64,000 nt of DNA from a virus. The translations under genes and the position numbers were made by a program. Positions within the stretch are counted from its first letter, which is position 1. Each line of letters begins with the position of its first letter. This document shows, in pieces, positions 1 through 64,000 of this stretch. Location of the stretch: positions 32,001-96,000 of IMG/VR virus record IMGVR_UViG_3300035670_000045; one strand, given 5' to 3'. The notes beneath the pieces are model-generated. The model searched no databases. It was given only the letters and a program-made list of their open reading frames with translations, and was not told the DNA's origin.

Positions 1-138
1 CCCGTACTCGCCTCCCCCGTCTTCCCCTCGCCGGGCGTACCTGCCTGTTGGGAGGAATTCCACCCCAGCGCGCTCTGCGGATAGTAGTGCGGATTCCAAC
101 TCATTCTGGAACGGGACCATCTTCGGAGCATACCTCGA

Positions 139-1968
139 ATGAGCCAGCCCTTCTCAGCCTCTGACACGTTGGACGACGACAACGAGGAGGTCCAGCTTCT
201 CTCAGACGACGAGATGCGTCGTATCCATGAGGGTGGGATCTGGTTCCCCGAGCCCGAGCCGATCGAGTGGCTCTACGACGGTTCGGAGGAGGAAGACGCC
301 GGCGTCCGCGGTACCGTGCCTCTGAAGCTGTCGGACTTCACCAAGTTCGCGTTCCGTTTGCCCTCGGGGGACACCGGGGAGTTTGCGCCGTTCTCCTTCG
401 AGGGTCGGCGTCACATGCTTCGGATCTACGACACTTCGGCCAAGAAGATCCTCCTCATCTGCGCCCGCCAGACGGAGAAGAGCACGTCCCTTGGGAACAA
501 GTCGATCGGGCGTAGCTGCCTGATTCCTGGGCACAAGACGCTATACGTGTCGCCGTCCGCTCTGCAGTCCAAGACGTTCTCGATGGACCGTATCAAGGAC
601 CCCATCGAGACGAGCGAGATTCTGAGGGGCTACACCACCAGGCACCTCAGCCAGAACGTCTTCCAGAAGCAGTTCGTGAATCGCAGCCAGATCATGCTGC
701 GTTACGCGTTCCTCAACGCGGACCGGGTACGCGGTACGACTCCCTGGTCGATCATCCTCGACGAGTTCCAGGACTTCCTCGCGGACACCATCCCCGTCAT
801 CGAGCAAGCGTCCTCCCACGCTCCGGCAAACCACCGCACGTTCATGTACGCGGGGACCCCGAAAGGGGCGGACAACCCCATCGAGTACCACTGGTCGGGG
901 GTCACCCGGCTGGGTAAGCCGATGTCCACGATGTGCGAGTGGGTGGTGCCGTGCGAGGGGTGCAGGCACTGGAACATCCTCGGCGAGAAAAACATCGGGA
1001 AGAAGTTCCTCATCTGTGAGCGGTGCGGGAAGCAGATCCACCCGCAACACGATCGAGCCCAGTGGGCGGCAGGAAATGCGAACGCGGAGTACGAGGGGTA
1101 CCGCATCAACCAGCTGATGGTCCCGTGGCGAAAGTGGGACGACATCCTGGCGGACTACGGCAAGTACACCCGGGACAGGTTCTACAACGAGGTGCTCGGC
1201 ATCTCGTTCGACTCCGGTATCCGTCCTCTCACGCTCGCGGAGCTCAAAGCGAACTGCAACAGCAGCGTCAGCATGGCGGAGCTCCGGCTCGAGGCGTTCC
1301 GCAAGCAGCTCATCTCCGACAATGCGCCCGTGTTCGCCGGGGTGGACTGGGGGCAGGACGGCTCGAGTTACACGGTTTTGACCTTGGCGACCTACGTCAA
1401 CAACCGGTTCCGCGTGTTCTTCATCCACCGGTTCGAAGGGGCGGACTTGGAGCCGGATGTCCAAGTGGCGAAGATCATCCGCATATGTCGGGCGTACCGC
1501 GTCAAGGTCATCGGTGTGGACTACGGCGCGGGGTACGTGCAGAACAAGCAGCTCATCCACGCCTTTGGGGCGACGGTGGTGCAGCAGTACCAGTACGCGG
1601 TGCGTCTTCGGGCCAAGCTCGCTCGCGAAAAGAACAATCGACGCTGGATCGTGAACCGGTCGGAGATCATGAGCGACATGTTCTCTGCGCTCAAGCGTAA
1701 GAACGTGTTCGAGCTGCCACGGTGGGAGGAGTTCGGGACGCCTTACGGCCAAGACATCCGAAACATCTACACGGAGTACAACGACAAGCTGCGCATCATC
1801 GTGTACCAGCACCGGCCGGACCGGCCGGATGACAGCTTCCACTCCATCACGTTCTGCTTCCTGGCATCGATGCTGGTTCGTCCACGCCCGGACATCATCA
1901 CTCCGCGTCGTGAGCTTTTCCCCGAGCCGATCCTTTGGAGCTACGACGACGGTGCTTCTCAAGGTTGA
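139..1968 (+). CDS. terL: Terminase large subunit
   Basis: Walker A-like ARQTEKST, Walker B IILDEFQD, GTP coupling motif, CxxC...CxxC Zn module as in lambda gpA-like TerL, RNase H-like nuclease FAGVDWG and C-terminal PDDSFHS. Confidence 0.85.
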   Translation: MSQPFSASDTLDDDNEEVQLLSDDEMRRIHEGGIWFPEPEPIEWLYDGSEEEDAGVRGTVPLKLSDFTKFAFRLPSGDTGEFAPFSFEGRRHMLRIYDTSAKKILLICARQTEKSTSLGNKSIGRSCLIPGHKTLYVSPSALQSKTFSMDRIKDPIETSEILRGYTTRHLSQNVFQKQFVNRSQIMLRYAFLNADRVRGTTPWSIILDEFQDFLADTIPVIEQASSHAPANHRTFMYAGTPKGADNPIEYHWSGVTRLGKPMSTMCEWVVPCEGCRHWNILGEKNIGKKFLICERCGKQIHPQHDRAQWAAGNANAEYEGYRINQLMVPWRKWDDILADYGKYTRDRFYNEVLGISFDSGIRPLTLAELKANCNSSVSMAELRLEAFRKQLISDNAPVFAGVDWGQDGSSYTVLTLATYVNNRFRVFFIHRFEGADLEPDVQVAKIIRICRAYRVKVIGVDYGAGYVQNKQLIHAFGATVVQQYQYAVRLRAKLAREKNNRRWIVNRSEIMSDMFSALKRKNVFELPRWEEFGTPYGQDIRNIYTEYNDKLRIIVYQHRPDRPDDSFHSITFCFLASMLVRPRPDIITPRRELFPEPILWSYDDGASQG

Positions 1969-2461
1969 GGTAGTACATGCCCCTCACCGTGTCGACCACC
2001 GCCTCTCCGTCCGTGGTCTGGTGATCCAGTTGGACCTGACCACCAGCCGCGAGAAAGGCCGTTTGCCGGCACACGTTTGCTGTGTGTTGCAGGCGAGCGC
2101 GGAGGACGGGGTCTTCCGTTGCGATGTACATGCGACGAAACAGCTCGATGAACACGCCCCAGGGGCGGGATTCCCCCGTCAGCAAGGCGGAGAGTCTCCA
2201 GTACGCATCTGTCACTCCCGCGAACGACTTGATGAGCATTTCGGCCACGTCATCCGGGAGGTGACCGCCCTTGCAGCCGTCGGTAGCCAGCTTCCGAAGG
2301 CGACGGATCTCGTCCTCCTCCGTACTCAGTGGGGTGACGTCCAGGGCAAGGATGCGGAGGAGCCCATCGAGCATCGCGGCGTTCTGCCTGGCCAGGTGAA
2401 GCGCGGTGGACACGTCGAGGAGGAGTTTTTTCGACTTTCTTCCGCTGGGCTGTTCTCGCAT
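1898..2461 (-). CDS. Hypothetical protein
   Basis: Protein-like 187-aa ORF filling the gap between terL and the head module, AGGA upstream; overlaps the terL 3' end convergently. Confidence 0.5.
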   Translation of the reverse strand: MREQPSGRKSKKLLLDVSTALHLARQNAAMLDGLLRILALDVTPLSTEEDEIRRLRKLATDGCKGGHLPDDVAEMLIKSFAGVTDAYWRLSALLTGESRPWGVFIELFRRMYIATEDPVLRARLQHTANVCRQTAFLAAGGQVQLDHQTTDGEAVVDTVRGMYYLNLEKHRRRSSKGSARGKAHDAE

Positions 2462-2481
2462 GGTATTCCTGGGGTACAGAG

Positions 2482-3696
2482 ATGAGCAGCAGATTCACGG
2501 ACTTTTTGGACCGTCAGCAACGTCACTCCAAGCCGGTCAGCGGCTCGGAGTTGGAGTGCTTCGGGAAGTCTGCTGCTGCGGATTGGGTAGCGGGTAGGTT
2601 CCCCACTGTCCACGACGCCGTAGTCTCGTCCGTCAAAGAGGCGCGTCTCTCTCCGGAGCAAGTGCGGCGTGTGGTGGAGTTCGCGAACATCAACTCGTAC
2701 CTAAACCTCTTCCGAAAAGAGGGTGGGGTCAACAAGTACATCGACTTCGGTGAAGCCGGGCCGGCAGACCCGTCGGATGTACTTCGGGACCTGAACGACG
2801 GCGGCAACACGGTGTCCGACATGGGAGGCAGCGAGAAGATGGGACAGATCACCCCGGAAGGGCATCACGTAGGTCAGGTCTCGGAGGCGCAGCTGTTCGC
2901 CGCCCTGTTCCCCGGTGCAGGTGCGGAGAAGACCGCGAGCGTGGAGGCGCGGCTGGCGTCATCCACCGCCGAGCTCTGGGACGTTCACACGAAGCTTTCT
3001 CACGCCATCTCCGAGGCGCAGGGGCAGTTGGGGCTCCTGCAGCACTACGCGGCCCCTGTGGTGGAGGAGTTCACCTCGAACATCAAGGAAGCGACCCGCG
3101 CCGGGCACTCCTTGGGAGAGCTCGTCTCCGTTCTCCAGCAATTCGGACAAGACGGCCACGTCAAGTCCGCGATGCTCGCCGTCATGCCTCGCTTGTCCTC
3201 GGAGGTGTTCCACACCTCGGAGGAGGTGGCCGAGAGCTTCCGAAAGGAGGCGTCGAGTGTGGGGCGGCCGGACCCGGATCACCCGCTGATCCAGTCGTTC
3301 CATGGGCTCGTGGCCTCGCTCGAGAAACTGGCAAGCGCTCGGGAAGAGCTCGAGGAGCTCACTGGTGCGCAGGCTCGAGTCCGCGCACAGCTCAAGGTGG
3401 CGTCCGGCGGTCTCGTGGGGAAAGGGTGGCATGCCCTCAAGAGCACCGCGGACTGGGCCGGCAAGGGCGGAGAGGCCGCAGGGCGTGCGCTCTTCGGCGG
3501 GGACGGGAAAGCGGTCGGACACGCGGCTCGAGCTTTGACCTACGCTGCTCCGGTAGTGGCGGGGCACGAGGTGTACCGCCGGGTCCTCAAGAACTCCCCC
3601 GTGATGTCCGCCGCGCGGTCGGTCGTTCCTGGGACGAACGAGTACTACGCGGCTGAGATGGACGGAAACCCCTACGCCATGATGGGTGGATACTGA
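2482..3696 (+). CDS. Putative internal head protein with K-x-A motifs and C-terminal glycine-rich helix
   Basis: KSAA, KEAR, KTAS, KEAT, KSAM, KEAS, KLAS, KVAS; adjacent to the protease; coupled to the next gene (TGATG). Confidence 0.75.
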   Translation: MSSRFTDFLDRQQRHSKPVSGSELECFGKSAAADWVAGRFPTVHDAVVSSVKEARLSPEQVRRVVEFANINSYLNLFRKEGGVNKYIDFGEAGPADPSDVLRDLNDGGNTVSDMGGSEKMGQITPEGHHVGQVSEAQLFAALFPGAGAEKTASVEARLASSTAELWDVHTKLSHAISEAQGQLGLLQHYAAPVVEEFTSNIKEATRAGHSLGELVSVLQQFGQDGHVKSAMLAVMPRLSSEVFHTSEEVAESFRKEASSVGRPDPDHPLIQSFHGLVASLEKLASAREELEELTGAQARVRAQLKVASGGLVGKGWHALKSTADWAGKGGEAAGRALFGGDGKAVGHAARALTYAAPVVAGHEVYRRVLKNSPVMSAARSVVPGTNEYYAAEMDGNPYAMMGGY

Positions 3697-4415
3697 TGAG
3701 CACCAAGTACCGCGACCTGCTGACACAGTACAACGAGTCCGCGACCGGCGCCGTGCACGACTTTCTTGCCGCGCGCAAGGAGGCATCTGCACGCAAGGTC
3801 ATGCAGAACTTCGCTACGGGCGTCGGGAACGCGACCATGGCGGGGGTTGGTGGGGCCATCGCCTCCGCCGCCGTCACAGGCGTGGCGATGGGGGCTCAGA
3901 AGGCCTACCAGGCGCTGACCCGGGAACGCGACATGCGCAACATGCTCGAGGCCAACGCGGAGTTGGCGGAGCACCACCAGAGCAACCCCAAGGGGTTCAA
4001 CCTGGCGTACAACTCGCTTCGCGCGATGAACCCGGAGTTCGCGGCCGACCCCGTCATCGCCGGCGCCTACATGCGGAAAGCCATGGAGAATCCCGGTGTC
4101 GCAGGCGGCATCTTCGGCGAGCTCGGGCTGCAGTCGAAGCGCACCCCCAACCGGTTCATGGACTCGATCCAGTCCAACGCGGCGTCCTCGTTCCGGATGC
4201 CCCGGGAAGAGGGACCCATGGAGGGCCGGAGGGGCCCTGTCCCGATCGACTCGAACGCCGAGCTGACACCCACGACCCTCACCGGGGAGGGGTACTCCCA
4301 CGGGAAGGGACGCGTGCACGAGGGCCGCATGAAGGTGAAGGTCCACAAAGACCCGATGGGCCCCGGCGTGGGCGGTGGCGAGCGGTGGAACACCCACAAG
4401 CCGCGAGACTGGTGA
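3696..4415 (+). CDS. Putative internal head protein, glycine-zipper segment after KEAS
   Basis: HDFLAARKEAS followed by GVGNATMAGVGGAIASAAVTGVAMG. Confidence 0.7.
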   Translation: MSTKYRDLLTQYNESATGAVHDFLAARKEASARKVMQNFATGVGNATMAGVGGAIASAAVTGVAMGAQKAYQALTRERDMRNMLEANAELAEHHQSNPKGFNLAYNSLRAMNPEFAADPVIAGAYMRKAMENPGVAGGIFGELGLQSKRTPNRFMDSIQSNAASSFRMPREEGPMEGRRGPVPIDSNAELTPTTLTGEGYSHGKGRVHEGRMKVKVHKDPMGPGVGGGERWNTHKPRDW

Positions 4416-4430
4416 GAGGCTCGGGCCGCG

Positions 4431-6038
4431 ATGATCGTCAAAGAGTGCCTGTTCTCCGGTTCCACGGAGCTCGGTCCCGCGGTCCTGCCTCTATTCCAAC
4501 GAGGTACGGACGCCTTCTTCGAGAAGACGGCGTCCTTCATCGTCCCCGAGGTCGTGAACTTCATCGCAGGTGTGCGCCCGGAGAACGGGGCGATCTACAC
4601 CTTGGTGAATGCGCTCGGTGCGGGTGAGTACTTTGGCAGCAACGCCAACGCCGACTACTTCGACGAGTCTGGCCTCATCCATCGACCCGACCAGTGGGCG
4701 GGCGACCCCGCACTGGATGCGGAGGTTGGCCGAAAGTGGGGGTACGGGTTCCCCACGTTCTATGGCGCCCACGTGTTCCCTCACCACCGGAATCAGGACC
4801 CCGCCAAGTCCATTGGGGACGTGGTGTTCGCCGCTTGGAACCCTCGGATGCGGCGGGTGGAGCTCGTCACGAAGACCCACGAGGTGCGTTGCCGCGCCCA
4901 GGGTGTCACCTCGATCTGGGACAAGCTCAAGGCCCTCGAGTACGCGGACGTGTCGATGGGTGCGCGCGTACCCGGCGACCTGTGCTCCTGTCACGCAGAC
5001 TGGTCTGCGTTCGAGGCTGCCAAGAAGACGTACAACCCGCGGGTGCACGCCAACGAGGGTGTGGCCGTTGCCGAGTACCACAAGCGGTCCCCCATCCGCG
5101 GATGGGCCAAGACCCGCAAAGAGTACTGCGAGAACATGCTTCGGAAGCCCAACGCCATCCTGCCCGACGGCAAGAAGGTGTTCGTGCACAACCACTACCC
5201 GAAGTTCTTCGACATCTCGTACGTGTTCGTGGGCGCGGACCGCACCGCCAAAGCGATGATCCACATTCGCACGGTGGCTACGATCTCCACGCCCTCCGAG
5301 AGCTACAAGCTCGGGTGGGATTCCACGTTCGGTGGAGAGGAGAAGACCGCGGCCCGCAAGCACGGAGAGATCCAGAAGTCGGACATCCCAAGCCACTTCG
5401 TGCCGTCCGCGATCCGCCACACCTTCCGTGGGGAGCCCGACCTTCCCCGGGAAGTACTCCACGAGATTGCGCGTCACCCCGAGCGGCCGGCCCTTGCGAC
5501 CGTGTCAGGCTTGGGTATTGTGCTCCGTCCACGTGAGTTCCAGCGCATCACTCTCCATCGTGCAGGCAACGGTCAACTGGCCGACGCACTCGACGCCAAC
5601 GGGATGGTGTTCTCGAGAGGAGAGGCGGAGTCCCCCTGGGAGACCACTCCGGAGTTCATCCCGGAGCTTCTTCGGGTGCTTGCCCCGTTCTTGGCGCGAC
5701 GTTCCGCGTTGCACGAGCCGCTCACTTCCCGAGTCCTCATCGCGTACTCCGGAGGGGATTCCGTGCCCTACAAATCGGGTGTGGCCTCTTCCTATCTTTT
5801 CGAGCCGCTCAGTAAGATGGGCTCCAGGTACTCGGAGTACCGACAGTCCATCATGCAACAACTCCCGCACGCCCCCCACCTGCTCTCCGAAGTCGATGGC
5901 GGGCCTGTTGCGCAAAAGTTGGGGTCTGCCCCTCTCCACGAGCTGTTCTCGCCGCTGACTGTCGAGTATCTTCAGTCAGCATTCTGGGAAGAGGCACCCC
6001 TCGACCCCACCACCACTCGGGCGAAAGCCGGCGCGTAG
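4431..6038 (+). CDS. Prohead (capsid maturation) protease, HK97-type serine protease fold
   Basis: HH..D...SIG.V (His region), DVSMG (catalytic Ser), Cys-rich insert CSCH...YCE, and FFDISYVFVGADRTAK matching the EiS.V..pAd..A motif; lies upstream of the capsid gene. Confidence 0.75.
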   Translation: MIVKECLFSGSTELGPAVLPLFQRGTDAFFEKTASFIVPEVVNFIAGVRPENGAIYTLVNALGAGEYFGSNANADYFDESGLIHRPDQWAGDPALDAEVGRKWGYGFPTFYGAHVFPHHRNQDPAKSIGDVVFAAWNPRMRRVELVTKTHEVRCRAQGVTSIWDKLKALEYADVSMGARVPGDLCSCHADWSAFEAAKKTYNPRVHANEGVAVAEYHKRSPIRGWAKTRKEYCENMLRKPNAILPDGKKVFVHNHYPKFFDISYVFVGADRTAKAMIHIRTVATISTPSESYKLGWDSTFGGEEKTAARKHGEIQKSDIPSHFVPSAIRHTFRGEPDLPREVLHEIARHPERPALATVSGLGIVLRPREFQRITLHRAGNGQLADALDANGMVFSRGEAESPWETTPEFIPELLRVLAPFLARRSALHEPLTSRVLIAYSGGDSVPYKSGVASSYLFEPLSKMGSRYSEYRQSIMQQLPHAPHLLSEVDGGPVAQKLGSAPLHELFSPLTVEYLQSAFWEEAPLDPTTTRAKAGA

Positions 6039-6089
6039 GAGAGGGACACCTCCCCGAAGACCGCGCGGAAACTTGAAAGAAGAAAAACC

Positions 6090-6755
6090 ATGTCCCTCTC
6101 CGATCTCTTCGCTGCGTACGCCACCGAAACCCAGGACGAGGCCGCGCTCGAGAAGCAGGCCCAAGAAGAGCTCTACGTGAAGATCGCGTCGGAGTACTGC
6201 GCCGCCAACGGCGTCGACTTCGACAACCTCTCGCAGGAGCAACACAGCATGCTCTGGGACGCCATCTTCACCTCCGAGAAGTCCGCCGAGGAAGAGGAGA
6301 AGAAGGACGACGACAAGAAGGAAGAGTCGAAGTCCGAGAAGAAGGACGACGACGAGGAGAAGGCGAAGGAGGAGTTCGCCAAGGAGAAGCAGGCGGCCGA
6401 CTCGTACGCCATGTCGGAGGCCCTCGGCCGTTCGATGGCCCGCGCCTTCGACGAGGAGCTCCAGAAGATCGCTTCGGAGCGTGCGCAGGAGGAGGCCAAG
6501 AAGGAGGCCTCGGCTCGCCAGTCGACGCTTCGCCGCGTCGAGGCCCCGATCTCGGCGATCGACAAGGTCGCGGCCCAGGCGGCGGTCAAGATCGCGTACG
6601 ACCAGGGCGGGTACGACCCGGAGGACACCGAGCGTCGCCTCGTCGCGCTCCTGACCCTCGGCGCGCCGGAGACGGCGAAGCTCGCCTCGGGCACCTACGA
6701 GGAGCGCGTCCAGGCGCGCGCGCTCGAGCTCCTCGTGGCGGCCGGCTACCGCTGA
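6090..6755 (+). CDS. Putative scaffold/core protein (acidic, helical, nine K-x-A motifs)
   Basis: E/K/D-rich; KQAQ, KIAS x2, KSAE, KQAA, KEAS, KVAA, KIAY, KLAS; between protease and capsid genes. Confidence 0.7.
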   Translation: MSLSDLFAAYATETQDEAALEKQAQEELYVKIASEYCAANGVDFDNLSQEQHSMLWDAIFTSEKSAEEEEKKDDDKKEESKSEKKDDDEEKAKEEFAKEKQAADSYAMSEALGRSMARAFDEELQKIASERAQEEAKKEASARQSTLRRVEAPISAIDKVAAQAAVKIAYDQGGYDPEDTERRLVALLTLGAPETAKLASGTYEERVQARALELLVAAGYR

Positions 6756-6764
6756 CCCACCCGG

Positions 6765-6787
6765 AGGGGGCCTTCGGGCCCCCTTTC
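6765..6787 (+). terminator. Intrinsic terminator-like hairpin with cUUCGg loop
   Basis: AGGGGGCC-TTCG-GGCCCCCT followed by a pyrimidine tract, just after the 6755 stop. Confidence 0.6.
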
Positions 6788-6843
6788 CCTCCCTCTCCAT
6801 CCCAGTTTCTTTCGGCGGGGTTCCGCCACCATCCTCCGAGGCC

Positions 6844-8262
6844 ATGATGAACTACCAAGCCCGCCGTTTGACCCAGGACCTCGTCGCCGCGGCCCTCGAG
6901 TCGTCCGCTCACCACGAGAAGCTCGCCGCGGAGTCCCGACGTCTGGCGGGGACCGAGAAAGTGGCGTCGGAGTCGCAGCCGATGGACGACTCGTACTCGA
7001 CCGAGCTCGTCGAAAAGCTCGCCTCCGCCGTGGAAGAGATCCTCCCCGAGGTCGAGCTCAAAGAAGCCGGAGCCCTCGAGAGCATCGGTGACACGGTGGC
7101 CCGCGGCGCGACGCGCGCGGCCGACTTCGCCTCGAAGCACAACACCGGTGCGGGCGCGGCCATCGCGCGGAACCTTCAGAAGGTGCAGGGCGTCGACAAC
7201 CGTACCCTCGGCAAAGCGGCGCTCGGCGTTGCCGGTGTCGGAGCTGCGGGCGTGGGTGCCGGTATGGCCGCCCACAAGGCGATGGGCAGCAACGAGAAGA
7301 AGGCCGCGGAAGACGACGCCAAGGTGGCTGGCCTGGCGGACAAGCTCAAGGGCGTCGCCGACAAGGTGCGTGGCGCGGCTGGCAAGGCTGGCGACAAGGC
7401 AAAAGAGGTTGCCGGCAAGGCCAAGGACAAAGCCGTGAAGGCGAAGGATACGGCGAAGGAGGTCGTGAACACCGCGTTGGATGGGCCGGATGCTAGCTGG
7501 CTCCGTCGCAAGGGTTTCCCCGCACGCGGGGATGCTTCCGCGACTGGCCATCGGCACGGCCTTGTGACTGGCCTCGGTGTTGGGTTTGGGTCCAGTGCCG
7601 CGGCTGCGAACGTCGCCAAAAAGTCCAAAAAGTCCAAGAAGGAAGCCAGCGTCGATCCCGAGAAGCTCGCTGGCGCGGTCGAGAAGATCAAGTCGGGCCT
7701 CAAGCGTGGCAAGGAGCTCCTCTCCGGATCGAAGCTCGACGCGCTGAAGGACAAGGCGTCCAAGATCCAGGACCCGGTGCGAAAGATCGAACACGAGGTG
7801 ACTCGCCTTTCGCCGGAGCACAAGAAGGTCGTCGGTGCGCGCGCGGCGGCTGGCGTCGGTGCGGCAGCCACGACGGCGGGTGCGGGGCTCGCGGCTCACA
7901 AGGCCATGAGCAACTCGAAGGAAGCGGGGCTCGCCACCTTCCTCTCCAGCAAGCGCGCGTCGCTCGTGGAGATGGCGGAGGGCAAGTCCTTCCAGCAGTC
8001 GCCTCCGAGCAGCAACCCGCAGCCCACGGTGACGGATGTCGACCAGAAGCCGACGAACGCTTCGGGCAACCACCTCCCGACCAACGAGAGTGCGGTGCAG
8101 TTCTCGAACCGCAAGACTCTTCCCGAACGACGTGCGTCGATGCGAAACTACTTCTCGCAGCCGATGAACGACCAACACGACGTCCCCGAGTTCTCGCACA
8201 AGACGGCGTCCGCGTCGGACGAGGCTCGCGCGCTTCTCAGCCAACTCGCGGAAGGTAAGTGA
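6844..8262 (+). CDS. Modular internal head protein (K-x-A-delimited glycine-zipper and LEA-like segments)
   Basis: At least 11 K-x-A motifs; duplicated AAGVG...AAHKAM module; AK/DK-rich repeats. Confidence 0.75.
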   Translation: MMNYQARRLTQDLVAAALESSAHHEKLAAESRRLAGTEKVASESQPMDDSYSTELVEKLASAVEEILPEVELKEAGALESIGDTVARGATRAADFASKHNTGAGAAIARNLQKVQGVDNRTLGKAALGVAGVGAAGVGAGMAAHKAMGSNEKKAAEDDAKVAGLADKLKGVADKVRGAAGKAGDKAKEVAGKAKDKAVKAKDTAKEVVNTALDGPDASWLRRKGFPARGDASATGHRHGLVTGLGVGFGSSAAAANVAKKSKKSKKEASVDPEKLAGAVEKIKSGLKRGKELLSGSKLDALKDKASKIQDPVRKIEHEVTRLSPEHKKVVGARAAAGVGAAATTAGAGLAAHKAMSNSKEAGLATFLSSKRASLVEMAEGKSFQQSPPSSNPQPTVTDVDQKPTNASGNHLPTNESAVQFSNRKTLPERRASMRNYFSQPMNDQHDVPEFSHKTASASDEARALLSQLAEGK

Positions 8263-8624
8263 TCATGCCCACGAAAATCAGCCAGGCTGCCGTCCAGGCC
8301 ACGCTGCGGGAAGTCCCCGTGGCCCTTCGCAAGGTCGCGTCCGAACGCGACTTCTGGAAGGAGAAGGCGCTGGCCATGATGGCGGAAGACGAGGTCCAGA
8401 AGGTGGCCTCGGAGATCCGTGACCGCGGGCTCGACAGCGGGCGTGACCCGGACGAGCTCTTGGAGGACCTCCGCAAGGCGGCCTCCCAGAACAAGCTCGC
8501 GACGATCCGAGAGGGTCTGTCGTGGGTGGGCCCGAACATGGGCGAGAAGATCGCGTCCCTGGGTGACCGCCCCGGGAAGGGAACGACCACGATGGAGCGA
8601 CTCGAAGCGGCCATCTTGGAGTGA
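8259..8624 (+). CDS. Small head-module protein with five K-x-A motifs
   Basis: KVAS x2, KAAS, KLAT, KIAS in 121 aa; start may be the ATG at 8265. Confidence 0.7.
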   Translation: MIMPTKISQAAVQATLREVPVALRKVASERDFWKEKALAMMAEDEVQKVASEIRDRGLDSGRDPDELLEDLRKAASQNKLATIREGLSWVGPNMGEKIASLGDRPGKGTTTMERLEAAILE

Positions 8625-8683
8625 TGCAGCACCTGTAGGCGTAGCGTCGCTCCGCCGATTCAAAATCTCGAAGGAGTTTCTCA

Positions 8684-9193
8684 ATGTCCACCACCGCTCA
8701 GCGCCCGAACTTCGACATCAAGTCGGACCTCTTCATGGTTCAGACCCGCGACTACCCCCTCGCGGACACCACCCTTCTCGACCCGCGCCTTTCGACGTGC
8801 CTCGTCGACGGGGAGTGGGTGCGGCTCACCGACGCGCGACTTCTCGTCCGCGCCACCAACGTCGCGTCGGCGGGTGACCCGGCGACGGTGAAGTCGTTCC
8901 CGCTCTGGAACGAGCCCGGGCGTTCGGACACGCAGGCGATTCGCAAGATGACGGGCATCCGCTTCGGCTCGTGGGAGGCGGACACCCGCATCTTCGACGC
9001 GGCGGCGGTCGTCGGTGGTGGTGCGGCCATCACGGAGATGGACCAGCCCCTCAAGGTCGCGACCATCACCCTCGGTGGACGCAACTACTCGGGTCTCGTC
9101 GGCGCTGGCGCGTCGGACATCATCGTCGCCCGCGTCAGCAAGCTCCCGGCGAACAACGGGGGCCGTCTCGGAATCGTGGCCGTCGCACCCTGA
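8684..9193 (+). CDS. Probable capsid decoration/cement protein
   Basis: 169 aa, beta-rich, strong AAGGAG SD, strongly biased codons, immediately upstream of the major capsid gene. Confidence 0.55.
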   Translation: MSTTAQRPNFDIKSDLFMVQTRDYPLADTTLLDPRLSTCLVDGEWVRLTDARLLVRATNVASAGDPATVKSFPLWNEPGRSDTQAIRKMTGIRFGSWEADTRIFDAAAVVGGGAAITEMDQPLKVATITLGGRNYSGLVGAGASDIIVARVSKLPANNGGRLGIVAVAP

Positions 9194-9240
9194 TCGGTTC
9201 GCGGCGTCGTAGCAAATCGATCAGCAAGGAGAATCCAATC

Positions 9241-10371
9241 ATGACTGCCATCCCCGTCACTTCCCTCAACCAGGCCTTCATCCAGAAGGTCGCGACCCAA
9301 GAGGGACGCGAGAAGATCGCCGCCACGACGGACGACTTCATCCGCGACCGTCTCCGCGAAAGCGCGTTCGTCCGCCAGATCCTCGACGTCGAGGACGTCA
9401 AGCCGGGCGATCCCGGGGTGCAGGTCAGCCTCACCCAGGACACGATCTACAAGGTCGTGGAGGTCGAGCCCCGGACCCGCGCGCTCGCGATGAGCTTCCG
9501 CGGTCAGCCGGAGATCAACTACATCTCGGCGCCCCGTCTCGCCGTCGGCTTCTTCAAGATCTCTTCGGAGAACATCCAGAAGAGCGAGGAGGAGCTCATG
9601 GCCTACCGGTACCCGATCACCAAGATCTTCGAGGACCAGAGCCTCAAGGATCTCCAGGACATCGAGGACCGTGAGTTCTGCATCCACCAGGAAGCGGCCG
9701 TCCAGGCCTACCAGGCGGAAGCGAACGGCGGGTCGGTCGTCGCGCTCACCTCCACGGCGGTCCGCGCGAACTCGGTGGTCCAGTACTCCGTCTTCAAGTC
9801 GGACATGGCCCTCGCCCAGACGGTCGACAACGCGGTCGCGATGCCCATCCAGCGCCAGGACATCCCGAAGCTGAAGCGCGCGATCCTCAGCCGCCGCCTC
9901 TCGTACGAGTGCATGCTCATCACGGAGTCGGACCTCACGTCGACCGACACCTGGACCATCCAGGACCTCGGCCTCCAGCTCACCTCGGACACCGCGATCG
10001 AGGGCTGGAAGCAGAACAAGCTCCTCGGCGTCCGCCTCGTCCGCACCATCAAGACGGACATCCTGCGCAACGGCAACGTGTACCTGTACACGGCGCCGAA
10101 GTTCTTCGGGAAGATGTTCATCCTGAACCAGCCCAAGTTCTGGATCGACAAGAAGTACAACATCATCTCGTTCCAGGTCTGGGAGAACATCGGCATGGTG
10201 CTCGCGAACATCGCCAGCATCGTGAAGCTCGAGACGTACTCGGGCGACGCCACGACGGTGAACACCAACGGCATCCTCGCCAGCGTCACGCCGGTGCCCG
10301 AGGCGTCCATCGGCGCGCTCAACAACCGGGTCGCGCAGGGGCTCAACTTCCCCTCGATCCAGCTGTACTGA
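9241..10371 (+). CDS. Major capsid protein (HK97 fold, inferred)
   Basis: About 376 aa, AAGGAG SD before ATG 9241, extreme C/G third-position bias, IRDRLRE.AF.RQIL N-terminal pattern, followed by a strong terminator. Confidence 0.8.
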   Translation: MTAIPVTSLNQAFIQKVATQEGREKIAATTDDFIRDRLRESAFVRQILDVEDVKPGDPGVQVSLTQDTIYKVVEVEPRTRALAMSFRGQPEINYISAPRLAVGFFKISSENIQKSEEELMAYRYPITKIFEDQSLKDLQDIEDREFCIHQEAAVQAYQAEANGGSVVALTSTAVRANSVVQYSVFKSDMALAQTVDNAVAMPIQRQDIPKLKRAILSRRLSYECMLITESDLTSTDTWTIQDLGLQLTSDTAIEGWKQNKLLGVRLVRTIKTDILRNGNVYLYTAPKFFGKMFILNQPKFWIDKKYNIISFQVWENIGMVLANIASIVKLETYSGDATTVNTNGILASVTPVPEASIGALNNRVAQGLNFPSIQLY

Positions 10372-10394
10372 CCCGCCCTTCGGGTCCAACGCAC

Positions 10395-10432
10395 GGCGGG
10401 CGAGCTACTTCGGTAGTTCGCCCGTTCGTTTT
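10395..10432 (+). terminator. Intrinsic terminator after the capsid gene
   Basis: GGCGGGCGAGCTAC-TTCG-GTAGTTCGCCCGTT then a T-rich tail. Confidence 0.75.
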
Positions 10433-10448
10433 CTCCCACCCATTTCCT

Positions 10449-10456
10449 GGTAGAGT
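10449..10456 (+). promoter_or_regulatory. GG-TAnnnT element 6 nt before ATG (putative leaderless promoter)
   Basis: GG TAGAGT acccac ATG(10463); no SD. Confidence 0.55.
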
Positions 10457-10462
10457 ACCCAC

Positions 10463-11110
10463 ATGACCGACGAGCTCACGACCCAAGAGTCCCCCGCAGT
10501 TCAACCCGACCCGCTCGACCAAGCGACGGTGACCGTCGAGAACGTGTCCCACCTCCCCTACGGAGGCCGCACGCGGGAGACCAACTTCCACTTCCCGCCG
10601 ACGCAGGTGCGCTGCGTCCCTGGGCGATCGGTCGCCGTCCCGTTCTCGGCGTTCCGCACCCATCATGCCCTCTTCGCCAACTTGGTGCGGGAGGGCTACG
10701 TGCGCCTCTCGGGGAGCTCGGACGTCCTGACCGCGGTCCAAGGGCTGCTCGCGCAGGACAACGCCGAGGCGGCGGTTCCCGTGGTGGTGGACCCGCCCGA
10801 GCCCAACTTCCCGATGGATTCCGCTGCACGGGACATGACCCCCACCTGGGACAAGGCGACGCTGCAGGACCCCGCGCAGCCCGAGCCTCCTGCGGACTTC
10901 ACCATGCCCGTGGCGCCGCCCCCGGCTTCGCATGACGCGGAAGACACCGCGGCGGAGGACACTGCGCCCGAGACGCCTCCTGCGCCTCCGGCAACGGAAG
11001 GTGACGACGAGTCGTTGGTCGGGATGTTCCCGGACAAGGGCGTGGACGCCGCCCCGGCGGAGGACACTGCGCCCGAGACGCCCCTGGCGAAGAAGAAGGG
11101 CAAGAAATGA
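10463..11110 (+). CDS. Hypothetical protein with Pro/acidic C-terminus
   Basis: 215-aa ORF after the capsid terminator; duplicated AEDTAPETP. Confidence 0.65.
   Translation: MTDELTTQESPAVQPDPLDQATVTVENVSHLPYGGRTRETNFHFPPTQVRCVPGRSVAVPFSAFRTHHALFANLVREGYVRLSGSSDVLTAVQGLLAQDNAEAAVPVVVDPPEPNFPMDSAARDMTPTWDKATLQDPAQPEPPADFTMPVAPPPASHDAEDTAAEDTAPETPPAPPATEGDDESLVGMFPDKGVDAAPAEDTAPETPLAKKKGKK
10951..11082 (+). repeat. 27-bp intragenic direct repeat
   Basis: GGCGGAGGACACTGCGCCCGAGACGCC at 10951-10977 and 11056-11082. Confidence 0.85.
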
Positions 11111-11355
11111 GCAAGCAGATCCGACTTTTCTGCCTCACGGACGTGGCAAGCCCCACGTCGACGGAGCGCGGGTTTGTCGGGATTCCCGTGACGGTCGGGC
11201 GCTACATCCTGGCGCCCGGCCAAGAGCTGGTGGTCCCGGACGACGAGCTCCTTCAGCGGCAACTACCTGACCTCGTGGCGGCGGATGCCGTGGCGGTCGG
11301 GAGCCAGCCGGCCTGGTATCGTGTGGCGAAGGAACGCAAGAAGGCGAAGGGCTGA
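11107..11355 (+). CDS. Hypothetical protein
   Basis: ATGA overlap with the upstream gene; 82 aa. Confidence 0.65.
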   Translation: MSKQIRLFCLTDVASPTSTERGFVGIPVTVGRYILAPGQELVVPDDELLQRQLPDLVAADAVAVGSQPAWYRVAKERKKAKG

Positions 11356-11357
11356 CC

Positions 11358-11867
11358 ATGGCGGACGGGCTCGAGGGTATTCCCGGCATCACCCCCACCA
11401 CACGGGCGTTCGTTGCATTGGTACGGGAGTTCACTCGGGACTACCCCGAGCTCAACCGCCTGGTCGCCGGCACGGAGTCCAGCAACCGACAGATTCTGTG
11501 GGCGATCTTGGACGCCCTGTCCGACTTCAACGGAACCCCTCCCCTCATCCGGAAGGTGTCCCTCGAGGACCTGCTGGCACAGGGGCACCAGTACCTTCTG
11601 CTGCGAATGGTCACGTGCTCGCTGATCGAAAGTGTCGGGCTACTCCAGACCCGAAACCACATCGACTACAGCAACGGCGGATTCTCCGTGGGGGTCAACA
11701 ACAAGACGCCCATGCTCCAGAGCTGGCTGCAGCTCTTTCGTCAGATCACCGAGCAGCGAAAGGTCGCTGTGAAAGTGTCCATGAACATCAGCCAGCTTCT
11801 CGACGCCTCTCACGCGGGCGTGTACACCGAGCTCTGGGCTGTGAACCAAAGCTACTTCCTCTTCTGA
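11358..11867 (+). CDS. Probable head-tail adaptor/neck protein
   Basis: Helical 169-aa protein after the capsid gene with a YSNGGFSV hairpin typical of adaptors; synteny. Confidence 0.55.
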   Translation: MADGLEGIPGITPTTRAFVALVREFTRDYPELNRLVAGTESSNRQILWAILDALSDFNGTPPLIRKVSLEDLLAQGHQYLLLRMVTCSLIESVGLLQTRNHIDYSNGGFSVGVNNKTPMLQSWLQLFRQITEQRKVAVKVSMNISQLLDASHAGVYTELWAVNQSYFLF

Positions 11868-11877
11868 GGGCCACACC

Positions 11878-12348
11878 ATGCCGAAGATCTCCATCAAGAA
11901 GTTTGCCGCCCAAGAGGACGCCGAGACGTTCCTGAACGGCGGCGTGGTCATCGCGTGCCCCTCGTTGGGCGCGCTCGTGTACGGGCTCGTCGGGAAGACG
12001 CTCATCTTCACCCAACCCTCGAGTGTGACCGTGACCTTCACCAGCTCCGAGCCCAACGGCGCGATGACCATGAAGCAGATCTTGGAGCAGATCGCGGCAG
12101 CCATCCCGGCACTGGCGCTGTCCATGCGGGGGGCCAATATCCACCTCGTCGAGAAGAACCCGACCAACGGGGTCACCGTGTCCCACACGTCGACCGCTGC
12201 GGCGTTCTTCGGGCTCAGCACCGCTACGGCTGCGGACGGTACGATCTTTCCGCCGGCGACTGCCACCCCCTCCGCCCCGTGCCTGCTCCAAATCCTGGGC
12301 GACGGTAGCGGTGCGGTTCAATGCGTGATCTACGAGGTGACCCCGTGA
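11878..12348 (+). CDS. Hypothetical virion protein
   Basis: Thr/Ala-rich; ends AAAFFGL like the sheath insertion domains. Confidence 0.6.
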   Translation: MPKISIKKFAAQEDAETFLNGGVVIACPSLGALVYGLVGKTLIFTQPSSVTVTFTSSEPNGAMTMKQILEQIAAAIPALALSMRGANIHLVEKNPTNGVTVSHTSTAAAFFGLSTATAADGTIFPPATATPSAPCLLQILGDGSGAVQCVIYEVTP

Positions 12349-15300
12349 GCTCGAACATCCCTTTCATCGACATGGCCGAGTACTTCCGTGGGCTCAAGAC
12401 GGCGGAGGACGCGAAAGCACCTGCGCCCGCTGCAGCTCCGCCTCCCGAGCAGGTCCTGCCGATGTACGCCCAGCTCGCGAACCTCAAGACCTCGCTGGCG
12501 ATGGCCTACCGCGTCTACTCCGAGTCGCTCCGCGGGGAAGCCAACACGGCTCTCGGCGAGCACTTCAAAGAGCACTCCGAGCACCACCTCGAGGACGCCG
12601 ACTGGTTCATTCGCCGGTGCTCGGTCCTCGGAGGCCCGACCGACTTCGGCGAGATCCAGCTCCCGCCGCCCGCCACGGACACCCAAACCATCGTGCGAAC
12701 GCTGGCCTCGTTGGAGGAGCAGAGCATCGCTGCGCTCAACGAGCTCCGCCCGCTGGTGGAGGGCAGCCCCTCGCAGTACGAGCTCGAGGGCATGCTGTCG
12801 CGGGACCAGCACCACCTCGACGACATGTGGCAGCACATCCCGGACACCCCGGCGACGAGCGCGGTGCAACCCGCTGGCCCCCCTCCGCCCCCCGCCCCCG
12901 CGGAGTCCGTCCCGAAGCAAGCAGGACTCGATAGCCCGATGGGCATCGACAAGATCGACCCTACACTCGCAAAGACCCTACACGCCCTACTGAACCCGCT
13001 TCCAGGCTCCACCGCTGGCGCATTTTTCCATGGGGACACCCGAAAGTCCAACATGCGGGATGCGACGATCCAGGGCGCTGCACGCGGCGCGATGGCGGGT
13101 GCGGCCTATGGCGTACTCACCTCCATGTTCAAGCCCAATGAGGTTGCGGCTCGGGCGGCTAACGCTGCGGTGGGTGGCGCCATCAGTGGTGCGATGGTCG
13201 GACGCACCGAAGCTTACGACCACAAGCAGCGGGCAAAGTTGAAGAAGCAGGCCAATACCGTGGGTGCAGTTGCTGCCACCGGGAAGCACGCCCCCGTGCA
13301 GGCCCCTCCGGCGCTGCAGGGTGCGGCTGCGGGTCAGCATCCGGTGAAGATGGCGTGGACCAAGACCGCTGCGCGTACGTACGACCTCGGGGAAGGCACC
13401 GCGCGCGACGGTAACGCCTTCGCTGTGAAGTCGGAGCCGTCCCAGCTCGAGCTCGCCATGGCTCTCCAGGGCAAGATGGATGGGGACTTCCACGCGGCCA
13501 AAGGCCACGGCAAGCACCTCACGATGTTCTCCCCCGCTGCGCTCGGCGGAGGTGGGGCGATCGAGCTCGGTGCGCACAACCACGGCACGCTCATCCCCGC
13601 GGGGGGCGCCACTCGGGGGCACCTCCTCAAGCAGTATGGGAAGGGCCCAAGCATCTCCCCCGCGATGATGGACAGCATCGAGCGGAACGACGGGGATGTG
13701 CGGGAGCAGCTCGCCATGAACGGCGTGAAGGTCGGTCGGAACCTCCGACTCGAAGCCGCTTTGGGGCACATCAAGAAGGCTGCGTTCCGCACCGACGAAG
13801 AGAACGTCGAGACGGGGCGTCAGCGCGCCATCGCGAACCTCTCCTCGGGGTTCACCTCCGACAGGTACACCTCCGGTGAACGCCACGGTCAACTCCTCGG
13901 CAAGCTCACCGGTGCGGGTGCGGGCGCACTGGCGGGAGCCATGGCCGCGCGCAAGGAGTCGATCCCCGTCCGCCTGGCCGCGGGTCTCGGGGCAGGGGCG
14001 CTCGGTGGGTCGCTCGGCGGAGCTCTCGGGAAGGTCGTGGGGCAGGACCGTGACGCCACGAACTTCTACCGGGAGCACTCGAAAGAGGCGGCATGCCTCG
14101 GTGACGTGGCGGAAGAGATGCGCCCGGCGGGCCGCACCCTGGCCGACGCACAGAAGCTCACCCAGGGTCTGGGGGAGTCGTTCGAGCTCGGTGGTCGAAA
14201 CCCCAAGGATGCCAAGAGCTCTTGGAATCACCCGAAGCGACACCCCAGCGTGAAGGAGGCATCGCTCAAGGAGAAGGCAGTCGAATTCGGGAAGAAAGTG
14301 ATCGGCGGAAAGAGTCGGGAAGCGCTACTCGAAGCTTCGGGCCGAGCTGCTGCCAAATCGGATAGGCATTTCGACAAGGCTGGGCTCCTGAGGCGTGGAA
14401 TGGCCCGGTCCAACGACACCTCCAGCAAACGATACGTGATTGCCCGGGAAGGGCACGCGGGCCACTTTCAGAAAGGCAGAATCGAAGGTCTGGAGGCCAG
14501 GGCACTAAAGGGGGACGCGGACCGCCTGGTCGGCGACAGAATTGAAGGGGGTGCAAAGGTGCTCGGTGTCCTTGGCTCCACGGCTGGTGCTGCAGGCCTA
14601 CTAGTGCACCAGACAAAAAATGGGGGCCAAGGGGGGGCCAAGGAAGCCTCCGACCCGTTCACCCGGATGATGCAGGGGTGGGCCAAGACGGCGAACGCCC
14701 TCGTGCACGAGCCTGACCCTGCCGTCGCGGAGTACATCGCCCGTGAAGAGCAGGCGCGGATGCAGCAAGAGGCCCAGGAGTCCGAGTACCTTCGGAGCCA
14801 GCTGCAGGCGGCGCACGCGGAGCTCGAGTCGAAGGACCAGGAAGTCCAGCAGCTGCAGCAGAGCGTGGGCCAGCTCCAGGAGCAGACCCAGATGCAGCAG
14901 GACACGATCGCCACCGCCCAAGCCACCACGGAGGGGGCGATGGGGTCGGTCGTACAGAAGTCAAACGAGCTCATGAAGCAGATGCAGCTCACTTCGAACC
15001 TGTCCCAGGCGCACCAGATGATGAAGGAGCAGCTGCAGTCCCTGGCCCAGATGCCGTCGCCCCCGCTGACGGGGGGAGAGTCCGCCGCGACCGACCAGGC
15101 CGCGTCGGACGAGCTCGCCATGCAAGACCAGGCCGCGGCCGAGCAGGAAGCCGCGGCGGCGGGTCAACAGCCCGGCGTCCCGGCAGAAGGCGGCTCACCC
15201 CCACCGGGCGGGCAGGGCGAGGCGGGTCCCCCGAAGGTGGCCGGTCTGCCCCACGGCCTCCTGGGCGGTGGCCTTGGCGCCCTGGCCGGGGCGGGGTCGG

Positions 15301-15569
15301 TGTTGTTGGCCAGCAAGGAGCGGGCGAAGATCGACGAGCTCATCGGCAAGATGGAGCAGTCGGACAGCAAGGGCTTCTCCCACGCCATGGCCCTGGCCCA
15401 CCTCAAGCATCAGTCGAACCTCGCCCAAATCGCCGCAGACCACCCGGGCAGGTCGGCGCTGGTGGCTGGTGTTCTCGGCGGACAAGCCGGCATGGGCGTC
15501 GAGTCCAACATCCGGCACCTGCTGAAGGGCGAACCCTACCATCCGCTGCACAACGCGGAGCTCAAGTGA
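12345..15569 (+). CDS. Large modular head protein: ferritin-like domain, K-x-A-delimited glycine-zipper modules and coiled coil
   Basis: GTG start overlapping the upstream stop; four-helix pattern (AY..Y....G.....L.EHF.EH...H..DAD....R...LGG; EE.....L; ..D..HLD); about 10 K-x-A motifs; Q-rich coiled coil. Confidence 0.75.
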   Translation: MSSNIPFIDMAEYFRGLKTAEDAKAPAPAAAPPPEQVLPMYAQLANLKTSLAMAYRVYSESLRGEANTALGEHFKEHSEHHLEDADWFIRRCSVLGGPTDFGEIQLPPPATDTQTIVRTLASLEEQSIAALNELRPLVEGSPSQYELEGMLSRDQHHLDDMWQHIPDTPATSAVQPAGPPPPPAPAESVPKQAGLDSPMGIDKIDPTLAKTLHALLNPLPGSTAGAFFHGDTRKSNMRDATIQGAARGAMAGAAYGVLTSMFKPNEVAARAANAAVGGAISGAMVGRTEAYDHKQRAKLKKQANTVGAVAATGKHAPVQAPPALQGAAAGQHPVKMAWTKTAARTYDLGEGTARDGNAFAVKSEPSQLELAMALQGKMDGDFHAAKGHGKHLTMFSPAALGGGGAIELGAHNHGTLIPAGGATRGHLLKQYGKGPSISPAMMDSIERNDGDVREQLAMNGVKVGRNLRLEAALGHIKKAAFRTDEENVETGRQRAIANLSSGFTSDRYTSGERHGQLLGKLTGAGAGALAGAMAARKESIPVRLAAGLGAGALGGSLGGALGKVVGQDRDATNFYREHSKEAACLGDVAEEMRPAGRTLADAQKLTQGLGESFELGGRNPKDAKSSWNHPKRHPSVKEASLKEKAVEFGKKVIGGKSREALLEASGRAAAKSDRHFDKAGLLRRGMARSNDTSSKRYVIAREGHAGHFQKGRIEGLEARALKGDADRLVGDRIEGGAKVLGVLGSTAGAAGLLVHQTKNGGQGGAKEASDPFTRMMQGWAKTANALVHEPDPAVAEYIAREEQARMQQEAQESEYLRSQLQAAHAELESKDQEVQQLQQSVGQLQEQTQMQQDTIATAQATTEGAMGSVVQKSNELMKQMQLTSNLSQAHQMMKEQLQSLAQMPSPPLTGGESAATDQAASDELAMQDQAAAEQEAAAAGQQPGVPAEGGSPPPGGQGEAGPPKVAGLPHGLLGGGLGALAGAGSVLLASKERAKIDELIGKMEQSDSKGFSHAMALAHLKHQSNLAQIAADHPGRSALVAGVLGGQAGMGVESNIRHLLKGEPYHPLHNAELK

Positions 15570-16468
15570 TTCAGGTCCAGCGACTCCGAGTTCGCTCGCT
15601 CGACGTGAGGACGTACACCTTGGCCTGGGAGATCCAGGACACCACCGAGGATGTGTACGACTACACGTTCGTGATCGAGCGCTCGGAGTCGCAGGCCGGC
15701 CCCTGGGACGAGCTCAGCCATCCGTTCCGCGACCGGTACCGATTTCGGGACACCACGCTTCCGTTGGCGTCGCCAACCCGCACGATGTTCTACCGTATCC
15801 GCGTGACCCACACCCCAAGTGGGGAGGTCACGTACTCCGATGTGGTGGACGCCCAGCCGGAAGCGGACCTCATCACGAAGGAAGTCCGTCGGCACATGGG
15901 GCTCCTCATCCGGGAGTTCACAGGCCGTCGTGCTTGGCTGCTACCCACCCGGACTTTCGGGCAGAAGTGCACGAACTGCCGCAACACCGTGCTGGCTTCG
16001 AAGCGCACGGGTCGGTGCCTCGACTGCTACGACACGGGGTTCTTGCGCGGGTTTCTCGCCCCCATCGAGCTCTGGATTCAAGTCGATCCGACGAGCCCGC
16101 TCACGAAGCAGGCGTCGGGGTTCGGCGACATGTCCGCGGCCGTGACTACGGCACGGTGTGTGGACGTAGACGGGATCAAGCCGCGCGACGTCCTTGTCGA
16201 AGCGGAGAACCGTCGCTGGCGTGTGCTCGCGGTGAACAACACGGAGCATGGCCGGTCGCCGATTCACCTCGAGCTCCAGCTCCGTGAGATTCCGAAGTCC
16301 GACGTGGAGTACGAGTACGAGCTCAAACTGGACACGGCGTTGGAAGACTTGGCGCTGAGCCCGGCCCGGAACTTCACGAACCCGCAGAACCTGACGAACT
16401 TTCAGGACGAAGAGATCCCGTCTATCCTGTCGCTGTACCCCTACGTGACCCGACCTCCGAGGACCTGA
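15566..16468 (+). CDS. Probable neck/head-closure protein (FN3-like N-terminus, Zn-binding CxxC...CxxC)
   Basis: LAW...F.IERS....GPW...Y.F.D...FYRIR fibronectin-like pattern; CTNC...CLDCYDTGF. Confidence 0.55.
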   Translation: MIQVQRLRVRSLDVRTYTLAWEIQDTTEDVYDYTFVIERSESQAGPWDELSHPFRDRYRFRDTTLPLASPTRTMFYRIRVTHTPSGEVTYSDVVDAQPEADLITKEVRRHMGLLIREFTGRRAWLLPTRTFGQKCTNCRNTVLASKRTGRCLDCYDTGFLRGFLAPIELWIQVDPTSPLTKQASGFGDMSAAVTTARCVDVDGIKPRDVLVEAENRRWRVLAVNNTEHGRSPIHLELQLREIPKSDVEYEYELKLDTALEDLALSPARNFTNPQNLTNFQDEEIPSILSLYPYVTRPPRT

Positions 16469-16806
16469 TGGACCAGCGTGTCTTCCAGATTTGCCTGTCC
16501 GAGCTCATGCCCAAGGAGGCGGAGGCGCCGCCCGTTCGTTCGGAGCACCCTTACTGGGACAAAACGAAGATCGTCGGGAAGGCCGCTCTCGGGATTGGCT
16601 TGGGAGCGGCTGGCGGCTACGCCCTCGGGGAAGGGCTCAACCGGGCGTACCAGAAGACCATGGGTAGCCCGCCGTCGGCGGAGCACTTGGGGCGCGCCAT
16701 GGCTGCAGTCGGGATGCTATCCGGGGTAGCCTACACGATGTACAAGCGCAAGCTGGACGAGGAGCTCGCCAATGTCGACGGACCCGCGCCGCACGCTGTT
16801 CCCTGA
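16468..16806 (+). CDS. Small glycine-zipper membrane-type protein with N-terminal tag (FQICLSELMPKEA)
   Basis: ALGIGLGAAGGYALG and AMAAVGMLSGVAY hydrophobic helices. Confidence 0.65.
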   Translation: MDQRVFQICLSELMPKEAEAPPVRSEHPYWDKTKIVGKAALGIGLGAAGGYALGEGLNRAYQKTMGSPPSAEHLGRAMAAVGMLSGVAYTMYKRKLDEELANVDGPAPHAVP

Positions 16807-17887
16807 GGCCCCGCTCGAGTACGTCAAGCAGATCTACTGCGGCTTCGTGCAAGGCCTCTTCGGGAGCTTGAGCCGAGAGTCCGGGTACCACTGGGACGCG
16901 GACGAGAACCTGAACCAGATCGTGGTCAAGGACAGCAACTCGATCATCGGGCAGGAGCTCAACTACCGGCCAGGTGTCCTGTTTGCCCGCGGACCAGTGC
17001 AGTCTCAAACGCTCGGCTTCAACGACCGGATGGGGTACGACCCGTCCACCGGGCAGGTCACCAAGTCGATCCTCATCCCGGGGACCATGAACATCAACGT
17101 CGTCTCCCGAATTCCACAGGAGGCGGAGAACCTCGCTTGGGTCATCAGCGAGGCGATTTGGGTCCACAAGCAGATGTTCATGGACGCGGGGTTCATGGAC
17201 ATCGGACGCTTTGTGGTGGGCGCTCCGACCGCTGCAGGGTCCCTCGTAGAGGGGGATGGCGGGGACGAGTGGTACGCCGTAGTGGCGAGCTCCCCCTTCC
17301 AGTTCTTTCGCACAACGGTCATCACTCCGTTGGGCCACAAGATCGCGGACAACTTCAAGATCTCGACGGGTTCGGGGTCTCAGGCGGGGGTACGGCCCCA
17401 CCCGTTCCTGCCGGGACAACTGGTCACCGCTCGCCGTGTGAGCTCGGGGCATGGGGTCACCCCCGCGCCGGTCACGTACCCCAAGCAGCCCATCCAAGGT
17501 CCGCCTGGCCCGGCAGGCCCGCCTGGCCCGAGCGGGGGCTCTACCCTCGAGCGCACGGCGGATGCCACGCTGTCCGCGTACAAGGTGGTGTACGCCACCG
17601 CGGGTGACGGTGCCGCGTACGCGGATTCGTCCGTGTTGGCACACGGTCCGTTCGTGCTCGGGATCACCTCCCACGCCGCCAGCATGGGGACGATCGTTCA
17701 GATCATTCAGAGTGGGGAAGTGGAGGAAGCCACCTGGTCGTGGACGCCCAACCTTCCCATCTTCTGTGGGGCGAATGGTACTCTGACCCAAACGGCTCCG
17801 ACGTCTGGGTGGCTACGCCAAATTGCCTACGCCACGTCACCTACCTCGGTCATCGTGGACATCGGGCCCCTGTTTCAGCTGGCGTAA
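16772..17887 (+). CDS. Probable tail-completion protein fused to a short collagen linker and a beta-rich C-terminal domain
   Basis: Position; GPPGPAGPPGPSG near 17498-17535; C-terminal GANGTLTQTAP...IAYATSPT domain. Confidence 0.5.
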   Translation: MSTDPRRTLFPEAPLEYVKQIYCGFVQGLFGSLSRESGYHWDADENLNQIVVKDSNSIIGQELNYRPGVLFARGPVQSQTLGFNDRMGYDPSTGQVTKSILIPGTMNINVVSRIPQEAENLAWVISEAIWVHKQMFMDAGFMDIGRFVVGAPTAAGSLVEGDGGDEWYAVVASSPFQFFRTTVITPLGHKIADNFKISTGSGSQAGVRPHPFLPGQLVTARRVSSGHGVTPAPVTYPKQPIQGPPGPAGPPGPSGGSTLERTADATLSAYKVVYATAGDGAAYADSSVLAHGPFVLGITSHAASMGTIVQIIQSGEVEEATWSWTPNLPIFCGANGTLTQTAPTSGWLRQIAYATSPTSVIVDIGPLFQLA

Positions 17888-17901
17888 AGGAGTGGGTCAT
17901 C

Positions 17902-18576
17902 ATGGCAAAGTATCTGAAGCTGGTCAGCGGTGTCATGTCGGAGGAGTCCACGGTGGGCACCTCCGCCGGTGCGGGAGACGCCGGCAAGGTCCCCCACCTC
18001 AACGGCTCGGGCGTCCTCGACCCGACGATCATGAACGCCGTGAACGCCTCGACGGGCGCCCCGGACGCGGGCAAAGTAGTTCGGCTCAACGGCTCGGGTG
18101 TCCTCGCCGCCAGCATCATCAACTCGGTCACTTCGTCGGCGGGTGCGGGTGACTCCGGCAAGATCCCTGCCCTCGACGGCTCCGGTCGCCTCGACTCCAC
18201 CTTCCTCCCGGTTGGTGTGGGTGCGGACACCGCATCGATCCAGGCCTCGGAGGCCCTTTCGGCGGGTGACTTCGTCAACGTGCACAACTCGGGTGGTGCG
18301 CGGATCCGCAAGGCGGACGCCTCGAGCGGGTTCCAGGCGCATGGGTTCGTGTCCGCCGCGGTCAGCAACGGCGCGATGGGGACGGTCTACTTCGACTCGG
18401 CCAACACCAACCTCTCGGGCATGACCCCCGGAGCCCCGCAGTACTTGGGCACCACGGGCGCCCGTACGGAGACGGCCCCGTCGACCGCCGGACACATCAG
18501 CCAGTACATCGGCGTCGCAACTTCCGCAACTTCGATGTCGTTCGAGCCCGCGCGACCGATTACACTCGCGGCATGA
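17902..18576 (+). CDS. Fibre/decoration-associated protein with three tandem ~29-aa repeats
   Basis: AAGGAG SD; S.GA.DAGK...L.GSG.L repeats; C-terminal domain similar to that of 16772..17887. Confidence 0.7.
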   Translation: MAKYLKLVSGVMSEESTVGTSAGAGDAGKVPHLNGSGVLDPTIMNAVNASTGAPDAGKVVRLNGSGVLAASIINSVTSSAGAGDSGKIPALDGSGRLDSTFLPVGVGADTASIQASEALSAGDFVNVHNSGGARIRKADASSGFQAHGFVSAAVSNGAMGTVYFDSANTNLSGMTPGAPQYLGTTGARTETAPSTAGHISQYIGVATSATSMSFEPARPITLAA

Positions 18577-19070
18577 CCGTAGACATCCAGGCGTACCGAA
18601 ACTACTGCCACGACCGCCTCACCAAAGTTGGGTGCACCAGCTCCGAGGCCTGGCTTCTGATTCGGTACGCCTGGAACTGTCCCCCCAAAGACGTCGCACG
18701 GATCGAGTCCCTCGAGGGGCTCGTTCAGGCGGTCGAGCGAGCCCCCGGAATCAAAGAGGGGCTCGTGGCCATGGCGCATCAAGATCCGTTCACGAAGAAG
18801 CGGATCGCCGAGCTCGCCCGTCTTCAGCAGGTCGAGCTCCCGAAAGCCAACAAGTACTACCCGGACCCCAACGCACACTTGGAGTTCGTACTCGAAGCAA
18901 AGCGTACGCTACGCGACATCTGGCCCAATGTGGACGAGGGCCGAATCAACGGCGCGATGGTCGTGTCCATGAGCGCTGGTCTCGACGAATGGGGCAAAGA
19001 GTGTTGGAAGTTCTCCATCGAGAACTGTGACCGCATCATGCGCGAGACGGAGTCGGTAGATGGCTGGTGA
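18573..19070 (+). CDS. Hypothetical protein
   Basis: 165 aa, overlapping start/stop with neighbours. Confidence 0.6.
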   Translation: MTVDIQAYRNYCHDRLTKVGCTSSEAWLLIRYAWNCPPKDVARIESLEGLVQAVERAPGIKEGLVAMAHQDPFTKKRIAELARLQQVELPKANKYYPDPNAHLEFVLEAKRTLRDIWPNVDEGRINGAMVVSMSAGLDEWGKECWKFSIENCDRIMRETESVDGW

Positions 19071-19926
19071 AGCGATTGTCGACTGGTCCCGGTTGATCTA
19101 CTTGGCCACCCACACGACGGCGGAGCTCGTGAGTGGGTTCAAGCACCCACGCACGGGCGGCACTGCAGCCGTAGCGACCGTGGTGGGCCAGTGGACGACG
19201 CTACGCCGGTTCGATGGGTTTCCCGGAGGGACCGGCTCCTTCACGCCCACTACATCCGCGGCACTATCGAACACGACCAACGGGGCTTGGCATTTCACTC
19301 CCCCCGCCGCTGGGGCGCGGAAACGGCTCTCCGCGGTCACGATGTCGGTGCTCAACGCCGGTGTGCTTTCCATCTACGACCGACTGAACGAATCCGGTGG
19401 CCTCAGCGGTACTACGCCTGTGAGCCCTACGGCGCAGACCGCCAACCTGCCGACAGCCGCCCTGACCCGTCACACCACCGGCGTCGGTGTGCGCCCATGG
19501 GTCGACATCTGGACTGCGATCGGGACAACGGCCCGAACCCTCGCGGTCAATTCCTACACCAACAGTGACGGGACTTCTGGGCGTGTAGGTCCCGGCCGAA
19601 CCTTCGGCTCGGCTGGGTGGAACAACCTGAACCGCACGCTGCCCCTACCTCTCCAGGCGGGGGACAAAGGGGTCCGAGTGGTGACGAACTTGATGCTGAG
19701 CGCTAGTACGGGCACCGCCGGAAACTACGGTGTCTCCCTGAAGAAGCCCATCGTCATCATTCCGGCTGCAGCCGCAGGTATGGGGGTTACCTACTCGTTC
19801 GTGATGAAGAGCGGAGGGCCCTTCGATCTGGGGGTGGACTCCGACGCGTGCCTGAGCCTGGACTGGCAATCTGGGGTCACCACGGCTCCCGAGGTCAACA
19901 TCGACATGCTGTTCGTGGAGCAGTGA
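19060..19926 (+). CDS. Putative virion fibre-associated protein (paralog of 19928..20761)
   Basis: Shared motifs DR...SG.SGT, GVR....IW..IG, SYT.....GRVGPG.T.GS.GW, L..GD.GV, L.ASTxT.G..G. Confidence 0.65.
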   Translation: MAGEAIVDWSRLIYLATHTTAELVSGFKHPRTGGTAAVATVVGQWTTLRRFDGFPGGTGSFTPTTSAALSNTTNGAWHFTPPAAGARKRLSAVTMSVLNAGVLSIYDRLNESGGLSGTTPVSPTAQTANLPTAALTRHTTGVGVRPWVDIWTAIGTTARTLAVNSYTNSDGTSGRVGPGRTFGSAGWNNLNRTLPLPLQAGDKGVRVVTNLMLSASTGTAGNYGVSLKKPIVIIPAAAAGMGVTYSFVMKSGGPFDLGVDSDACLSLDWQSGVTTAPEVNIDMLFVEQ

Positions 19927-19927
19927 C

Positions 19928-20761
19928 ATGGGGACGCAAATCCCCAACATGGCGTCGTACCAAGCGATGGTCGCAAACCCAACTCAACAGGTGGAGTTCA
20001 GCAAGAGCTCGGTCACCGTTGTCGCTGGAAGGGAGTACACCCTGTGGCGTGCCGCTGGGTTTCCGAGTCCCGGTCTAGGATTTTATGGCACCACGCCTGT
20101 CACTTGCACCAGCGCGACGGTCGGCGCACTCCCGTTCATCAACTCCACGAACACCCAGCGAATCGTAGCCTGCTTCCTCCACATGGCGTCCGTGGGTGCG
20201 ATCGGAATGGTGCACCTGCACGACCGCTACATTCACAACTCTGGGTATTCCGGGACGGCAACGGGAAGCATCGCAGTGAACACCCCCGCGCTTCCCGCTC
20301 GAGCGGGTAGTGCCATCGGGGTACGGGCGGCTGCCGAGATCTGGGTCACGATCGGATCCGTAGCCACCACCATCTCCTTGTCGTCATACACCGACGCAAT
20401 CAACGGCGGGGGTCGAGTGGGCCCTGGAGTCACCATCGGGTCCACAGGATGGAGAGATCCCCCCCGGTGGATTCCGTTTACCCTGGCGCCCGGCGATCGC
20501 GGCGTGTCTTCTGTCGAGAATTACACCCTCACCGCGTCCACCACCACGGTGGGTGACTTCGGCATCGTGTTGTACCGGACGCTACTTTCCGTACCCATTC
20601 ACGCTGTCCCGCAGCGGAACTTGGAGGAGGAGGGCATTCTTGGCATGGCGCTGAACATGCCGATCGTCCCCAACGATGCCTGCTTGTTTCAAACCTTGGT
20701 GCTCAACACCACGTCTACCGGCGTTTTCATGGGGTACTACAGCGTCGCGGAGATGCCGTAG
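19928..20761 (+). CDS. Putative virion fibre-associated protein (paralog of 19060..19926)
   Basis: Same motif series as the upstream gene. Confidence 0.65.
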   Translation: MGTQIPNMASYQAMVANPTQQVEFSKSSVTVVAGREYTLWRAAGFPSPGLGFYGTTPVTCTSATVGALPFINSTNTQRIVACFLHMASVGAIGMVHLHDRYIHNSGYSGTATGSIAVNTPALPARAGSAIGVRAAAEIWVTIGSVATTISLSSYTDAINGGGRVGPGVTIGSTGWRDPPRWIPFTLAPGDRGVSSVENYTLTASTTTVGDFGIVLYRTLLSVPIHAVPQRNLEEEGILGMALNMPIVPNDACLFQTLVLNTTSTGVFMGYYSVAEMP

Positions 20762-21763
20762 ATGTTCGACTACCAGTTCCTCCCGTTCGACAATGCGTTC
20801 CGAGAGCTCGGGGCTACCCCACTCGAGTCTCCCGCGTGGGAGGCGGACCCGTCCCAGTTCCCGTTCGAGAGCGGCGTGGAATGGAACAAGTTGATCCTGG
20901 ACAGCTACACGTACGACATCGGTGGCCCCCCAGACGTACTGGACATCGCCGCGGAACCCGGCAGTACGTACACGGGGGCAGTGTCCCTGGCCGGTCCGAC
21001 CGTGGTTACCGAAGTCGCTAGGAACAGTGACTCGGCCGTGAAGTTCAACGGATCGGATGCGTTGTATGAAGACACGGACCCCACCTCCTCCACTTACGGG
21101 GACGGAACGGACTGGACCGTGTTCTCCGTAGTGTGCCCTAGGTCATTCGGATCTATCGGCGGAGCGGATGGCGACGGGCATGGGGTCTGGGCGTTCTCCG
21201 ACTACTTCGTGGGCCTCACCATGTTCAACGACGGCGGGGCGAACAAGCTCCGGCTCTATGCCTTCGATTCTGGGGGCTCAGTGGGGCACCCCATCGATCT
21301 GAACGTGCATGCTGGGCGATGGTGTGTAAGTACCTCAAGCCTTGGGAAAGACCTGGTGCTGCGCAGCCAGGTGGGCCTGGATCGGTTGGGTGAGGCAGCC
21401 ATGCCGTCTGGCCCGGTGACGGGAGCCACCGTAGTTCAGTTCGGGTACAACTCCGGGAGTCTGCAGTACGGCGAGATGGATTTGGCGGTGTACGCCGTTT
21501 CCCCATCCGGATCGTTGCCCGTTTCCCGTGTGAGAGACATCGTCCGGTACCTCGAGGCGGTGTACGGGCCACAGATCCCATGCCTGGTCTTGCTCGATGG
21601 GCAGTGGGCACAAGTCCCGTCAACCGCCCCGTACGGGAGTCGGATCTCACTGGCCAGCGGCGCATACGTGTGTGCGCCGAGCTCAGGGAGTTCCCTGGTC
21701 CTTTCTGCCGGAGCACTGAGCACTGCGGCGAACGAGGAAGATGTGAGGGTGCCGCCTCCTTAA
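20762..21763 (+). CDS. Putative LamG/concanavalin-like beta-sandwich virion protein
   Basis: AVKFNGS..L...DWTVFSVV...YLEAVYG pattern typical of LamG-like domains. Confidence 0.5.
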   Translation: MFDYQFLPFDNAFRELGATPLESPAWEADPSQFPFESGVEWNKLILDSYTYDIGGPPDVLDIAAEPGSTYTGAVSLAGPTVVTEVARNSDSAVKFNGSDALYEDTDPTSSTYGDGTDWTVFSVVCPRSFGSIGGADGDGHGVWAFSDYFVGLTMFNDGGANKLRLYAFDSGGSVGHPIDLNVHAGRWCVSTSSLGKDLVLRSQVGLDRLGEAAMPSGPVTGATVVQFGYNSGSLQYGEMDLAVYAVSPSGSLPVSRVRDIVRYLEAVYGPQIPCLVLLDGQWAQVPSTAPYGSRISLASGAYVCAPSSGSSLVLSAGALSTAANEEDVRVPPP

Positions 21764-21837
21764 CGGGTGTGGTTCCCATCCGCGGATGGCCTGTGGAAGG
21801 ATAGGGATGTCCCACGAACCACCTCGAAGGAGCCAAC

Positions 21838-24800
21838 ATGGCGGCCGAGTCCCCCCGTCCCGGAGTCAACGTCTTCCAGAACTTCACGCGCGCACGGCCG
21901 GCTCCCCTCGCCCCGACGCTTCCGTCGGTCATCGTTGGTGTGGCGAAGCAGACCGTCAACGTCGTGAACCGAACGGCAACGGGGGCTTCCGAGCTCAACG
22001 ACCAGTCGCAAATCTCCCTCCCTGCGTCGGTCATCATGAAGGCCGCGACGGGGAGCCCTCTCGCCTACACGGGTCTCGACGGGCTTAAGCTCGTCGTGTC
22101 GATTCGTGGTGGAGAAGATGTCGACCTCGTCTTCACGGGGAACTCCCTCTCCCCGGCGGCGATCGCCGCGCAGGTGAACGATCTCCTCGCCGCGGAAAAC
22201 ATCGGAGAGGTGATCGCCGAAACCTACGGCGACGACCAATGGCGACTGGTGTCCGTCGGAAAAGGACCCTTCGAGTCCATCGAGATCCGTCCCACTTCGG
22301 ACGGTGCCGTCCTTACGGCGTTCGACCTGATCTCCGGGTACGTCTACGCGGGTGCGACCGAGTACACGCAAACCCAGATGCTGGTCCCGACCCCCGACTT
22401 CCCGGACCCGAACGGGAACCTGGACGAGCTCGCGATCGAGCCGGCTACGGTCAGGACCTTCCTGAGGCTCGGTGCCGACCTGAACCTCCTCGAGCTCTCG
22501 CGCACCGAGGCGTTTCTCCGTCGCGGTGGCGGGGGGTACGCGGCTACCCTCATCGGCACCGTGGCGGTCGGGACCGGCGGACTTTACGGCGGCGGCGGTA
22601 CCCTGAACGGGACAACCCTGACCATCATCGTCGACTCGGCCTCCCCGGTGAACGTGACTTTCGCGTCGCCGGCGGCGGCGGCGGCGGTGCGGGATGAGGT
22701 GAACGCCGCCCTCGGCTTCCCGCTCATGCGGCTCGGCACCAACTTCGAGGTGCTGTCCCCGACCACCGGTGCGGCCTCGAACATCACCCTCACCGGCACC
22801 GCGGCGCCGCTCCTCGGATTCGTCGCGCCGAACAACACCTCGGTGGGCGGGTACTCGGTGAGCTCCGTCTCCATCGGAACGGGCACGCTCACGGACACGG
22901 TGAAGGTCCTCGGGCAGGACTTCACGGCGGCCGGTACCGCGGCCGTCGTCACGGGCGCCTGGGACATCTCGGGCTTGGCCTACCCGGCCGACCTGTTGGG
23001 GGAGACCCTCACGCTGGACGTGAATGGGGTGGGCCCGCAGACCCTCACCTTCGGGTCCCTCGGCAACCAGGCCGCACTCCTGTCCGCGCTCAATGCCTTC
23101 TTCCCCGGCCTGACCGCATCGGTCGCGTCGACGAAGCTGGTGCTGACCTCGGACGAGCTCGGCACGGACTCCTTCATCCGCGTCGTCGGCGGGTCGGCAT
23201 GCGGGATCCTCGGGTTGGTGCCCTCGGTCACCGGCCGGTGGTCGTTGGCGACCATCTCCCCGGACCTCACCACCCTCAACTCGAAGAAGCTCAAGATCCA
23301 GGCCCCCGACGGGACCGTCGAGGTCACGTTCTCGGGTCTGAGCGGGACGACCCCGGCGGATGTGGCGACCTTCCTCAACGCCAACGGTCCGTTCGCGGCG
23401 GTGGCTCGAGCCACCATCGAGAGCGGCGCCCTCCGCATCAATGGGCTTCGTGGCGGCGAAGAGCTCTCCACGCCCCACGCCCTCACCGTGCTCGTGGCGA
23501 GCTCGGCGGATGCGGCTCCCTACCTCGGCCTGTCCAGGTACGACTCGGCGACGTTCCACGTCTTCGAGGGGGCCCCCAACCCGCCGCTCTCGGGTGACGA
23601 CCTCTACGTCGATGGCGTGCTTCTCGGGCGCATCATCAAGGTGGCCCCGACGGGCGCGGTGGACCGCCTCCGGCTCGACAAGAAGCTCACGGTCCGGGCC
23701 GACCAAGGCATGCGCTTCCACATCCGAGCTCGACAGCTCAGCGCAGGGTTGGCGAGCCGACCCGACCCCGAGCTCGTGGTCAGTGGGTCGGGGCGTCCGA
23801 CGCTCAAGCCCCTCGTCATCCGGGATGTGTCCGGTGCGCCTGTCATCGCTCGGACGCCGGTCCACGTGTCGTACCGCGCGGTCCGTATCGACCTCTCCGC
23901 CCGTGCTCGAGCACCCAAGCTCCTCACGGTGGGGTCGACGACCGAGCTCGACACCATCATGCCCGCGTCGACGGACAACCCGCTCGGCCTCGGCATGTAC
24001 CTCGCGCTCCTGAACGCCAACGGGGCGACCATCAGCGGTCTCGGCGTCGACGCGATCACCGACGATGCCCCCTACGGAACGATCGAGGCGTTCACGCGCT
24101 CCGCCGAGTTCCTCGAGGCGTTCGACATCTACGCCATCGCCCCGCTGACGAACGACGGCACGGTCGCGCAGGTGTTCTCGAGCCACGTCACCGCGATGTC
24201 CGAGCCGGAAAGCCGGTCCGAGCGGTGCGTGGTGTTCAACCATGCGCAGCCTACCCGGAAGCTCGACACGGTGGTCGCGTCGGGCACGGACGGCAACTCG
24301 GTGGGCGCGCTCGGCACCCAGTTCGACACGGGGATCCCGAACCTCTCGTCCCTCGTGCAGTCCGCCGGGGTCGACCCCGTGGGGACCATCCCGGCGACGG
24401 CGGGCCTCTTCCTCGATATCGCCACGGACGGGAAGCGGTACAACATCTCGGCGATCTCGGGCTCGGTGGTGACGGTTCGCAAGACCTTCATCTCGGGCGA
24501 GAACGACGACGGGTTCTACGCGACGACCGACCTCAACGACAGCCCTCTGCCTACGACGCTCATCAGCGAGCCGTACGCCGTGCGCGTTCGCGGGGCCTCC
24601 CTCACCCGCGTGGACGGTACCCCCGACAAGCTGGCGATGGCCGAGACCTACCAGGCACTCGGCCAGAGCATCAGCAACCGTCGGTTCCGTAACCTGGTGG
24701 TGGACCAGGTCACGGTCACCCTCAACGGGCTCGACCAGTCGATTCCGGGGTTCTACGCGGCTGCGGCTCGTGTGGGCATGATGGCGGGTCTCCCCCCGCA

Positions 24801-25266
24801 GCAGGGCTTCACGAACTACCCCATCGTGGGCATCAAGGCCGTGAAGGGTACGAGCAAGTACTTCTCGGACAAGCAGCTCAGCATCATCGCTGCCGGCGGA
24901 AACGACGTCCTCATCCAGGACGTCGATGCGGGTCCCGTGTTCTCGCGGCATCAGCTGACGACGGACATGAGCTCCATCGAGACGCGCGAGTGCTCGGTCA
25001 ACCGAGTGGTCGACTACTCGGCGAAGTTCCTCCGTCAGCTCATCCGCGGGTACATCGGCCGGTACAACATCACCCAGGGGTTCATCGAGACCATCAGCCA
25101 GGTCGCGCAGGGCGGCCTCGCCTACCTGACCGGGAACGGGATCCTCAACGGGGGTAGCTTGAACGAGCTCATCCAGGACGAGGACAACTCCGACTCGCTC
25201 ATCGGGGACTTCTCGCTCGACCCCCCGATCCCCTGCAACACGATCAAGCTCACCCTGAACATCTGA
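21838..25266 (+). CDS. Tail sheath protein (contractile tail)
   Basis: N-terminal PRPGVNV; C-terminal HV.AMS....RSER, SRHQLTTD.SSIE.RE.SV.R.VDY, P.PCN.I.L; 1142 aa. Confidence 0.85.
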   Translation: MAAESPRPGVNVFQNFTRARPAPLAPTLPSVIVGVAKQTVNVVNRTATGASELNDQSQISLPASVIMKAATGSPLAYTGLDGLKLVVSIRGGEDVDLVFTGNSLSPAAIAAQVNDLLAAENIGEVIAETYGDDQWRLVSVGKGPFESIEIRPTSDGAVLTAFDLISGYVYAGATEYTQTQMLVPTPDFPDPNGNLDELAIEPATVRTFLRLGADLNLLELSRTEAFLRRGGGGYAATLIGTVAVGTGGLYGGGGTLNGTTLTIIVDSASPVNVTFASPAAAAAVRDEVNAALGFPLMRLGTNFEVLSPTTGAASNITLTGTAAPLLGFVAPNNTSVGGYSVSSVSIGTGTLTDTVKVLGQDFTAAGTAAVVTGAWDISGLAYPADLLGETLTLDVNGVGPQTLTFGSLGNQAALLSALNAFFPGLTASVASTKLVLTSDELGTDSFIRVVGGSACGILGLVPSVTGRWSLATISPDLTTLNSKKLKIQAPDGTVEVTFSGLSGTTPADVATFLNANGPFAAVARATIESGALRINGLRGGEELSTPHALTVLVASSADAAPYLGLSRYDSATFHVFEGAPNPPLSGDDLYVDGVLLGRIIKVAPTGAVDRLRLDKKLTVRADQGMRFHIRARQLSAGLASRPDPELVVSGSGRPTLKPLVIRDVSGAPVIARTPVHVSYRAVRIDLSARARAPKLLTVGSTTELDTIMPASTDNPLGLGMYLALLNANGATISGLGVDAITDDAPYGTIEAFTRSAEFLEAFDIYAIAPLTNDGTVAQVFSSHVTAMSEPESRSERCVVFNHAQPTRKLDTVVASGTDGNSVGALGTQFDTGIPNLSSLVQSAGVDPVGTIPATAGLFLDIATDGKRYNISAISGSVVTVRKTFISGENDDGFYATTDLNDSPLPTTLISEPYAVRVRGASLTRVDGTPDKLAMAETYQALGQSISNRRFRNLVVDQVTVTLNGLDQSIPGFYAAAARVGMMAGLPPQQGFTNYPIVGIKAVKGTSKYFSDKQLSIIAAGGNDVLIQDVDAGPVFSRHQLTTDMSSIETRECSVNRVVDYSAKFLRQLIRGYIGRYNITQGFIETISQVAQGGLAYLTGNGILNGGSLNELIQDEDNSDSLIGDFSLDPPIPCNTIKLTLNI

Positions 25267-25280
25267 AAGGCTCTACATCC

Positions 25281-26024
25281 ATGTCGAACTTCTCTCAGTG
25301 GAGCCCGTACACGAACTACGTGCAGGCGGGCAAGGTCGACGGGCAGTACGCCAACGGGGCTCACACCCTCTTGGCGGTCGGCCCGCCCCGTCTCGCGAAC
25401 ATCGGCGGTGCGGCGAGCCTGGCGGGCGCCATCACGGGTGCCGGTGCCAACCAGATCGTCTACCCGATGGGCCTGGTGCAGCAGTTCGCGAAGAGCGAGA
25501 ACCGCAACTTCGCTCGTCTCTTCGAGCTCGGCTCGGAGCGAAGCTACTTCATCGGTGGCCGCACGGTAGGTCAGCTGTCCATGTCGAACGTGTACTACCA
25601 CGGGGCGTCGCTGCTCCGTGTCCTGTACGCGTACTACCAGGACTTCCTGCCGCCGACGTTCGTCCCGCCCATGTTCCCGAACGCGGGGGCACAGGCGATG
25701 TCGAACCCTCACGACGTGATCATCCCTCCGGGGTACGAGAACATCTTCTACAACCTGGCGTCGGACCTCTTCACCCAGCCGGTGGGGATCCTGTTCTACG
25801 TCCGGGACATCAACCAGAAGACCCTCGGCGCGGTGTTCTTCGAGGCGTGCTACGTCCCGAGCCACTCGCTCTCGGTCGACGCGCAAGGTGTCCTCATCCA
25901 GGAGCAGGTGTCCATCCAGTACGAGCGCGCGGTGCCCGTCCAGGTGGCAGCCCTCACGCTCATCAACTCGAACAGCCAGAACTCGACCGGGGCCAACGTG
26001 ACGTTCCCCGGGCTGGTGGGCTGA
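25281..26024 (+). CDS. Tail tube protein
   Basis: Directly after the sheath; GLVQQF....NR...RLFELGS.RSYFI.GR and V.IQYER motifs. Confidence 0.75.
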   Translation: MSNFSQWSPYTNYVQAGKVDGQYANGAHTLLAVGPPRLANIGGAASLAGAITGAGANQIVYPMGLVQQFAKSENRNFARLFELGSERSYFIGGRTVGQLSMSNVYYHGASLLRVLYAYYQDFLPPTFVPPMFPNAGAQAMSNPHDVIIPPGYENIFYNLASDLFTQPVGILFYVRDINQKTLGAVFFEACYVPSHSLSVDAQGVLIQEQVSIQYERAVPVQVAALTLINSNSQNSTGANVTFPGLVG

Positions 26025-26027
26025 CCT

Positions 26028-26411
26028 ATGCCCACCCCGTTCAAAGGGAAGGCCTCGTTGGAGCTCCCCGGTACGCCGGGGTTGGCTTCCCAAGTCCTCG
26101 AGTTCCTCCTGGACAGCCAGTACACCTCGAAAGCCGAGTACGAGTACGAGCTCCCCGCGAGCTCGGGCACGCAGTCGGTCAACTTCGGGTCCATGCCGAG
26201 CGCGGGAGCGAAGGCCGTGCTCGTGCACTACGAGTCGAAGTCAGGGGCGCCTCCGGTGCTCCTCACGCTCAACGCCGGAAACCAGCCCGTCGAGCTCTCG
26301 ACGGGCGGTTCCCTGTTCCTCGGCTCCCCGGCCCCGGTCAATGGCATCACTGCCATGTCCATCGCGTACACCGGTGCTGGCCGCGTGCGCGTTTGGTTGC
26401 TAGGAGGGTAG
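26028..26411 (+). CDS. Hypothetical virion protein
   Basis: 127-aa beta-rich ORF after the tube gene. Confidence 0.65.
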   Translation: MPTPFKGKASLELPGTPGLASQVLEFLLDSQYTSKAEYEYELPASSGTQSVNFGSMPSAGAKAVLVHYESKSGAPPVLLTLNAGNQPVELSTGGSLFLGSPAPVNGITAMSIAYTGAGRVRVWLLGG

Positions 26412-26413
26412 GG

Positions 26414-26950
26414 ATGTCCGAGTGGTTCGATCTCGCGAAGCAGGTGGTCCCTCCCTTCCTCACGGGCATCCTTGGGGTGGCTGGGACGTGGGCTGCAACC
26501 CGCCGGAAAGAGGCGAAGGATGCGGCGCGCCTGCTTCGTGAGACTCGAGCTCTCCGGGATGAGGTGGACGAGCTCGGGCATCAGCTGGGCGTTGCCCGAG
26601 AAAGCCTGGATGGTCTGCTGGGGGTCGACTTGCTGAAGGACAAGGCCACCACCCTGTCCGCCACCATCAAGGAGATGACGGCCAGCCTCGCCAGTCGAGG
26701 GACGGACATCCGGATTCTGCAGAGTGACATGGGGCTCCTCCGTGCGAGCACCTCGCAGCTCGAGTTGGCCCGCGATGAGTTGCGGAAGGCCGTAGAGCGC
26801 CTGGATACTTCGACAGCCACCTACACTCGGGAGAACGCGGAACAATGGCAGGACATCAATCGAGCGATCGGGCGGATCGAGGGGATCTTGCACTCCCTGC
26901 AACGCCGGCCAAGCAACGACGGTTTTCCGTCCCCGACGAGGCCGAGATAG
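26414..26950 (+). CDS. Membrane-anchored coiled-coil protein (holin/spanin-like topology, function unproven)
   Basis: GGAGG SD; N-terminal hydrophobic helix VVPPFLTGILGVAGTWAA then a long coiled coil. Confidence 0.6.
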   Translation: MSEWFDLAKQVVPPFLTGILGVAGTWAATRRKEAKDAARLLRETRALRDEVDELGHQLGVARESLDGLLGVDLLKDKATTLSATIKEMTASLASRGTDIRILQSDMGLLRASTSQLELARDELRKAVERLDTSTATYTRENAEQWQDINRAIGRIEGILHSLQRRPSNDGFPSPTRPR

Positions 26951-27127
26951 CCGAGCGGGAGCGCATCCAGGAGGAGCGGGACGCCTTGTCCGCTCCCCCG
27001 GAACCGATCGCGCTGACGTTGCCGGAAGCGCAGGCCAAACAGGTCGAGCTCCGCCGGTCGACGTACAGTCGCCTGGCTGCAGTCGCCGAGACCCTCTCGA
27101 AAACGCCCATCCCTCCCCCCATGGACG

Positions 27128-27135
27128 GGTAGGAT
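27128..27135 (+). promoter_or_regulatory. GG-TAnnnT element 6 nt before ATG
   Basis: GG TAGGAT gcgggc ATG(27142). Confidence 0.55.
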
Positions 27136-27141
27136 GCGGGC

Positions 27142-28257
27142 ATGACCACGAAGCTCTCGTACCCTGGCGTCGGCGGGGTCGCCAACGCTGTACTCCAGGC
27201 CGCACTCGCCCGTCAGCGACGGGCAGAGGACATGGCGGCGCGCGACGACTCGGTGGAGTTCAACGCGCGCATGCAGCAGCTCATCGCCATGCGTAGTGCG
27301 CAGATGCGGCAAAACCTGCAGCACACCCGTCAGCCCATCATCCTCCACGCGGGGCACCCACCGGACTCCGGGCGTGGGGATCTCCCGCTCCTCGAGGGGG
27401 ACCATGTCCCCCCGGGGTTCGACGAGGGGATGGTCCGGATGGCGTCCGACTTCGGTGCGGAGATGGCTCGGACGGCGATGGCTAAGGAAGCCGACTTCAT
27501 GGGGTCCCTGCGGAGGGGTCTTGGGTCGGCCGGTACGGCAATCCAGCAAGGTGCGAAGAACCTGGCGGGACGAGTCGGTGGAGCGATCTCGAATCGCTCG
27601 TGGAAGCCGTCCGTCCCCAAGCCCACGGTAGCTGCCGGTGTGGGTACAAGCCCCTCGGCGATCAACACGATCAAGAACAACGGCTCGATGCCGGGCAGCG
27701 GGAACTTCAAGACGTACGAGCCGGCGAAACCTCCGCCGACGACGGTACGTACTGGCCCCGCGCCCGTTGTCCCCGATTCGCACGTTACCCCCAAGGGGCA
27801 GCCGAAGGCACCATCGCAGGAAGCAACGTTCAAGACGTGGCAGCCCCAGCAGAGTACGTGGGGATCGAATCCTTTGGACAAGCCGGCGCCCAAGGCCGCA
27901 CCGAAGGTGGCCCCCCCTGCAGCGCCTGCAGCCCCTCCTACTCCTACAGCACCGGCCCCTCCGCCTTCGCCCACCACTGGCCCAGTACCCATGGCCGAGT
28001 CCGCGGCAAATGGCCCCCCCAAGTCGGGGAAGGGATTCCTCGAGCGTGCACAACAAGACCTCGGTAACGGCAAGTGGAAGCCGAAGTTGCTCGGTCTCGG
28101 CATGGTCGCGGCGGGTACATACGGCGCGTACCGAGGGGCTCAAGCACTTGCCAGGTGGGGCGCAAAGGCGCCGCACGAGCACGAAGGGAATGAGGGTGGA
28201 GTGATTCCCCCTGCAGCCGTAAACCAGTACGGTGTTCCTGACAGGAACATCACCTAG
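27142..28257 (+). CDS. K-x-A-tagged Pro-rich protein with C-terminal glycine-zipper helix
   Basis: DFGAEMARTAMAKEAD; long P/A/T linker; LLGLGMVAAGTYGAY. Confidence 0.7.
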   Translation: MTTKLSYPGVGGVANAVLQAALARQRRAEDMAARDDSVEFNARMQQLIAMRSAQMRQNLQHTRQPIILHAGHPPDSGRGDLPLLEGDHVPPGFDEGMVRMASDFGAEMARTAMAKEADFMGSLRRGLGSAGTAIQQGAKNLAGRVGGAISNRSWKPSVPKPTVAAGVGTSPSAINTIKNNGSMPGSGNFKTYEPAKPPPTTVRTGPAPVVPDSHVTPKGQPKAPSQEATFKTWQPQQSTWGSNPLDKPAPKAAPKVAPPAAPAAPPTPTAPAPPPSPTTGPVPMAESAANGPPKSGKGFLERAQQDLGNGKWKPKLLGLGMVAAGTYGAYRGAQALARWGAKAPHEHEGNEGGVIPPAAVNQYGVPDRNIT

Positions 28258-28267
28258 GAGACTCACC

Positions 28268-28933
28268 ATGTCCGGATCGGATCTGTTCAAAGACGCACGC
28301 GGCCTCCGCCAACTCCCCCCCGTTCACGGTCCGGAAGGCGAAGTGACCGACCTCCGCAACGACGTCAAAAAGGCGCTCGCGCCGCTGGCGTGCGTCACCG
28401 TCGAGGAGTTCACCAACCCGGTGGCTGCTTCGACCAACGGTGTGCGCGCCGCCACGGCCGCGTCCCTCGCCGTCCAGTCGGGTTCGCTGGCGGTGACGCT
28501 TCCGTACCCCCGACTCCTCTCGGTCACGACCGCGGGCGGCACCCCCACGGACGCGCCGGCCTCGGTCACCATCACGGGCACCGACGTCGACGGCAAGGTC
28601 ATCTCGGAGACGATCTCCGTCCCGCAGACGGCCACCACCGCCAACGGCACCAAGGCGTTCAAGTCCGTCACCGGGTTCGCGTTCACCGCGGGCCAGGGTA
28701 CGGACGCCACCGTCGCGCTCGGCTGGGCTGCCCCGCTCGGCCTCTCGGAAGCACCGAAGGTGCGCGCGGGTGCGGCCATCCCGACCCTCGAAGTCGTGAA
28801 CGGCGCCCGCGTCACCACCGGCACGCTCTCGGACGCGGCCACCAACCCGCCGTACGGCGTGTACACTCCGGCGTCGGCTCCGAACGCCACGAGCGACTAC
28901 GCGGTCTACTTCGAGTGCGTCCCGCGCGGCTGA
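28268..28933 (+). CDS. Probable virion structural protein
   Basis: AGGAG SD, strongly biased codons, Thr/Ala-rich, VTITGTDVDGKVISETI. Confidence 0.7.
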   Translation: MSGSDLFKDARGLRQLPPVHGPEGEVTDLRNDVKKALAPLACVTVEEFTNPVAASTNGVRAATAASLAVQSGSLAVTLPYPRLLSVTTAGGTPTDAPASVTITGTDVDGKVISETISVPQTATTANGTKAFKSVTGFAFTAGQGTDATVALGWAAPLGLSEAPKVRAGAAIPTLEVVNGARVTTGTLSDAATNPPYGVYTPASAPNATSDYAVYFECVPRG

Positions 28934-29232
28934 TCCAGCCACCAGTACGGACGCTCTTCGGGTACTGATTCCACTGCCACAGGCTGGAGCTCTTCCATCA
29001 CAGCCCGCTTCTCCATCACCGGAGGGGCGGGCTGTGTGCGTACGGGCTGAAGAAGGTCGTACACCGCTTCATTCAGGAGAGCCCGCTCCGTCGGGGACGG
29101 GTTGCGGTGGATCGTTGGGCTCGACTCCAACAGGTGGAGCAGTCCGGGGCGGAAGTGCTCGGGGTTTGTGCGGACGGCCTTTAGGAGCTCGCTTAGGTCG
29201 GGGCTCAAATAGGCTGTGTAGACGTCCTTCAT
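28906..29232 (-). CDS. Hypothetical protein (start MKDVY inferred)
   Basis: Protein-like composition from ATG 29232 with GAGG upstream; contains EKRA. Confidence 0.45.
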   Translation of the reverse strand: MKDVYTAYLSPDLSELLKAVRTNPEHFRPGLLHLLESSPTIHRNPSPTERALLNEAVYDLLQPVRTQPAPPVMEKRAVMEELQPVAVESVPEERPYWWLDQPRGTHSK

Positions 29233-29524
29233 CCCGGAGGACCTCGAGCCCGCTGTTCCCGTAGATGTAGGCTTCGAGGTCGTCGAAGAACTTGGGGTTT
29301 GCCCCTCGACAGTCCCGAAGTTGACGAGGGATCCGCTGAAGGTTTGCCCGCCGGATGTCCTGTTCGATTTCTTCACGGAATTTCTCCAGGAACCAGTGCA
29401 GTATGGCGTGGCGAAGAGCGGCCCGTGTACTCACGAGGGACACCCGCGATCGGTACGCTCCGATTCTTCGCAGAGCGTTCGCCCACTCCAGTAACAACGC
29501 GTCCGTGCTTGCCCGGGTACTCAT
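29069..29524 (-). CDS. Hypothetical protein
   Basis: First ~100 aa look helical and protein-like; overlaps the next minus-strand gene. Confidence 0.45.
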   Translation of the reverse strand: MSTRASTDALLLEWANALRRIGAYRSRVSLVSTRAALRHAILHWFLEKFREEIEQDIRRANLQRIPRQLRDCRGANPKFFDDLEAYIYGNSGLEVLRDEGRLHSLFEPRPKRAPKGRPHKPRALPPRTAPPVGVEPNDPPQPVPDGAGSPE

Positions 29525-29630
29525 TCTTCATCACACCGTAGAACTTCCCCTTGAAGTACTCAAGTGCAGCAGTTATAGGAAGAGAACTTCGCGAAGGTGC
29601 ACTTCGCACAAGGAAAGGCTCTACAAGAAA

Positions 29631-30155
29631 ATGACTCTCGAAGAATTCCGCGCGGCCCTCAAGTCCGGTCAGTACGCCAGTGCCTCGAACGCCCGTCGCG
29701 GCGCCGGCAAGGCCTTCTCGAAGAACGAGGCCGACAAGGCGAAGGCGATGAAGCTCATCGACGCGCAGTTCGGTGCGGCGGAGGCGGCTCCGAAGGTGGC
29801 CAAAGCGCCGAAGGCCGCCAAGGCCCCGAAGTCGGGGAGTACGAAGTCGGACAAGGCCCCCGCCAAGCGCGGACCGCGCGCGGCCCGGAAAGTCGACGCG
29901 GCGGTCGCGGAGATCGGTCCGGTTCCCGAGGTCCACCGTGTGGAGGCCACCATCCACTTCGCGATCACGGCGCTCCAGACGCTCCACACCACCGGCCACG
30001 CGAACGAGATGGCCACCCCGCTCCGTCTGCTCGAGCGCGGCCTCAAGTACCTCGAGCGCGCGCTCCCCGTGCTCGAGGAGAAGGAAGTCGCGGCCGTCCT
30101 GAACGAGGCCTCGAGCATCTCCCTGGAGGAGATCGAGGAAGAGGCCGCCCAGTGA
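29631..30155 (+). CDS. Histone-like/basic DNA-binding protein
   Basis: ATG 29631 after a purine-rich leader; AAPKVAKAPKAAKAPK and PAKRGPR basic repeats. Confidence 0.6.
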   Translation: MTLEEFRAALKSGQYASASNARRGAGKAFSKNEADKAKAMKLIDAQFGAAEAAPKVAKAPKAAKAPKSGSTKSDKAPAKRGPRAARKVDAAVAEIGPVPEVHRVEATIHFAITALQTLHTTGHANEMATPLRLLERGLKYLERALPVLEEKEVAAVLNEASSISLEEIEEEAAQ

Positions 30156-30463
30156 GTGGCCGGGGCGCCATCCTGCTCAGTGAACTGCTGACCAAGATGC
30201 GCCCCTGGTTCACCCACATCCGACGGGCCACCCACGCGTCTGACCTTCAGGTCGAGCCGGGTGCGCACGCTGGGGAGTTCGCCCTTCGGATTCGCGGTCT
30301 CGGCAAAGATGCACCCTGGGAGTACACGTCCGTGTTCTCTCAGGGTCGTGTCTTTGGCGCCACGTACCCGATGGGGCCGGAAGCGTGGTCGCCACATCAG
30401 CGGCCATGCGACTTCGCTCGCGAGGTGATTCGCGAGGTCCTGACCCACCGCGGGTTCCTGTAG
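30152..30463 (+). CDS. Hypothetical protein
   Basis: GTGA overlap with the upstream stop. Confidence 0.55.
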   Translation: MSGRGAILLSELLTKMRPWFTHIRRATHASDLQVEPGAHAGEFALRIRGLGKDAPWEYTSVFSQGRVFGATYPMGPEAWSPHQRPCDFAREVIREVLTHRGFL

Positions 30464-30471
30464 GGTACACT
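30464..30471 (+). promoter_or_regulatory. GG-TAnnnT element 6 nt before ATG
   Basis: GG TACACT cggcac ATG(30478). Confidence 0.6.
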
Positions 30472-30477
30472 CGGCAC

Positions 30478-30855
30478 ATGGACATCACGCTGACAGAGCA
30501 GGAGTACTTGGCCCTGGTCGCCCTGGCGCGAGATGCGTTGAAAGGGGAGACCAACAAGACGCTGGCTCTCGAGGAGACCCTCAAGAGCATAGAGGCCCGC
30601 GCAGGTTTGCGCAGGTTTCTCCTGGTCGTGAGGTGGGAGGACCTTGGCCTGAACCCGCCGCCCTACTCCGCGGAGTTCATCGACTCGTACCCTGCGGCGC
30701 TGGAGGGGCGAATCGAGAGAGCGGATCGACCCATCGCCAAAGCGGACGTGGTCGCCTACGTGGCTACGAAGGCTCGACGTGCCGGAGAGATCTACGTCAC
30801 CCGGGACCCGGCGGGCCGGGCCGGGTGGTCGAAGCTGAGTCAGTTTTTCCCATGA
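30478..30855 (+). CDS. Hypothetical protein
   Basis: MDITLTEQEYLAL... ORF coupled to the next gene. Confidence 0.65.
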   Translation: MDITLTEQEYLALVALARDALKGETNKTLALEETLKSIEARAGLRRFLLVVRWEDLGLNPPPYSAEFIDSYPAALEGRIERADRPIAKADVVAYVATKARRAGEIYVTRDPAGRAGWSKLSQFFP

Positions 30856-31148
30856 AATGCCTGAACTGCAGCCGTGAGATGTCGCCCGACGAGGGCAAGC
30901 TGTTCGCGCAGGTCCTTGTCTGCCCCGAGTGTTACACACTCGCGGTTCGCACAACGGAACGTATCGAGTCCGAGCTGCGTGCATGTCTTGCGCTGGTACG
31001 CGACCAGATTCGTGTGAAGCTCATTCAGGGGGAGCTCCGGGCCCCACCTCAGGTGGAGACTCCGCCAATGAGCAAGGCGGACCTGTTACGCGCCATGGCC
31101 GAACGATACAGTGCAGGTCATGCAAGTACTCGCGAACCAAACGACTGA
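30852..31148 (+). CDS. Zn-finger protein
   Basis: MKCLNC...VCPEC. Confidence 0.65.
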   Translation: MKCLNCSREMSPDEGKLFAQVLVCPECYTLAVRTTERIESELRACLALVRDQIRVKLIQGELRAPPQVETPPMSKADLLRAMAERYSAGHASTREPND

Positions 31149-31371
31149 CGCGCACCAGCTTCGGTGCACGTTCTGCGGCATGACACAGCAGGTGGTGTAC
31201 CCCCTTGGGTGCCGACTGCGTCCGGGCGACCCCGCCATTCTGATGGACGACGAACCTTCCGTAGGGAGATGCACCCGATGTTCGAGGACCGTGATGGTAG
31301 TGGAGGAAGCTCCGAGCCCGCCGCCGCCGGTGTCATACGACCCCGTTGGGATACACAAGAAAATCAGGTGA
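31111..31371 (+). CDS. Small Zn-ribbon protein
   Basis: CTFC...CTRC. Confidence 0.5.
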   Translation: MQVMQVLANQTTDAHQLRCTFCGMTQQVVYPLGCRLRPGDPAILMDDEPSVGRCTRCSRTVMVVEEAPSPPPPVSYDPVGIHKKIR

Positions 31372-31772
31372 CCCTGCACCGGCGAGGTTGGGCCAGCTAC
31401 GTGGGTAGAACGGGCAACTTCCGGTGCGTAGCAGAGCGACTGGAGTGGGACTACGGCACCTTCACGGTGTACGAGGCGCGAGAAGTCCGTCTGAGCCAGA
31501 TCGCTGCCTTGACATTGCTGCAGGGGGGCAGCCTGGTCGACATATTCGATGGATCCTTCGCGCTGACGCCGGGGGCGGGAGGCAAGGCGAAGCCCATGCT
31601 GTTGGCGGGGGCAGACCCTCCAAGCCTGGTGCGTCCGATGCCGACCATCGCGAAGGTGGCGCTCGTCTCCGTGGTCAGCCTCACCGACGATGGGATCGAG
31701 CTCCACGTCCTGCGCGCCAAACTGTTCCACGATCTCGTGGCTCACAACCTGTTCCGTCCTGGTGTGACATGA
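31368..31772 (+). CDS. Hypothetical protein
   Basis: GTGA/ATGA overlaps at both ends. Confidence 0.55.
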   Translation: MTLHRRGWASYVGRTGNFRCVAERLEWDYGTFTVYEAREVRLSQIAALTLLQGGSLVDIFDGSFALTPGAGGKAKPMLLAGADPPSLVRPMPTIAKVALVSVVSLTDDGIELHVLRAKLFHDLVAHNLFRPGVT

Positions 31773-32965
31773 AAAAAGCCCCCGACCCGAAGATCGACCC
31801 GTCCGTCACGCTGAGCCCGGCGGCGATGAAGTACCTCCACAACCGCCAAGACCGTATGGCGGCAGGGGCCCCGGTACGGCCTGCCACACAGGGTCCTCCG
31901 ATTCCTCGGCTCGACCTGGCCCCCGAGGAAACGGGGGTTCCCATGTCCATGGCACAGCACGCCGCGATGCAGCGGCAGCACCTCCCCCAGGCGCAAGGTG
32001 GGCCCGTACCTCAGTCCATCTTCGGCTCTCCAGGTGCCGCCCCGCGGACTGAGGCACCGGGGGCCGGCATCGAAGCGAACGACCTCTTGCCTCCGGAAGC
32101 GATGCGGGACCCGGAGTACCGCGACGGGATCAACGCCTCACTCGCGATCAACCAGCCGGGGCTCGCACACAAGTACGGGGTCGTGCGGAACGGCGTTCAT
32201 ATCCCACCGAAGGTGGTTCGGGGTTCGCGACCTGGTCAGCTCAGCGACGCCACCCTCGAGGGCCTGAACGCTATCCGGGAGCTCGAGCAGCAGCAGGCGC
32301 AGGCTGCGGCCTCCGCGCAAGCCCAGGACATCGACCGGCAAGCCACTGCAGCATCGCAGAGTCGGATCGGCGGTGGCGCGCCTCCCCCTCCCCCGACCCC
32401 TCCTCGGGACATCATGGACGCCATCGAGGACCAGCACGCGAAGCGGCGCATCGACAGCTTCGACTACGAGCGTCTCGTGGACCTGGTCACAAAGGACCTG
32501 CTCTCGAACGATGACGAGCGGATGGCGGTGGAGTCCCGACTCGAGCCCCTCAAGCTGGAGACCCTCATCCGGTTTGGGTACATCGAGCAGCGCATCCCGA
32601 TCATTCCAGGGTCGTACGAGCCCACGTTCATCTCGTACGATGGGCAAGTCGACCTCAACGTGAAGCGTCTGATCTTCACGGAGCGGTTCCGGGATGGGCG
32701 GGTCGACCTCGAGGCAGCCGACCGCTACTACATCGACAGGTTTTCGATGATGGCGGTCGCCTGTGGCCTCTCCGCCATCAACGAGGTCAAGTACCCCGGA
32801 GTCACGGACCGGGACGGGAACTTCGACGAGAAGTTGTTCTACGCGAAGTTGGACAAGGTTCTCCGCCTCCCGTTCCACATGATCATCAGCCTCTCGGTGC
32901 ACTTCCAGTGGTTCGACATCCGCGTGCGGAAGCTGTTCCAAGGGGCCAACCTAAAAAATTCCTAG
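31769..32965 (+). CDS. Probable tail assembly chaperone (gpG-like)
   Basis: C-terminal chaperone-like domain (GLSAINEV...KVLRLP...WFD.RV.KL) ending at the slippery A AAA AAT just before the stop. Confidence 0.6.
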   Translation: MKKAPDPKIDPSVTLSPAAMKYLHNRQDRMAAGAPVRPATQGPPIPRLDLAPEETGVPMSMAQHAAMQRQHLPQAQGGPVPQSIFGSPGAAPRTEAPGAGIEANDLLPPEAMRDPEYRDGINASLAINQPGLAHKYGVVRNGVHIPPKVVRGSRPGQLSDATLEGLNAIRELEQQQAQAAASAQAQDIDRQATAASQSRIGGGAPPPPPTPPRDIMDAIEDQHAKRRIDSFDYERLVDLVTKDLLSNDDERMAVESRLEPLKLETLIRFGYIEQRIPIIPGSYEPTFISYDGQVDLNVKRLIFTERFRDGRVDLEAADRYYIDRFSMMAVACGLSAINEVKYPGVTDRDGNFDEKLFYAKLDKVLRLPFHMIISLSVHFQWFDIRVRKLFQGANLKNS

Positions 32966-33354
32966 AGACTCCCGAGGGGTGGGCGATCGCGACGCTTTTG
33001 GGCGCCACGCTTTCCCGGCCTCCAATCCCCGGCTCTGCTCGGGAGTCCGTCCTCATCGAGTACTACCTCCGACTCGACGAAATCAACTACGCGCGTGACC
33101 TCGCTCAGGCGCAGCTCGCTCTCGACCCCAAGGAGGGGGCCAAGCGATTCGATGAGTTCCGCCATGTTCAGTTCCCATGGCTACGCACTGCGCAAAAGCG
33201 GGAGCGAGAGAAGGTCGTAACGGAGCTCCAAAAGTGGGCCAAGAGTGGGCCGATCCAAATCTCACGGAATGCATCAGATGTCCCTCGGCAGAAGGTCGGG
33301 GTGAGCTACCTAAAGAAGGCCGAATATGACCGACGGAACCGCCGTACGCAGTGA
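32953..33354 (+). CDS. -1 frameshift extension of the chaperone (gpGT-like)
   Basis: -1 frame continues as FLETPEGW... to 33354, with no convincing start of its own. Confidence 0.6.
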   Translation, partial: KKFLETPEGWAIATLLGATLSRPPIPGSARESVLIEYYLRLDEINYARDLAQAQLALDPKEGAKRFDEFRHVQFPWLRTAQKREREKVVTELQKWAKSGPIQISRNASDVPRQKVGVSYLKKAEYDRRNRRTQ

Positions 33355-33751
33355 TGGACTTCGACTCTGCCCCAACTGTGGGGAAGCCAACGTGGATTAC
33401 ACCCCGGTGGCGGGGCCCTCTGGGGATGCAAGCTGCCGCGCATGTATGTGGCACGGCAAGGCGTACCAGCTCGTGATGGTGATGGGCACGGAGGGCGCTG
33501 GCTTGGCCGCGGCTCACACCGTACGCCTGGCGTTCATTCGGACGGTGGGAACTGCGTTCGAGGCGAAGTTCGCAGAGTGGGCGATTCAGAGCGGGTTCCT
33601 CGACCCCAAGTCCCCCACCTTCCAGGCGGAGGCGCTACTCCTCCTCAAAGCGGGTATCAACGGGGCCTACTTCTCCATCCTGCAGCAGGTGGTGGAGATG
33701 AAGGACGCGGAGGCGGCGGCTCGCGCAAAGGCCAAGGAGAGTACCCAGTGA
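33326..33751 (+). CDS. Zn-ribbon protein
   Basis: CPNCG...CRACMW. Confidence 0.6.
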   Translation: MTDGTAVRSDGLRLCPNCGEANVDYTPVAGPSGDASCRACMWHGKAYQLVMVMGTEGAGLAAAHTVRLAFIRTVGTAFEAKFAEWAIQSGFLDPKSPTFQAEALLLLKAGINGAYFSILQQVVEMKDAEAAARAKAKESTQ

Positions 33752-34002
33752 GCGATGACGAGAGGCTCTTCTGCTACCGCGACCAGAACCGGCAGTGTGA
33801 CGCCACATGCGTGGCGTACCTGGTGACACGCCCCGAAGGTGACGACTACGCCAATGCGCCTTGGGCGCAGTGTGTGGAGCTCACCAGCGCGCACCGGTCG
33901 GCGAAGCACCTGACCATCTTGGCTAAGCTTGTCGACGACCGAAACAAGAAGGACCACATTCGTAGCCAGGACCTGGCGCGGGTTGGGAGCACAAAGCTGT
34001 GA
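33748..34002 (+). CDS. Small Cys-rich protein
   Basis: AAGGAG SD, GTG start; FC...C...CVAY...C. Confidence 0.6.
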   Translation: MSDDERLFCYRDQNRQCDATCVAYLVTRPEGDDYANAPWAQCVELTSAHRSAKHLTILAKLVDDRNKKDHIRSQDLARVGSTKL

Positions 34003-34262
34003 AACTGGAGCTACTCGGAATCGCGATGTCCTACCCAGTGGGCGGGCAGCCTATCGGTGTACTGACCCTGTCTGTGGCGGGAGGTCCCCAGTTCGATGCC
34101 CTGACGACGGTCGACATCGCACATCAGCTGATCCAGGCATCCGCCGTGCCCCCGCCGCTTCCACCCGCCCCCACTACCGGGACGGCTACAGCGGTCAGCT
34201 CCCCTCCCGTGGCCCCCGCAGACGAAGAGGACCCGTTCGATGCGATCGGGGAGCAGGCGTAG
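33999..34262 (+). CDS. Hypothetical protein
   Basis: Coupled overlaps with neighbours. Confidence 0.55.
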   Translation: MKLELLGIAMSYPVGGQPIGVLTLSVAGGPQFDALTTVDIAHQLIQASAVPPPLPPAPTTGTATAVSSPPVAPADEEDPFDAIGEQA

Positions 34263-34684
34263 TGCTGCTCTTTGCCTGTGCCGGATGCCCCATGGCGGTA
34301 CGGTGCATGGACTTGCCCGACGGAGTGGTCCCAAGCGAGATCCCGAACAGCGCGGAGTGCACCAAGTGCGGGTCCAGCTTCAGTATGATTCCCGAGCGGA
34401 TGGCGGCGCCTGAGGCCCTCAACGCGCTCGAGATTCGAGACCTGACGTTCGAGGAGCTGTACTACTGGAGCGCCACGGGCACGCTACCCAACGAGCGGCC
34501 CGCGGATACCGCCTCGGTCACTTCCGCTCTGGTCGGGCGGGCCATCACGTCGATTGGGGTGGATCGTCGGGTGCAGGGCGCCACTGTGGTGACTCACCTC
34601 GTACTCGATGACGGTACCCGGGTATACTTCGGAGCATCCCCCTACGGCGCAGTGGTGTACCGTCTGGCTGGAAAACTCACATGA
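34262..34684 (+). CDS. Zn-ribbon-containing hypothetical protein
   Basis: CAGC...CTKCG; start inferred. Confidence 0.55.
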   Translation: MLLFACAGCPMAVRCMDLPDGVVPSEIPNSAECTKCGSSFSMIPERMAAPEALNALEIRDLTFEELYYWSATGTLPNERPADTASVTSALVGRAITSIGVDRRVQGATVVTHLVLDDGTRVYFGASPYGAVVYRLAGKLT

Positions 34685-35334
34685 AAGAGCTCTGGTTCCG
34701 GTACCAACGAGAAGGCGAGTTCTATTCCGGGGCGTTCTCCGACGGCGAGGACAGTACCCCGCACCAGCTTGTCGTTCGAGTCAGCTGGGAGCAGCTGCTC
34801 CGTGCTTTGGCTCGAGAGATTGCTGCAACTCCAGCGGGTACCCCGCTGCTACTCGTGCGGGCCGACCACCCCGCGATGTTCCCTTCTCGCATCCCGGATG
34901 AGACCGTGGAGCTGTTCCGTACAGACCCCGTGTCCGCCATTCGGGAGTGGACCGTACGGTCAGCAGATTACCGCCGCGCGCAGGTGCCTCCTCCTGTTCC
35001 CGCGGGTCATTCCGTACTGGCCCGCATGTTTGGGGAGTACCTCTACCTCCCGATGGACCCAAAGCGCATGCGGGTAGAATCCCCGGTCACGGGGGAGATG
35101 GAGGAGGTGTCCAGCCTGCACTTCCGAGACGGGTCAGGGTGGATCCCACTTCGACATGTGGCCCAGCAGTGGGTCTTGTGTTCTGTCGAAGATCTTCTAC
35201 TCTCCTCGAAGGCAGACAAGTTCTACTTGCCACGCCCGTGGAACGAGCATGGTGAGTGGATTTCCCGCTCCCAGCTGTGGGGCAAGTTGTCCCGTTACCG
35301 GACTGAGGTCCAGAAAGCCGTGGCTGACCTATGA
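34681..35334 (+). CDS. Hypothetical protein
   Basis: 217-aa ORF with ATGA overlap. Confidence 0.6.
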   Translation: MKELWFRYQREGEFYSGAFSDGEDSTPHQLVVRVSWEQLLRALAREIAATPAGTPLLLVRADHPAMFPSRIPDETVELFRTDPVSAIREWTVRSADYRRAQVPPPVPAGHSVLARMFGEYLYLPMDPKRMRVESPVTGEMEEVSSLHFRDGSGWIPLRHVAQQWVLCSVEDLLLSSKADKFYLPRPWNEHGEWISRSQLWGKLSRYRTEVQKAVADL

Positions 35335-35702
35335 GCAACCCGTCACACCAACCCCGCCTCCCCATGCACGACGCTCCCCATTCCGCTTCGGCGGCGACGC
35401 AAGTGCAGGGCGCCGTGAAGATCGAGTACTACGCAGTCCAGCGGACCCAGGTCAACCCCCGCACCGGCAACGTCGAGAAAGTCCAAGAGATCTGCTTCGA
35501 CTTCCTCGGCACCATGTTCGTCGTCCCGGGCTCGGCCGAAGCGCTCAAGCAAGCCCCTGCGTACACGCCCGAGATGCGCCGGGATGTGCTCCGTGCAGCC
35601 GATGCCACCGCGAAGCTCGAACCCACCACGCCGTCGATCGACCCCCCCGCGGCCAAATCGGGCGTCTCGGCCATCGCCATCGCGAACGCCGTCCCGCGAT
35701 GA
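35331..35702 (+). CDS. Hypothetical protein
   Basis: 123-aa ORF with typical codon bias. Confidence 0.6.
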   Translation: MSNPSHQPRLPMHDAPHSASAATQVQGAVKIEYYAVQRTQVNPRTGNVEKVQEICFDFLGTMFVVPGSAEALKQAPAYTPEMRRDVLRAADATAKLEPTTPSIDPPAAKSGVSAIAIANAVPR

Positions 35703-36025
35703 GCGTTCGACCCTACGGAGGCCATGTGCTGGTGCGGGAGCACCCTCGGGCCAAGAAGAGCAAGGTGCTCGAGCTCATCACGAACGAGTCCAACGTGCTC
35801 ACGGGTGAGGTGCTCCAAGTGGGCCCCGGCGCGGTGGGGAAGAAGGGCCGGGTGGCCCCCACCGTGCGGGTAGGGGAAAAGGTGGCATTCCTCCGCTGGC
35901 ACAAGGAGCACCAGGCCGGACGCGCCGTGCAGCACGCCCTGGAGGGGGAAGGGGAAGGCCTGAGCATCCTCAGTGAACGAGACATCCTATTCGTCTACGA
36001 CGGCGACATCGAGGTGGACACGTGA
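35699..36025 (+). CDS. groES: GroES-like co-chaperonin (Cpn10)
   Basis: RPYGGHVLV, GEVLQVGPG, VRVGEKV, ILSERDIL match the Cpn10 consensus. Confidence 0.8.
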   Translation: MSVRPYGGHVLVREHPRAKKSKVLELITNESNVLTGEVLQVGPGAVGKKGRVAPTVRVGEKVAFLRWHKEHQAGRAVQHALEGEGEGLSILSERDILFVYDGDIEVDT

Positions 36026-36282
36026 AACTCGTAGTGCATGGCCTGGACGGGGTGCAGGTGAACTACATGTTCCTGCCTACGTTCATCGGGTTCAACGCCG
36101 TCGTGAAGACGGAGATCGAAACCAAGCTCGTGGAGAAGTTCGCAGGGCAGACCATGACGCCCAGCCTCCTCGAGAAGATGCACCGGTGGGTCCTCGCCTA
36201 CTTGTGCGAGCGATTCCCCATCCCCGGTCTTCAAGAGTACTTGGAGGCAATCCGTCACGTCGACGACGGGGTGTCACCTTGA
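36022..36282 (+). CDS. Hypothetical protein
   Basis: GAGG SD, GTGA overlap. Confidence 0.6.
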   Translation: MKLVVHGLDGVQVNYMFLPTFIGFNAVVKTEIETKLVEKFAGQTMTPSLLEKMHRWVLAYLCERFPIPGLQEYLEAIRHVDDGVSP

Positions 36283-36782
36283 GTCAGAAGTCGGTTCAAA
36301 TCCCTGCGCACTCCGGTGTGCAGGGGTTCCTACGCACCATCGAGCAGATCCTGCGTCTTCGCGGCCTGGGGTGGATTCGGGCGGACCGGACGGGGCTCGT
36401 CACGTACGAGTACGACTCGGGGGACGAAGACGTGTTCGCGCAGATCGAGGATGCCGCGTCGCCCAAGGGGCTGGTGTCGAAAATCGATCTCATGGAGCTG
36501 GTGCTCGAGAAGGGGGAAGACCCTGTGATCCGACTGCTCGAAGAAGCGGACGGGCTCCACATGTACCCGACCCTGTTCTTGGCCAGCGACCCGCGGGACA
36601 TTCAGCGCCGACTCAAGCAGGCGGTCAATGGCCGGTTTCGACACACCATCCTGGGGGTCCCCATCGAGGCCTACAGCGAGATGGGGAAAGACCGCCTGGT
36701 GCTTTTCGCAGGAAAAGACGTGCGAGGCGACACGCAGTCCAGTACAGCAGGATTCGCGGTCATTCTTCCAGACGAGGTGTGA
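36279..36782 (+). CDS. Hypothetical protein (TTG start inferred)
   Basis: TTGA overlap; protein-like composition. Confidence 0.55.
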   Translation: MSQKSVQIPAHSGVQGFLRTIEQILRLRGLGWIRADRTGLVTYEYDSGDEDVFAQIEDAASPKGLVSKIDLMELVLEKGEDPVIRLLEEADGLHMYPTLFLASDPRDIQRRLKQAVNGRFRHTILGVPIEAYSEMGKDRLVLFAGKDVRGDTQSSTAGFAVILPDEV

Positions 36783-36783
36783 G

Positions 36784-37299
36784 ATGGGTCTACGCCACCT
36801 GATCGAGTCAATGGGTGTGTTGCCGGAAGGCACCATCGCGGAGCAGCGTCGATGGTGCCCGGATGACGTTCAGAGCGAAGAGGTGGGCGAGCTCACCACG
36901 AAGCTCAAGATCCTGACCCCGGAGCAAATTCGAGCCGAGTTGGCCCGCTTGGTCGACGAGCTCGGGTATGTCGCAATCCGAAAGACGGACCTCGATGCGT
37001 ACGCTGCGTTTGCGCGACACCCCAAGGAAGGGGAGCTCGTCATGTACGACGAGCGGGCTCGTGCGAAACGGAGCAAGGTCACCTACGCCCGGCACAGCGC
37101 GGGGTACCTGATCCATGTGCACGGCCTGACCCAGTCCGTGGTGGACGGCATGTTGTACGTCATGACCGACGGGAAGTCCCACCTCTGCATCGAGGAGGAC
37201 ACCCAGGTGTACTTCGGGGAGGGCTCGGAGGTGGTGTACCTCGGGGATGCGCCCGAGTTCCTCTACCTCAAACCCGCAAGCGTGGAGCAGTCGAAATGA
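36784..37299 (+). CDS. Hypothetical protein
   Basis: GAGG upstream of ATG 36784. Confidence 0.6.
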   Translation: MGLRHLIESMGVLPEGTIAEQRRWCPDDVQSEEVGELTTKLKILTPEQIRAELARLVDELGYVAIRKTDLDAYAAFARHPKEGELVMYDERARAKRSKVTYARHSAGYLIHVHGLTQSVVDGMLYVMTDGKSHLCIEEDTQVYFGEGSEVVYLGDAPEFLYLKPASVEQSK

Positions 37300-37709
37300 G
37301 AACGGAGCAGGACCGCATGGTCACCACCCTGACGCTGGCGGGTGGCCTGGCAGTGTCAAACGTCGTGGAAGAGGGCGCCACCCTGGTGTGCACCGGCAGA
37401 GTCGAAAAGTCGGGTCAGCTTCGCTGGCAGAAGTTCCTGCACGAGCTGTTGGAGTCGGCGGAGCAGGCGCCGTGGAGCGTGGATGTCAGCCTCGCGTACT
37501 TCCTCTCGGAGGACAAGTCCCTGAAGTACAATTGGCGCTTGATCTTCCAAGGTCCTTGGGCCGGAGTGCTCGCGCGGTTCGAGCCACGTAGCCAGACGCC
37601 TTTGGAGGAGCTCGAGCTGGTCCCCGCGCCTGTCCGTGGCGTCAGCGGCACTGGCAAGGGCATCCAACCTGCTGACCCGTCCGCGTACACAGGGGGTCAA
37701 CGTGGGTAG
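37296..37709 (+). CDS. Hypothetical protein
   Basis: ATGA overlap. Confidence 0.6.
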   Translation: MRTEQDRMVTTLTLAGGLAVSNVVEEGATLVCTGRVEKSGQLRWQKFLHELLESAEQAPWSVDVSLAYFLSEDKSLKYNWRLIFQGPWAGVLARFEPRSQTPLEELELVPAPVRGVSGTGKGIQPADPSAYTGGQRG

Positions 37710-38346
37710 GTACCAAGAGCTCACCACCAAGTTCCTCGAGCTACAGCGCGACCCCGATGCCCAACGAGAGGCACAGAAAAAGGAAGAAGCGCTCACGGAG
37801 AAGCGCCTCGAGAAACTCGGGCATGGCAGGTACAAGCTCGAGCTCATGTTCGGCCCGGACCGCCGCCAAGGACAGTCGTACGTCGGTCAGCTCCAGTTCT
37901 TCGAGTCCGGTGCTTGGGTGAGTGGGCAGGGCGACATCAAGGTCTACCTGTGCCCGGGCAAGGAGCGGAAGGGGAACGGCTGCGAGGCGTTCATCCCGTC
38001 GGAGTCCAACCAATACGACCAAGCGTACTGCGCTGCCTGCGGGTCGGTGTGGTCCTCCGAGGAGCTCTACGGCGAGATCGTGGGCAAGTTCTCGACGGCC
38101 CGCTGGGCGGACCTTCTCGAGAAGTACTTCAACCGCTTCCACCGCAACTGCGACATCTACGTGAAGCACGTCACTGGTGACCTCCAGGGCGCAACGCGCA
38201 CGGAGATCAACCGGCAAGCGGGGGGTGACGCCATCGAATCGGCGAAGGAGAAAGTCGAGACCTCGATGTACCTTCTGCACCGAATTATCGCGGACTCCCG
38301 CTACACCGGTGTAAACTCGGTGTTCAAGGCATTCCTCAACGGGTGA
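37702..38346 (+). CDS. Zn-binding hypothetical protein
   Basis: YLCP...GC...CAACG; GTG start inferred. Confidence 0.6.
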   Translation: MGRYQELTTKFLELQRDPDAQREAQKKEEALTEKRLEKLGHGRYKLELMFGPDRRQGQSYVGQLQFFESGAWVSGQGDIKVYLCPGKERKGNGCEAFIPSESNQYDQAYCAACGSVWSSEELYGEIVGKFSTARWADLLEKYFNRFHRNCDIYVKHVTGDLQGATRTEINRQAGGDAIESAKEKVETSMYLLHRIIADSRYTGVNSVFKAFLNG

Positions 38347-38798
38347 CCATGGACAGCGAGTACCTCCGCCTCAACTACGAAAAGGCCGTCATTGCGTGCT
38401 TGGCGGAGCATCTTCGCGCGTACGTGGGGGAGCGGCCCAAAACGATCGAGGCTACGGACCTGCCCATCGCGAACGCCCAGGTTCCGGAGAGCCTGGTCAT
38501 GGACATGCTCCGCCAGCTTCATCGGGAGGTTCACCTCCGAGAGGACAAGTTGGCGGAGTTCAGGCTCGCACGGAAAGAGACAAAGCCCCTGTTCTCGGAC
38601 TCGCCGGACGAGCCTGCTGCCCCGAGTCCACCGAAGAAGAAAAAGAAGAAAAAGAAGGCGTCTACCGCCGACACCGCACCACCGAGCACAGGTGTTGCGG
38701 ACGTTCAGGAGCTGCACACCGATGGAATCGACCCAAGAGAAAGCACAGTCGAGCTGCGAGACGACCCCGAGCTCGAGCCCAAGTCCGCAGCCGGGTGA
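38343..38798 (+). CDS. Hypothetical protein with poly-Lys tract
   Basis: PPKKKKKKKKAS. Confidence 0.55.
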   Translation: MTMDSEYLRLNYEKAVIACLAEHLRAYVGERPKTIEATDLPIANAQVPESLVMDMLRQLHREVHLREDKLAEFRLARKETKPLFSDSPDEPAAPSPPKKKKKKKKASTADTAPPSTGVADVQELHTDGIDPRESTVELRDDPELEPKSAAG

Positions 38799-39093
38799 GA
38801 TCGAGCAACTTCGGAAGCGAGTCGGCCACGTCGCGGACGCCGTCAACCACAACGCCCAAATCGCGTTCGAGTGCGTTGTCGCGCTTCAGGTCCAGAACCG
38901 AGCCCTTCGGATGGCGATCGAGGACATGGTCTCGGGCCGTATTCGGGTAGTCAGCCCCGGAGTCTACGACCACGAGGCGTACGTACAGGACGCGGTGGCC
39001 GCCCTGAAGGCGGAGGATGCCGAGCGTACCTCCACCATGGCGCCCCCCAACACGCCGACGCCGGTCCCGCCGTCAGCGGACCTTCAGAAATAG
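38722..39093 (+). CDS. Hypothetical coiled-coil protein
   Basis: AGGAG upstream of ATG 38722; EIEQLRKRV...ALRMAIED. Confidence 0.5.
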   Translation: MESTQEKAQSSCETTPSSSPSPQPGEIEQLRKRVGHVADAVNHNAQIAFECVVALQVQNRALRMAIEDMVSGRIRVVSPGVYDHEAYVQDAVAALKAEDAERTSTMAPPNTPTPVPPSADLQK

Positions 39094-39549
39094 GGCGTCC
39101 TCGACCTGGTCCCGCAGCGGCCGTTGCATCACCCAGCTGTCGCTGTCTTCCCCGACGATGTGGAGCCCGTTCTTCAAGTAGAAGTGCATGGCTCCCGTGT
39201 TGTTCTTGCGAACATGCAACGTCAAGTACCCCACCGACGCCTCGCGGTCGTGCTCTCGCAGTAGGAGCTCCAGGAGGGCCTGCCCGACGCCCCTCCGAAC
39301 ATGGGTAGGGACCACTGCCAGTCGGGTGATCTCCAGGAGGCCTTCGTCCCGACGTGCTAGCAGGTACCCCACGATACGACCTTGCACCCAGACGGCGTAC
39401 CCGGAGCCCTTCTCGAGCTCGACCCTGACTTGTTTGGCGTCGAAGCCGTTGTCGAACATAGTGAGGTCCAACACGGACACTTCGTCCGCATGGGTCACAT
39501 TCAACGGCCCGAATTTCCACGTCTCTTGGGAGGCAGCTGTGTCCGACAT
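39073..39549 (-). CDS. GNAT N-acetyltransferase (RimI-like)
   Basis: ITRLAVVP..RRGVGQALL (acetyl-CoA motif A) and LHVRKNNTGAMHFYLKNG (motif B). Confidence 0.85.
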   Translation of the reverse strand: MSDTAASQETWKFGPLNVTHADEVSVLDLTMFDNGFDAKQVRVELEKGSGYAVWVQGRIVGYLLARRDEGLLEITRLAVVPTHVRRGVGQALLELLLREHDREASVGYLTLHVRKNNTGAMHFYLKNGLHIVGEDSDSWVMQRPLRDQVEDALFLKVR

Positions 39550-39784
39550 CCAGGTTACCGTACCACGACCTTTGACCCCCCAGCAGCTCAAGGCGGCGGT
39601 GGAGGAGGAGCTGCTCGAGTTCGACACGGAGTTCCAGTCCTTGGGCAACTCCCCCGTCATGGCGTACGAGAAGGCCATCCTCCGCACCTACCTCCTCCTC
39701 CGCCTGGCTAAAAAAGAGGACGACCCAGCCGCCGCCCCCGAGGGGGCGGCAGCCGGTACGGGTCAGGGTCCGACTTCGACCTGA
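39539..39784 (+). CDS. Hypothetical protein
   Basis: GGAGG SD before GTG 39539; divergent from the GNAT with overlapping 5' ends. Confidence 0.55.
   Translation: MSDIQVTVPRPLTPQQLKAAVEEELLEFDTEFQSLGNSPVMAYEKAILRTYLLLRLAKKEDDPAAAPEGAAAGTGQGPTST
39557..39564 (-). promoter_or_regulatory. GG-TAnnnT element 7 nt before the GNAT ATG
   Basis: Minus strand TGG TACGGT aacctgg ATG(39549). Confidence 0.45.
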
Positions 39785-40293
39785 GCCAACCATCCGCGGG
39801 CCGTGTACTCGTGGGGTCGCACGGGCAAGGGCCCGTCGGCACCCGGAGTGACACGCCGCAGGCGAGCGGTCATCAGCAGCTCGTCGGAGGGCATCACCCC
39901 CGTCGGGCGTTCGATGGTCAGTTTGGCGATGTGTGGCACCACGAAGAACCGACGAGCTCCAGCCACCTGAAGCTCGAGCACCCCTTCCCCTTCCACACGC
40001 ACGGGGATGGGTGTGCCGTCCTCCTGCTCCCCGGGTGGCAAGTCCACGGCGAGCAGAACGGCGCCATCGCAGGGGCGCCACTGGGAGGACACCACCAGGC
40101 GGTCGTTCCTGACGGCGACATCCCCGCCGGCCAGGAGGATACGCGACCCGTGCCACGTGGTCGGGGCGATGTGGGCGATCTCCCGAATCACCCGCTGCAG
40201 GGTGTACGCATCGAGCGACACCTGCGTATCGTGAGGTAGTGCGACTTCGATACCAGCGTGCAGCCCCTCGTCACTGATTGTGTAGAACTCCAT
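39763..40293 (-). CDS. Hypothetical protein (cassette gene)
   Basis: Preceded by the GGGATAAGAG leader. Confidence 0.65.
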   Translation of the reverse strand: MEFYTISDEGLHAGIEVALPHDTQVSLDAYTLQRVIREIAHIAPTTWHGSRILLAGGDVAVRNDRLVVSSQWRPCDGAVLLAVDLPPGEQEDGTPIPVRVEGEGVLELQVAGARRFFVVPHIAKLTIERPTGVMPSDELLMTARLRRVTPGADGPLPVRPHEYTARGWLAQVEVGP

Positions 40294-40330
40294 GTGTTTC
40301 TTCCGTACAGGCAGTACGGCTCCTTCAATT

Positions 40331-40341
40331 CTCTTATCCCC
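40331..40341 (-). promoter_or_regulatory. GGGATAAGA motif
   Basis: One of ten copies upstream of cassette units. Confidence 0.65.
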
Positions 40342-40345
40342 GGTC

Positions 40346-40405
40346 AGCTAAAGAAGTGGACACTGAATCGGGCCGCTGGCAGGCGGCCCGTCAGGTCACT
40401 TCTTT
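40346..40405 (-). terminator. Long bulged hairpin followed by TTTAGCT
   Basis: AAAGAAGTG..CTGACGGGCCGC/GCGGCCCG..TCAG..CACTTCTTT-AGCT after the 40410 stop. Confidence 0.7.
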
Positions 40406-40409
40406 CGGC

Positions 40410-40844
40410 TCAGGACGCTGGCGCCACTTCCTGGGGTTTGGTGATTTCGATGGCCGCGTCCAGCCCCGCAATCACCCCTTTACCGAACGCCTCTTCCGCA
40501 CGTTCCTCCGCCGCCTGTTTCTTCTCTTCGACGATCTCGTTGCCAATCGCACGCCCGGCCATGGTGCCGATGGCGAACCCCACGACGGCACCCGCACCAG
40601 CGCCCAGGTTTGCGCCGATGGTCGTCACCGCATTGGCCGTGTCTTCGCTCACGCCTTCGCCGTCGTGCAGCTTCGGGAGGAGCGTAGCGGCCGTCACCGC
40701 TGCACCCACCACGGACCCCACCAGCATGCCGATGGTAGCCCCGCCGAGTCCGCCCGCGCCGGCGAGGGCCGCACGCCGCATCTTCGCCTCGTTGACCTCG
40801 CTCGAGACCATCACGCGCGCCTTCACACCATTGAACTTGCTCAT
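40410..40844 (-). CDS. Glycine-zipper membrane protein (cassette gene)
   Basis: Two GxxxG-rich hydrophobic helices. Confidence 0.7.
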   Translation of the reverse strand: MSKFNGVKARVMVSSEVNEAKMRRAALAGAGGLGGATIGMLVGSVVGAAVTAATLLPKLHDGEGVSEDTANAVTTIGANLGAGAGAVVGFAIGTMAGRAIGNEIVEEKKQAAEERAEEAFGKGVIAGLDAAIEITKPQEVAPAS

Positions 40845-40880
40845 GTGTTTCTTCCGTACAACCGTACGGCTCCTTCAACT

Positions 40881-40890
40881 CTCTTATCCC
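40881..40890 (-). promoter_or_regulatory. GGGATAAGA motif
   Basis: Upstream of the 40844 start. Confidence 0.65.
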
Positions 40891-40916
40891 TGACTTGGTA
40901 CGTGTATTGCGCACAT

Positions 40917-40942
40917 ACCTAAAGAACCGGCACTTGCCGGCT
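40917..40942 (-). terminator. Hairpin + TTTAGGT
   Basis: AGCCGGC-AAGT-GCCGGTT-CTTTAGGT. Confidence 0.65.
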
Positions 40943-40949
40943 GGGCGGG

Positions 40950-41237
40950 TCAGAGGCCGCCCCCCTCACGCAGGTCCTGCTTGGCCACCAGCTCCCGAAT
41001 CAAGTAGATGCCTTCACCCTTGGATAGCTCCTGCAGGTCTTCCTTGGTGAATTGGACGGTCAGGACGACTTTCTCCGTCCGGACCTGCTCCTTGAGTGCA
41101 TTGAGTGCCTCAGGCGAAAGGGCGCTCTCGAGCGCCGTTTTCGTGCGCTCGACCACCATACGGCGCCGAGCCATCGACCACACCATCGTGCCCGTGTTGA
41201 CCAACCGAGCCACCGCAAGCATCGTCTGAAAAATCAT
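40950..41237 (-). CDS. Hypothetical protein (cassette gene)
   Basis: GGAGG SD; N-terminal hydrophobic segment. Confidence 0.65.
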   Translation of the reverse strand: MIFQTMLAVARLVNTGTMVWSMARRRMVVERTKTALESALSPEALNALKEQVRTEKVVLTVQFTKEDLQELSKGEGIYLIRELVAKQDLREGGGL

Positions 41238-41252
41238 GTGTATCCTCCACTA

Positions 41253-41263
41253 TTCTTATCCCC
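41253..41263 (-). promoter_or_regulatory. GGGATAAGA motif
   Basis: GGGGATAAGAA upstream of GGAGGATACACATG. Confidence 0.65.
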
Positions 41264-41299
41264 GGTTTACTCTCCAACCGGTGGAATATGTAAGGGCAC

Positions 41300-41333
41300 A
41301 CCTAAAAAGAAGGGGGCTCAGGCCCCCCTTCTT
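41300..41333 (-). terminator. Hairpin + TTTTTAGGT
   Basis: AGAAGGGGG...CCCCCTTCTTTTTAGGT. Confidence 0.75.
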
Positions 41334-41710
41334 CACTTCGCGCGGAGCATGTTCCGCGCGAACCGGGCGGCCGATCCTCCGAGGACCGCGCCTGCCGTGG
41401 CACTCGAGGCGATGATGGACTTCCCGCCTTCCGTGCGGGGGATGGCCGTACCGTCCTCGGCCGTGGCCGAGGTCAGCTTGGCGCCGATGGCCGCACCGAT
41501 GGCCGCACCGAAGAGCGCACCACCCATGGTGATGGCGCTTTCCGTGGCCACTTCGCGCCGGGTGGGCTCGAGGCGGGCGAGGCGGGCGTGAACTTCACGC
41601 ACCTCGTGCCCGACGATGCGCTCGACCGTGTCCGAGACATCCCGCACGATGCGGTCGTGCTCGGGGATGGTGGTCTCGTTTTTGGTGAACTCTTGCTGGG
41701 TCTGCTTCAT
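41333..41710 (-). CDS. Coiled-coil + glycine-zipper membrane protein (cassette gene; in-frame upstream start at 41893)
   Basis: AAGGAGG SD before ATG 41710; GGALFGAAIGAAIG and GAVLGG helices. Confidence 0.7.
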   Translation of the reverse strand: MKQTQQEFTKNETTIPEHDRIVRDVSDTVERIVGHEVREVHARLARLEPTRREVATESAITMGGALFGAAIGAAIGAKLTSATAEDGTAIPRTEGGKSIIASSATAGAVLGGSAARFARNMLRAK

Positions 41711-41750
41711 GTGGTCCTCCTTGTTGTCCCCGTTAGGGGTTCCTTCATGT

Positions 41751-41760
41751 CTCTTATCCC
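41751..41760 (-). promoter_or_regulatory. GGGATAAGA motif
   Basis: GGGATAAGAG, then hairpin CCCC-TAAC-GGGG, then SD. Confidence 0.6.
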
Positions 41761-41908
41761 TGGATTGACCGGGATTTTGCGACTTCGGCATGGCGTACGT
41801 GTCCGCCATGGACGTCATCTCTCCTGCCCAGATGACCCCGCGACGCGGGTTGCGGTTTCGGGGGGTGCTCCGTGCGTGCTCCTGGGTATGCATGTGTATC
41901 CTCCATGC

Positions 41909-41919
41909 TTCTTATCCCC
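41909..41919 (-). promoter_or_regulatory. GGGATAAGA motif
   Basis: GGGGATAAGAA upstream of GGAGGATACACATG(41893). Confidence 0.65.
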
Positions 41920-41935
41920 GAAACTCGGCGGACAT

Positions 41936-41966
41936 AGCTAAAGAGGAAGGCGTCTGTGCCTTCCTC
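41936..41966 (-). terminator. Hairpin + TTTAGCT
   Basis: GAGGAAGGC-ACAGAC-GCCTTCCTC-TTTAGCT. Confidence 0.75.
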
Positions 41967-41970
41967 CGCT

Positions 41971-42315
41971 CTACGCCGAGAGCACCACCCTGCGCATCAC
42001 CGGGGAGTACCTGGTGACCGTGTTGACGATCTCCACGTACAGCCGGTGCACATCCGCTGGGATGGGTGCCGACGACCACATGCGGACTTCCTGCCGGGCG
42101 TGGTCCACCGTGGCGGAAGCCACGGGTGTCGCCCCTTTCAAGCTCACGTCCACCGTTGTCCAAGTGAAGATGGCAGAGGGCCGTACGCTGAGCTCCCACG
42201 CGCCAGCGTGCGCTACAACTCCACCGTGAGGGGTTCGCTCGGCCTCCTTGTGCATCTGGAGCACCCGAACGAGTACTCCAGCCAACATCTCGTCCCGTAC
42301 TTCGTCCATTTCCAT
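41971..42315 (-). CDS. Hypothetical protein (cassette gene)
   Basis: AAGGAG SD; 114 aa. Confidence 0.65.
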   Translation of the reverse strand: MEMDEVRDEMLAGVLVRVLQMHKEAERTPHGGVVAHAGAWELSVRPSAIFTWTTVDVSLKGATPVASATVDHARQEVRMWSSAPIPADVHRLYVEIVNTVTRYSPVMRRVVLSA

Positions 42316-42360
42316 GGGCGTACTCCTTCAAGGCCCCGAAAAGTCGGGGGTGTTCTACTT

Positions 42361-42371
42361 CTCTTATCCCC
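42361..42371 (-). promoter_or_regulatory. GGGATAAGA motif
   Basis: GGGGATAAGAG, then hairpin CCCCGA-CTTT-TCGGGG, then SD. Confidence 0.65.
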
Positions 42372-42399
42372 GAAAGGAGGGCACCGCGGGCAGTGGTGT

Positions 42400-42441
42400 A
42401 GCTAAAAGAAACGACGCCAGGAGCCACCCTGACGTCGTTTC
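42400..42441 (-). terminator. Hairpin + TTTTAGCT
   Basis: GAAACGACGTCAGG-GTGGCT-CCTGGCGTCGTTTC-TTTTAGCT. Confidence 0.75.
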
Positions 42442-42495
42442 CGAGACCCTACGACCCGAAAGGAGGAGGAAACACCGCCGCAAAGCCTCTCACAG
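42404..42495 (-). ncRNA. Candidate small RNA (~90 nt)
   Basis: Between a GTGATAAGAG motif (42496-42506) and a strong terminator, with no SD-led ORF; contains CCTCCTCCTTTC. Confidence 0.4.
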
Positions 42496-42566
42496 CTCTT
42501 ATCACCACACCCCACCTGCTTTTGCAGCGGTGGAATATGTATCCGGCCCCAGGGGGTAAGGCGCGT

Positions 42567-42574
42567 GGTACCCT
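42567..42574 (+). promoter_or_regulatory. GG-TAnnnT element 6 nt before the tape measure ATG
   Basis: TGG TACCCT taggcc ATG(42581); no SD. Confidence 0.6.
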
Positions 42575-42580
42575 TAGGCC

Positions 42581-45500
42581 ATGCCGTTTTTGACTGCCGC
42601 TGATGCCATCGCGGGCATGAACGCTGCCCAGCACACCTCCATGTTGAACGGCCTGATGCCGTTCAACACCCAGGCGGAGCAGCTCGCTGGCGGCCTCATG
42701 TCCCGCGGAGCGGCGGTCGGGTCTCCCTTGATGGGGGCGGCGAGTGGCCTTCTCGGTCTGGACCCGTTGTCCATCGGCATGCGGATGGGCACAGCCGCGT
42801 ATAGCTCCAACATGGTGGGGTTGGCGGGTGCAGCGGGCATCGGAATCGCTGGCGCAGGTGCAGCGGGCATCGCCGGAATCGGTGCGTCCTACATCGGCGG
42901 CCAGATGCAGATGGGCGCCCAGCAGCAGATGCAACTGAACCAGGGCTTGCGCCAGAACTACAACTTCATGAACGCCCAAGGCGGAATGGGGTTCACTTCG
43001 AATCAAGGGTTTCAGATCGGCAGCCACATCCGGTCCATGACGGAGCAGGCTGGCCCGGGCGGGGAGCACTACGGGTTCGATGAGCTCTCGCGCATCGCAC
43101 AGAACATGGGGCGTATTGGGGGTGGACAGGGGGTTCGGACCGTCGAGGAGTTCCGATCCAAGTTCAAAGAGACCCTCGACACCCTGAAAAAGGTCAGCCA
43201 CGAGCTCGGGGGTACGCTCGAGGACGCCATGAAGGCCATGCAGAGCATGAAAGGCTCAGGCATCTTCAAGGCGGCAGACCAGGCCAAGATGGCGATGGAC
43301 ATGCGTGTGGGCGCCGTTGCTGGTGGAATGGCTACCAGCGAGCTCGCAGGCATGGCGTCCATCGGGTCCCAGATCTCTCGAGCGATCGGAGGCCTGGGCA
43401 GGTCGGGCGCGAACGCCGGGATCCGGACCATCTCGCAGATCGGGTCTGCACAGGCGGTGGGTGCCCTCTCGGAGGAGGACATCTACAACGCCACGGGGTT
43501 GAACGGGGCGGAAGGCAGGCAGGCCTTGGCGACCTCCCAGCTGCAGCAGAGCGCCAGGTTCCTCCACTCCTCCAAGGGCAGGTACTTCCTGGCATCTGTC
43601 GCCGGGAAAGACGGCCAGTTGAACGAGAACGCGGTGGGGGAGTGGATGGCCGGCGGCGCCATGACTACGGGGCGTACGGCCGAGATGGCACACCAGAACC
43701 TCGCGGGCGTCGGGCGGGCGAACTTCATCCGAAACGAGGGACGCCTACGCGGGGAAGCCCTGAGTAAATTCGGGGGCCTGGCCCAGTCGATGGCCCTTCA
43801 GCAGTGGTTGGCCTCCCGGGGGCATGACCCGAACAACATGGACGACAGGTCCATGCTGGCGTTCCAGCGGTTCACCGGGATGGGCCGAGACGAGGCGGAC
43901 GCGGCGATCAAGCAGATCAACCACATGCCCGAGATCCTCGCCAACATGCGGGAGACAGAGCGTGGCCTGGGTGTTGCGGATGCCATGCAGCGCCAACGTG
44001 CGACCACGGGAATCGAGGGCCTCAAGAAGAAGGCGGAGCACCTCAAGGAGCACACGAACAACGCGTTCCAGCAGGCCGGGGCTCGCGTCCTCAAGGCAGG
44101 GTCCAACGAGCTCGAGCGTTGGTTCAACGCCATGTCGGACGTGTACACCCAGACGGTGACCGAGGGCCTGGACCAGGCTGTGCGCCAGATGGAAACGTCC
44201 ACCGATAAGGCGCAGACGATGAAGGACTTCCGGCGCTCCTTCGGCTCCGGCGGGCATCGACCTGGCGGCTCGGCTGCAGACCGCGCAAACGGTGCAGCGG
44301 GGACCGCCCTTCGCGCCGCAAACAGTGGCTTTGGCGGATCTGCGTCCATGGGGCTGGGCGCTGCCAACAGCGACATGATCAAGCGGGCGTCCATCGGCGC
44401 GTCGTTCGACCCGAACGACCCCAACGGGGCGGACAACGCCCTCTTGGCGTTCCAGAAGGGGCTAAGCGGGGATGTGCTGAGTCAGTTCCAGGCGATCAAG
44501 AAGCGGGAGGACCGTATTGGGTTCATGCAGAACCTACAGATGGGTGCTGGGGTGAACTCCGACGCCACGATGGCTGCCACCCTGTCCCGTCGGAAGATGC
44601 AGTACGGCGGACCCACAAGCGGTTCGAGGTCCGAGGCGGATGCCCTCGATGAGCAGGCGGCCCTGCTCTTCGGTCGTCGGTCCCGCACCGACGGGGTGCG
44701 CGAGGCCGACATGAGCACTGGGGAGCGCCTCCTGACCGACATGTTCACTGGAAACGCGGTGGTCGGAGGGGCCGTGGCCAGCCTCTTCAAGGGCGGGAGG
44801 GGTGCGCCCTCCGTCAGCGAGTCGCGCACCCGTACGGCTGGCGCGGTTTCCCGCTTCTACGACCGCATCACCGGTCGGGCAGAGTACGACGAGGGCGCTG
44901 CCGGCCTCCTGAACGACCGCCGGACCAAGGACATGATCGCCGACCTCTACCAGGGGGACGACGACGACAAGAAGCTCGCACGCAGTCGGATGTACGACGA
45001 AGTTCAGAAAATGCGGACCGGGGCTGCAGGCGGGAAGCTGAGCAACGCGGACCAGGGGAAGGTGGCAGCTTTGTCTGCCATGGCTCTGGCCTCGGACCCC
45101 GAGTACAAGAAGCTGATGGAGGACATGAACTCCGGGAAGGCGTCTCCGGCGGACTCCTCGCGCGTTGCCGAGGAGATGCGCCGTCTGACCGGGAACCCAA
45201 GCTTGAGTGACTCCGACGTCAACAAGCTCGTCGGGGTGGGCCTCAACGGGGGGTCGATCGCTGTCCGTGACCGGCAGGCAAAGGACTTCGAAGCCTACGC
45301 CTCGAAGCTTCGGGTACGTACGGAGGACGAGAAGAACCGACTCCAGAGCTACGGAAGTGCGGTGCGTGGAAAGGACGGCAAGCTCACCGTCACCGGCGTG
45401 GGCAAGGAGCGGTCGGACTTCACCGACTCCATCGCCTCGGACATGACCAACATCCTGAATCGCTCGAACGTCACGTCGGATGACGTTCGCGGGACGTTGG

Positions 45501-46060
45501 CTGCCCAAGACGACTTGAACGCCAAGATCGCCGGCGCCTCCATGAAGGACCGTGAGCTCGTCGCGCGGAAGTTCGTCGGTACGGCCGCGGGAGATGCAGC
45601 TGCCCGCTCGCTGAGCGCGGAGCGCCGGTTCAAGGGAGCGGCCAAGCGGTACGGCAGCATCGGCGGAGCTGTCGAGTCGATGTTCGGCTTCGACATGGAC
45701 CAGTCGGAGGCGGCACGCCTGAAGGGTATGAGCGCGGACGAGCAGTCCGGGTACCTCGCCCAGAAAATGGGCCTGTCGAAGGAAGAGACCGAGCGTCTCA
45801 AGTCGGCCATGGGCGAGAAGAACGACGGTCTTCGCGCGTCGCGCCTCGAAGAGCTCAAAGCCGGCCTCAAGGGCAAGGCGGCCGAGCAGCTCAAGGAGCG
45901 CGAGGAAGGAAAACGGGACCCCAACGTGGTACAGCTCGAGAAGATCCGCGAGAACGCGGAGAAGCAGTCGGGGTACCTCAAGGCGATGGCCACCATCGCC
46001 GTTGGTTCGGACCAGAAGCTCCAAGAGCTCGTCAACAAGAAGGACCCGGAGAAGACATGA
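42581..46060 (+). CDS. Tail tape measure protein
   Basis: 1159 aa, A/G/M/Q-rich helical protein with an N-proximal hydrophobic Gly-rich segment, upstream of baseplate genes. Confidence 0.75.
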   Translation: MPFLTAADAIAGMNAAQHTSMLNGLMPFNTQAEQLAGGLMSRGAAVGSPLMGAASGLLGLDPLSIGMRMGTAAYSSNMVGLAGAAGIGIAGAGAAGIAGIGASYIGGQMQMGAQQQMQLNQGLRQNYNFMNAQGGMGFTSNQGFQIGSHIRSMTEQAGPGGEHYGFDELSRIAQNMGRIGGGQGVRTVEEFRSKFKETLDTLKKVSHELGGTLEDAMKAMQSMKGSGIFKAADQAKMAMDMRVGAVAGGMATSELAGMASIGSQISRAIGGLGRSGANAGIRTISQIGSAQAVGALSEEDIYNATGLNGAEGRQALATSQLQQSARFLHSSKGRYFLASVAGKDGQLNENAVGEWMAGGAMTTGRTAEMAHQNLAGVGRANFIRNEGRLRGEALSKFGGLAQSMALQQWLASRGHDPNNMDDRSMLAFQRFTGMGRDEADAAIKQINHMPEILANMRETERGLGVADAMQRQRATTGIEGLKKKAEHLKEHTNNAFQQAGARVLKAGSNELERWFNAMSDVYTQTVTEGLDQAVRQMETSTDKAQTMKDFRRSFGSGGHRPGGSAADRANGAAGTALRAANSGFGGSASMGLGAANSDMIKRASIGASFDPNDPNGADNALLAFQKGLSGDVLSQFQAIKKREDRIGFMQNLQMGAGVNSDATMAATLSRRKMQYGGPTSGSRSEADALDEQAALLFGRRSRTDGVREADMSTGERLLTDMFTGNAVVGGAVASLFKGGRGAPSVSESRTRTAGAVSRFYDRITGRAEYDEGAAGLLNDRRTKDMIADLYQGDDDDKKLARSRMYDEVQKMRTGAAGGKLSNADQGKVAALSAMALASDPEYKKLMEDMNSGKASPADSSRVAEEMRRLTGNPSLSDSDVNKLVGVGLNGGSIAVRDRQAKDFEAYASKLRVRTEDEKNRLQSYGSAVRGKDGKLTVTGVGKERSDFTDSIASDMTNILNRSNVTSDDVRGTLAAQDDLNAKIAGASMKDRELVARKFVGTAAGDAAARSLSAERRFKGAAKRYGSIGGAVESMFGFDMDQSEAARLKGMSADEQSGYLAQKMGLSKEETERLKSAMGEKNDGLRASRLEELKAGLKGKAAEQLKEREEGKRDPNVVQLEKIRENAEKQSGYLKAMATIAVGSDQKLQELVNKKDPEKT

Positions 46061-46320
46061 GATCCCTACTCTTCCAAGGCCAGAGCACCCTTCGCGAGCC
46101 GGTGAACTGTGGTCCTGGGCGCCAGGAGGTCGAGACCGCGGTCACGCACCAGGGCCGTACCTACCGCATGATTCTCCGCGACAAGACCGTGGAGCTCGAC
46201 CCGTACCTCGTCCTCGTCAAGGCGGCGGCGTTCGCGGTCAAGACTGGCGAGCCCTACATGGGCAGGCCAGTCACTCGGGACGTGCGCCGAATCTACACCC
46301 GTAACAGCACTTCGAGCTGA
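46057..46320 (+). CDS. Hypothetical protein
   Basis: ATGA overlap with the tape measure stop. Confidence 0.6.
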   Translation: MRSLLFQGQSTLREPVNCGPGRQEVETAVTHQGRTYRMILRDKTVELDPYLVLVKAAAFAVKTGEPYMGRPVTRDVRRIYTRNSTSS

Positions 46321-46328
46321 GGATCACC

Positions 46329-47921
46329 GTGGCGGTCTACATCGAACTGGTCACCGAGCTCGGGAAACAAACCAACCTCTCTGGCAAGGAGAAGGCGGGG
46401 AAAGCATCTGTTCGACGCCCATTGCGTGGCATCGAGCTCAAGGAGGACGCCTACGCCTACATCAAGCTGGTGAAGCGGGATGGTACGGCCATCGAGCTCT
46501 TGGACTCGAGCGCGTACTCCGGGAAGAGCGAGGAGTACTCGAACTTCATCCTCACGAGCGTCACTGACCAGCGGATGGAGAAGCAGCAGCTCATCGAGAC
46601 CTTCGGAGCGGACTACCTGATGCTGTTCGGGGAGGCGCCGCACTTCCTCCAGGTCTCCGCCATGCTCTTGGACACCCACGACTTCGACTGGAAGGCGGAG
46701 TTTCTGGAGAACTACGACAAGTACCTTCGTGGGACGAAAGCCATCGAGCAAGGGGCACGGGCGTACCTCTTCTACAACGGGGCCATCGTCGAAGGGTACA
46801 TGCTGAACACCAGCATTGCCGAGGATGCGACCCAACAGCACCTCGTCCCCATGAGCTTCCAGTTCTTCGTGACGAACTACCAGGTGGTGCGAGTCACAGA
46901 GGACTCCGGGAACTTCCCGGTGCGCTCGAGCGTGGTGCTGCCCGACGGCATCACGGTGGACGACCTGCGCTCCCCCCTGAGCGGAGAGCTCATGGACGCC
47001 CTCTTGGCCAATGGGGACGGAGCCCAGTCCGGGTTCACCAACCAATCCTTGCCGTTCGACCAGCCGTTGCGCAGTCGAATCTCTGACAACTACGACGAGT
47101 ACACGGCCCCTCCGCCCAAGCTGCCAAGCCCCAACGAGGGGGACGAGTTGGCACGTCAGCTTCAGGAATCGGCCGAGAAGCTCGACAAGATGCTGGGTGA
47201 TCTGCAGCAGGCGTACGGCGTGGACCCGAACCAGTCCCACCACCCTGACACCATGCGTGGGCTCGGGTACGGCCCTTCGTTTGGCCGAGCGGGCGTGGGC
47301 ATCGGGGCGTTCGCGAGCGCTCGGGTAGGGGCATCGTTCGGGGCTCGGGTGGGGGCATCCGTGGGTGTGCGTGTCGGGGCTTTCGCTTCCGCCGGTGTCC
47401 GATTGGGGTTCAATGCAGGGGCCGGGGTGAGTCTCGGAGCAGGCGCCCGCGTGGGGTTCGGGGTAGGGGCCAGTGTTGGGGTTCGAGCCGGGGTCAACGT
47501 GGGCGGCTACTCGGGCTATGGGATGGGGATTGGGGCTCGCGCGGGTGTGGGCTTTGGCGTTGGCGTTGGGGCTCGTTTTGGGGTGCAGCCCAGTCTGAGC
47601 TCAGGGGCCTCGTTCGGGGCCGTCCCCTACGCCTCCCCGGGGGTGTACGGCGGGTCGTACGCCAACGCGTACCTCGGACAGTCTGGGTTGGGCGGTGGGT
47701 ACGCTGGGGCGAACGCCTCCCTGGGACCGTTGGGCGTCCCCGGGCTCATCTCGCTTGGTAGCTCGTACGCAGGGTCAACGGGACTGGGTGCCAGCATCCA
47801 CGTGGGCGGGACACCAAGCGCATTCGGGTTTGGTGCGTACGGCGGAGCCCTTACCAACACGGGGATACCGCCCCGCCCCGCGATCAACCTGTACTCGAAC
47901 TCGTGGGGTTGGCACTCGTGA
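46329..47921 (+). CDS. Probable baseplate/tube-initiator protein with Gly-rich alternating C-terminal repeats
   Basis: Tube-like domain (NFILTSV...EK.Q..ETFG...FGE.P...FQFFV) then (G/A-x)n repeats. Confidence 0.6.
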   Translation: MAVYIELVTELGKQTNLSGKEKAGKASVRRPLRGIELKEDAYAYIKLVKRDGTAIELLDSSAYSGKSEEYSNFILTSVTDQRMEKQQLIETFGADYLMLFGEAPHFLQVSAMLLDTHDFDWKAEFLENYDKYLRGTKAIEQGARAYLFYNGAIVEGYMLNTSIAEDATQQHLVPMSFQFFVTNYQVVRVTEDSGNFPVRSSVVLPDGITVDDLRSPLSGELMDALLANGDGAQSGFTNQSLPFDQPLRSRISDNYDEYTAPPPKLPSPNEGDELARQLQESAEKLDKMLGDLQQAYGVDPNQSHHPDTMRGLGYGPSFGRAGVGIGAFASARVGASFGARVGASVGVRVGAFASAGVRLGFNAGAGVSLGAGARVGFGVGASVGVRAGVNVGGYSGYGMGIGARAGVGFGVGVGARFGVQPSLSSGASFGAVPYASPGVYGGSYANAYLGQSGLGGGYAGANASLGPLGVPGLISLGSSYAGSTGLGASIHVGGTPSAFGFGAYGGALTNTGIPPRPAINLYSNSWGWHS

Positions 47922-50900
47922 CCGGCATCGCACAGCGAATCAAGATCCGACTCTTCGTCGAAGGCGTCGAAGTCCCGTGCATCTCTGCTTCCGTACAGGC
48001 CGCGCCGAACAGCCCGGTCATGTGCTCCATGCAGATCCTGCCACTTGCGGAGGCAACCCGCTTCGCACCCCGGTCCCTGGTACACCTGTTCTTTGTCGAC
48101 GAGTTCGACACAACCGTGCCGAATCTGCGCACGACCAACACGGACAAGTCGCCCGGCCCCACCGTGTACGAGCAGGTGAGGGAGCGACAGGGGCGTGAGC
48201 CCAACTTGGAGTTCGCGGAAAGCGACCTCAACGACTTCCGGCTGCAGAAGTACAAGCTGATGTTCGTTGGGGAGATCATGGGGTTCTCCTGGACGAAGAC
48301 CCCGCGGAATCGCGCGGTCGTGCTGCAGTGCGCCGACCTGTCGAACTACTGGGACTACGCGTACCAGCACAACAATACGGACTTGTTCGGCCCTGGGTAC
48401 AAGGCGATGTTCTCCGGCGGGTCCACGAACCTGTTCACGGACTTCTTGAGCTCGCCTGGCGAGATCATGTCGAAGATTCTCCAGACCCCCAGCGCCAGGT
48501 ACCCGGGGCTCAAGGGGTTGCTGGGCGGCATCGTCCACATGCTCGAGGCCATGGGTGGCTCGTACTACTACGACAAGAAGTTCGCGGGGCAGAACATCTT
48601 CTTCTCGATCGCGGAGCTCCGTCTCCACCTGACCCAGATGATCACGGCATTCGAGAAGGACCCGACGAGCTCGAGGCTGATGGGCGGTGGATGGGACCCG
48701 TTGTTCGGGAGGTCCTTGGGGAATCTCGGGGACCAGGCCAGCTTCCGCACCTGCGTCAGCAAGCTACAGAGCTTCATCTTCCATGAGACCTACGGGCAGC
48801 CTTGCCCACGATTTGTCCCAGGGACCGGGGGCTCTACGAGCGGGTTCAAGCGTACCCGCCTGAAAGAGATCCCGGAGCTCGTCGAGTTCTTGGTCAGTGC
48901 ACAGGCTCTTGCATCCACGCTGCAAGCTACCGTGGATGCGCTGGGGTCGGACGCCCCTGCGGAGACCCAGAGAGAGATCATCCGCCCGTTGATCGACCAA
49001 ATCCGAACCGCGGTGACGGGGTGCCAGACCATGGCGCGCTCTGCGGGCAGGGTGTCCGGAGAACACAAGGAGGTCGGCAAGAAGATCTCGGGTGTGTACT
49101 CCGCGGCGTCCACACTTCTCGGGCAGGTTCGTGCCCTTCTGGGCGGGGGTACCTCCCGGGCGTTGATCAACCCAAAGGATCCAACACGCCGGAAGGCGAT
49201 CGGGCTCCTGCAGAAGGTCATCGCACAGCTCAAGACACTCGAGCGGATGGAGTCGAACGTCACCCAGCGAAAGAACGCTATCCCGGCCACGCTGAAGCAG
49301 CAGATCTTCCGCCCGGACGTGTGGTTTTCCGCACCTCCACGCTGCAACGTGATCTTCCCCGACCACTACATGCAGCTCAGCTACAGTCGGCAGTTCATGG
49401 CCGAACCCTCTCGCCTATCCCTGAAGACCCATGACGAGTTCTTCGGGGAGGACGAGCTCTTCGACAACTTCTACTTCGCTCCGAAGTCTCCGACGGTACG
49501 TGAGCAGAAGAACACGCTCGCCAACATCCTCAGGAACGACCTGATGGACCACGAGCTCTTCACGGGGATCCTCCCCGTGTTCGAGAAGATGGGGGAGTTC
49601 AACATCTTCGGAGCTCGTGCGGGTGTGGTCGACGGCAAGGTGCCCAAGATCGGAATGGCCCAACGCACGACGAACTTCCTGTACTTCAAGTACCGGTTCG
49701 CTGCCCGTCAGTTGAGTGTGAACTGCCGGTTCAATCCCTATGTGGCGGTTGGGTTCCCAGGGCTCATTCTGGACCGGCACGTCGACGTCTCCACTCTCCG
49801 CTCGTACTCCCAGGCGAAGGGGGCCACCGCGCAAGGGGAGGCGTACGCCTCGAAGCTCCCCCCTATGCTTGGGACCCACTTCCTCGCGAACTTCACCGAG
49901 GTCTCCCACCAGATCGACCAACGGAACGGGGCAACGACGATCAACTGCTCGTACGCTCGAGAAGCAAACGAGTCTGTCGAATTCCTCGGAGCGAAGCAGG
50001 AGTCCGTGACAGGGGAGCGTCCGACGGACGAAGCGAAGGGCTTTCGGTCCACGGACGTGGCCGCCTTGTTCCCCCCGTTGATTGGGTCGATGGGTCCTGG
50101 CCAGGGTCGAATCACGGTCGTGGAGGATGTCACGTCGACGTACACCGTTGGTGGGTCGTCAAAGGCGCTACCCCTTCTTGGGGCCGACCGGGACAAGAAG
50201 ACCAAGCAGCTCACGCTGACCGTGCCTGTTGGGCAGCGCCTACTCGCGAAAGAGTACGGGGCTGCGGTCGTGCCGTACATCGGAGACGAGAACATCTTCG
50301 CCGAGTTCCGGGCGTACAAGGTCACGGAGACGATCACGAAGCAAACGCGTGAGACGGTGTACCTGCCACCCGAGGAGTACATCCGCCCGGGGTGGTACGG
50401 TGACTGCTGGGCCCCTTCGAAGATCAGCGAGGTCTACTACGACTTCTTCGGGGTGGGGGCGATCACCGAGGCCACCCAGATCCAGAACACGGACGGGAAC
50501 TTCGAGGGCGGCCTGTACGGCACGAACGATGCGGCGTCTCAGCTGCGTCAGATTGCGGATACCAACGAAGACCTGAAGGTCGCGAAGGACCAGATCATCG
50601 CGTTGTCTCAGACGAAGGATGCGACGATCGCTGACGCTGTCGCGCTCCTCGTCCTGACCTACAGCGTGGCGAAGCACGGGTCGTTCGACATTGAGGCGTT
50701 GATCAAGGCGTACACGTGGCGGCCCATCGCCACGCTGCTGGACATGTTCGGGTCGAACGACCTCATGCTCACGCCCGACGGGCTTGACGTCGCGCAGGGC
50801 ATCGAGGGGTTCCACTCCCGTGCGTTCGGGCCATGGGACAACCTCTTCGGATTGGTGCCACCGGAGATCAACGACATCCTCGACATCAAGGAGGGGTCGG

Positions 50901-50995
50901 CGGCGTCGAAGCGGGCGGACACCCGGAAACGTAAGCGCGACCTGGTGCTGGCCTACAAGGCTACCCTCGAGTTGGGTCGGGTCATCCTGGGCTGA
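47918..50995 (+). CDS. Probable baseplate hub protein
   Basis: RLFVEGVEVP N-terminus, MF.GEI.GFS...LQC.D, APPRCNVIFP; about 1025 aa; synteny. Confidence 0.6.
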   Translation: MTGIAQRIKIRLFVEGVEVPCISASVQAAPNSPVMCSMQILPLAEATRFAPRSLVHLFFVDEFDTTVPNLRTTNTDKSPGPTVYEQVRERQGREPNLEFAESDLNDFRLQKYKLMFVGEIMGFSWTKTPRNRAVVLQCADLSNYWDYAYQHNNTDLFGPGYKAMFSGGSTNLFTDFLSSPGEIMSKILQTPSARYPGLKGLLGGIVHMLEAMGGSYYYDKKFAGQNIFFSIAELRLHLTQMITAFEKDPTSSRLMGGGWDPLFGRSLGNLGDQASFRTCVSKLQSFIFHETYGQPCPRFVPGTGGSTSGFKRTRLKEIPELVEFLVSAQALASTLQATVDALGSDAPAETQREIIRPLIDQIRTAVTGCQTMARSAGRVSGEHKEVGKKISGVYSAASTLLGQVRALLGGGTSRALINPKDPTRRKAIGLLQKVIAQLKTLERMESNVTQRKNAIPATLKQQIFRPDVWFSAPPRCNVIFPDHYMQLSYSRQFMAEPSRLSLKTHDEFFGEDELFDNFYFAPKSPTVREQKNTLANILRNDLMDHELFTGILPVFEKMGEFNIFGARAGVVDGKVPKIGMAQRTTNFLYFKYRFAARQLSVNCRFNPYVAVGFPGLILDRHVDVSTLRSYSQAKGATAQGEAYASKLPPMLGTHFLANFTEVSHQIDQRNGATTINCSYAREANESVEFLGAKQESVTGERPTDEAKGFRSTDVAALFPPLIGSMGPGQGRITVVEDVTSTYTVGGSSKALPLLGADRDKKTKQLTLTVPVGQRLLAKEYGAAVVPYIGDENIFAEFRAYKVTETITKQTRETVYLPPEEYIRPGWYGDCWAPSKISEVYYDFFGVGAITEATQIQNTDGNFEGGLYGTNDAASQLRQIADTNEDLKVAKDQIIALSQTKDATIADAVALLVLTYSVAKHGSFDIEALIKAYTWRPIATLLDMFGSNDLMLTPDGLDVAQGIEGFHSRAFGPWDNLFGLVPPEINDILDIKEGSAASKRADTRKRKRDLVLAYKATLELGRVILG

Positions 50996-51018
50996 CAGGG
51001 GTGTGGTAGACCTAAGGG

Positions 51019-54000
51019 GTGAGCTCGAAGAAAGACTCCCCTCAGCTGCAGCCGCACCAGCAACGAGTCGTCGATCGGATCTCCCGCGACGATCAGCCGG
51101 GGCTCATCGTGGCGCATGGGCTCGGAAGCGGGAAGTGCGTCCGAGGCGACACACCTATCCTCACGGACAGGGGTCTGCTGCAGATCCAGGACCTGTTCCC
51201 CAAAGGTATGGAGGTGGACGCAGAAGTCACCCTAGATGGGGGAGGCTACCAAGTCCTATCGCTCGTGAACGGAAAGACCCGGTGGTCAGCTGTGCGGGCC
51301 AGGTACGCGCAGAGGCTTAGCGCATCGGAGCGAACGATTCACGTCGTTACGGAACGAGGGTCAGAGGTGTGCGCTACGGGGGCGCACCCGCTCCTCGTGC
51401 TTCGCGCTGGCGTACCCACTTGGGTGCCCGCTCGTGAGGTCGCAGTTGGTGAGTGGGTTGTGATGCCAGACCTGGTGGATGGGTCCCCGTCCCCTACCCG
51501 GTTGGACTCGTCGTTGGCGGTATGCGCGGCTTGGCTGACCACAGAGGGCTGGGAGGACTCCAAGAAGCGCGGCAGCTTCGTGATCACTCAGCACGGTAAT
51601 CGGCCCATGCTCGAGAGCTTGCATCAGTGGTTGCGAGCTACCTACGGCGTTGGGCGGATCCGCGAGTCCGGGCATGACCTGGTTGCCTGCAGCAGGGCCC
51701 TGGCCGACGACCTGCAGGCCTGGGGGCACACCTGGGGGCTCAAGAGTGCGCACAAGAGGCTCCCGTACAGCATGCTGTCGGGGGGCTTCAGTATGACTCG
51801 GGAGGTCTTGCGCATCTGCTGGGAGGCTGAAGGTCACATCTCCGCTGCCAACGCGGAGATCACTTCAGCTTCTCGCTTTCTTATGGAGCAGTACCGGTAC
51901 CTGCTTTTACAGCTTGGAGGCAGGTCCTCTTGCAGGGCGAAATGGTCGATCGCCAGCAATGGCACCGGGCCCTATCGGGAGTACTGGAGGTCCTCGGTTT
52001 CCGGGGAGGACCTGGAGGCTCTAGCCCTAGCAGTCCGAGGCACCAAGAAGGGTCGCAAGTTGGAGGTCATCGCTGGCCGCAAGCGGAACCCAAACACGGG
52101 CGTCCCCGTCGACTGGCTGTACAAATTCTTGGACTTGAGCCCCAAGTTCTTTGGGTGCACTGCGAATAACAGACGTAGCGTGAGCAGAGCGTCCGCACTG
52201 CGAATGCTAGAGAAGTTGCAGTGGTTGGAGACTGGCACCGCGTTGGACTCGCTGCGGCTTGCAGTCAGCGGTCTAGGCGGTACCGCGCGCTCCTACGCTC
52301 AGAGGAACTTACGTGTGGCTGAGCGTAGATCCGAAGTTCGGGTCGCCAGGGAGCGTCTGTACGCCATCGTCTACGGCCCCTACCGATTCGAGCAGGTCGA
52401 GTCGACTACCCCCGGATCCGCTGGCGGGCTGGTCTACGACGTCGAGGTCGACTCGGACGTGTACGATCACAAGAACTATGTGGGGGGTTACGGTGGGTGG
52501 TACCTCCACAACACGCTCACGAGCATTGCCGCGCAAAAGGCGCTCGGAGTCCCTTCTCAAGTCGTAGCGCCGGCGGCCTTGCTGGGGAACTACTCGAAGG
52601 AGCAGAAGAAGCACTACGGGAAGGGTGCCAAGCCGGCGGACCTCGTGTCCATGCAGCAGGCCGCTCGTACAGGGGAGCTCGAGAACACCGCGCTTCGCGT
52701 CGTCGACGAGGCACATCGAGCTCGAGACCCCGGCACGGCCACCTACCGTGCCCTGCGGGATTCGCCGGCCGAGAAGCGGCTACTTCTTACAGGCTCCCCC
52801 TTCTACAACCACCCCAGTGACATCGCACCACTGCTGCGCATCGCCGCCGGGACCAGTCTGGTCCCGGAGGACAAGGCCGAGTTCACGAGCCGCTACATCT
52901 ACGACAAGCCGGTCAAGCCAGGGTTGTTCGACCGATTCGTGCACGGGGCGACCGGGGGCACAGTAGCCACTCTCCGCCCCGAACGTGCAGAGGAGCTCCG
53001 TGGAATCTTCTCGAAGTGGGTGGACCATCACCCCGGTACGCGTGAGCACTTCCCCGAGGTGGAGCATGTCGACGTCGATGTGCCGATGAGTGACGGACAA
53101 CGACGGGTGTACGACACGGTGATGGACGCGGCCCCGTCGTGGGTTGCCGCCAAAGTGCGGCGGGGTCTTCCTCCCGACAAGCAGGAAGCGAAGCAGCTCA
53201 ACGCGTTCCTGTCTGGAGCTCGTCAGATCAGCAACTCCACCGCCGGGTTCATCCCCGAAACTGACAAGGCTGAGGGGCCCAAAATCCAGAAGGCCTTCGA
53301 GAACCTCAAGAAGGAGCTCGACTCGAACCCCCGCTCGAAGGCGGTCGTCTACTCCAACTTCCTACAGGCGGGCATCAACCCGTACAAGGCCCACCTCCAG
53401 TCAGCAGGGATCCCGTTCGGTGAGTTCACCGGCGAGATGGGACGCGCGCAACGTGACCAGCTCGTTCGCGACTACAACGACAACAAGATCCGAGCTCTCC
53501 TACTGTCGTCCGCCGGTGGCGAGGGCCTGGACCTCAAAGGCACGCGGCTCTTGCAGGTGTTGGAGCCCCACTGGAACCGTGAGAAGCTACGGCAAGTCGA
53601 AGGCCGAGGTGCACGTTACATGAGCCACGCCGATCTACCCGAAGAAGAACGCAAGCTGCGCATCGAGAACTACATGTCTTCCCTGCCGGAAGGTACCATG
53701 GGGCGGCTCTGGCGCACCGTGTCCGGCCGGGAAAAGGACAAGTCGGTCGACCAGTACTTGGCGCAGATGTCGAACGACAAGGATGCGCTCATTGGTCAGT
53801 TCAAGGGACTGCTGCCCCAACACTCGAACGAGAAGGCTGCTGCAAATCGGTCGGTCAAAGAGTGGCGAGCACTCAACGCTGCGGGTGACACCGCAGGTGC
53901 AGACCATCTAGCCAAAGCGTATGGGGGTCTAGGCAACCAGCCTCGTTACCTGCGGGACATCTCGATCGGCGGCAGTGAGGCTGCAGTCGACCAGATGATG

Positions 54001-54963
54001 GGACGCGTGCAGAACCCAACGACAGGCGCGGTCAATGAGTCGGGGTATGTCGCCCGAAAGCTGTACAAACCTGACTCGGACATCACGCGAGGGGAGCACA
54101 CCAACCAGATGCTGCACCAAAAGCAGCAACTGACCGACGAGGCTCGCGCACTATCCCCTCAAGCCAAGTCGATGGTCCCTGACATGTACGGGCACAAGAC
54201 GATGGGGTCCGGCGGACTTCAGCGTACGATTAGTGACCATGAGTACGTGCCCGGGCTCACGGACATCAGGGGCTCCAGGGTGCAGACCCCTCAGGGGGCA
54301 CAGTGGTCACGCACGCCCAACGCACGCCGAACCGACCTCGAGGCCGTGCAGTCCACCGTCTTGAAGCCAATGGAGTCTCGCGGCAAAATGATGGCAGACA
54401 CCATTACTGCGCAGGGTACGAACTACGGGAACGTACTCAACTCCCCATCGGGACCGAAAGTCATGGACTTCCTCCCGATTGTGGAGGGCCAAAAGGACCA
54501 CATCTCTGACTCCTATCGGAAGTACGCCCCGACTTCTCCGTCAAAGTACACGGAGGGTGCGGCGGGTGCCAACCCCAACAAGCTGCAACGGGAACTGCGG
54601 CGTGAGGTATTCCGTCCTCAACAAGCAGTTTCGGAAGCCCCGGCACACATGCAGATGCAAGCGGCGGCTCACTTACGTGGGGAAGGCCCTGCACCTACCA
54701 CCGCACCAGCAAGGGCTCCTACGTCTTCCGTGTCTACGGCAGGTGCCCGCACCAGTGCGCCTGCGGCCCGAACCAGCATGCCGGCCCAGACGTCAGTACC
54801 AACTGTACGCCCCGCCCGGGTGAGCATCCACACTCCTGCGCCTACGATGCCTACCGTGCGGCCCAGTATGGGTGCAGCACTAAAGGGTCTGCAGACAAAA
54901 GCTACAAGCGTCCTCGGACGCGTTGCGACACAGGCCGGGAAGGCGGTTGCACATGCACACTGA
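51019..54963 (+). CDS. SNF2/SF2 helicase-ATPase with an intein and a C-terminal protein kinase-like domain
   Basis: HGLGSGK/T, VVDEAH, LLTGSP, AGGEGLDL, QVEGRGAR; after EKAAA: IGGSEAAV, VARKLY, HEYVPG, D......NYGNV, VMDF. Confidence 0.85.
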   Translation: MSSKKDSPQLQPHQQRVVDRISRDDQPGLIVAHGLGSGKCVRGDTPILTDRGLLQIQDLFPKGMEVDAEVTLDGGGYQVLSLVNGKTRWSAVRARYAQRLSASERTIHVVTERGSEVCATGAHPLLVLRAGVPTWVPAREVAVGEWVVMPDLVDGSPSPTRLDSSLAVCAAWLTTEGWEDSKKRGSFVITQHGNRPMLESLHQWLRATYGVGRIRESGHDLVACSRALADDLQAWGHTWGLKSAHKRLPYSMLSGGFSMTREVLRICWEAEGHISAANAEITSASRFLMEQYRYLLLQLGGRSSCRAKWSIASNGTGPYREYWRSSVSGEDLEALALAVRGTKKGRKLEVIAGRKRNPNTGVPVDWLYKFLDLSPKFFGCTANNRRSVSRASALRMLEKLQWLETGTALDSLRLAVSGLGGTARSYAQRNLRVAERRSEVRVARERLYAIVYGPYRFEQVESTTPGSAGGLVYDVEVDSDVYDHKNYVGGYGGWYLHNTLTSIAAQKALGVPSQVVAPAALLGNYSKEQKKHYGKGAKPADLVSMQQAARTGELENTALRVVDEAHRARDPGTATYRALRDSPAEKRLLLTGSPFYNHPSDIAPLLRIAAGTSLVPEDKAEFTSRYIYDKPVKPGLFDRFVHGATGGTVATLRPERAEELRGIFSKWVDHHPGTREHFPEVEHVDVDVPMSDGQRRVYDTVMDAAPSWVAAKVRRGLPPDKQEAKQLNAFLSGARQISNSTAGFIPETDKAEGPKIQKAFENLKKELDSNPRSKAVVYSNFLQAGINPYKAHLQSAGIPFGEFTGEMGRAQRDQLVRDYNDNKIRALLLSSAGGEGLDLKGTRLLQVLEPHWNREKLRQVEGRGARYMSHADLPEEERKLRIENYMSSLPEGTMGRLWRTVSGREKDKSVDQYLAQMSNDKDALIGQFKGLLPQHSNEKAAANRSVKEWRALNAAGDTAGADHLAKAYGGLGNQPRYLRDISIGGSEAAVDQMMGRVQNPTTGAVNESGYVARKLYKPDSDITRGEHTNQMLHQKQQLTDEARALSPQAKSMVPDMYGHKTMGSGGLQRTISDHEYVPGLTDIRGSRVQTPQGAQWSRTPNARRTDLEAVQSTVLKPMESRGKMMADTITAQGTNYGNVLNSPSGPKVMDFLPIVEGQKDHISDSYRKYAPTSPSKYTEGAAGANPNKLQRELRREVFRPQQAVSEAPAHMQMQAAAHLRGEGPAPTTAPARAPTSSVSTAGARTSAPAARTSMPAQTSVPTVRPARVSIHTPAPTMPTVRPSMGAALKGLQTKATSVLGRVATQAGKAVAHAH
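51136..52512 (+). mobile_element. Intein with LAGLIDADG-type homing endonuclease
   Basis: Begins C(VRGDT), has block B TGAHPL and endonuclease blocks AWLTTEG and ICWEAEG, ends YLHN followed by T; 459 codons inside Walker A. Confidence 0.9.
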
Positions 54964-55414
54964 CGAAAAAAGTGAGAGTGAGAAGCTGCGGGAGGTGCTC
55001 GAGCGCATCCGTACCCGCACTGAACGTACGGGCAACACGATCCCCTGGCATGACCGGGATCTGCGTGACGACAAGAACGAGTACGACCACATACCTAACA
55101 AGCTCGGGTCGGACCACCTGATGTTCCAGGCCTGCTTCGCCGAGCTCACGAAGACGGCGGGCAAAATCGTACGAGAGACCTCGCTGGCGATGACACGCTC
55201 GGGCAAGCGGCCTATCTCCGTCCAGAAGTTCCTCCAGAAGCTCGACAAGGGGGAGCTCGGGTGGAAGCTTGCGACCAAGTCCGGAGACGGAGATCCCACG
55301 CAGGAGTGGCCGCCCACCAAGCCGTTGCCCCAAAACGCGGTTGCCGGGGTCGACAAGGTCGACACCGCGCGGGTGTCCCGCCAGACCTTCACTTTCCCCG
55401 TGCTCTCTCGCTGA
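54953..55414 (+). CDS. K-x-A-tagged hypothetical protein
   Basis: FQACFAELTKTAG and WKLAT; start uncertain. Confidence 0.6.
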   Translation: MHTDEKSESEKLREVLERIRTRTERTGNTIPWHDRDLRDDKNEYDHIPNKLGSDHLMFQACFAELTKTAGKIVRETSLAMTRSGKRPISVQKFLQKLDKGELGWKLATKSGDGDPTQEWPPTKPLPQNAVAGVDKVDTARVSRQTFTFPVLSR

Positions 55415-55429
55415 GGTAGGATGGTCCGC

Positions 55430-55783
55430 ATGTCCCCCATCGATCCGCGTGTCCTTCAGGCGTTCAGCGAGGCCCTCACCAAGGAGGGGAGCGCGGGTGG
55501 CTACATGTCGCGCTTGGGGCAGCACCTGAAGGCGTCACCTCGTATGGGGCGGGTGGCTACCCACCTGGCGGACCATGGGCACGTCTACGACCTGGCCGGT
55601 CTTGGCGGGATGATGGGGCTCGAGGCAGCCCACGCCGCCCACTCCCTGAAGAAGGACCCCATGACGGGCAAGCGGGACTGGCGGGGTGCCCTCGAGTCGG
55701 GGGCCGAGGGTGCCTTCCTGGGCACGCTGGCGGCCCCAGTGGCGGCGAACCTCCTCCTCAAACGGCCAGGCGGGGCTCACTGA
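55430..55783 (+). CDS. Small tagged glycine-zipper protein
   Basis: QAFSEALTKEGS; LAGLGGMMG and GAFLGTLAAPV; alternative start at 55421. Confidence 0.65.
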   Translation: MSPIDPRVLQAFSEALTKEGSAGGYMSRLGQHLKASPRMGRVATHLADHGHVYDLAGLGGMMGLEAAHAAHSLKKDPMTGKRDWRGALESGAEGAFLGTLAAPVAANLLLKRPGGAH

Positions 55784-56490
55784 TGGTGTACGAGTACTTG
55801 CTCAAGTTCGCGCACGACGCCGGGCACACGAAGGCCGCTGCGGTTTCGGAGCAGGAAGCACGCGCGTCTCTCGACAGACTCGAGAACCTCGAGCGTGCTA
55901 AGCCGTCTGGCGCCCAGGTGGGCCGCTACGCTGCCGTGGGTGGGGGTGCAGCCGTGGGGGCCACCGCGCTGAAGGACCTGATCGCCAAGGGGCCTCGGGA
56001 CGTTCTCGGGGGGCCTGGGAAGCGCTTGCGCACGGTGGCGGCCAACGCGGTCGCGGGCGCCCTCACCTCGGGTGCAGTCCCGCTCGTCCGATCCCATCTC
56101 GACCAGGAAGCGGAGAAGCACAAGATCCGTGCGTTCCTGAAGCAGCCGGGGACCCCGACCCCTGGGGGGTCCCCCAAGGTCGCGGGGTGGGTGGAGTACG
56201 TCAAGCTCGCGGCCGGAGCCCCGACTCGCGGAGGGTTCATGATGGCGTCGGAGGTCCCTGCGTTCCGGCACCCGGACATCCAGCGCCCGATGCACCACAC
56301 GCGCCCTCAGCAGATCGTCGAGAAGATGGGCTCGGCCACCACACCCGCCGGCCGACTCTCGGCGTCTCGTCGTGTGGGCCTTCCGAAAGTGACGGCCCCG
56401 CCTGGGCCGGCCATCGCAGATACGGTGCCCACGTTCGGGCAGCGTCTGCCTGGTGCAAACAAGACGACCATCGGGAAAATGGGTGGGTGA
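55783..56490 (+). CDS. K-x-A-tagged glycine-zipper protein
   Basis: KFAH, KAAA, KVAG, KLAA, KMGS; AAVGGGAAVGA and AVAGALTSG. Confidence 0.7.
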   Translation: MVYEYLLKFAHDAGHTKAAAVSEQEARASLDRLENLERAKPSGAQVGRYAAVGGGAAVGATALKDLIAKGPRDVLGGPGKRLRTVAANAVAGALTSGAVPLVRSHLDQEAEKHKIRAFLKQPGTPTPGGSPKVAGWVEYVKLAAGAPTRGGFMMASEVPAFRHPDIQRPMHHTRPQQIVEKMGSATTPAGRLSASRRVGLPKVTAPPGPAIADTVPTFGQRLPGANKTTIGKMGG

Positions 56491-56507
56491 AAACGGCGTG
56501 ATGTACC

Positions 56508-56518
56508 GCGGATAAGAC
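56508..56518 (+). promoter_or_regulatory. GGATAAGA motif
   Basis: GCGGATAAGAC, hairpin GCCACGTGGC, AAGGAGGTACACATG. Confidence 0.6.
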
Positions 56519-56560
56519 TTGTGAGCGGCTGCCACGTGGCTCCGCCACAAGGAGGTACAC

Positions 56561-57154
56561 ATGACCATCAACGCCCCCGTCTACGTTTTTCCGCAGCAAC
56601 TGACCGAAGAGCAGCAGAAGGCCGTGTTCGCGTACACCCACCTGTACGCGAAGCTCGCCGCCTCCCTCTACGCGCTCGGGCCCCTCACCCACAACACCTC
56701 GCAGGAAGGAAGCGAGGTGGTGCAGATGAACGAGTGGCTCGCGGAGATCCAGATCCGCTACACCAAGTTCCGCGACGGGTTCGAGTCGCTCGACCCGCAG
56801 GTCGTGCATGACCAGTCGTGCCCCATCAAGTACATGGGGGAGATCGCGGACCACGGGCACGTCATGCGTGGGCGCATCCAAGCTCTCCGGGAGGGTTCCA
56901 CGAAGTTCGAGCTGAACGCCGAGCTCACGGCCATCGAAGCCGCCATCAAGAAAGCGGAGTCCGACGGGCTGGACTCCGACATCAAGTGGCCCCTGTTCCA
57001 GCAGACGTGGGCACGGCGTGCGAACGAGTTCCTGCGTGACAACGCTCACGTGTCCCGGGCGTTCAGCTTCTTGACCCTGACGGAGTACTTCGTCAATACG
57101 GCGAAGTTGCCCGCGCTGGCGAAGCGCATGCTTACCCATCCCTTGGGGGTATAA
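56561..57154 (+). CDS. Hypothetical protein (cassette-type leader)
   Basis: Strong SD, 197 aa, helical. Confidence 0.7.
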   Translation: MTINAPVYVFPQQLTEEQQKAVFAYTHLYAKLAASLYALGPLTHNTSQEGSEVVQMNEWLAEIQIRYTKFRDGFESLDPQVVHDQSCPIKYMGEIADHGHVMRGRIQALREGSTKFELNAELTAIEAAIKKAESDGLDSDIKWPLFQQTWARRANEFLRDNAHVSRAFSFLTLTEYFVNTAKLPALAKRMLTHPLGV

Positions 57155-57155
57155 T
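57148..57155 (+). promoter_or_regulatory. GG-TATAAT 6 nt before the sigma factor ATG
   Basis: GG TATAAT ccggcc ATG(57162). Confidence 0.65.
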
Positions 57156-57161
57156 CCGGCC

Positions 57162-57923
57162 ATGTCCAAGGTCGACGAGTTCCTGGAAGCGAAGCTGGCT
57201 GCTGGTGAAAAGCGGCGGCAACAAGAGCTCCAACACCTCGAGCAATGGCGGGAGTCGAAGGACCCTGCGCACCTCAAACCCTTGCTCCAGTCGTACGCCC
57301 CGGTCATCGCCGGGGCGATGCGGATGTACAAGGCGCCCGACGTGCCCGAGTCGGCCATGCGGGCGGAGCTCACGGAGATCGCGATCAAGGCTTTCGAAAG
57401 CTACGACCCGACGCGTGGAGCACAGCTCAACACCCACGTTCAGAACCACATGAAGAAGTCCATGCGGTTCAACGGCAAGTACCAGAACGTGGGGTACATC
57501 CCGCCGGAGCAGACCCAGTGGATCGGCAAGATCCAGCGCGCGCAGTCCGACTTGCAGGACTCGCTGAACCGTGCTCCGACGGACCACGAGATCGCCCAGC
57601 ACGTAGGGAACGGGTTGACCCCCCACATGGTCACACGCGTCAAAGGCAACCTGCGGGCAGACATCAACACGTCCGCGTTCGAGGAGGACCCGTTCGAGCA
57701 TGACGGGGCACGGGACCAGGAAGTGCTGTCCCTCCTGCCTTTGGCACTCGGGCCCAAGGACAAAGAGGTGTTCGCTTACCTCTACGGGGACAAGCAGGAC
57801 AAGGCCCCCATGCTCGGGGGTCGAGTCAACATGGGGGCGTTGGCGAAACAGCTCAACATGAGCAGCTCGCAGATCTCCCGATCCCACAAGGTCATCAAGG
57901 ACACCTACAAGAAGTACAGGTAA
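57162..57923 (+). CDS. Phage sigma-70 family factor (FliA/SigF-like domain layout)
   Basis: Region 2 IKAFESYDPTRGAQLNTHV, region 3 LNRAPTDHEIA, region 4 HTH LAKQLNMSSSQISR. Confidence 0.85.
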   Translation: MSKVDEFLEAKLAAGEKRRQQELQHLEQWRESKDPAHLKPLLQSYAPVIAGAMRMYKAPDVPESAMRAELTEIAIKAFESYDPTRGAQLNTHVQNHMKKSMRFNGKYQNVGYIPPEQTQWIGKIQRAQSDLQDSLNRAPTDHEIAQHVGNGLTPHMVTRVKGNLRADINTSAFEEDPFEHDGARDQEVLSLLPLALGPKDKEVFAYLYGDKQDKAPMLGGRVNMGALAKQLNMSSSQISRSHKVIKDTYKKYR

Positions 57924-57926
57924 CCG

Positions 57927-57936
57927 AGGATAAGAA
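57927..57936 (+). promoter_or_regulatory. GGATAAGA motif
   Basis: AGGATAAGAA then GGAGG SD. Confidence 0.6.
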
Positions 57937-57953
57937 AGCTGGAGGATTCCTAC

Positions 57954-58145
57954 ATGCAACTCGCCAGCTTTCTCTGCCTCGATGCCTACCGATTCACCGC
58001 GAAGCATGACCGCGCTGGGTACACCGTGACCGCTGTGCCCAAAAATCCGGGACCCGGGAAGAAAGGGTACGTGGTGTGCGCGGCCGACCTGGAAGCCGCG
58101 AGCAAGGAGCTCTACACAATGCTGGGCGTTCCTGTCCAGAAGTAG
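57954..58145 (+). CDS. Small hypothetical protein (cassette gene)
   Basis: 63 aa between the motif and a terminator. Confidence 0.65.
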   Translation: MQLASFLCLDAYRFTAKHDRAGYTVTAVPKNPGPGKKGYVVCAADLEAASKELYTMLGVPVQK

Positions 58146-58153
58146 CGCTTCGA

Positions 58154-58184
58154 GCGCGCACCTCCGGGTGCGCGTTTTTTAGCT
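58154..58184 (+). terminator. Hairpin + TTTTTAGCT
   Basis: GCGCGCACC...GGTGCGCGT-TTTTT-AGCT. Confidence 0.75.
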
Positions 58185-58190
58185 CCCTCC

Positions 58191-58198
58191 GGGATAAG
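58191..58198 (+). promoter_or_regulatory. GGGATAAG motif
   Basis: Followed by GGAGG and ATG 58215. Confidence 0.6.
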
Positions 58199-58214
58199 TC
58201 CCCTGGAGGTGCAC

Positions 58215-59330
58215 ATGCACAACGATCCGACGTACGTGGCGAAGATGGTTCAGCGGTTCTTCGAGGACGGTGAGGCCCAAGCGAGCAAGCTTGTCGCCAA
58301 CATCCGGGAAACGGTCATTCAGGACTACCTCGTGGCGCCGAGTCAGATGACGTTCCAACGCATGGAGAACGAGCAGCTTGGGCTCATGATCCCGATCCCA
58401 GGTCGACCCGTGACCCTGACGGTCCACAGCCATGCGCTCAGCCAGCTGTGCCAAAAGGTGGAAGTGCCCGGCGCGTACGTCCGGAAGCTGCTCCAGCGTG
58501 AGGCCAAGTGGGCGACGTCCCTGGCCGCTGCGAACCTCCAGGTGTGCTACCAGAACACGCCGGTCCCCCCGAACACGAAGTACCTCCACCGCGTCGTACG
58601 CGGAGAGCTCCGCGGGTTCCTGTCCCGTCGGTACAACCGGGACCTGGCGTCCGGGCCTCTCCTCGCCAAGTTCATGTCGGTCTGCCAAGAGGTGGGGGCC
58701 CGGCCCGTGAACGCCCGGTTCAACGCGGTGAAGAACGCCCTGATGTGTGCTCAGCCCCAAGCGTACGACGTCGGCGGGTCGTCCCCCGTCCTCATGGGGG
58801 TGGAGTGGGCGAACAGCGACTTCGGCTCGGGCCGGCACACCATCTCGTTGGCGGTTTGGACCACTAGCGGGAGCAAGTGGGTGCTGCAGGACGCGCTGAG
58901 CCAGGTACACATCGGCGGCATCATCAAGGACTCCGAGCTCGAGATGTCCGACCAGGTGCACGCTGCGGAGCTGGAGGCCCAATCTCTGGCCACCCGGGAC
59001 GTGATCCTGCAGCAGCTCAGCCCCGAAGGGATCGAGCGCGTCCTCGACGGGCTGAGGAAAGCACACGAGGAGCAGGTGGGGTGGGCCCAGATTCGCTCCA
59101 CCCTGGCGGGGTACCTCAACACGACGCAGCTTGGGGAAGCGAAGAACCTGTTCGACGAGGGAGTCGAGTACCTCCCCCCAACGAGGAACGGAAACACCTC
59201 CATGGCGTGGGCCCTCGAGGTGCTGGGGCACTTCGCCAAGAAGCAAGACTCGGAAGAGCGCAAGACCGAGCTCGAGGGTGCGGCGGGAATGGTGCTCGGA
59301 AAGTACATCCAGGTGAAGCAAGCGAGCTAG
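58215..59330 (+). CDS. DUF932-like protein
   Basis: HALSQLC......Y, RGFLSRRY, NSDFGSG and H.G motifs resemble DUF932 phage/plasmid proteins. Confidence 0.55.
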   Translation: MHNDPTYVAKMVQRFFEDGEAQASKLVANIRETVIQDYLVAPSQMTFQRMENEQLGLMIPIPGRPVTLTVHSHALSQLCQKVEVPGAYVRKLLQREAKWATSLAAANLQVCYQNTPVPPNTKYLHRVVRGELRGFLSRRYNRDLASGPLLAKFMSVCQEVGARPVNARFNAVKNALMCAQPQAYDVGGSSPVLMGVEWANSDFGSGRHTISLAVWTTSGSKWVLQDALSQVHIGGIIKDSELEMSDQVHAAELEAQSLATRDVILQQLSPEGIERVLDGLRKAHEEQVGWAQIRSTLAGYLNTTQLGEAKNLFDEGVEYLPPTRNGNTSMAWALEVLGHFAKKQDSEERKTELEGAAGMVLGKYIQVKQAS

Positions 59331-59331
59331 T

Positions 59332-59562
59332 ATGCTGGGCATGTCCCAAGCAGACCGAGACAAACGTCTGGACGAGCTTCTCGCGGCCGTGAATACCTAC
59401 GCGGACAAGCGGACGAAAGAGATCAACGACCGTGTGGCCCTTGCGAAGCGCATTCTGAAGGGCCGTACGGGGTCAGAACGCCTTGCAAACGCAGCAAACA
59501 ACGCTGCCAAATCAGCGGTCATCGAGTCCATCGATGACTTCCTAACCGGAGGAAACGGATGA
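59332..59562 (+). CDS. Hypothetical protein
   Basis: Helical; start may be 59341. Confidence 0.6.
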   Translation: MLGMSQADRDKRLDELLAAVNTYADKRTKEINDRVALAKRILKGRTGSERLANAANNAAKSAVIESIDDFLTGGNG

Positions 59563-59825
59563 GAAAAGTGGAGTTGGAAGATGTGGATCGCACGAAGCTC
59601 GAGAACCTCCGGCTTCGTGGTCGAAACCTGGAGCTCGAGATGCTCCAGCTCCGGAACCAGTCCACCGCCCTTGCCAAGAAGCGGGAAGATCTGCTCGTCG
59701 AGATGCAGGTCGTCCGAAAGTCGTTCCAGGAGAAGTACCAGATCGATTTGGGAACGGAGATGGTCAACGACCAGGGGTACGTCGTCCCCAACCCTGTCCC
59801 GCTCGTCGATCCCCAGGTAAAGTAG
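59559..59825 (+). CDS. Small coiled-coil protein
   Basis: GGAGG SD. Confidence 0.65.
   Translation: MRKVELEDVDRTKLENLRLRGRNLELEMLQLRNQSTALAKKREDLLVEMQVVRKSFQEKYQIDLGTEMVNDQGYVVPNPVPLVDPQVK
59816..59823 (+). promoter_or_regulatory. GG-TAnnnT element 6 nt before ATG
   Basis: GG TAAAGT agaggg ATG(59830). Confidence 0.5.
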
Positions 59826-59829
59826 AGGG

Positions 59830-60819
59830 ATGCTCACCACGGTCCTCTCCCCCAGCACGCACCAGATCGAGCTCCACATCGCCACCCCACTGTCGGAATG
59901 GCAGGGAAAGTGGACGCATGTCGAGGTCTGGCGCTCGGTGCTGGGGGAGGGGGGTCCGTACGAGCCCCTTTTTAGCCATACGGAGCTGCCTGCCAGGGTG
60001 CCCGTATACGGCGGGGACCGCACCACGCTCGATGGGGACACCGTGGACCTGACCGGGAAGACCCTCTCGTTGAAAATCGGGCAAACGCCGTGGGAGTTTG
60101 CTTACCCCGGCCCCTACCCGATGACCGTAAAGGCGTTGGCCGTACAGCTCGAGCTCGCCTTGCCCGTTAGGGCTTGGGTGGACTCTGACCGCCGCCTCGT
60201 ACTCGAGACGATTCAGGTCGGTGGGACCGCGCTCCTGGAGGTTCTACCGAGCGAGGCAGCAACGCTCCTTGGCCTCCCTACGTCCTCCCCGTCGAACATC
60301 TCCGCTGGAAAGCGCCGACCCTACGCGCTCGACCCTATGGAGCAGGAGCTCGTCGTAGCGGACCCGTTCGGAGACGATTCGTACTTCTACCAGAGCAGGT
60401 ACACGGACGGGGCCCTCGTCAGCGCCTGGTCCACCCCGGTATCTGGGCTCACGTCCCGACGGGAGGTCCCCGCCAGCAGCCTGGCGGTCGGGTACGTGCG
60501 CCTCTTTCAGGCGGGGGTACCCACCGCCGGACGTCGCGTTGTCGTACACCCCGTCCGAACACCGGATCCTGAGGGGGATTGGGCGGAGATCCAGCTACCC
60601 TTGGAGGGGCTGACGGATGGGGACGGGCGGGTGGAGTTCCAGTTGATGCGTGGACGTACGTACGACGTGTCCATCTCGGGCACGGGAAGCATCCGACGGG
60701 TCCGAGTCCCCATGACGGGGGCCGGGCCGTACTACCTCCTGGGGCCCGAGCTCGCTGTCGATGACGGCATGAGCATCCACAAGCTCGACATCGGATACGC
60801 TGACCGCCGAAACCCCTAG
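59830..60819 (+). CDS. Probable virion structural protein
   Basis: Sheath-insert-like AATLLGL domain and TDGDGRVEF.L.RG..Y.V Ig/carboxypeptidase-regulatory-like strand pattern. Confidence 0.6.
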   Translation: MLTTVLSPSTHQIELHIATPLSEWQGKWTHVEVWRSVLGEGGPYEPLFSHTELPARVPVYGGDRTTLDGDTVDLTGKTLSLKIGQTPWEFAYPGPYPMTVKALAVQLELALPVRAWVDSDRRLVLETIQVGGTALLEVLPSEAATLLGLPTSSPSNISAGKRRPYALDPMEQELVVADPFGDDSYFYQSRYTDGALVSAWSTPVSGLTSRREVPASSLAVGYVRLFQAGVPTAGRRVVVHPVRTPDPEGDWAEIQLPLEGLTDGDGRVEFQLMRGRTYDVSISGTGSIRRVRVPMTGAGPYYLLGPELAVDDGMSIHKLDIGYADRRNP

Positions 60820-60827
60820 GAGGCCAC

Positions 60828-61697
60828 ATGTACTCGACGGTCAACCTCTACGCGATCGACAGCGTGACTCTGCTGCCTCTGCCGAACGCGGTGTTCAAGG
60901 TCTTGGATGCCACGAACCAGCAGCCGGTGGTGCTGCAAACGAGCTCAGCGGACGGGTCCGTGGGGCTCCTCCTCCCCGTAGGCGAGTACGAGGTGCGCGT
61001 GTTCCACTTCGGGACCGACTTTCACGGACCTCGACGGATTCAGGTGCAAGCAGACATCGAGTCCTTCGACTTCCCGGGAGAGAGGTATCACCCCACCGCG
61101 TCTCTCGATGCTCGCCTGTGTGTCGTGCACGGGCACTTTCGCCATTCCGACGGGCGGCCCTACAAGAACCTGGACCTACATGTGACCCCGCTGTTCGCGC
61201 CGATTTTGGTGGACGATGCAGCCGTTATGGGGGAGGACATGGTGGTCCGGACGGACGAGCGAGGCTGGGTACGCCTGCCCCTGATTCGTGGGGCAAAATA
61301 TCAGATCGATCTCGAAGGATACGACCACGGCCAAAAGACCGTGTACATTCCAGATGCAGCTCAATGGAATTTGCCGGACATCCTCTTCCCCCGCGTAGTG
61401 GCCTTGGAGTTTACGGACGCCGTCCGCCCTGTAGCGGTCAGTGTGGGGGAGGATGTCGAGCTGGATGTGAGTGTGGTGCTGTCCGATGGGCGTCGGGTCC
61501 CGCCTACGAGCCCAGACGTTCAATGGGCCAACAGCGATTCCCAGAAGCTGTACTACAGCTTTACGCCGACCTCCGTCATCCTTCGCGGCCTGGCTGCGGG
61601 GGATGTCACGCTTACAGCAACGTGCACCGCAACGAGCGTGTATTCCATCCCGCATCGGGACCTAACGGGGTCGCCCATCGACATTCGCGTGGCGTAA
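60828..61697 (+). CDS. Ig-like/carboxypeptidase-regulatory-like domain virion protein
   Basis: PLPNA...TSSADG.....L..GEY; RTDERGW...LIRGA.Y; VQW.NSD...G...LTAT. Confidence 0.65.
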   Translation: MYSTVNLYAIDSVTLLPLPNAVFKVLDATNQQPVVLQTSSADGSVGLLLPVGEYEVRVFHFGTDFHGPRRIQVQADIESFDFPGERYHPTASLDARLCVVHGHFRHSDGRPYKNLDLHVTPLFAPILVDDAAVMGEDMVVRTDERGWVRLPLIRGAKYQIDLEGYDHGQKTVYIPDAAQWNLPDILFPRVVALEFTDAVRPVAVSVGEDVELDVSVVLSDGRRVPPTSPDVQWANSDSQKLYYSFTPTSVILRGLAAGDVTLTATCTATSVYSIPHRDLTGSPIDIRVA

Positions 61698-61711
61698 CCC
61701 CCACCACACTC

Positions 61712-62395
61712 ATGAATTGGGAGCGCCAACTCCTGAGCCTGCTGTTCTTCGACTTGGCGCTGCGCGTGTCGGACTTGCTCGTTCGGGTGACGACGCCATT
61801 GCCGGACACCCTTCCGCCTGCACCTCCGATGTCCCAGTCGGAGGTGCTAGCGCTTTGTGCGGACGTGGGTGACCTACGAGAGACCCCGAAAAAAGCACGG
61901 GAGCGCTCCTCGAAGAGAAGAAAGGCGAGCTCAGCGCCTCCAAGTGATAGGTCACCTCCCCTGCCAGAGACCCCGGCGTCCGACCTGAGTGATTCGGACC
62001 AACTGGTACAAGACGCCGTGGGGGCTAGGACTCTGCTGGTCGAGGTCATGAAGCGTGCGGCATACGATTGGGTGCTGTACCGCTCGAGCACCCGGTTGCC
62101 GCAAAAGAAGCTCGCGGAAGACGCTTACATCTGGCTTTTCCTGGAGCAGGAAGGGCACCTTCACTGGCGGCAGCGACAAGACTCCGAGAAGCAGGTCACC
62201 TCGTTCCTGGCCATCTGCGAGGTGTTCGACCTGGACCCAGAGGACATGCGTCGCAGATTTCGTACGCTCACACCAAGTAGGGTGCTGTCGTTCGGGCGGC
62301 CACCCAGCAAGACGCGAGACGAGGGGCATGGTACGGAGCTCCGGTCGTTCGTCGACTTGCCTCCCGAAAACGAAGAGTTCTTCGACGGCGGTTAG
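61712..62395 (+). CDS. Hypothetical protein
   Basis: C-terminal LL..V...A..D...A..WLF...SF..ICEVFDLDPE.MR domain; start inferred. Confidence 0.6.
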   Translation: MNWERQLLSLLFFDLALRVSDLLVRVTTPLPDTLPPAPPMSQSEVLALCADVGDLRETPKKARERSSKRRKASSAPPSDRSPPLPETPASDLSDSDQLVQDAVGARTLLVEVMKRAAYDWVLYRSSTRLPQKKLAEDAYIWLFLEQEGHLHWRQRQDSEKQVTSFLAICEVFDLDPEDMRRRFRTLTPSRVLSFGRPPSKTRDEGHGTELRSFVDLPPENEEFFDGG

Positions 62396-62396
62396 C

Positions 62397-62404
62397 GGTA
62401 AGAT
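62397..62404 (+). promoter_or_regulatory. GG-TAnnnT element 6 nt before ATG
   Basis: GG TAAGAT gccccc ATG(62411). Confidence 0.55.
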
Positions 62405-62410
62405 GCCCCC

Positions 62411-64000
62411 ATGTTCTCGGACGAGGAAATCCAGTCGGTCGTAGAGAAGTTGCTCCCGTCGACCGTCGCCCGTGGGTACACCGCGCTCGGGACTCGACGC
62501 ACCAGCCAACAACTGAGTAAGATCCAACAGTCGGCGGCTGCAGTACTGCTGCTCTACCCTGACAGCCCCTACTACCTGGCCAGCTTGCTCGCGTCCGACA
62601 TCGTGGGCGACGTTCGGGCACTGGGGGAGCGGTGTGCTCGGGTCACTTCACTGGTCGCCGCATTGCGACGACGCAGTGTGCCCGTGAACGACATCTCCGC
62701 AATGAGCAACGCCCGGGCAGCTCTTGTGGAGCTCGAGTCCGTAGTCCAGGGAGAATCCCCGTCGGACATCTCGAAGGTCCCGTCGTTCAATCGGTTCGAG
62801 CTCAACGTCAACCGGTTCCTGAAGAAGGTCGCCAGCAACGTGCGACAGAAGGGCCAGGTGGTCTACACCCGAGAGGAGGCCCACCAGCTGCTCCCGTCAG
62901 AGATCGAGCAGCTTTTGAGCTCGTTGGAGGCGCTGATTCAGCGGGTAGACGACCTCGCGAACGCACAGGCGGATTACCACGAGGTCGACCTGGCGCGGCG
63001 TGTCAGTACCCAGGTAGTCCAAAACGCGCGCTCCGTGCTGGCCGCCCGGGAGGCAGAGCTCTCTGCGCTGGGGCCCCAAGAGCGACTCAGCACCCTGCGG
63101 GAAGCAGTTCTCGAGCTCCTCGCGGTCAAGGGTGTCGTACGCACGTTCGGGTCGTTCCCGAAGCCGTCTCAGGGCATCGAGCTGTTTGGCCAGGGTGGCC
63201 CGTTCGCGGACAGCACCCGCCCAGCTACGGGAGGGGAGATCACCTGTCGGCCGGGCCCGTACTACATGACGCGTGGGAACACCGAGGGGGACAGTCGTAA
63301 CCTGCTCTACCTGCGCCTGGGCGGCCCCGTGCGGCGGATCGCCCTCACGGCGTCCATCGCTGGCGCCACTGTCACGAGGGGGAGTGGCAGCTTCCTCTCG
63401 GATGGGGTTGCTGTGGGGGACCGCGTCTACGTGACCTCGGGCCCGAGCGCCGGGGCAGTCCGACGGATCGACTCCGTAGGGGCCACTACGCTGACGTACT
63501 CCGGGGCCGTGCTGCCTCCGGGTAGCGCATCGATCTCCATCATCGTTGCGCCGGATGTGTTGTTGTACCTTCCGGCTACCCCGTTGCCCACTCTGCGCGG
63601 ATCCGCATTCGGCACGCTCACCGTGGTCGCCGGTACAAACGACAGCATGCGGTTTCGAGTCAACGGAGGTGCGCCGGTCAATGCCACGTTCCCGGTTGGG
63701 CCTCAGACCACAACCACCTTGGCTACCGCCATTGCGACAGCACTGACAGGCTCTCCGTTCACTGCCGGTACGTACTTCTTGACCATGGGGTTCGAGGGCC
63801 CCGTGATCGTGTCGGGCAACAACTTGACACTGAGCTACGGGAACTTCCCGCCGCTCATGCAAGTAGGCGACAGGGTACGGTTCATCGTGGGAGAGAACGC
63901 TGGAATCGAGCGTACGGTGACTGCGCTGTCGCCCAGCCCATCGAACTGCACCACGGTCACAGTCAGTGGGGGTGCCCTGAGCGCGGCACTAAGCGACCAC
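62411..64000 (+). CDS. Large virion (baseplate/fibre-like) protein, truncated by the window end
   Basis: Frame MFSDEEIQSVVEKLLP... absent from the ORF track, consistent with no stop inside the window; later Thr/Gly-rich beta repeats. Confidence 0.65.
   Translation, partial: MFSDEEIQSVVEKLLPSTVARGYTALGTRRTSQQLSKIQQSAAAVLLLYPDSPYYLASLLASDIVGDVRALGERCARVTSLVAALRRRSVPVNDISAMSNARAALVELESVVQGESPSDISKVPSFNRFELNVNRFLKKVASNVRQKGQVVYTREEAHQLLPSEIEQLLSSLEALIQRVDDLANAQADYHEVDLARRVSTQVVQNARSVLAAREAELSALGPQERLSTLREAVLELLAVKGVVRTFGSFPKPSQGIELFGQGGPFADSTRPATGGEITCRPGPYYMTRGNTEGDSRNLLYLRLGGPVRRIALTASIAGATVTRGSGSFLSDGVAVGDRVYVTSGPSAGAVRRIDSVGATTLTYSGAVLPPGSASISIIVAPDVLLYLPATPLPTLRGSAFGTLTVVAGTNDSMRFRVNGGAPVNATFPVGPQTTTTLATAIATALTGSPFTAGTYFLTMGFEGPVIVSGNNLTLSYGNFPPLMQVGDRVRFIVGENAGIERTVTALSPSPSNCTTVTVSGGALSAALSDH

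Follow-up and report, generated by a model that had tools for sequence, protein, structure and literature searches.

A probable in-frame fusion of an intein-interrupted SNF2-type translocase with a trimmed, RIO-like kinase-like module in an uncultured phage

The 1314-aa reading frame and its surroundings

An uninterrupted ORF of 1314 aa (51019-54963, plus strand) was located in the window, the 64,000-nucleotide stretch of viral DNA analysed here, and codes for an SNF2 helicase followed by a C-terminal kinase-like part (Table 1). The helicase was recognised in Pfam through SNF2-rel_dom (aa 560-739, 3.1e-07) and Helicase_C (aa 760-867, 3.4e-13); it matched the phrog_62 DNA helicase at 7.2e-31 and had 224 homologues at E <= 1e-40. 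A Pfam search of the 1314-aa protein for peptidase, portal or MuF domains found none. Similarity to stand-alone orthologues ends at aa 932-938, in agreement with the original prediction, which had put the helicase end at NEKAAAN; the first base of K939 lies at 53833.

Table 1. Features of the fused reading frame and of the genes downstream. Residues of the kinase-like part are also given in domain numbering (protein number = domain number + 938).
Feature	Position	Strand	Remarks
N-extein, SNF2 helicase (aa 1-39)	51019..51135	+	Ends in Walker A stretch GLGSGK; no N-terminal leader
LAGLIDADG intein (aa 40-498, 459 aa)	51136..52512	+	In helicase P-loop; boundaries from splice residues and intein-less orthologues
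C-extein, SNF2 helicase (aa 499-935)	52513..53823	+	End reads ...IGQFKGLLPQH
Junction SNEKAAAN (aa 936-943)	53824..53847	+	Holds K-x-A; leader remnant, P0004 breakpoint, start of GC3 dip
K-x-A motif K939-A940-A941	53833-53841	+	
Trimmed protein-kinase-like core (aa 944-1228)	53848..54702	+	AlphaFold2; Foldseek and VIA-align kinase matches
Phosphate-loop-like G984-G985-S-E987 (domain G46, G47, E49)	53968..53979	+	G47 and E49 each in 68/69 relatives
K1014 (domain K76), candidate strand-3 ATP-binding lysine	54058..54060	+	66/69; equivalence inferred from position
Catalytic-loop-like D1127, N1135, N1138 (domain D189, N197, N200)	54397..54432	+	69, 64 and 68 of 69 relatives
D1150-F1151 (domain D212-F213), metal-binding DFG-like motif	54466..54471	+	69/69, 64/69
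Disordered Pro/Thr/Ala-rich tail (aa 1229-1314)	54703..54960	+	pLDDT < 50; end ...GKAVAHAH
Two small downstream genes (about 55121-55414, 55421-55783)	55121..55783	+	Same leader type (CFAELTKTA, FSEALTKEG)

The intein starts with Cys, ends in His-Asn and is followed by Thr at +1, with Pfam matches to LAGLIDADG_3 (6e-06) and to Intein_splicing (5.4e-05, short of that family's curated cut-off). The orthologues of two related phages, L004 and L008, carry the uninterrupted GLGSGKTLTSIAA and no intein, and in silico excision gave GLGSGK/TLTSIAA (splice point at the slash), the same sequence as in these two. The intein behind the splicing that had been proposed for the protein is thus bona fide.

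The expected P/T/A tail is present and is predicted to be disordered from domain residue 291 on; a His lies within the final four residues of 29/78 family proteins, where 10.4 % would be expected. Divergent codon usage, which had been claimed for the whole appended part, was found in some of it. The helicase exteins have a GC3 of 0.783 and 22 reference genes one of 0.812, but the value falls to 0.686 for the core and to 0.558 for the tail, the dips lying at aa 921-980 and 1181-1314. However, aa 981-1160 are nearly normal, and 3/46 reference windows have a GC3 as low as that of the core.

The second of the small downstream genes is glycine-zipper-like and ends in ...GGAH. In the related phages L002 and L003, leader-bearing counterparts stand on either side of a stand-alone kinase-like gene. 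The neighbouring genes gave no match to known virion families; a sigma-like gene lies in the vicinity, and a 1030-aa upstream protein has a weak baseplate-like lead in the Atlas (score 0.92).

Fold and motifs of the C-terminal domain

The C-terminal 376 aa had no match in Pfam, PHROG, NCBIfam or PDB sequences. Kinase families in Pfam were matched by 0/40 family members at E <= 5, and the Pkinase, RIO1 and Kinase-PolyVal models gave zero matches to the phage record at E <= 10. An AlphaFold2 model of this part, as proposed in the original prediction, was built from 40 sequences and proved confident, with a mean pLDDT of 83.2, a pTM of 0.75, pLDDT >= 90 at 262/376 residues and values of about 97 across domain residues 10-280. 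In the modelled core, two helices at the N-terminus precede an N-lobe made of five strands and a single long helix, which the hinge EYVPG connects to a small C-lobe.

Searched against the PDB with Foldseek, the model gave E <= 0.001 for 322 of the best 500 matches; among the matches listed all were protein kinases, with Rio2 on top at 2.6e-05, and TM-scores were low (0.25-0.32 by query length). VIA-align paired the model with CDKL1 (Z 10.9, rmsd 3.0, 145 aligned), ULK4 (Z 10.7), Rio1 (Z 9.7, 172 aligned, model 1..222) and PknB (Z 9.1, PknB residues 9..163 with model residues 35..218), Z of 9-11 exceeding by no more than a moderate margin the 7-8 that the tool gives as noise. A search of 48,161 chains that was independent of Foldseek returned 59 at Z >= 8, the best 50 of which were all kinase-fold proteins; small-molecule kinases matched as well (YihE, Z 8.6; aminoglycoside phosphotransferase, Z 8.3). 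In BFVD, viral Ser/Thr kinases were the top matches. The C-lobe match to solved kinases ends shortly past the D-F motif, so the activation loop would be absent. The model, the structural matches and the retention of catalytic residues bear out the kinase fold originally proposed, and support a protein-kinase-like fold for the C-terminal 376 residues with a C-lobe predicted to be trimmed as in RIO kinases.

Residue equivalences were taken from secondary-structure position and alignment ranges rather than from residue-level superposition. On this basis, each motif read from the sequence as evidence of kinase subdomain order sits on the expected element of the model. IGGSEAAV forms the loop joining strands 38-44 and 50-56, VARK lies inside strand 72-78, VPDMYG begins strand 118-124 and HEYVPG ends strand 131-137 at the hinge. 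D189 comes just after strand 185-188, N197 and N200 just before strand 201-204, and the D212-F213 of VMDF just after strand 207-210. Conservation of the motif residues among 69 relatives is well above chance (Table 1; E137 in 67). The long N-lobe helix has no well-conserved acidic residue, D102 being present in 47/69 relatives, and in the catalytic loop Asp and Asn are 11 residues apart, against a canonical 5, with a variable insert in relatives (alignment A1). Since the glycine loop, the strand-3 Lys, the catalytic Asp and Asn and the Asp of D-F are all kept, the module is predicted most likely to be an active ATP-dependent phosphotransferase.

The phage family and the K-x-A junction

Among 1.84 billion representatives, the kinase-like family comprises 75 clusters at E <= 0.001, with relatives down to about 30 % identity and no family name, and is carried by uncultured phages of about 180-200 kb. 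The domain is mostly a stand-alone gene at the same syntenic position in phages of 183-194 kb; L002, L003 and L004 have such genes of 412, 454 and 448 aa in the same syntenic block. An SNF2 query found no match at E <= 0.001 in the records of L002 and L003 (100 % and 98 % complete), and in L004 the helicase and kinase-like genes are both present and separate. The fusion to the helicase is lineage-specific, because the domain usually stands alone in phages without an SNF2 helicase match. The three SNF2-fused kinase domains form one clade with the relative P0006 (SH-aLRT 99). A second fused protein, P0004, differs from the 1314-aa protein at only 3/935 residues upstream of the junction, yet their kinase cores are only 50.8 % identical, which we read as a module swap with a mosaic breakpoint at the junction.

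As anticipated, the domain behaves as a separable addition and is not invariant in orthologues. The helicases of L005-L008 end at the junction point, while others bear different domains: that of L004 has one after HEKTAAA, and InPase, LigD phosphoesterase, GNAT and other domains follow a like K-x-A elsewhere. The kinase-like module has been joined to InPase, LigD phosphoesterase plus ligase, HNH and DUF5661, and the helicase to the same kinds of partner plus GNAT and C39 peptidase.

The K-x-A site noticed at the junction is real and non-random. Among 72 relatives, a Lys stands five residues ahead of the module's conserved Arg in 70 and an Ala three ahead in 63, the full motif being found there in 63. 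K-x-[AS] occurs at most 16 aa past the helicase end in 58/67 C-terminally fused orthologues versus 1/25 unfused (background 10.8 %), and at most 14 aa ahead of the helicase start in 83/94, counts that come from related sequences, so that the binomial p-value for the C-terminal count overstates independence.

The motif belongs to a leader, consensus aFxDELEK-I-A, which heads modules whether they start a protein or follow another domain in a fusion. A leader of 12-20 aa with the K-I-A end is found on 26/39 N-terminal family members, and also on unrelated neighbour proteins and stand-alone helicases; in the complete relative G001 only four adjacent genes bear it. The 1314-aa protein retains only the K-x-A end and is without the N-terminal leader borne by stand-alone helicases and kinase-like proteins. 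In the model of a stand-alone relative, P0012, the leader prolongs the first helix of the domain (pLDDT 69-74), and K-x-A could therefore be structural.

Known systems and competing readings

The observation behind the original prediction was confirmed as a whole, and its interpretation is partly supported. The phage domain resembles RIO kinases (Rio1, Rio2; Pfam RIO1, PF01163) in its trimmed fold, in the extra helices ahead of the N-lobe (Rio1 and Rio2 align with model residues 1-222 over 146-172 residues, Z 9.2-9.7), in the I/V/M-D-F metal-binding motif and in a Glu-Ala after the phosphate-loop glycines (phage GGSEA; RIO STGKEA, GxGKES; PMC2564912). It differs in escaping the RIO1 model at E <= 10, in its Asp-to-Asn spacing (11, against 5 in RIO) and in a catalytic loop without Lys; moreover, RIO proteins are cellular ribosome-maturation factors, whereas the family described here is encoded by phages and has a leader as well as a disordered tail. 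RIO proteins may act as ATPases rather than kinases (PMC4117770), so 'kinase' may misname the activity of the phage domain.

The domain is also akin to an already known kind, the kinase domains found in polyvalent proteins of phages. Kinase-PolyVal (PF18762), as described by Iyer et al. 2017 (PMC5512222), is a minimal kinase domain of Verrucomicrobia-Chlamydia and Bacteroidetes (pro)phages, found within multi-domain proteins that also bear SNF2 helicases and InPase. Both it and the phage domain have lost the C-terminal kinase subdomain, keep a Glu immediately ahead of strand 2 (phage E49) and have an insert in the catalytic region. However, PF18762 matches neither the phage record nor any of the 40 family members; the Gln described for its last N-lobe strand is not seen in the phage domain, which has S134, H136 and E137 instead, and its insert lies between His and Asp, that of the phage domain between Asp and Asn.

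Among named Atlas clusters, that of the T7 gp0.7 Ser/Thr kinase (PF27024) comes closest, which serves only as a lead (score 0.90, with the family present in 13 % of members). The parallel originally drawn with this phage-encoded kinase, which is thought to target host proteins early in infection, failed at the level of detectable relationship (hhalign probability 0.07 %, E 0.72). T7 gp0.7 is expressed post-entry, and we know of no helicase fusion and no such leader in it. In T4, the capsid-targeting sequence is a short N-terminal peptide on otherwise unrelated internal proteins, removed by the prohead protease; the phage leader has a different sequence and lies between fused domains too. Phage P1 DarB and other SNF2 polyvalent head proteins likewise combine an SNF2-type ATPase with other enzymatic modules in one polypeptide, and in the polyvalent model such proteins are delivered together with DNA and processed into units (PMC5512222). 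The 1314-aa protein differs in having no methylase or MPTase peptidase.

The full model first proposed, in which the spliced protein is packed in the capsid, a phage protease separates translocase from kinase at K-x-A and both are ejected with DNA, the latter phosphorylating host proteins like T7 gp0.7, is in our view doubtful. K-x-A marks module boundaries regardless of the adjoining module, the distribution of the leader is what a capsid-targeting propeptide would show, partner domains such as InPase have been classed as phage-type polyvalent domains, for which packaging is considered likely (PMC5512222), and the baseplate-like lead points the same way. However, the fused protein has neither an N-terminal leader nor a peptidase, portal or MuF link, the gene cluster lies > 20 kb away from head genes, the sigma-like gene suits an expression module equally with a virion module, and T7 gp0.7 is not detectably related.

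We give similarly limited credence to an uncleaved two-domain enzyme, with the kinase-like domain acting in cis, for instance as a regulator or clamp driven by ATP, or phosphorylating DNA-bound host proteins that the translocase meets. K-x-A would then cap a helix structurally or mark where recombination joined the modules, consistent with its place within the first helix of the P0012 model, with the P0004 breakpoint exactly at the K-x-A junction, and with the similarity of the helicase C-terminus QFRxLLP to the leader stretch aFxDELEK, which could promote in-frame recombination. Unlike a fold-specific cap, however, K-x-A heads unrelated modules (helicase, kinase-like, InPase, glycine-zipper), and since the family is mostly stand-alone and two near-complete relatives have no helicase match, the kinase-like module appears independent of the helicase.

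It is rather unlikely that the domain is instead a RIO-like ATPase switch, or a small-molecule or nucleic-acid-end kinase for nucleotide or DNA transactions. Every identified fusion partner is DNA- or nucleotide-directed (SNF2, HNH, InPase, LigD 3'-phosphoesterase plus ATP-dependent ligase), and the phosphoesterase-ligase-kinase trio of P0077 is one that we take to be reminiscent of end-healing and sealing enzymes. However, we know of no kinase-fold polynucleotide kinase, and protein kinases are the top structural matches, although the small-molecule kinases YihE and aminoglycoside phosphotransferase match too. The C-lobe is without substrate-binding parts, as described for RIO (PMC2564912), which would suit this reading. 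Polyvalent-type fusion, on the other hand, does not require a common substrate (PMC5512222). A pseudokinase serving as an inactive scaffold that binds only a partner or nucleotide is improbable: the atypical catalytic loop (no Asp five residues ahead of N200, variable inserts), the lack of a clear Glu in the long N-lobe helix and the pseudokinase ULK4 among the best matches would suit it, but D189, D212, N200 and K76 persist in 66-69/69 relatives down to about 30 % identity, which would be unexpected without catalysis or metal-nucleotide binding.

We therefore favour, as the probable reading, a lineage-specific in-frame fusion of an intein-interrupted SNF2-type translocase with a trimmed, RIO-like kinase-like module, the two being separate genes in relatives. 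The LAGLIDADG intein in the translocase P-loop would splice itself out, and the kinase-like module would phosphorylate some substrate using ATP. The joint would lie in the short leader that precedes the modules of this system, where K-x-A may be processed or recognised so as to release the modules or direct them to their place, and the modules may, like polyvalent proteins, do their work early in infection.

The helicase, its intein and the C-terminal domain

The fusion lies on a source record of 126,743 bases, estimated to be 68 % complete (IMG/VR), of which the window covers bases 32001-96000. Its helicase part was assigned to the SNF2 type by Pfam matches to SNF2-rel_dom (PF00176, aa 560-739, 3.1e-07) and Helicase_C (PF00271, aa 760-867, 3.4e-13), both of which exceeded the family cut-offs, and PHROGs labelled the protein as a DNA helicase (7.2e-31). 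The element inserted in its Walker A loop can be classed from its sequence as a LAGLIDADG intein, with a LAGLIDADG_3 match (6e-06, Pfam), a match to the intein splicing domain that falls under its cut-off, and the signature residues C40 at the start, H497-N498 at the end and T499 at +1 (junctions GLGSGK/C...HN/T). Since the intein-less helicase orthologues of two other phage loci, L004 and L008, read GLGSGKTLTSIAA uninterrupted at the insertion point, an intact P-loop would be regained on splicing. Intein domains are also annotated in several other helicase homologues (precomputed Pfam).

The C-terminal part (aa 939-1314) gave no match in Pfam, PHROGs or NCBIfam, none among PDB sequences, whether by phmmer or with a profile from an alignment of 40 family proteins (A1), and none in the GenBank phage collection by megablast or tblastn. 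IMG/VR searches with this part as the single query protein, or with the public protein P0004, likewise found nothing. An exhaustive HMMER search of 1.84 billion representatives recovered the family as 75 clusters at E <= 0.001, 37 of them at E <= 1e-30, and all 75 (clustered at 50 % identity) are metagenomic and labelled hypothetical or unnamed. Searched at E <= 10, the phage record yielded neither Pkinase (PF00069) nor RIO1 (PF01163), with controls matched in 12/14 and 11/14 genomes, respectively; Kinase-PolyVal (PF18762) was likewise missing at E <= 10, and for this model no control genome rose above the cut-off either, which makes it a negative of uncertain sensitivity. No kinase family in Pfam, PF18762 and PF00069 included, was hit by any of the 40 family members.

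The original prediction had read this part as a protein kinase fold, and structural modelling agreed with that reading. The AlphaFold2 model of the domain, built with A1, had a mean pLDDT of 83.2 (about 97 in the core) and a pTM of 0.75, with pLDDT values of 91-99 over residues 11-230 and 81-97 up to residue 280, and disorder from residue 291 (domain numbering is protein numbering minus 938). The predicted fold is bilobal: a five-stranded N-lobe that includes a single long helix is joined by a hinge to a C-lobe bearing catalytic and metal-binding loops. When the model was compared with the PDB by Foldseek, 322 of the best 500 matches fell at E <= 0.001, and those listed were all protein kinases, headed by Rio2, with low TM-scores (0.25-0.32). 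When VIA-align was applied to the 1000 best Foldseek matches, 276 reached Z >= 8, the highest-scoring ones listed being CDKL1 (Z 10.9, rmsd 3.0, 145 residues aligned), ULK4 (10.7), Rio2 (9.5) and PknB (9.1; model 35..218 against chain 9..163). A search of 48,161 representative chains made independently of Foldseek found 59 chains with Z >= 8; every one of the 50 listed is a kinase-fold protein, Rio1 (Z 9.7, 172 aligned, model 1..222), RIOK3, YihE and an aminoglycoside phosphotransferase among them. The top BFVD matches were viral Ser/Thr kinases. As the stated noise of VIA-align is such that a best Z of 7-8 can arise without true kinship, the case for the fold draws jointly on the Z values, on how uniform the matches are and on the motifs, and on these grounds the C-terminal domain is predicted to belong, at fold level, to the protein-kinase-like superfamily.

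In the model, the motifs picked out in the original prediction occupy the structural elements where they would be expected, and a set of 69 relatives shows them to be conserved. In the phosphate loop, G47 and E49 are each kept in 68/69, and the strand-3 lysine K76, equated with the kinase lysine by its position, in 66/69; the hinge EYVPG retains E137 in 67/69. D189, just past the strand that comes after the long C-lobe helix, is invariant (69/69), as is D212 of the D-F motif, in which F213 is found in 64/69; N197 (64/69), N200 (68/69) and K209 (62/69) lie between them. The spacing from D189 to N200 is 11, against the canonical 5 (D-x4-N), and inserts here vary among relatives in A1. The long N-lobe helix, on which kinases carry a Glu that pairs with the Lys, has no well-kept acidic residue, the best candidate being D102 (47/69), and its conserved residues are K97 and R105.

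The model has parallels with RIO kinases. Matches of the phage domain to solved kinases mostly end at model residues 212-231, so that the activation loop and substrate-binding parts of the C-lobe are missing, and two extra helices precede the N-lobe, with Rio1 and Rio2 aligning from residue 1. According to PMC2564912, RIO kinases are typified by a trimmed C-lobe that has no activation loop and by an additional helix ahead of the N-lobe, and the RIO phosphate loops described there, STGKEA/GxGKES, resemble GGSEA of the phage domain. Kinase-PolyVal was compared as well. The polyvalent-protein survey (PMC5512222, Iyer et al. 2017) describes a monophyletic minimal kinase domain marked by loss of the C-terminal subdomain, a Glu before strand 2, a Gln in the final strand of the N-lobe, and a catalytic-region insert that falls between His and Asp. 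Of the traits given there, the phage family shares the lost C-terminal subdomain and the Glu; the Gln was not seen, and the catalytic-region insert sits elsewhere. Thus, while two features are shared, PF18762 failed, and we do not file the phage family as a member of Kinase-PolyVal. T7 gp0.7 (PF27024), which the original prediction had cited as a phage kinase, shows no detectable sequence or profile similarity to the family (hhalign probability 0.07 % against A1; no Pfam hit of PF27024 in the protein or the 40 members). In the Atlas, the nearest named clusters are T7-kinase, Kinase-PolyVal and YrbL (score 0.90), which serves as a lead only.

Fusion history and probable exchange of the kinase-like module

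Gene order around the kinase-like gene is common to the window and to L002 (194 kb), L003 (183 kb) and L004, three phage loci with related genes. The conserved block runs through proteins of about 1160, 88, 550 and 1025 aa and, further along, a sigma-like protein followed by proteins of about 380 and 330 aa. Stand-alone kinase-like genes of 412, 454 and 448 aa occupy the position of the fusion in L002, L003 and L004, respectively. A SNF2 query, run without a positive control, found no match at E <= 0.001 in L002 (100 % complete) or L003 (98 %); in L004 the helicase is a separate, intein-less gene 3 kb downstream. In four further loci, L005-L008, the helicases stop at a point that corresponds to aa 932-938 in the protein of the window. 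Taken together, the separate genes in L002-L004 and the helicases ending at the joint in L005-L008 indicate that the fusion is derived, and the kinase-like domain is a separable module. The original prediction had raised the question of whether orthologous helicases carry other C-terminal domains after the same motif, and the helicase of L004 does so, with a different, glycine-zipper-like domain after ...LLPKHEKTAAA.

Features of the window and of related loci
Feature	Position	Strand	Size	Remarks
Helicase/kinase-like fusion ORF	51019-54963	+	1314 aa	
LAGLIDADG intein	51136-52512		459 aa	aa 40-498, in Walker A loop of SNF2 helicase
Three large upstream proteins	42581-50995		1159/530/1030 aa	conserved, without family match
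Sigma-like factor	57162-57923		253 aa	Sigma-70 region 3, 4.7e-06; 2.2 kb downstream of fusion
Protein with GroES-like C-terminus	35156-36025		289 aa	C-terminal 100 aa match phage GroES co-chaperonin family phrog_3188, 7.8e-07
Small leader-bearing neighbours with G-R-R-P-I-S-V motif	window 55121-55414; L002 9279-9869; L003 8467-9597			
C-terminal hydrophobic-His motif of the fusion	54940-54960			

Most of the neighbourhood is without annotation: 9/10 neighbours had no match in Pfam and 9/10 none in PHROGs, 9/10 further ORFs had none in PHROGs, and 9/9 proteins had none in NCBIfam. The sigma-like protein, part of the same conserved block, has counterparts of 33-41 % identity in L002, L003 and L004. 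The largest-but-one of the upstream proteins (1030 aa) has a weak baseplate-like lead in the Atlas (score 0.92).

The SNF2/kinase-like fusion was found in the window's protein (P0002), P0003 and P0004. Their kinase cores form one clade with the stand-alone P0006 (SH-aLRT 99), in a tree built by a quick method on 69 of 81 rows. P0004 differs from the window's protein at three of the first 935 residues (932/935 identical) and diverges exactly after H935, the kinase core being 50.8 % identical, a mosaic established at the protein level. In 40-codon windows, GC3 of the window's gene is 0.82-0.90 over aa 881-940 but drops to 0.53-0.65 over aa 921-1000, and it falls a second time after aa 1181; the kinase core has a mean of 0.686 against 0.812 in 22 reference genes, with 3/46 reference windows equally low. 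The break in P0004 and the fall in GC3 are both consistent with a module having been exchanged recently at the joint, and the comparison of the two proteins points to exchange at module level between near-identical phages. Origin of the P0004 module from a distant clade was rejected, as it sits in the clade of the other SNF2-fused modules. Its branch is long there, at 0.75 against 0.17-0.23 for the others, and either the donor was an unsampled relative or the module has diverged fast. A near-identical helicase joined to a strongly divergent kinase module suggests exchange, or else diversifying pressure on the kinase part, such as would be expected of a host-facing effector.

The K-x-A motif and the leader peptide

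Stand-alone members of the family begin with a leader of 12-20 aa, consensus aFxDELEK-I-A-x-T-R, which is present in 26/39 members whose domain starts no more than 40 aa from the N-terminus. Ahead of the kinase-like module, Lys is found at -5 from a conserved Arg in 70/72 and Ala at -3 in 63/72, with the same spacing for N-terminal and internal modules. The leader also occurs on unrelated proteins, namely the helicases of L004 and L008 and small neighbours of the kinase-like gene in L002 and L003, and K-x-[AS] precedes the helicase start in 83/94. As the motif stands before kinase-like and helicase modules alike, and on unrelated proteins, it marks module starts across different folds. In the window's protein the N-terminus lacks a leader, and E-K-A-A alone remains at the joint; two small genes downstream of the fusion carry the leader.

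The helicase end (QFRxLL) could be located in 92 of 120 helicase homologues. K-x-[AS] followed within 16 aa in 58/67 of those with at least 100 further residues, against 1/25 of those that stop there and a background of 10.8 % in the same proteins, a difference whose p-value is inflated by kinship of the sequences. The original observation, of a kinase-like domain behind a K-x-A site, is correct and lies well above chance, and a genuine motif bounds the kinase-like module.

That the leader serves as a genome-wide N-terminal or general virion tag was rejected by a pattern scan of the complete relative G001, in which only four of 12 six-frame hits lay 33 residues or less from the start of an ORF, and these four belong to neighbouring genes clustered about the kinase-like one. 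Hits in the window's own record were loose and mostly internal. In the model of the stand-alone protein P0012, the leader forms a lower-confidence extension of the first helix (pLDDT 69-74), an observation that is compatible with a cleavable propeptide but no proof of one. A literature search for the leader peptide as text returned nothing relevant.

Further resemblances were seen at the module edges. The motif that closes the helicase, QFRxLLP, is similar to the opening half of the leader, aFxDEL (L005-L008, P0080-P0196), and fused helicases add (E)K-x-A after it, so that helicase end and joint read like a stretched leader; together they may constitute a recombination joint. Beyond the leader, the small neighbours share G-R-R-P-I-S-V..LL.K.K.GEL, which in P0016 and P0035 is fused ahead of the kinase-like module. 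A hydrophobic-His motif (AHAH, SHFH, LHV, AHL) stands at the C-terminus of many proteins in the family, with His in the last four residues of 29/78 against 10.4 % expected, and the C-termini of the small neighbours are alike (GGAH, SGHA).

Polyvalent architecture and a proposed role

Fusion partners of the helicase orthologues include InPase, LigD phosphoesterase, DNA ligase, GNAT, a C39-type peptidase and DUF5661, among others, and those of the kinase-like module include InPase, LigD_N with ligase, HNH and DUF5661. With unrelated domains in one polypeptide and a shared domain pool, the window's protein has, as judged from its domain make-up, the architecture of a polyvalent protein. P0077 (809 aa) combines a LigD 3'-phosphoesterase, an ATP-dependent ligase and the kinase-like module, a trio that we take to be reminiscent of nucleic-acid end-healing and sealing enzymes and that presumably bears on the substrate of the kinase-like domain. 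P0070 (1101 aa) apparently holds two tandem kinase-like cores, which the profile matched at aa 375-669 and at aa 779-1069.

For polyvalent proteins, packaging, delivery with the DNA and processing into units by an associated peptidase are proposed in PMC5512222. The available text of that survey has no boundary motif, 'linker' and 'boundaries' being absent from it and 'cleavage site' occurring in the reference list alone. Pfam found no peptidase domain in the window's protein, and a literature search for phage kinases in jumbo phages gave nothing relevant. The original proposal that the protein is packaged, spliced and then cut into a translocase and a delivered kinase effector is a reasonable, though conjectural, hypothesis. 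A more specific scheme, which we put forward tentatively and regard as rather unlikely, is that the aFxDELEK-x-A leader acts as a general signal by which the parts of a modular effector system are addressed and cut. The leader would precede every module (helicase, kinase-like enzyme, InPase, ligase and glycine-zipper proteins), whether encoded alone or strung into polyproteins, in phages of about 190 kb. Cleavage at K-x-A by a phage protease, either in the course of packaging or later, would release the RIO-like kinase as a virion-delivered enzyme, and in-frame recombination at the leader would reshuffle the modules, which would explain why P0004 combines a near-identical helicase with a 50 %-identical kinase module.

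If the findings on fold and family hold, they add to phage biology a widespread minimal kinase-fold family, unnamed and devoid of a sequence model that detects it. K-x-A, if the motif counts hold as well, provides a tangible mark that can be counted at the module boundaries of such polyvalent-type phage proteins, one that would render the long-standing proposal of their processing into units directly testable.
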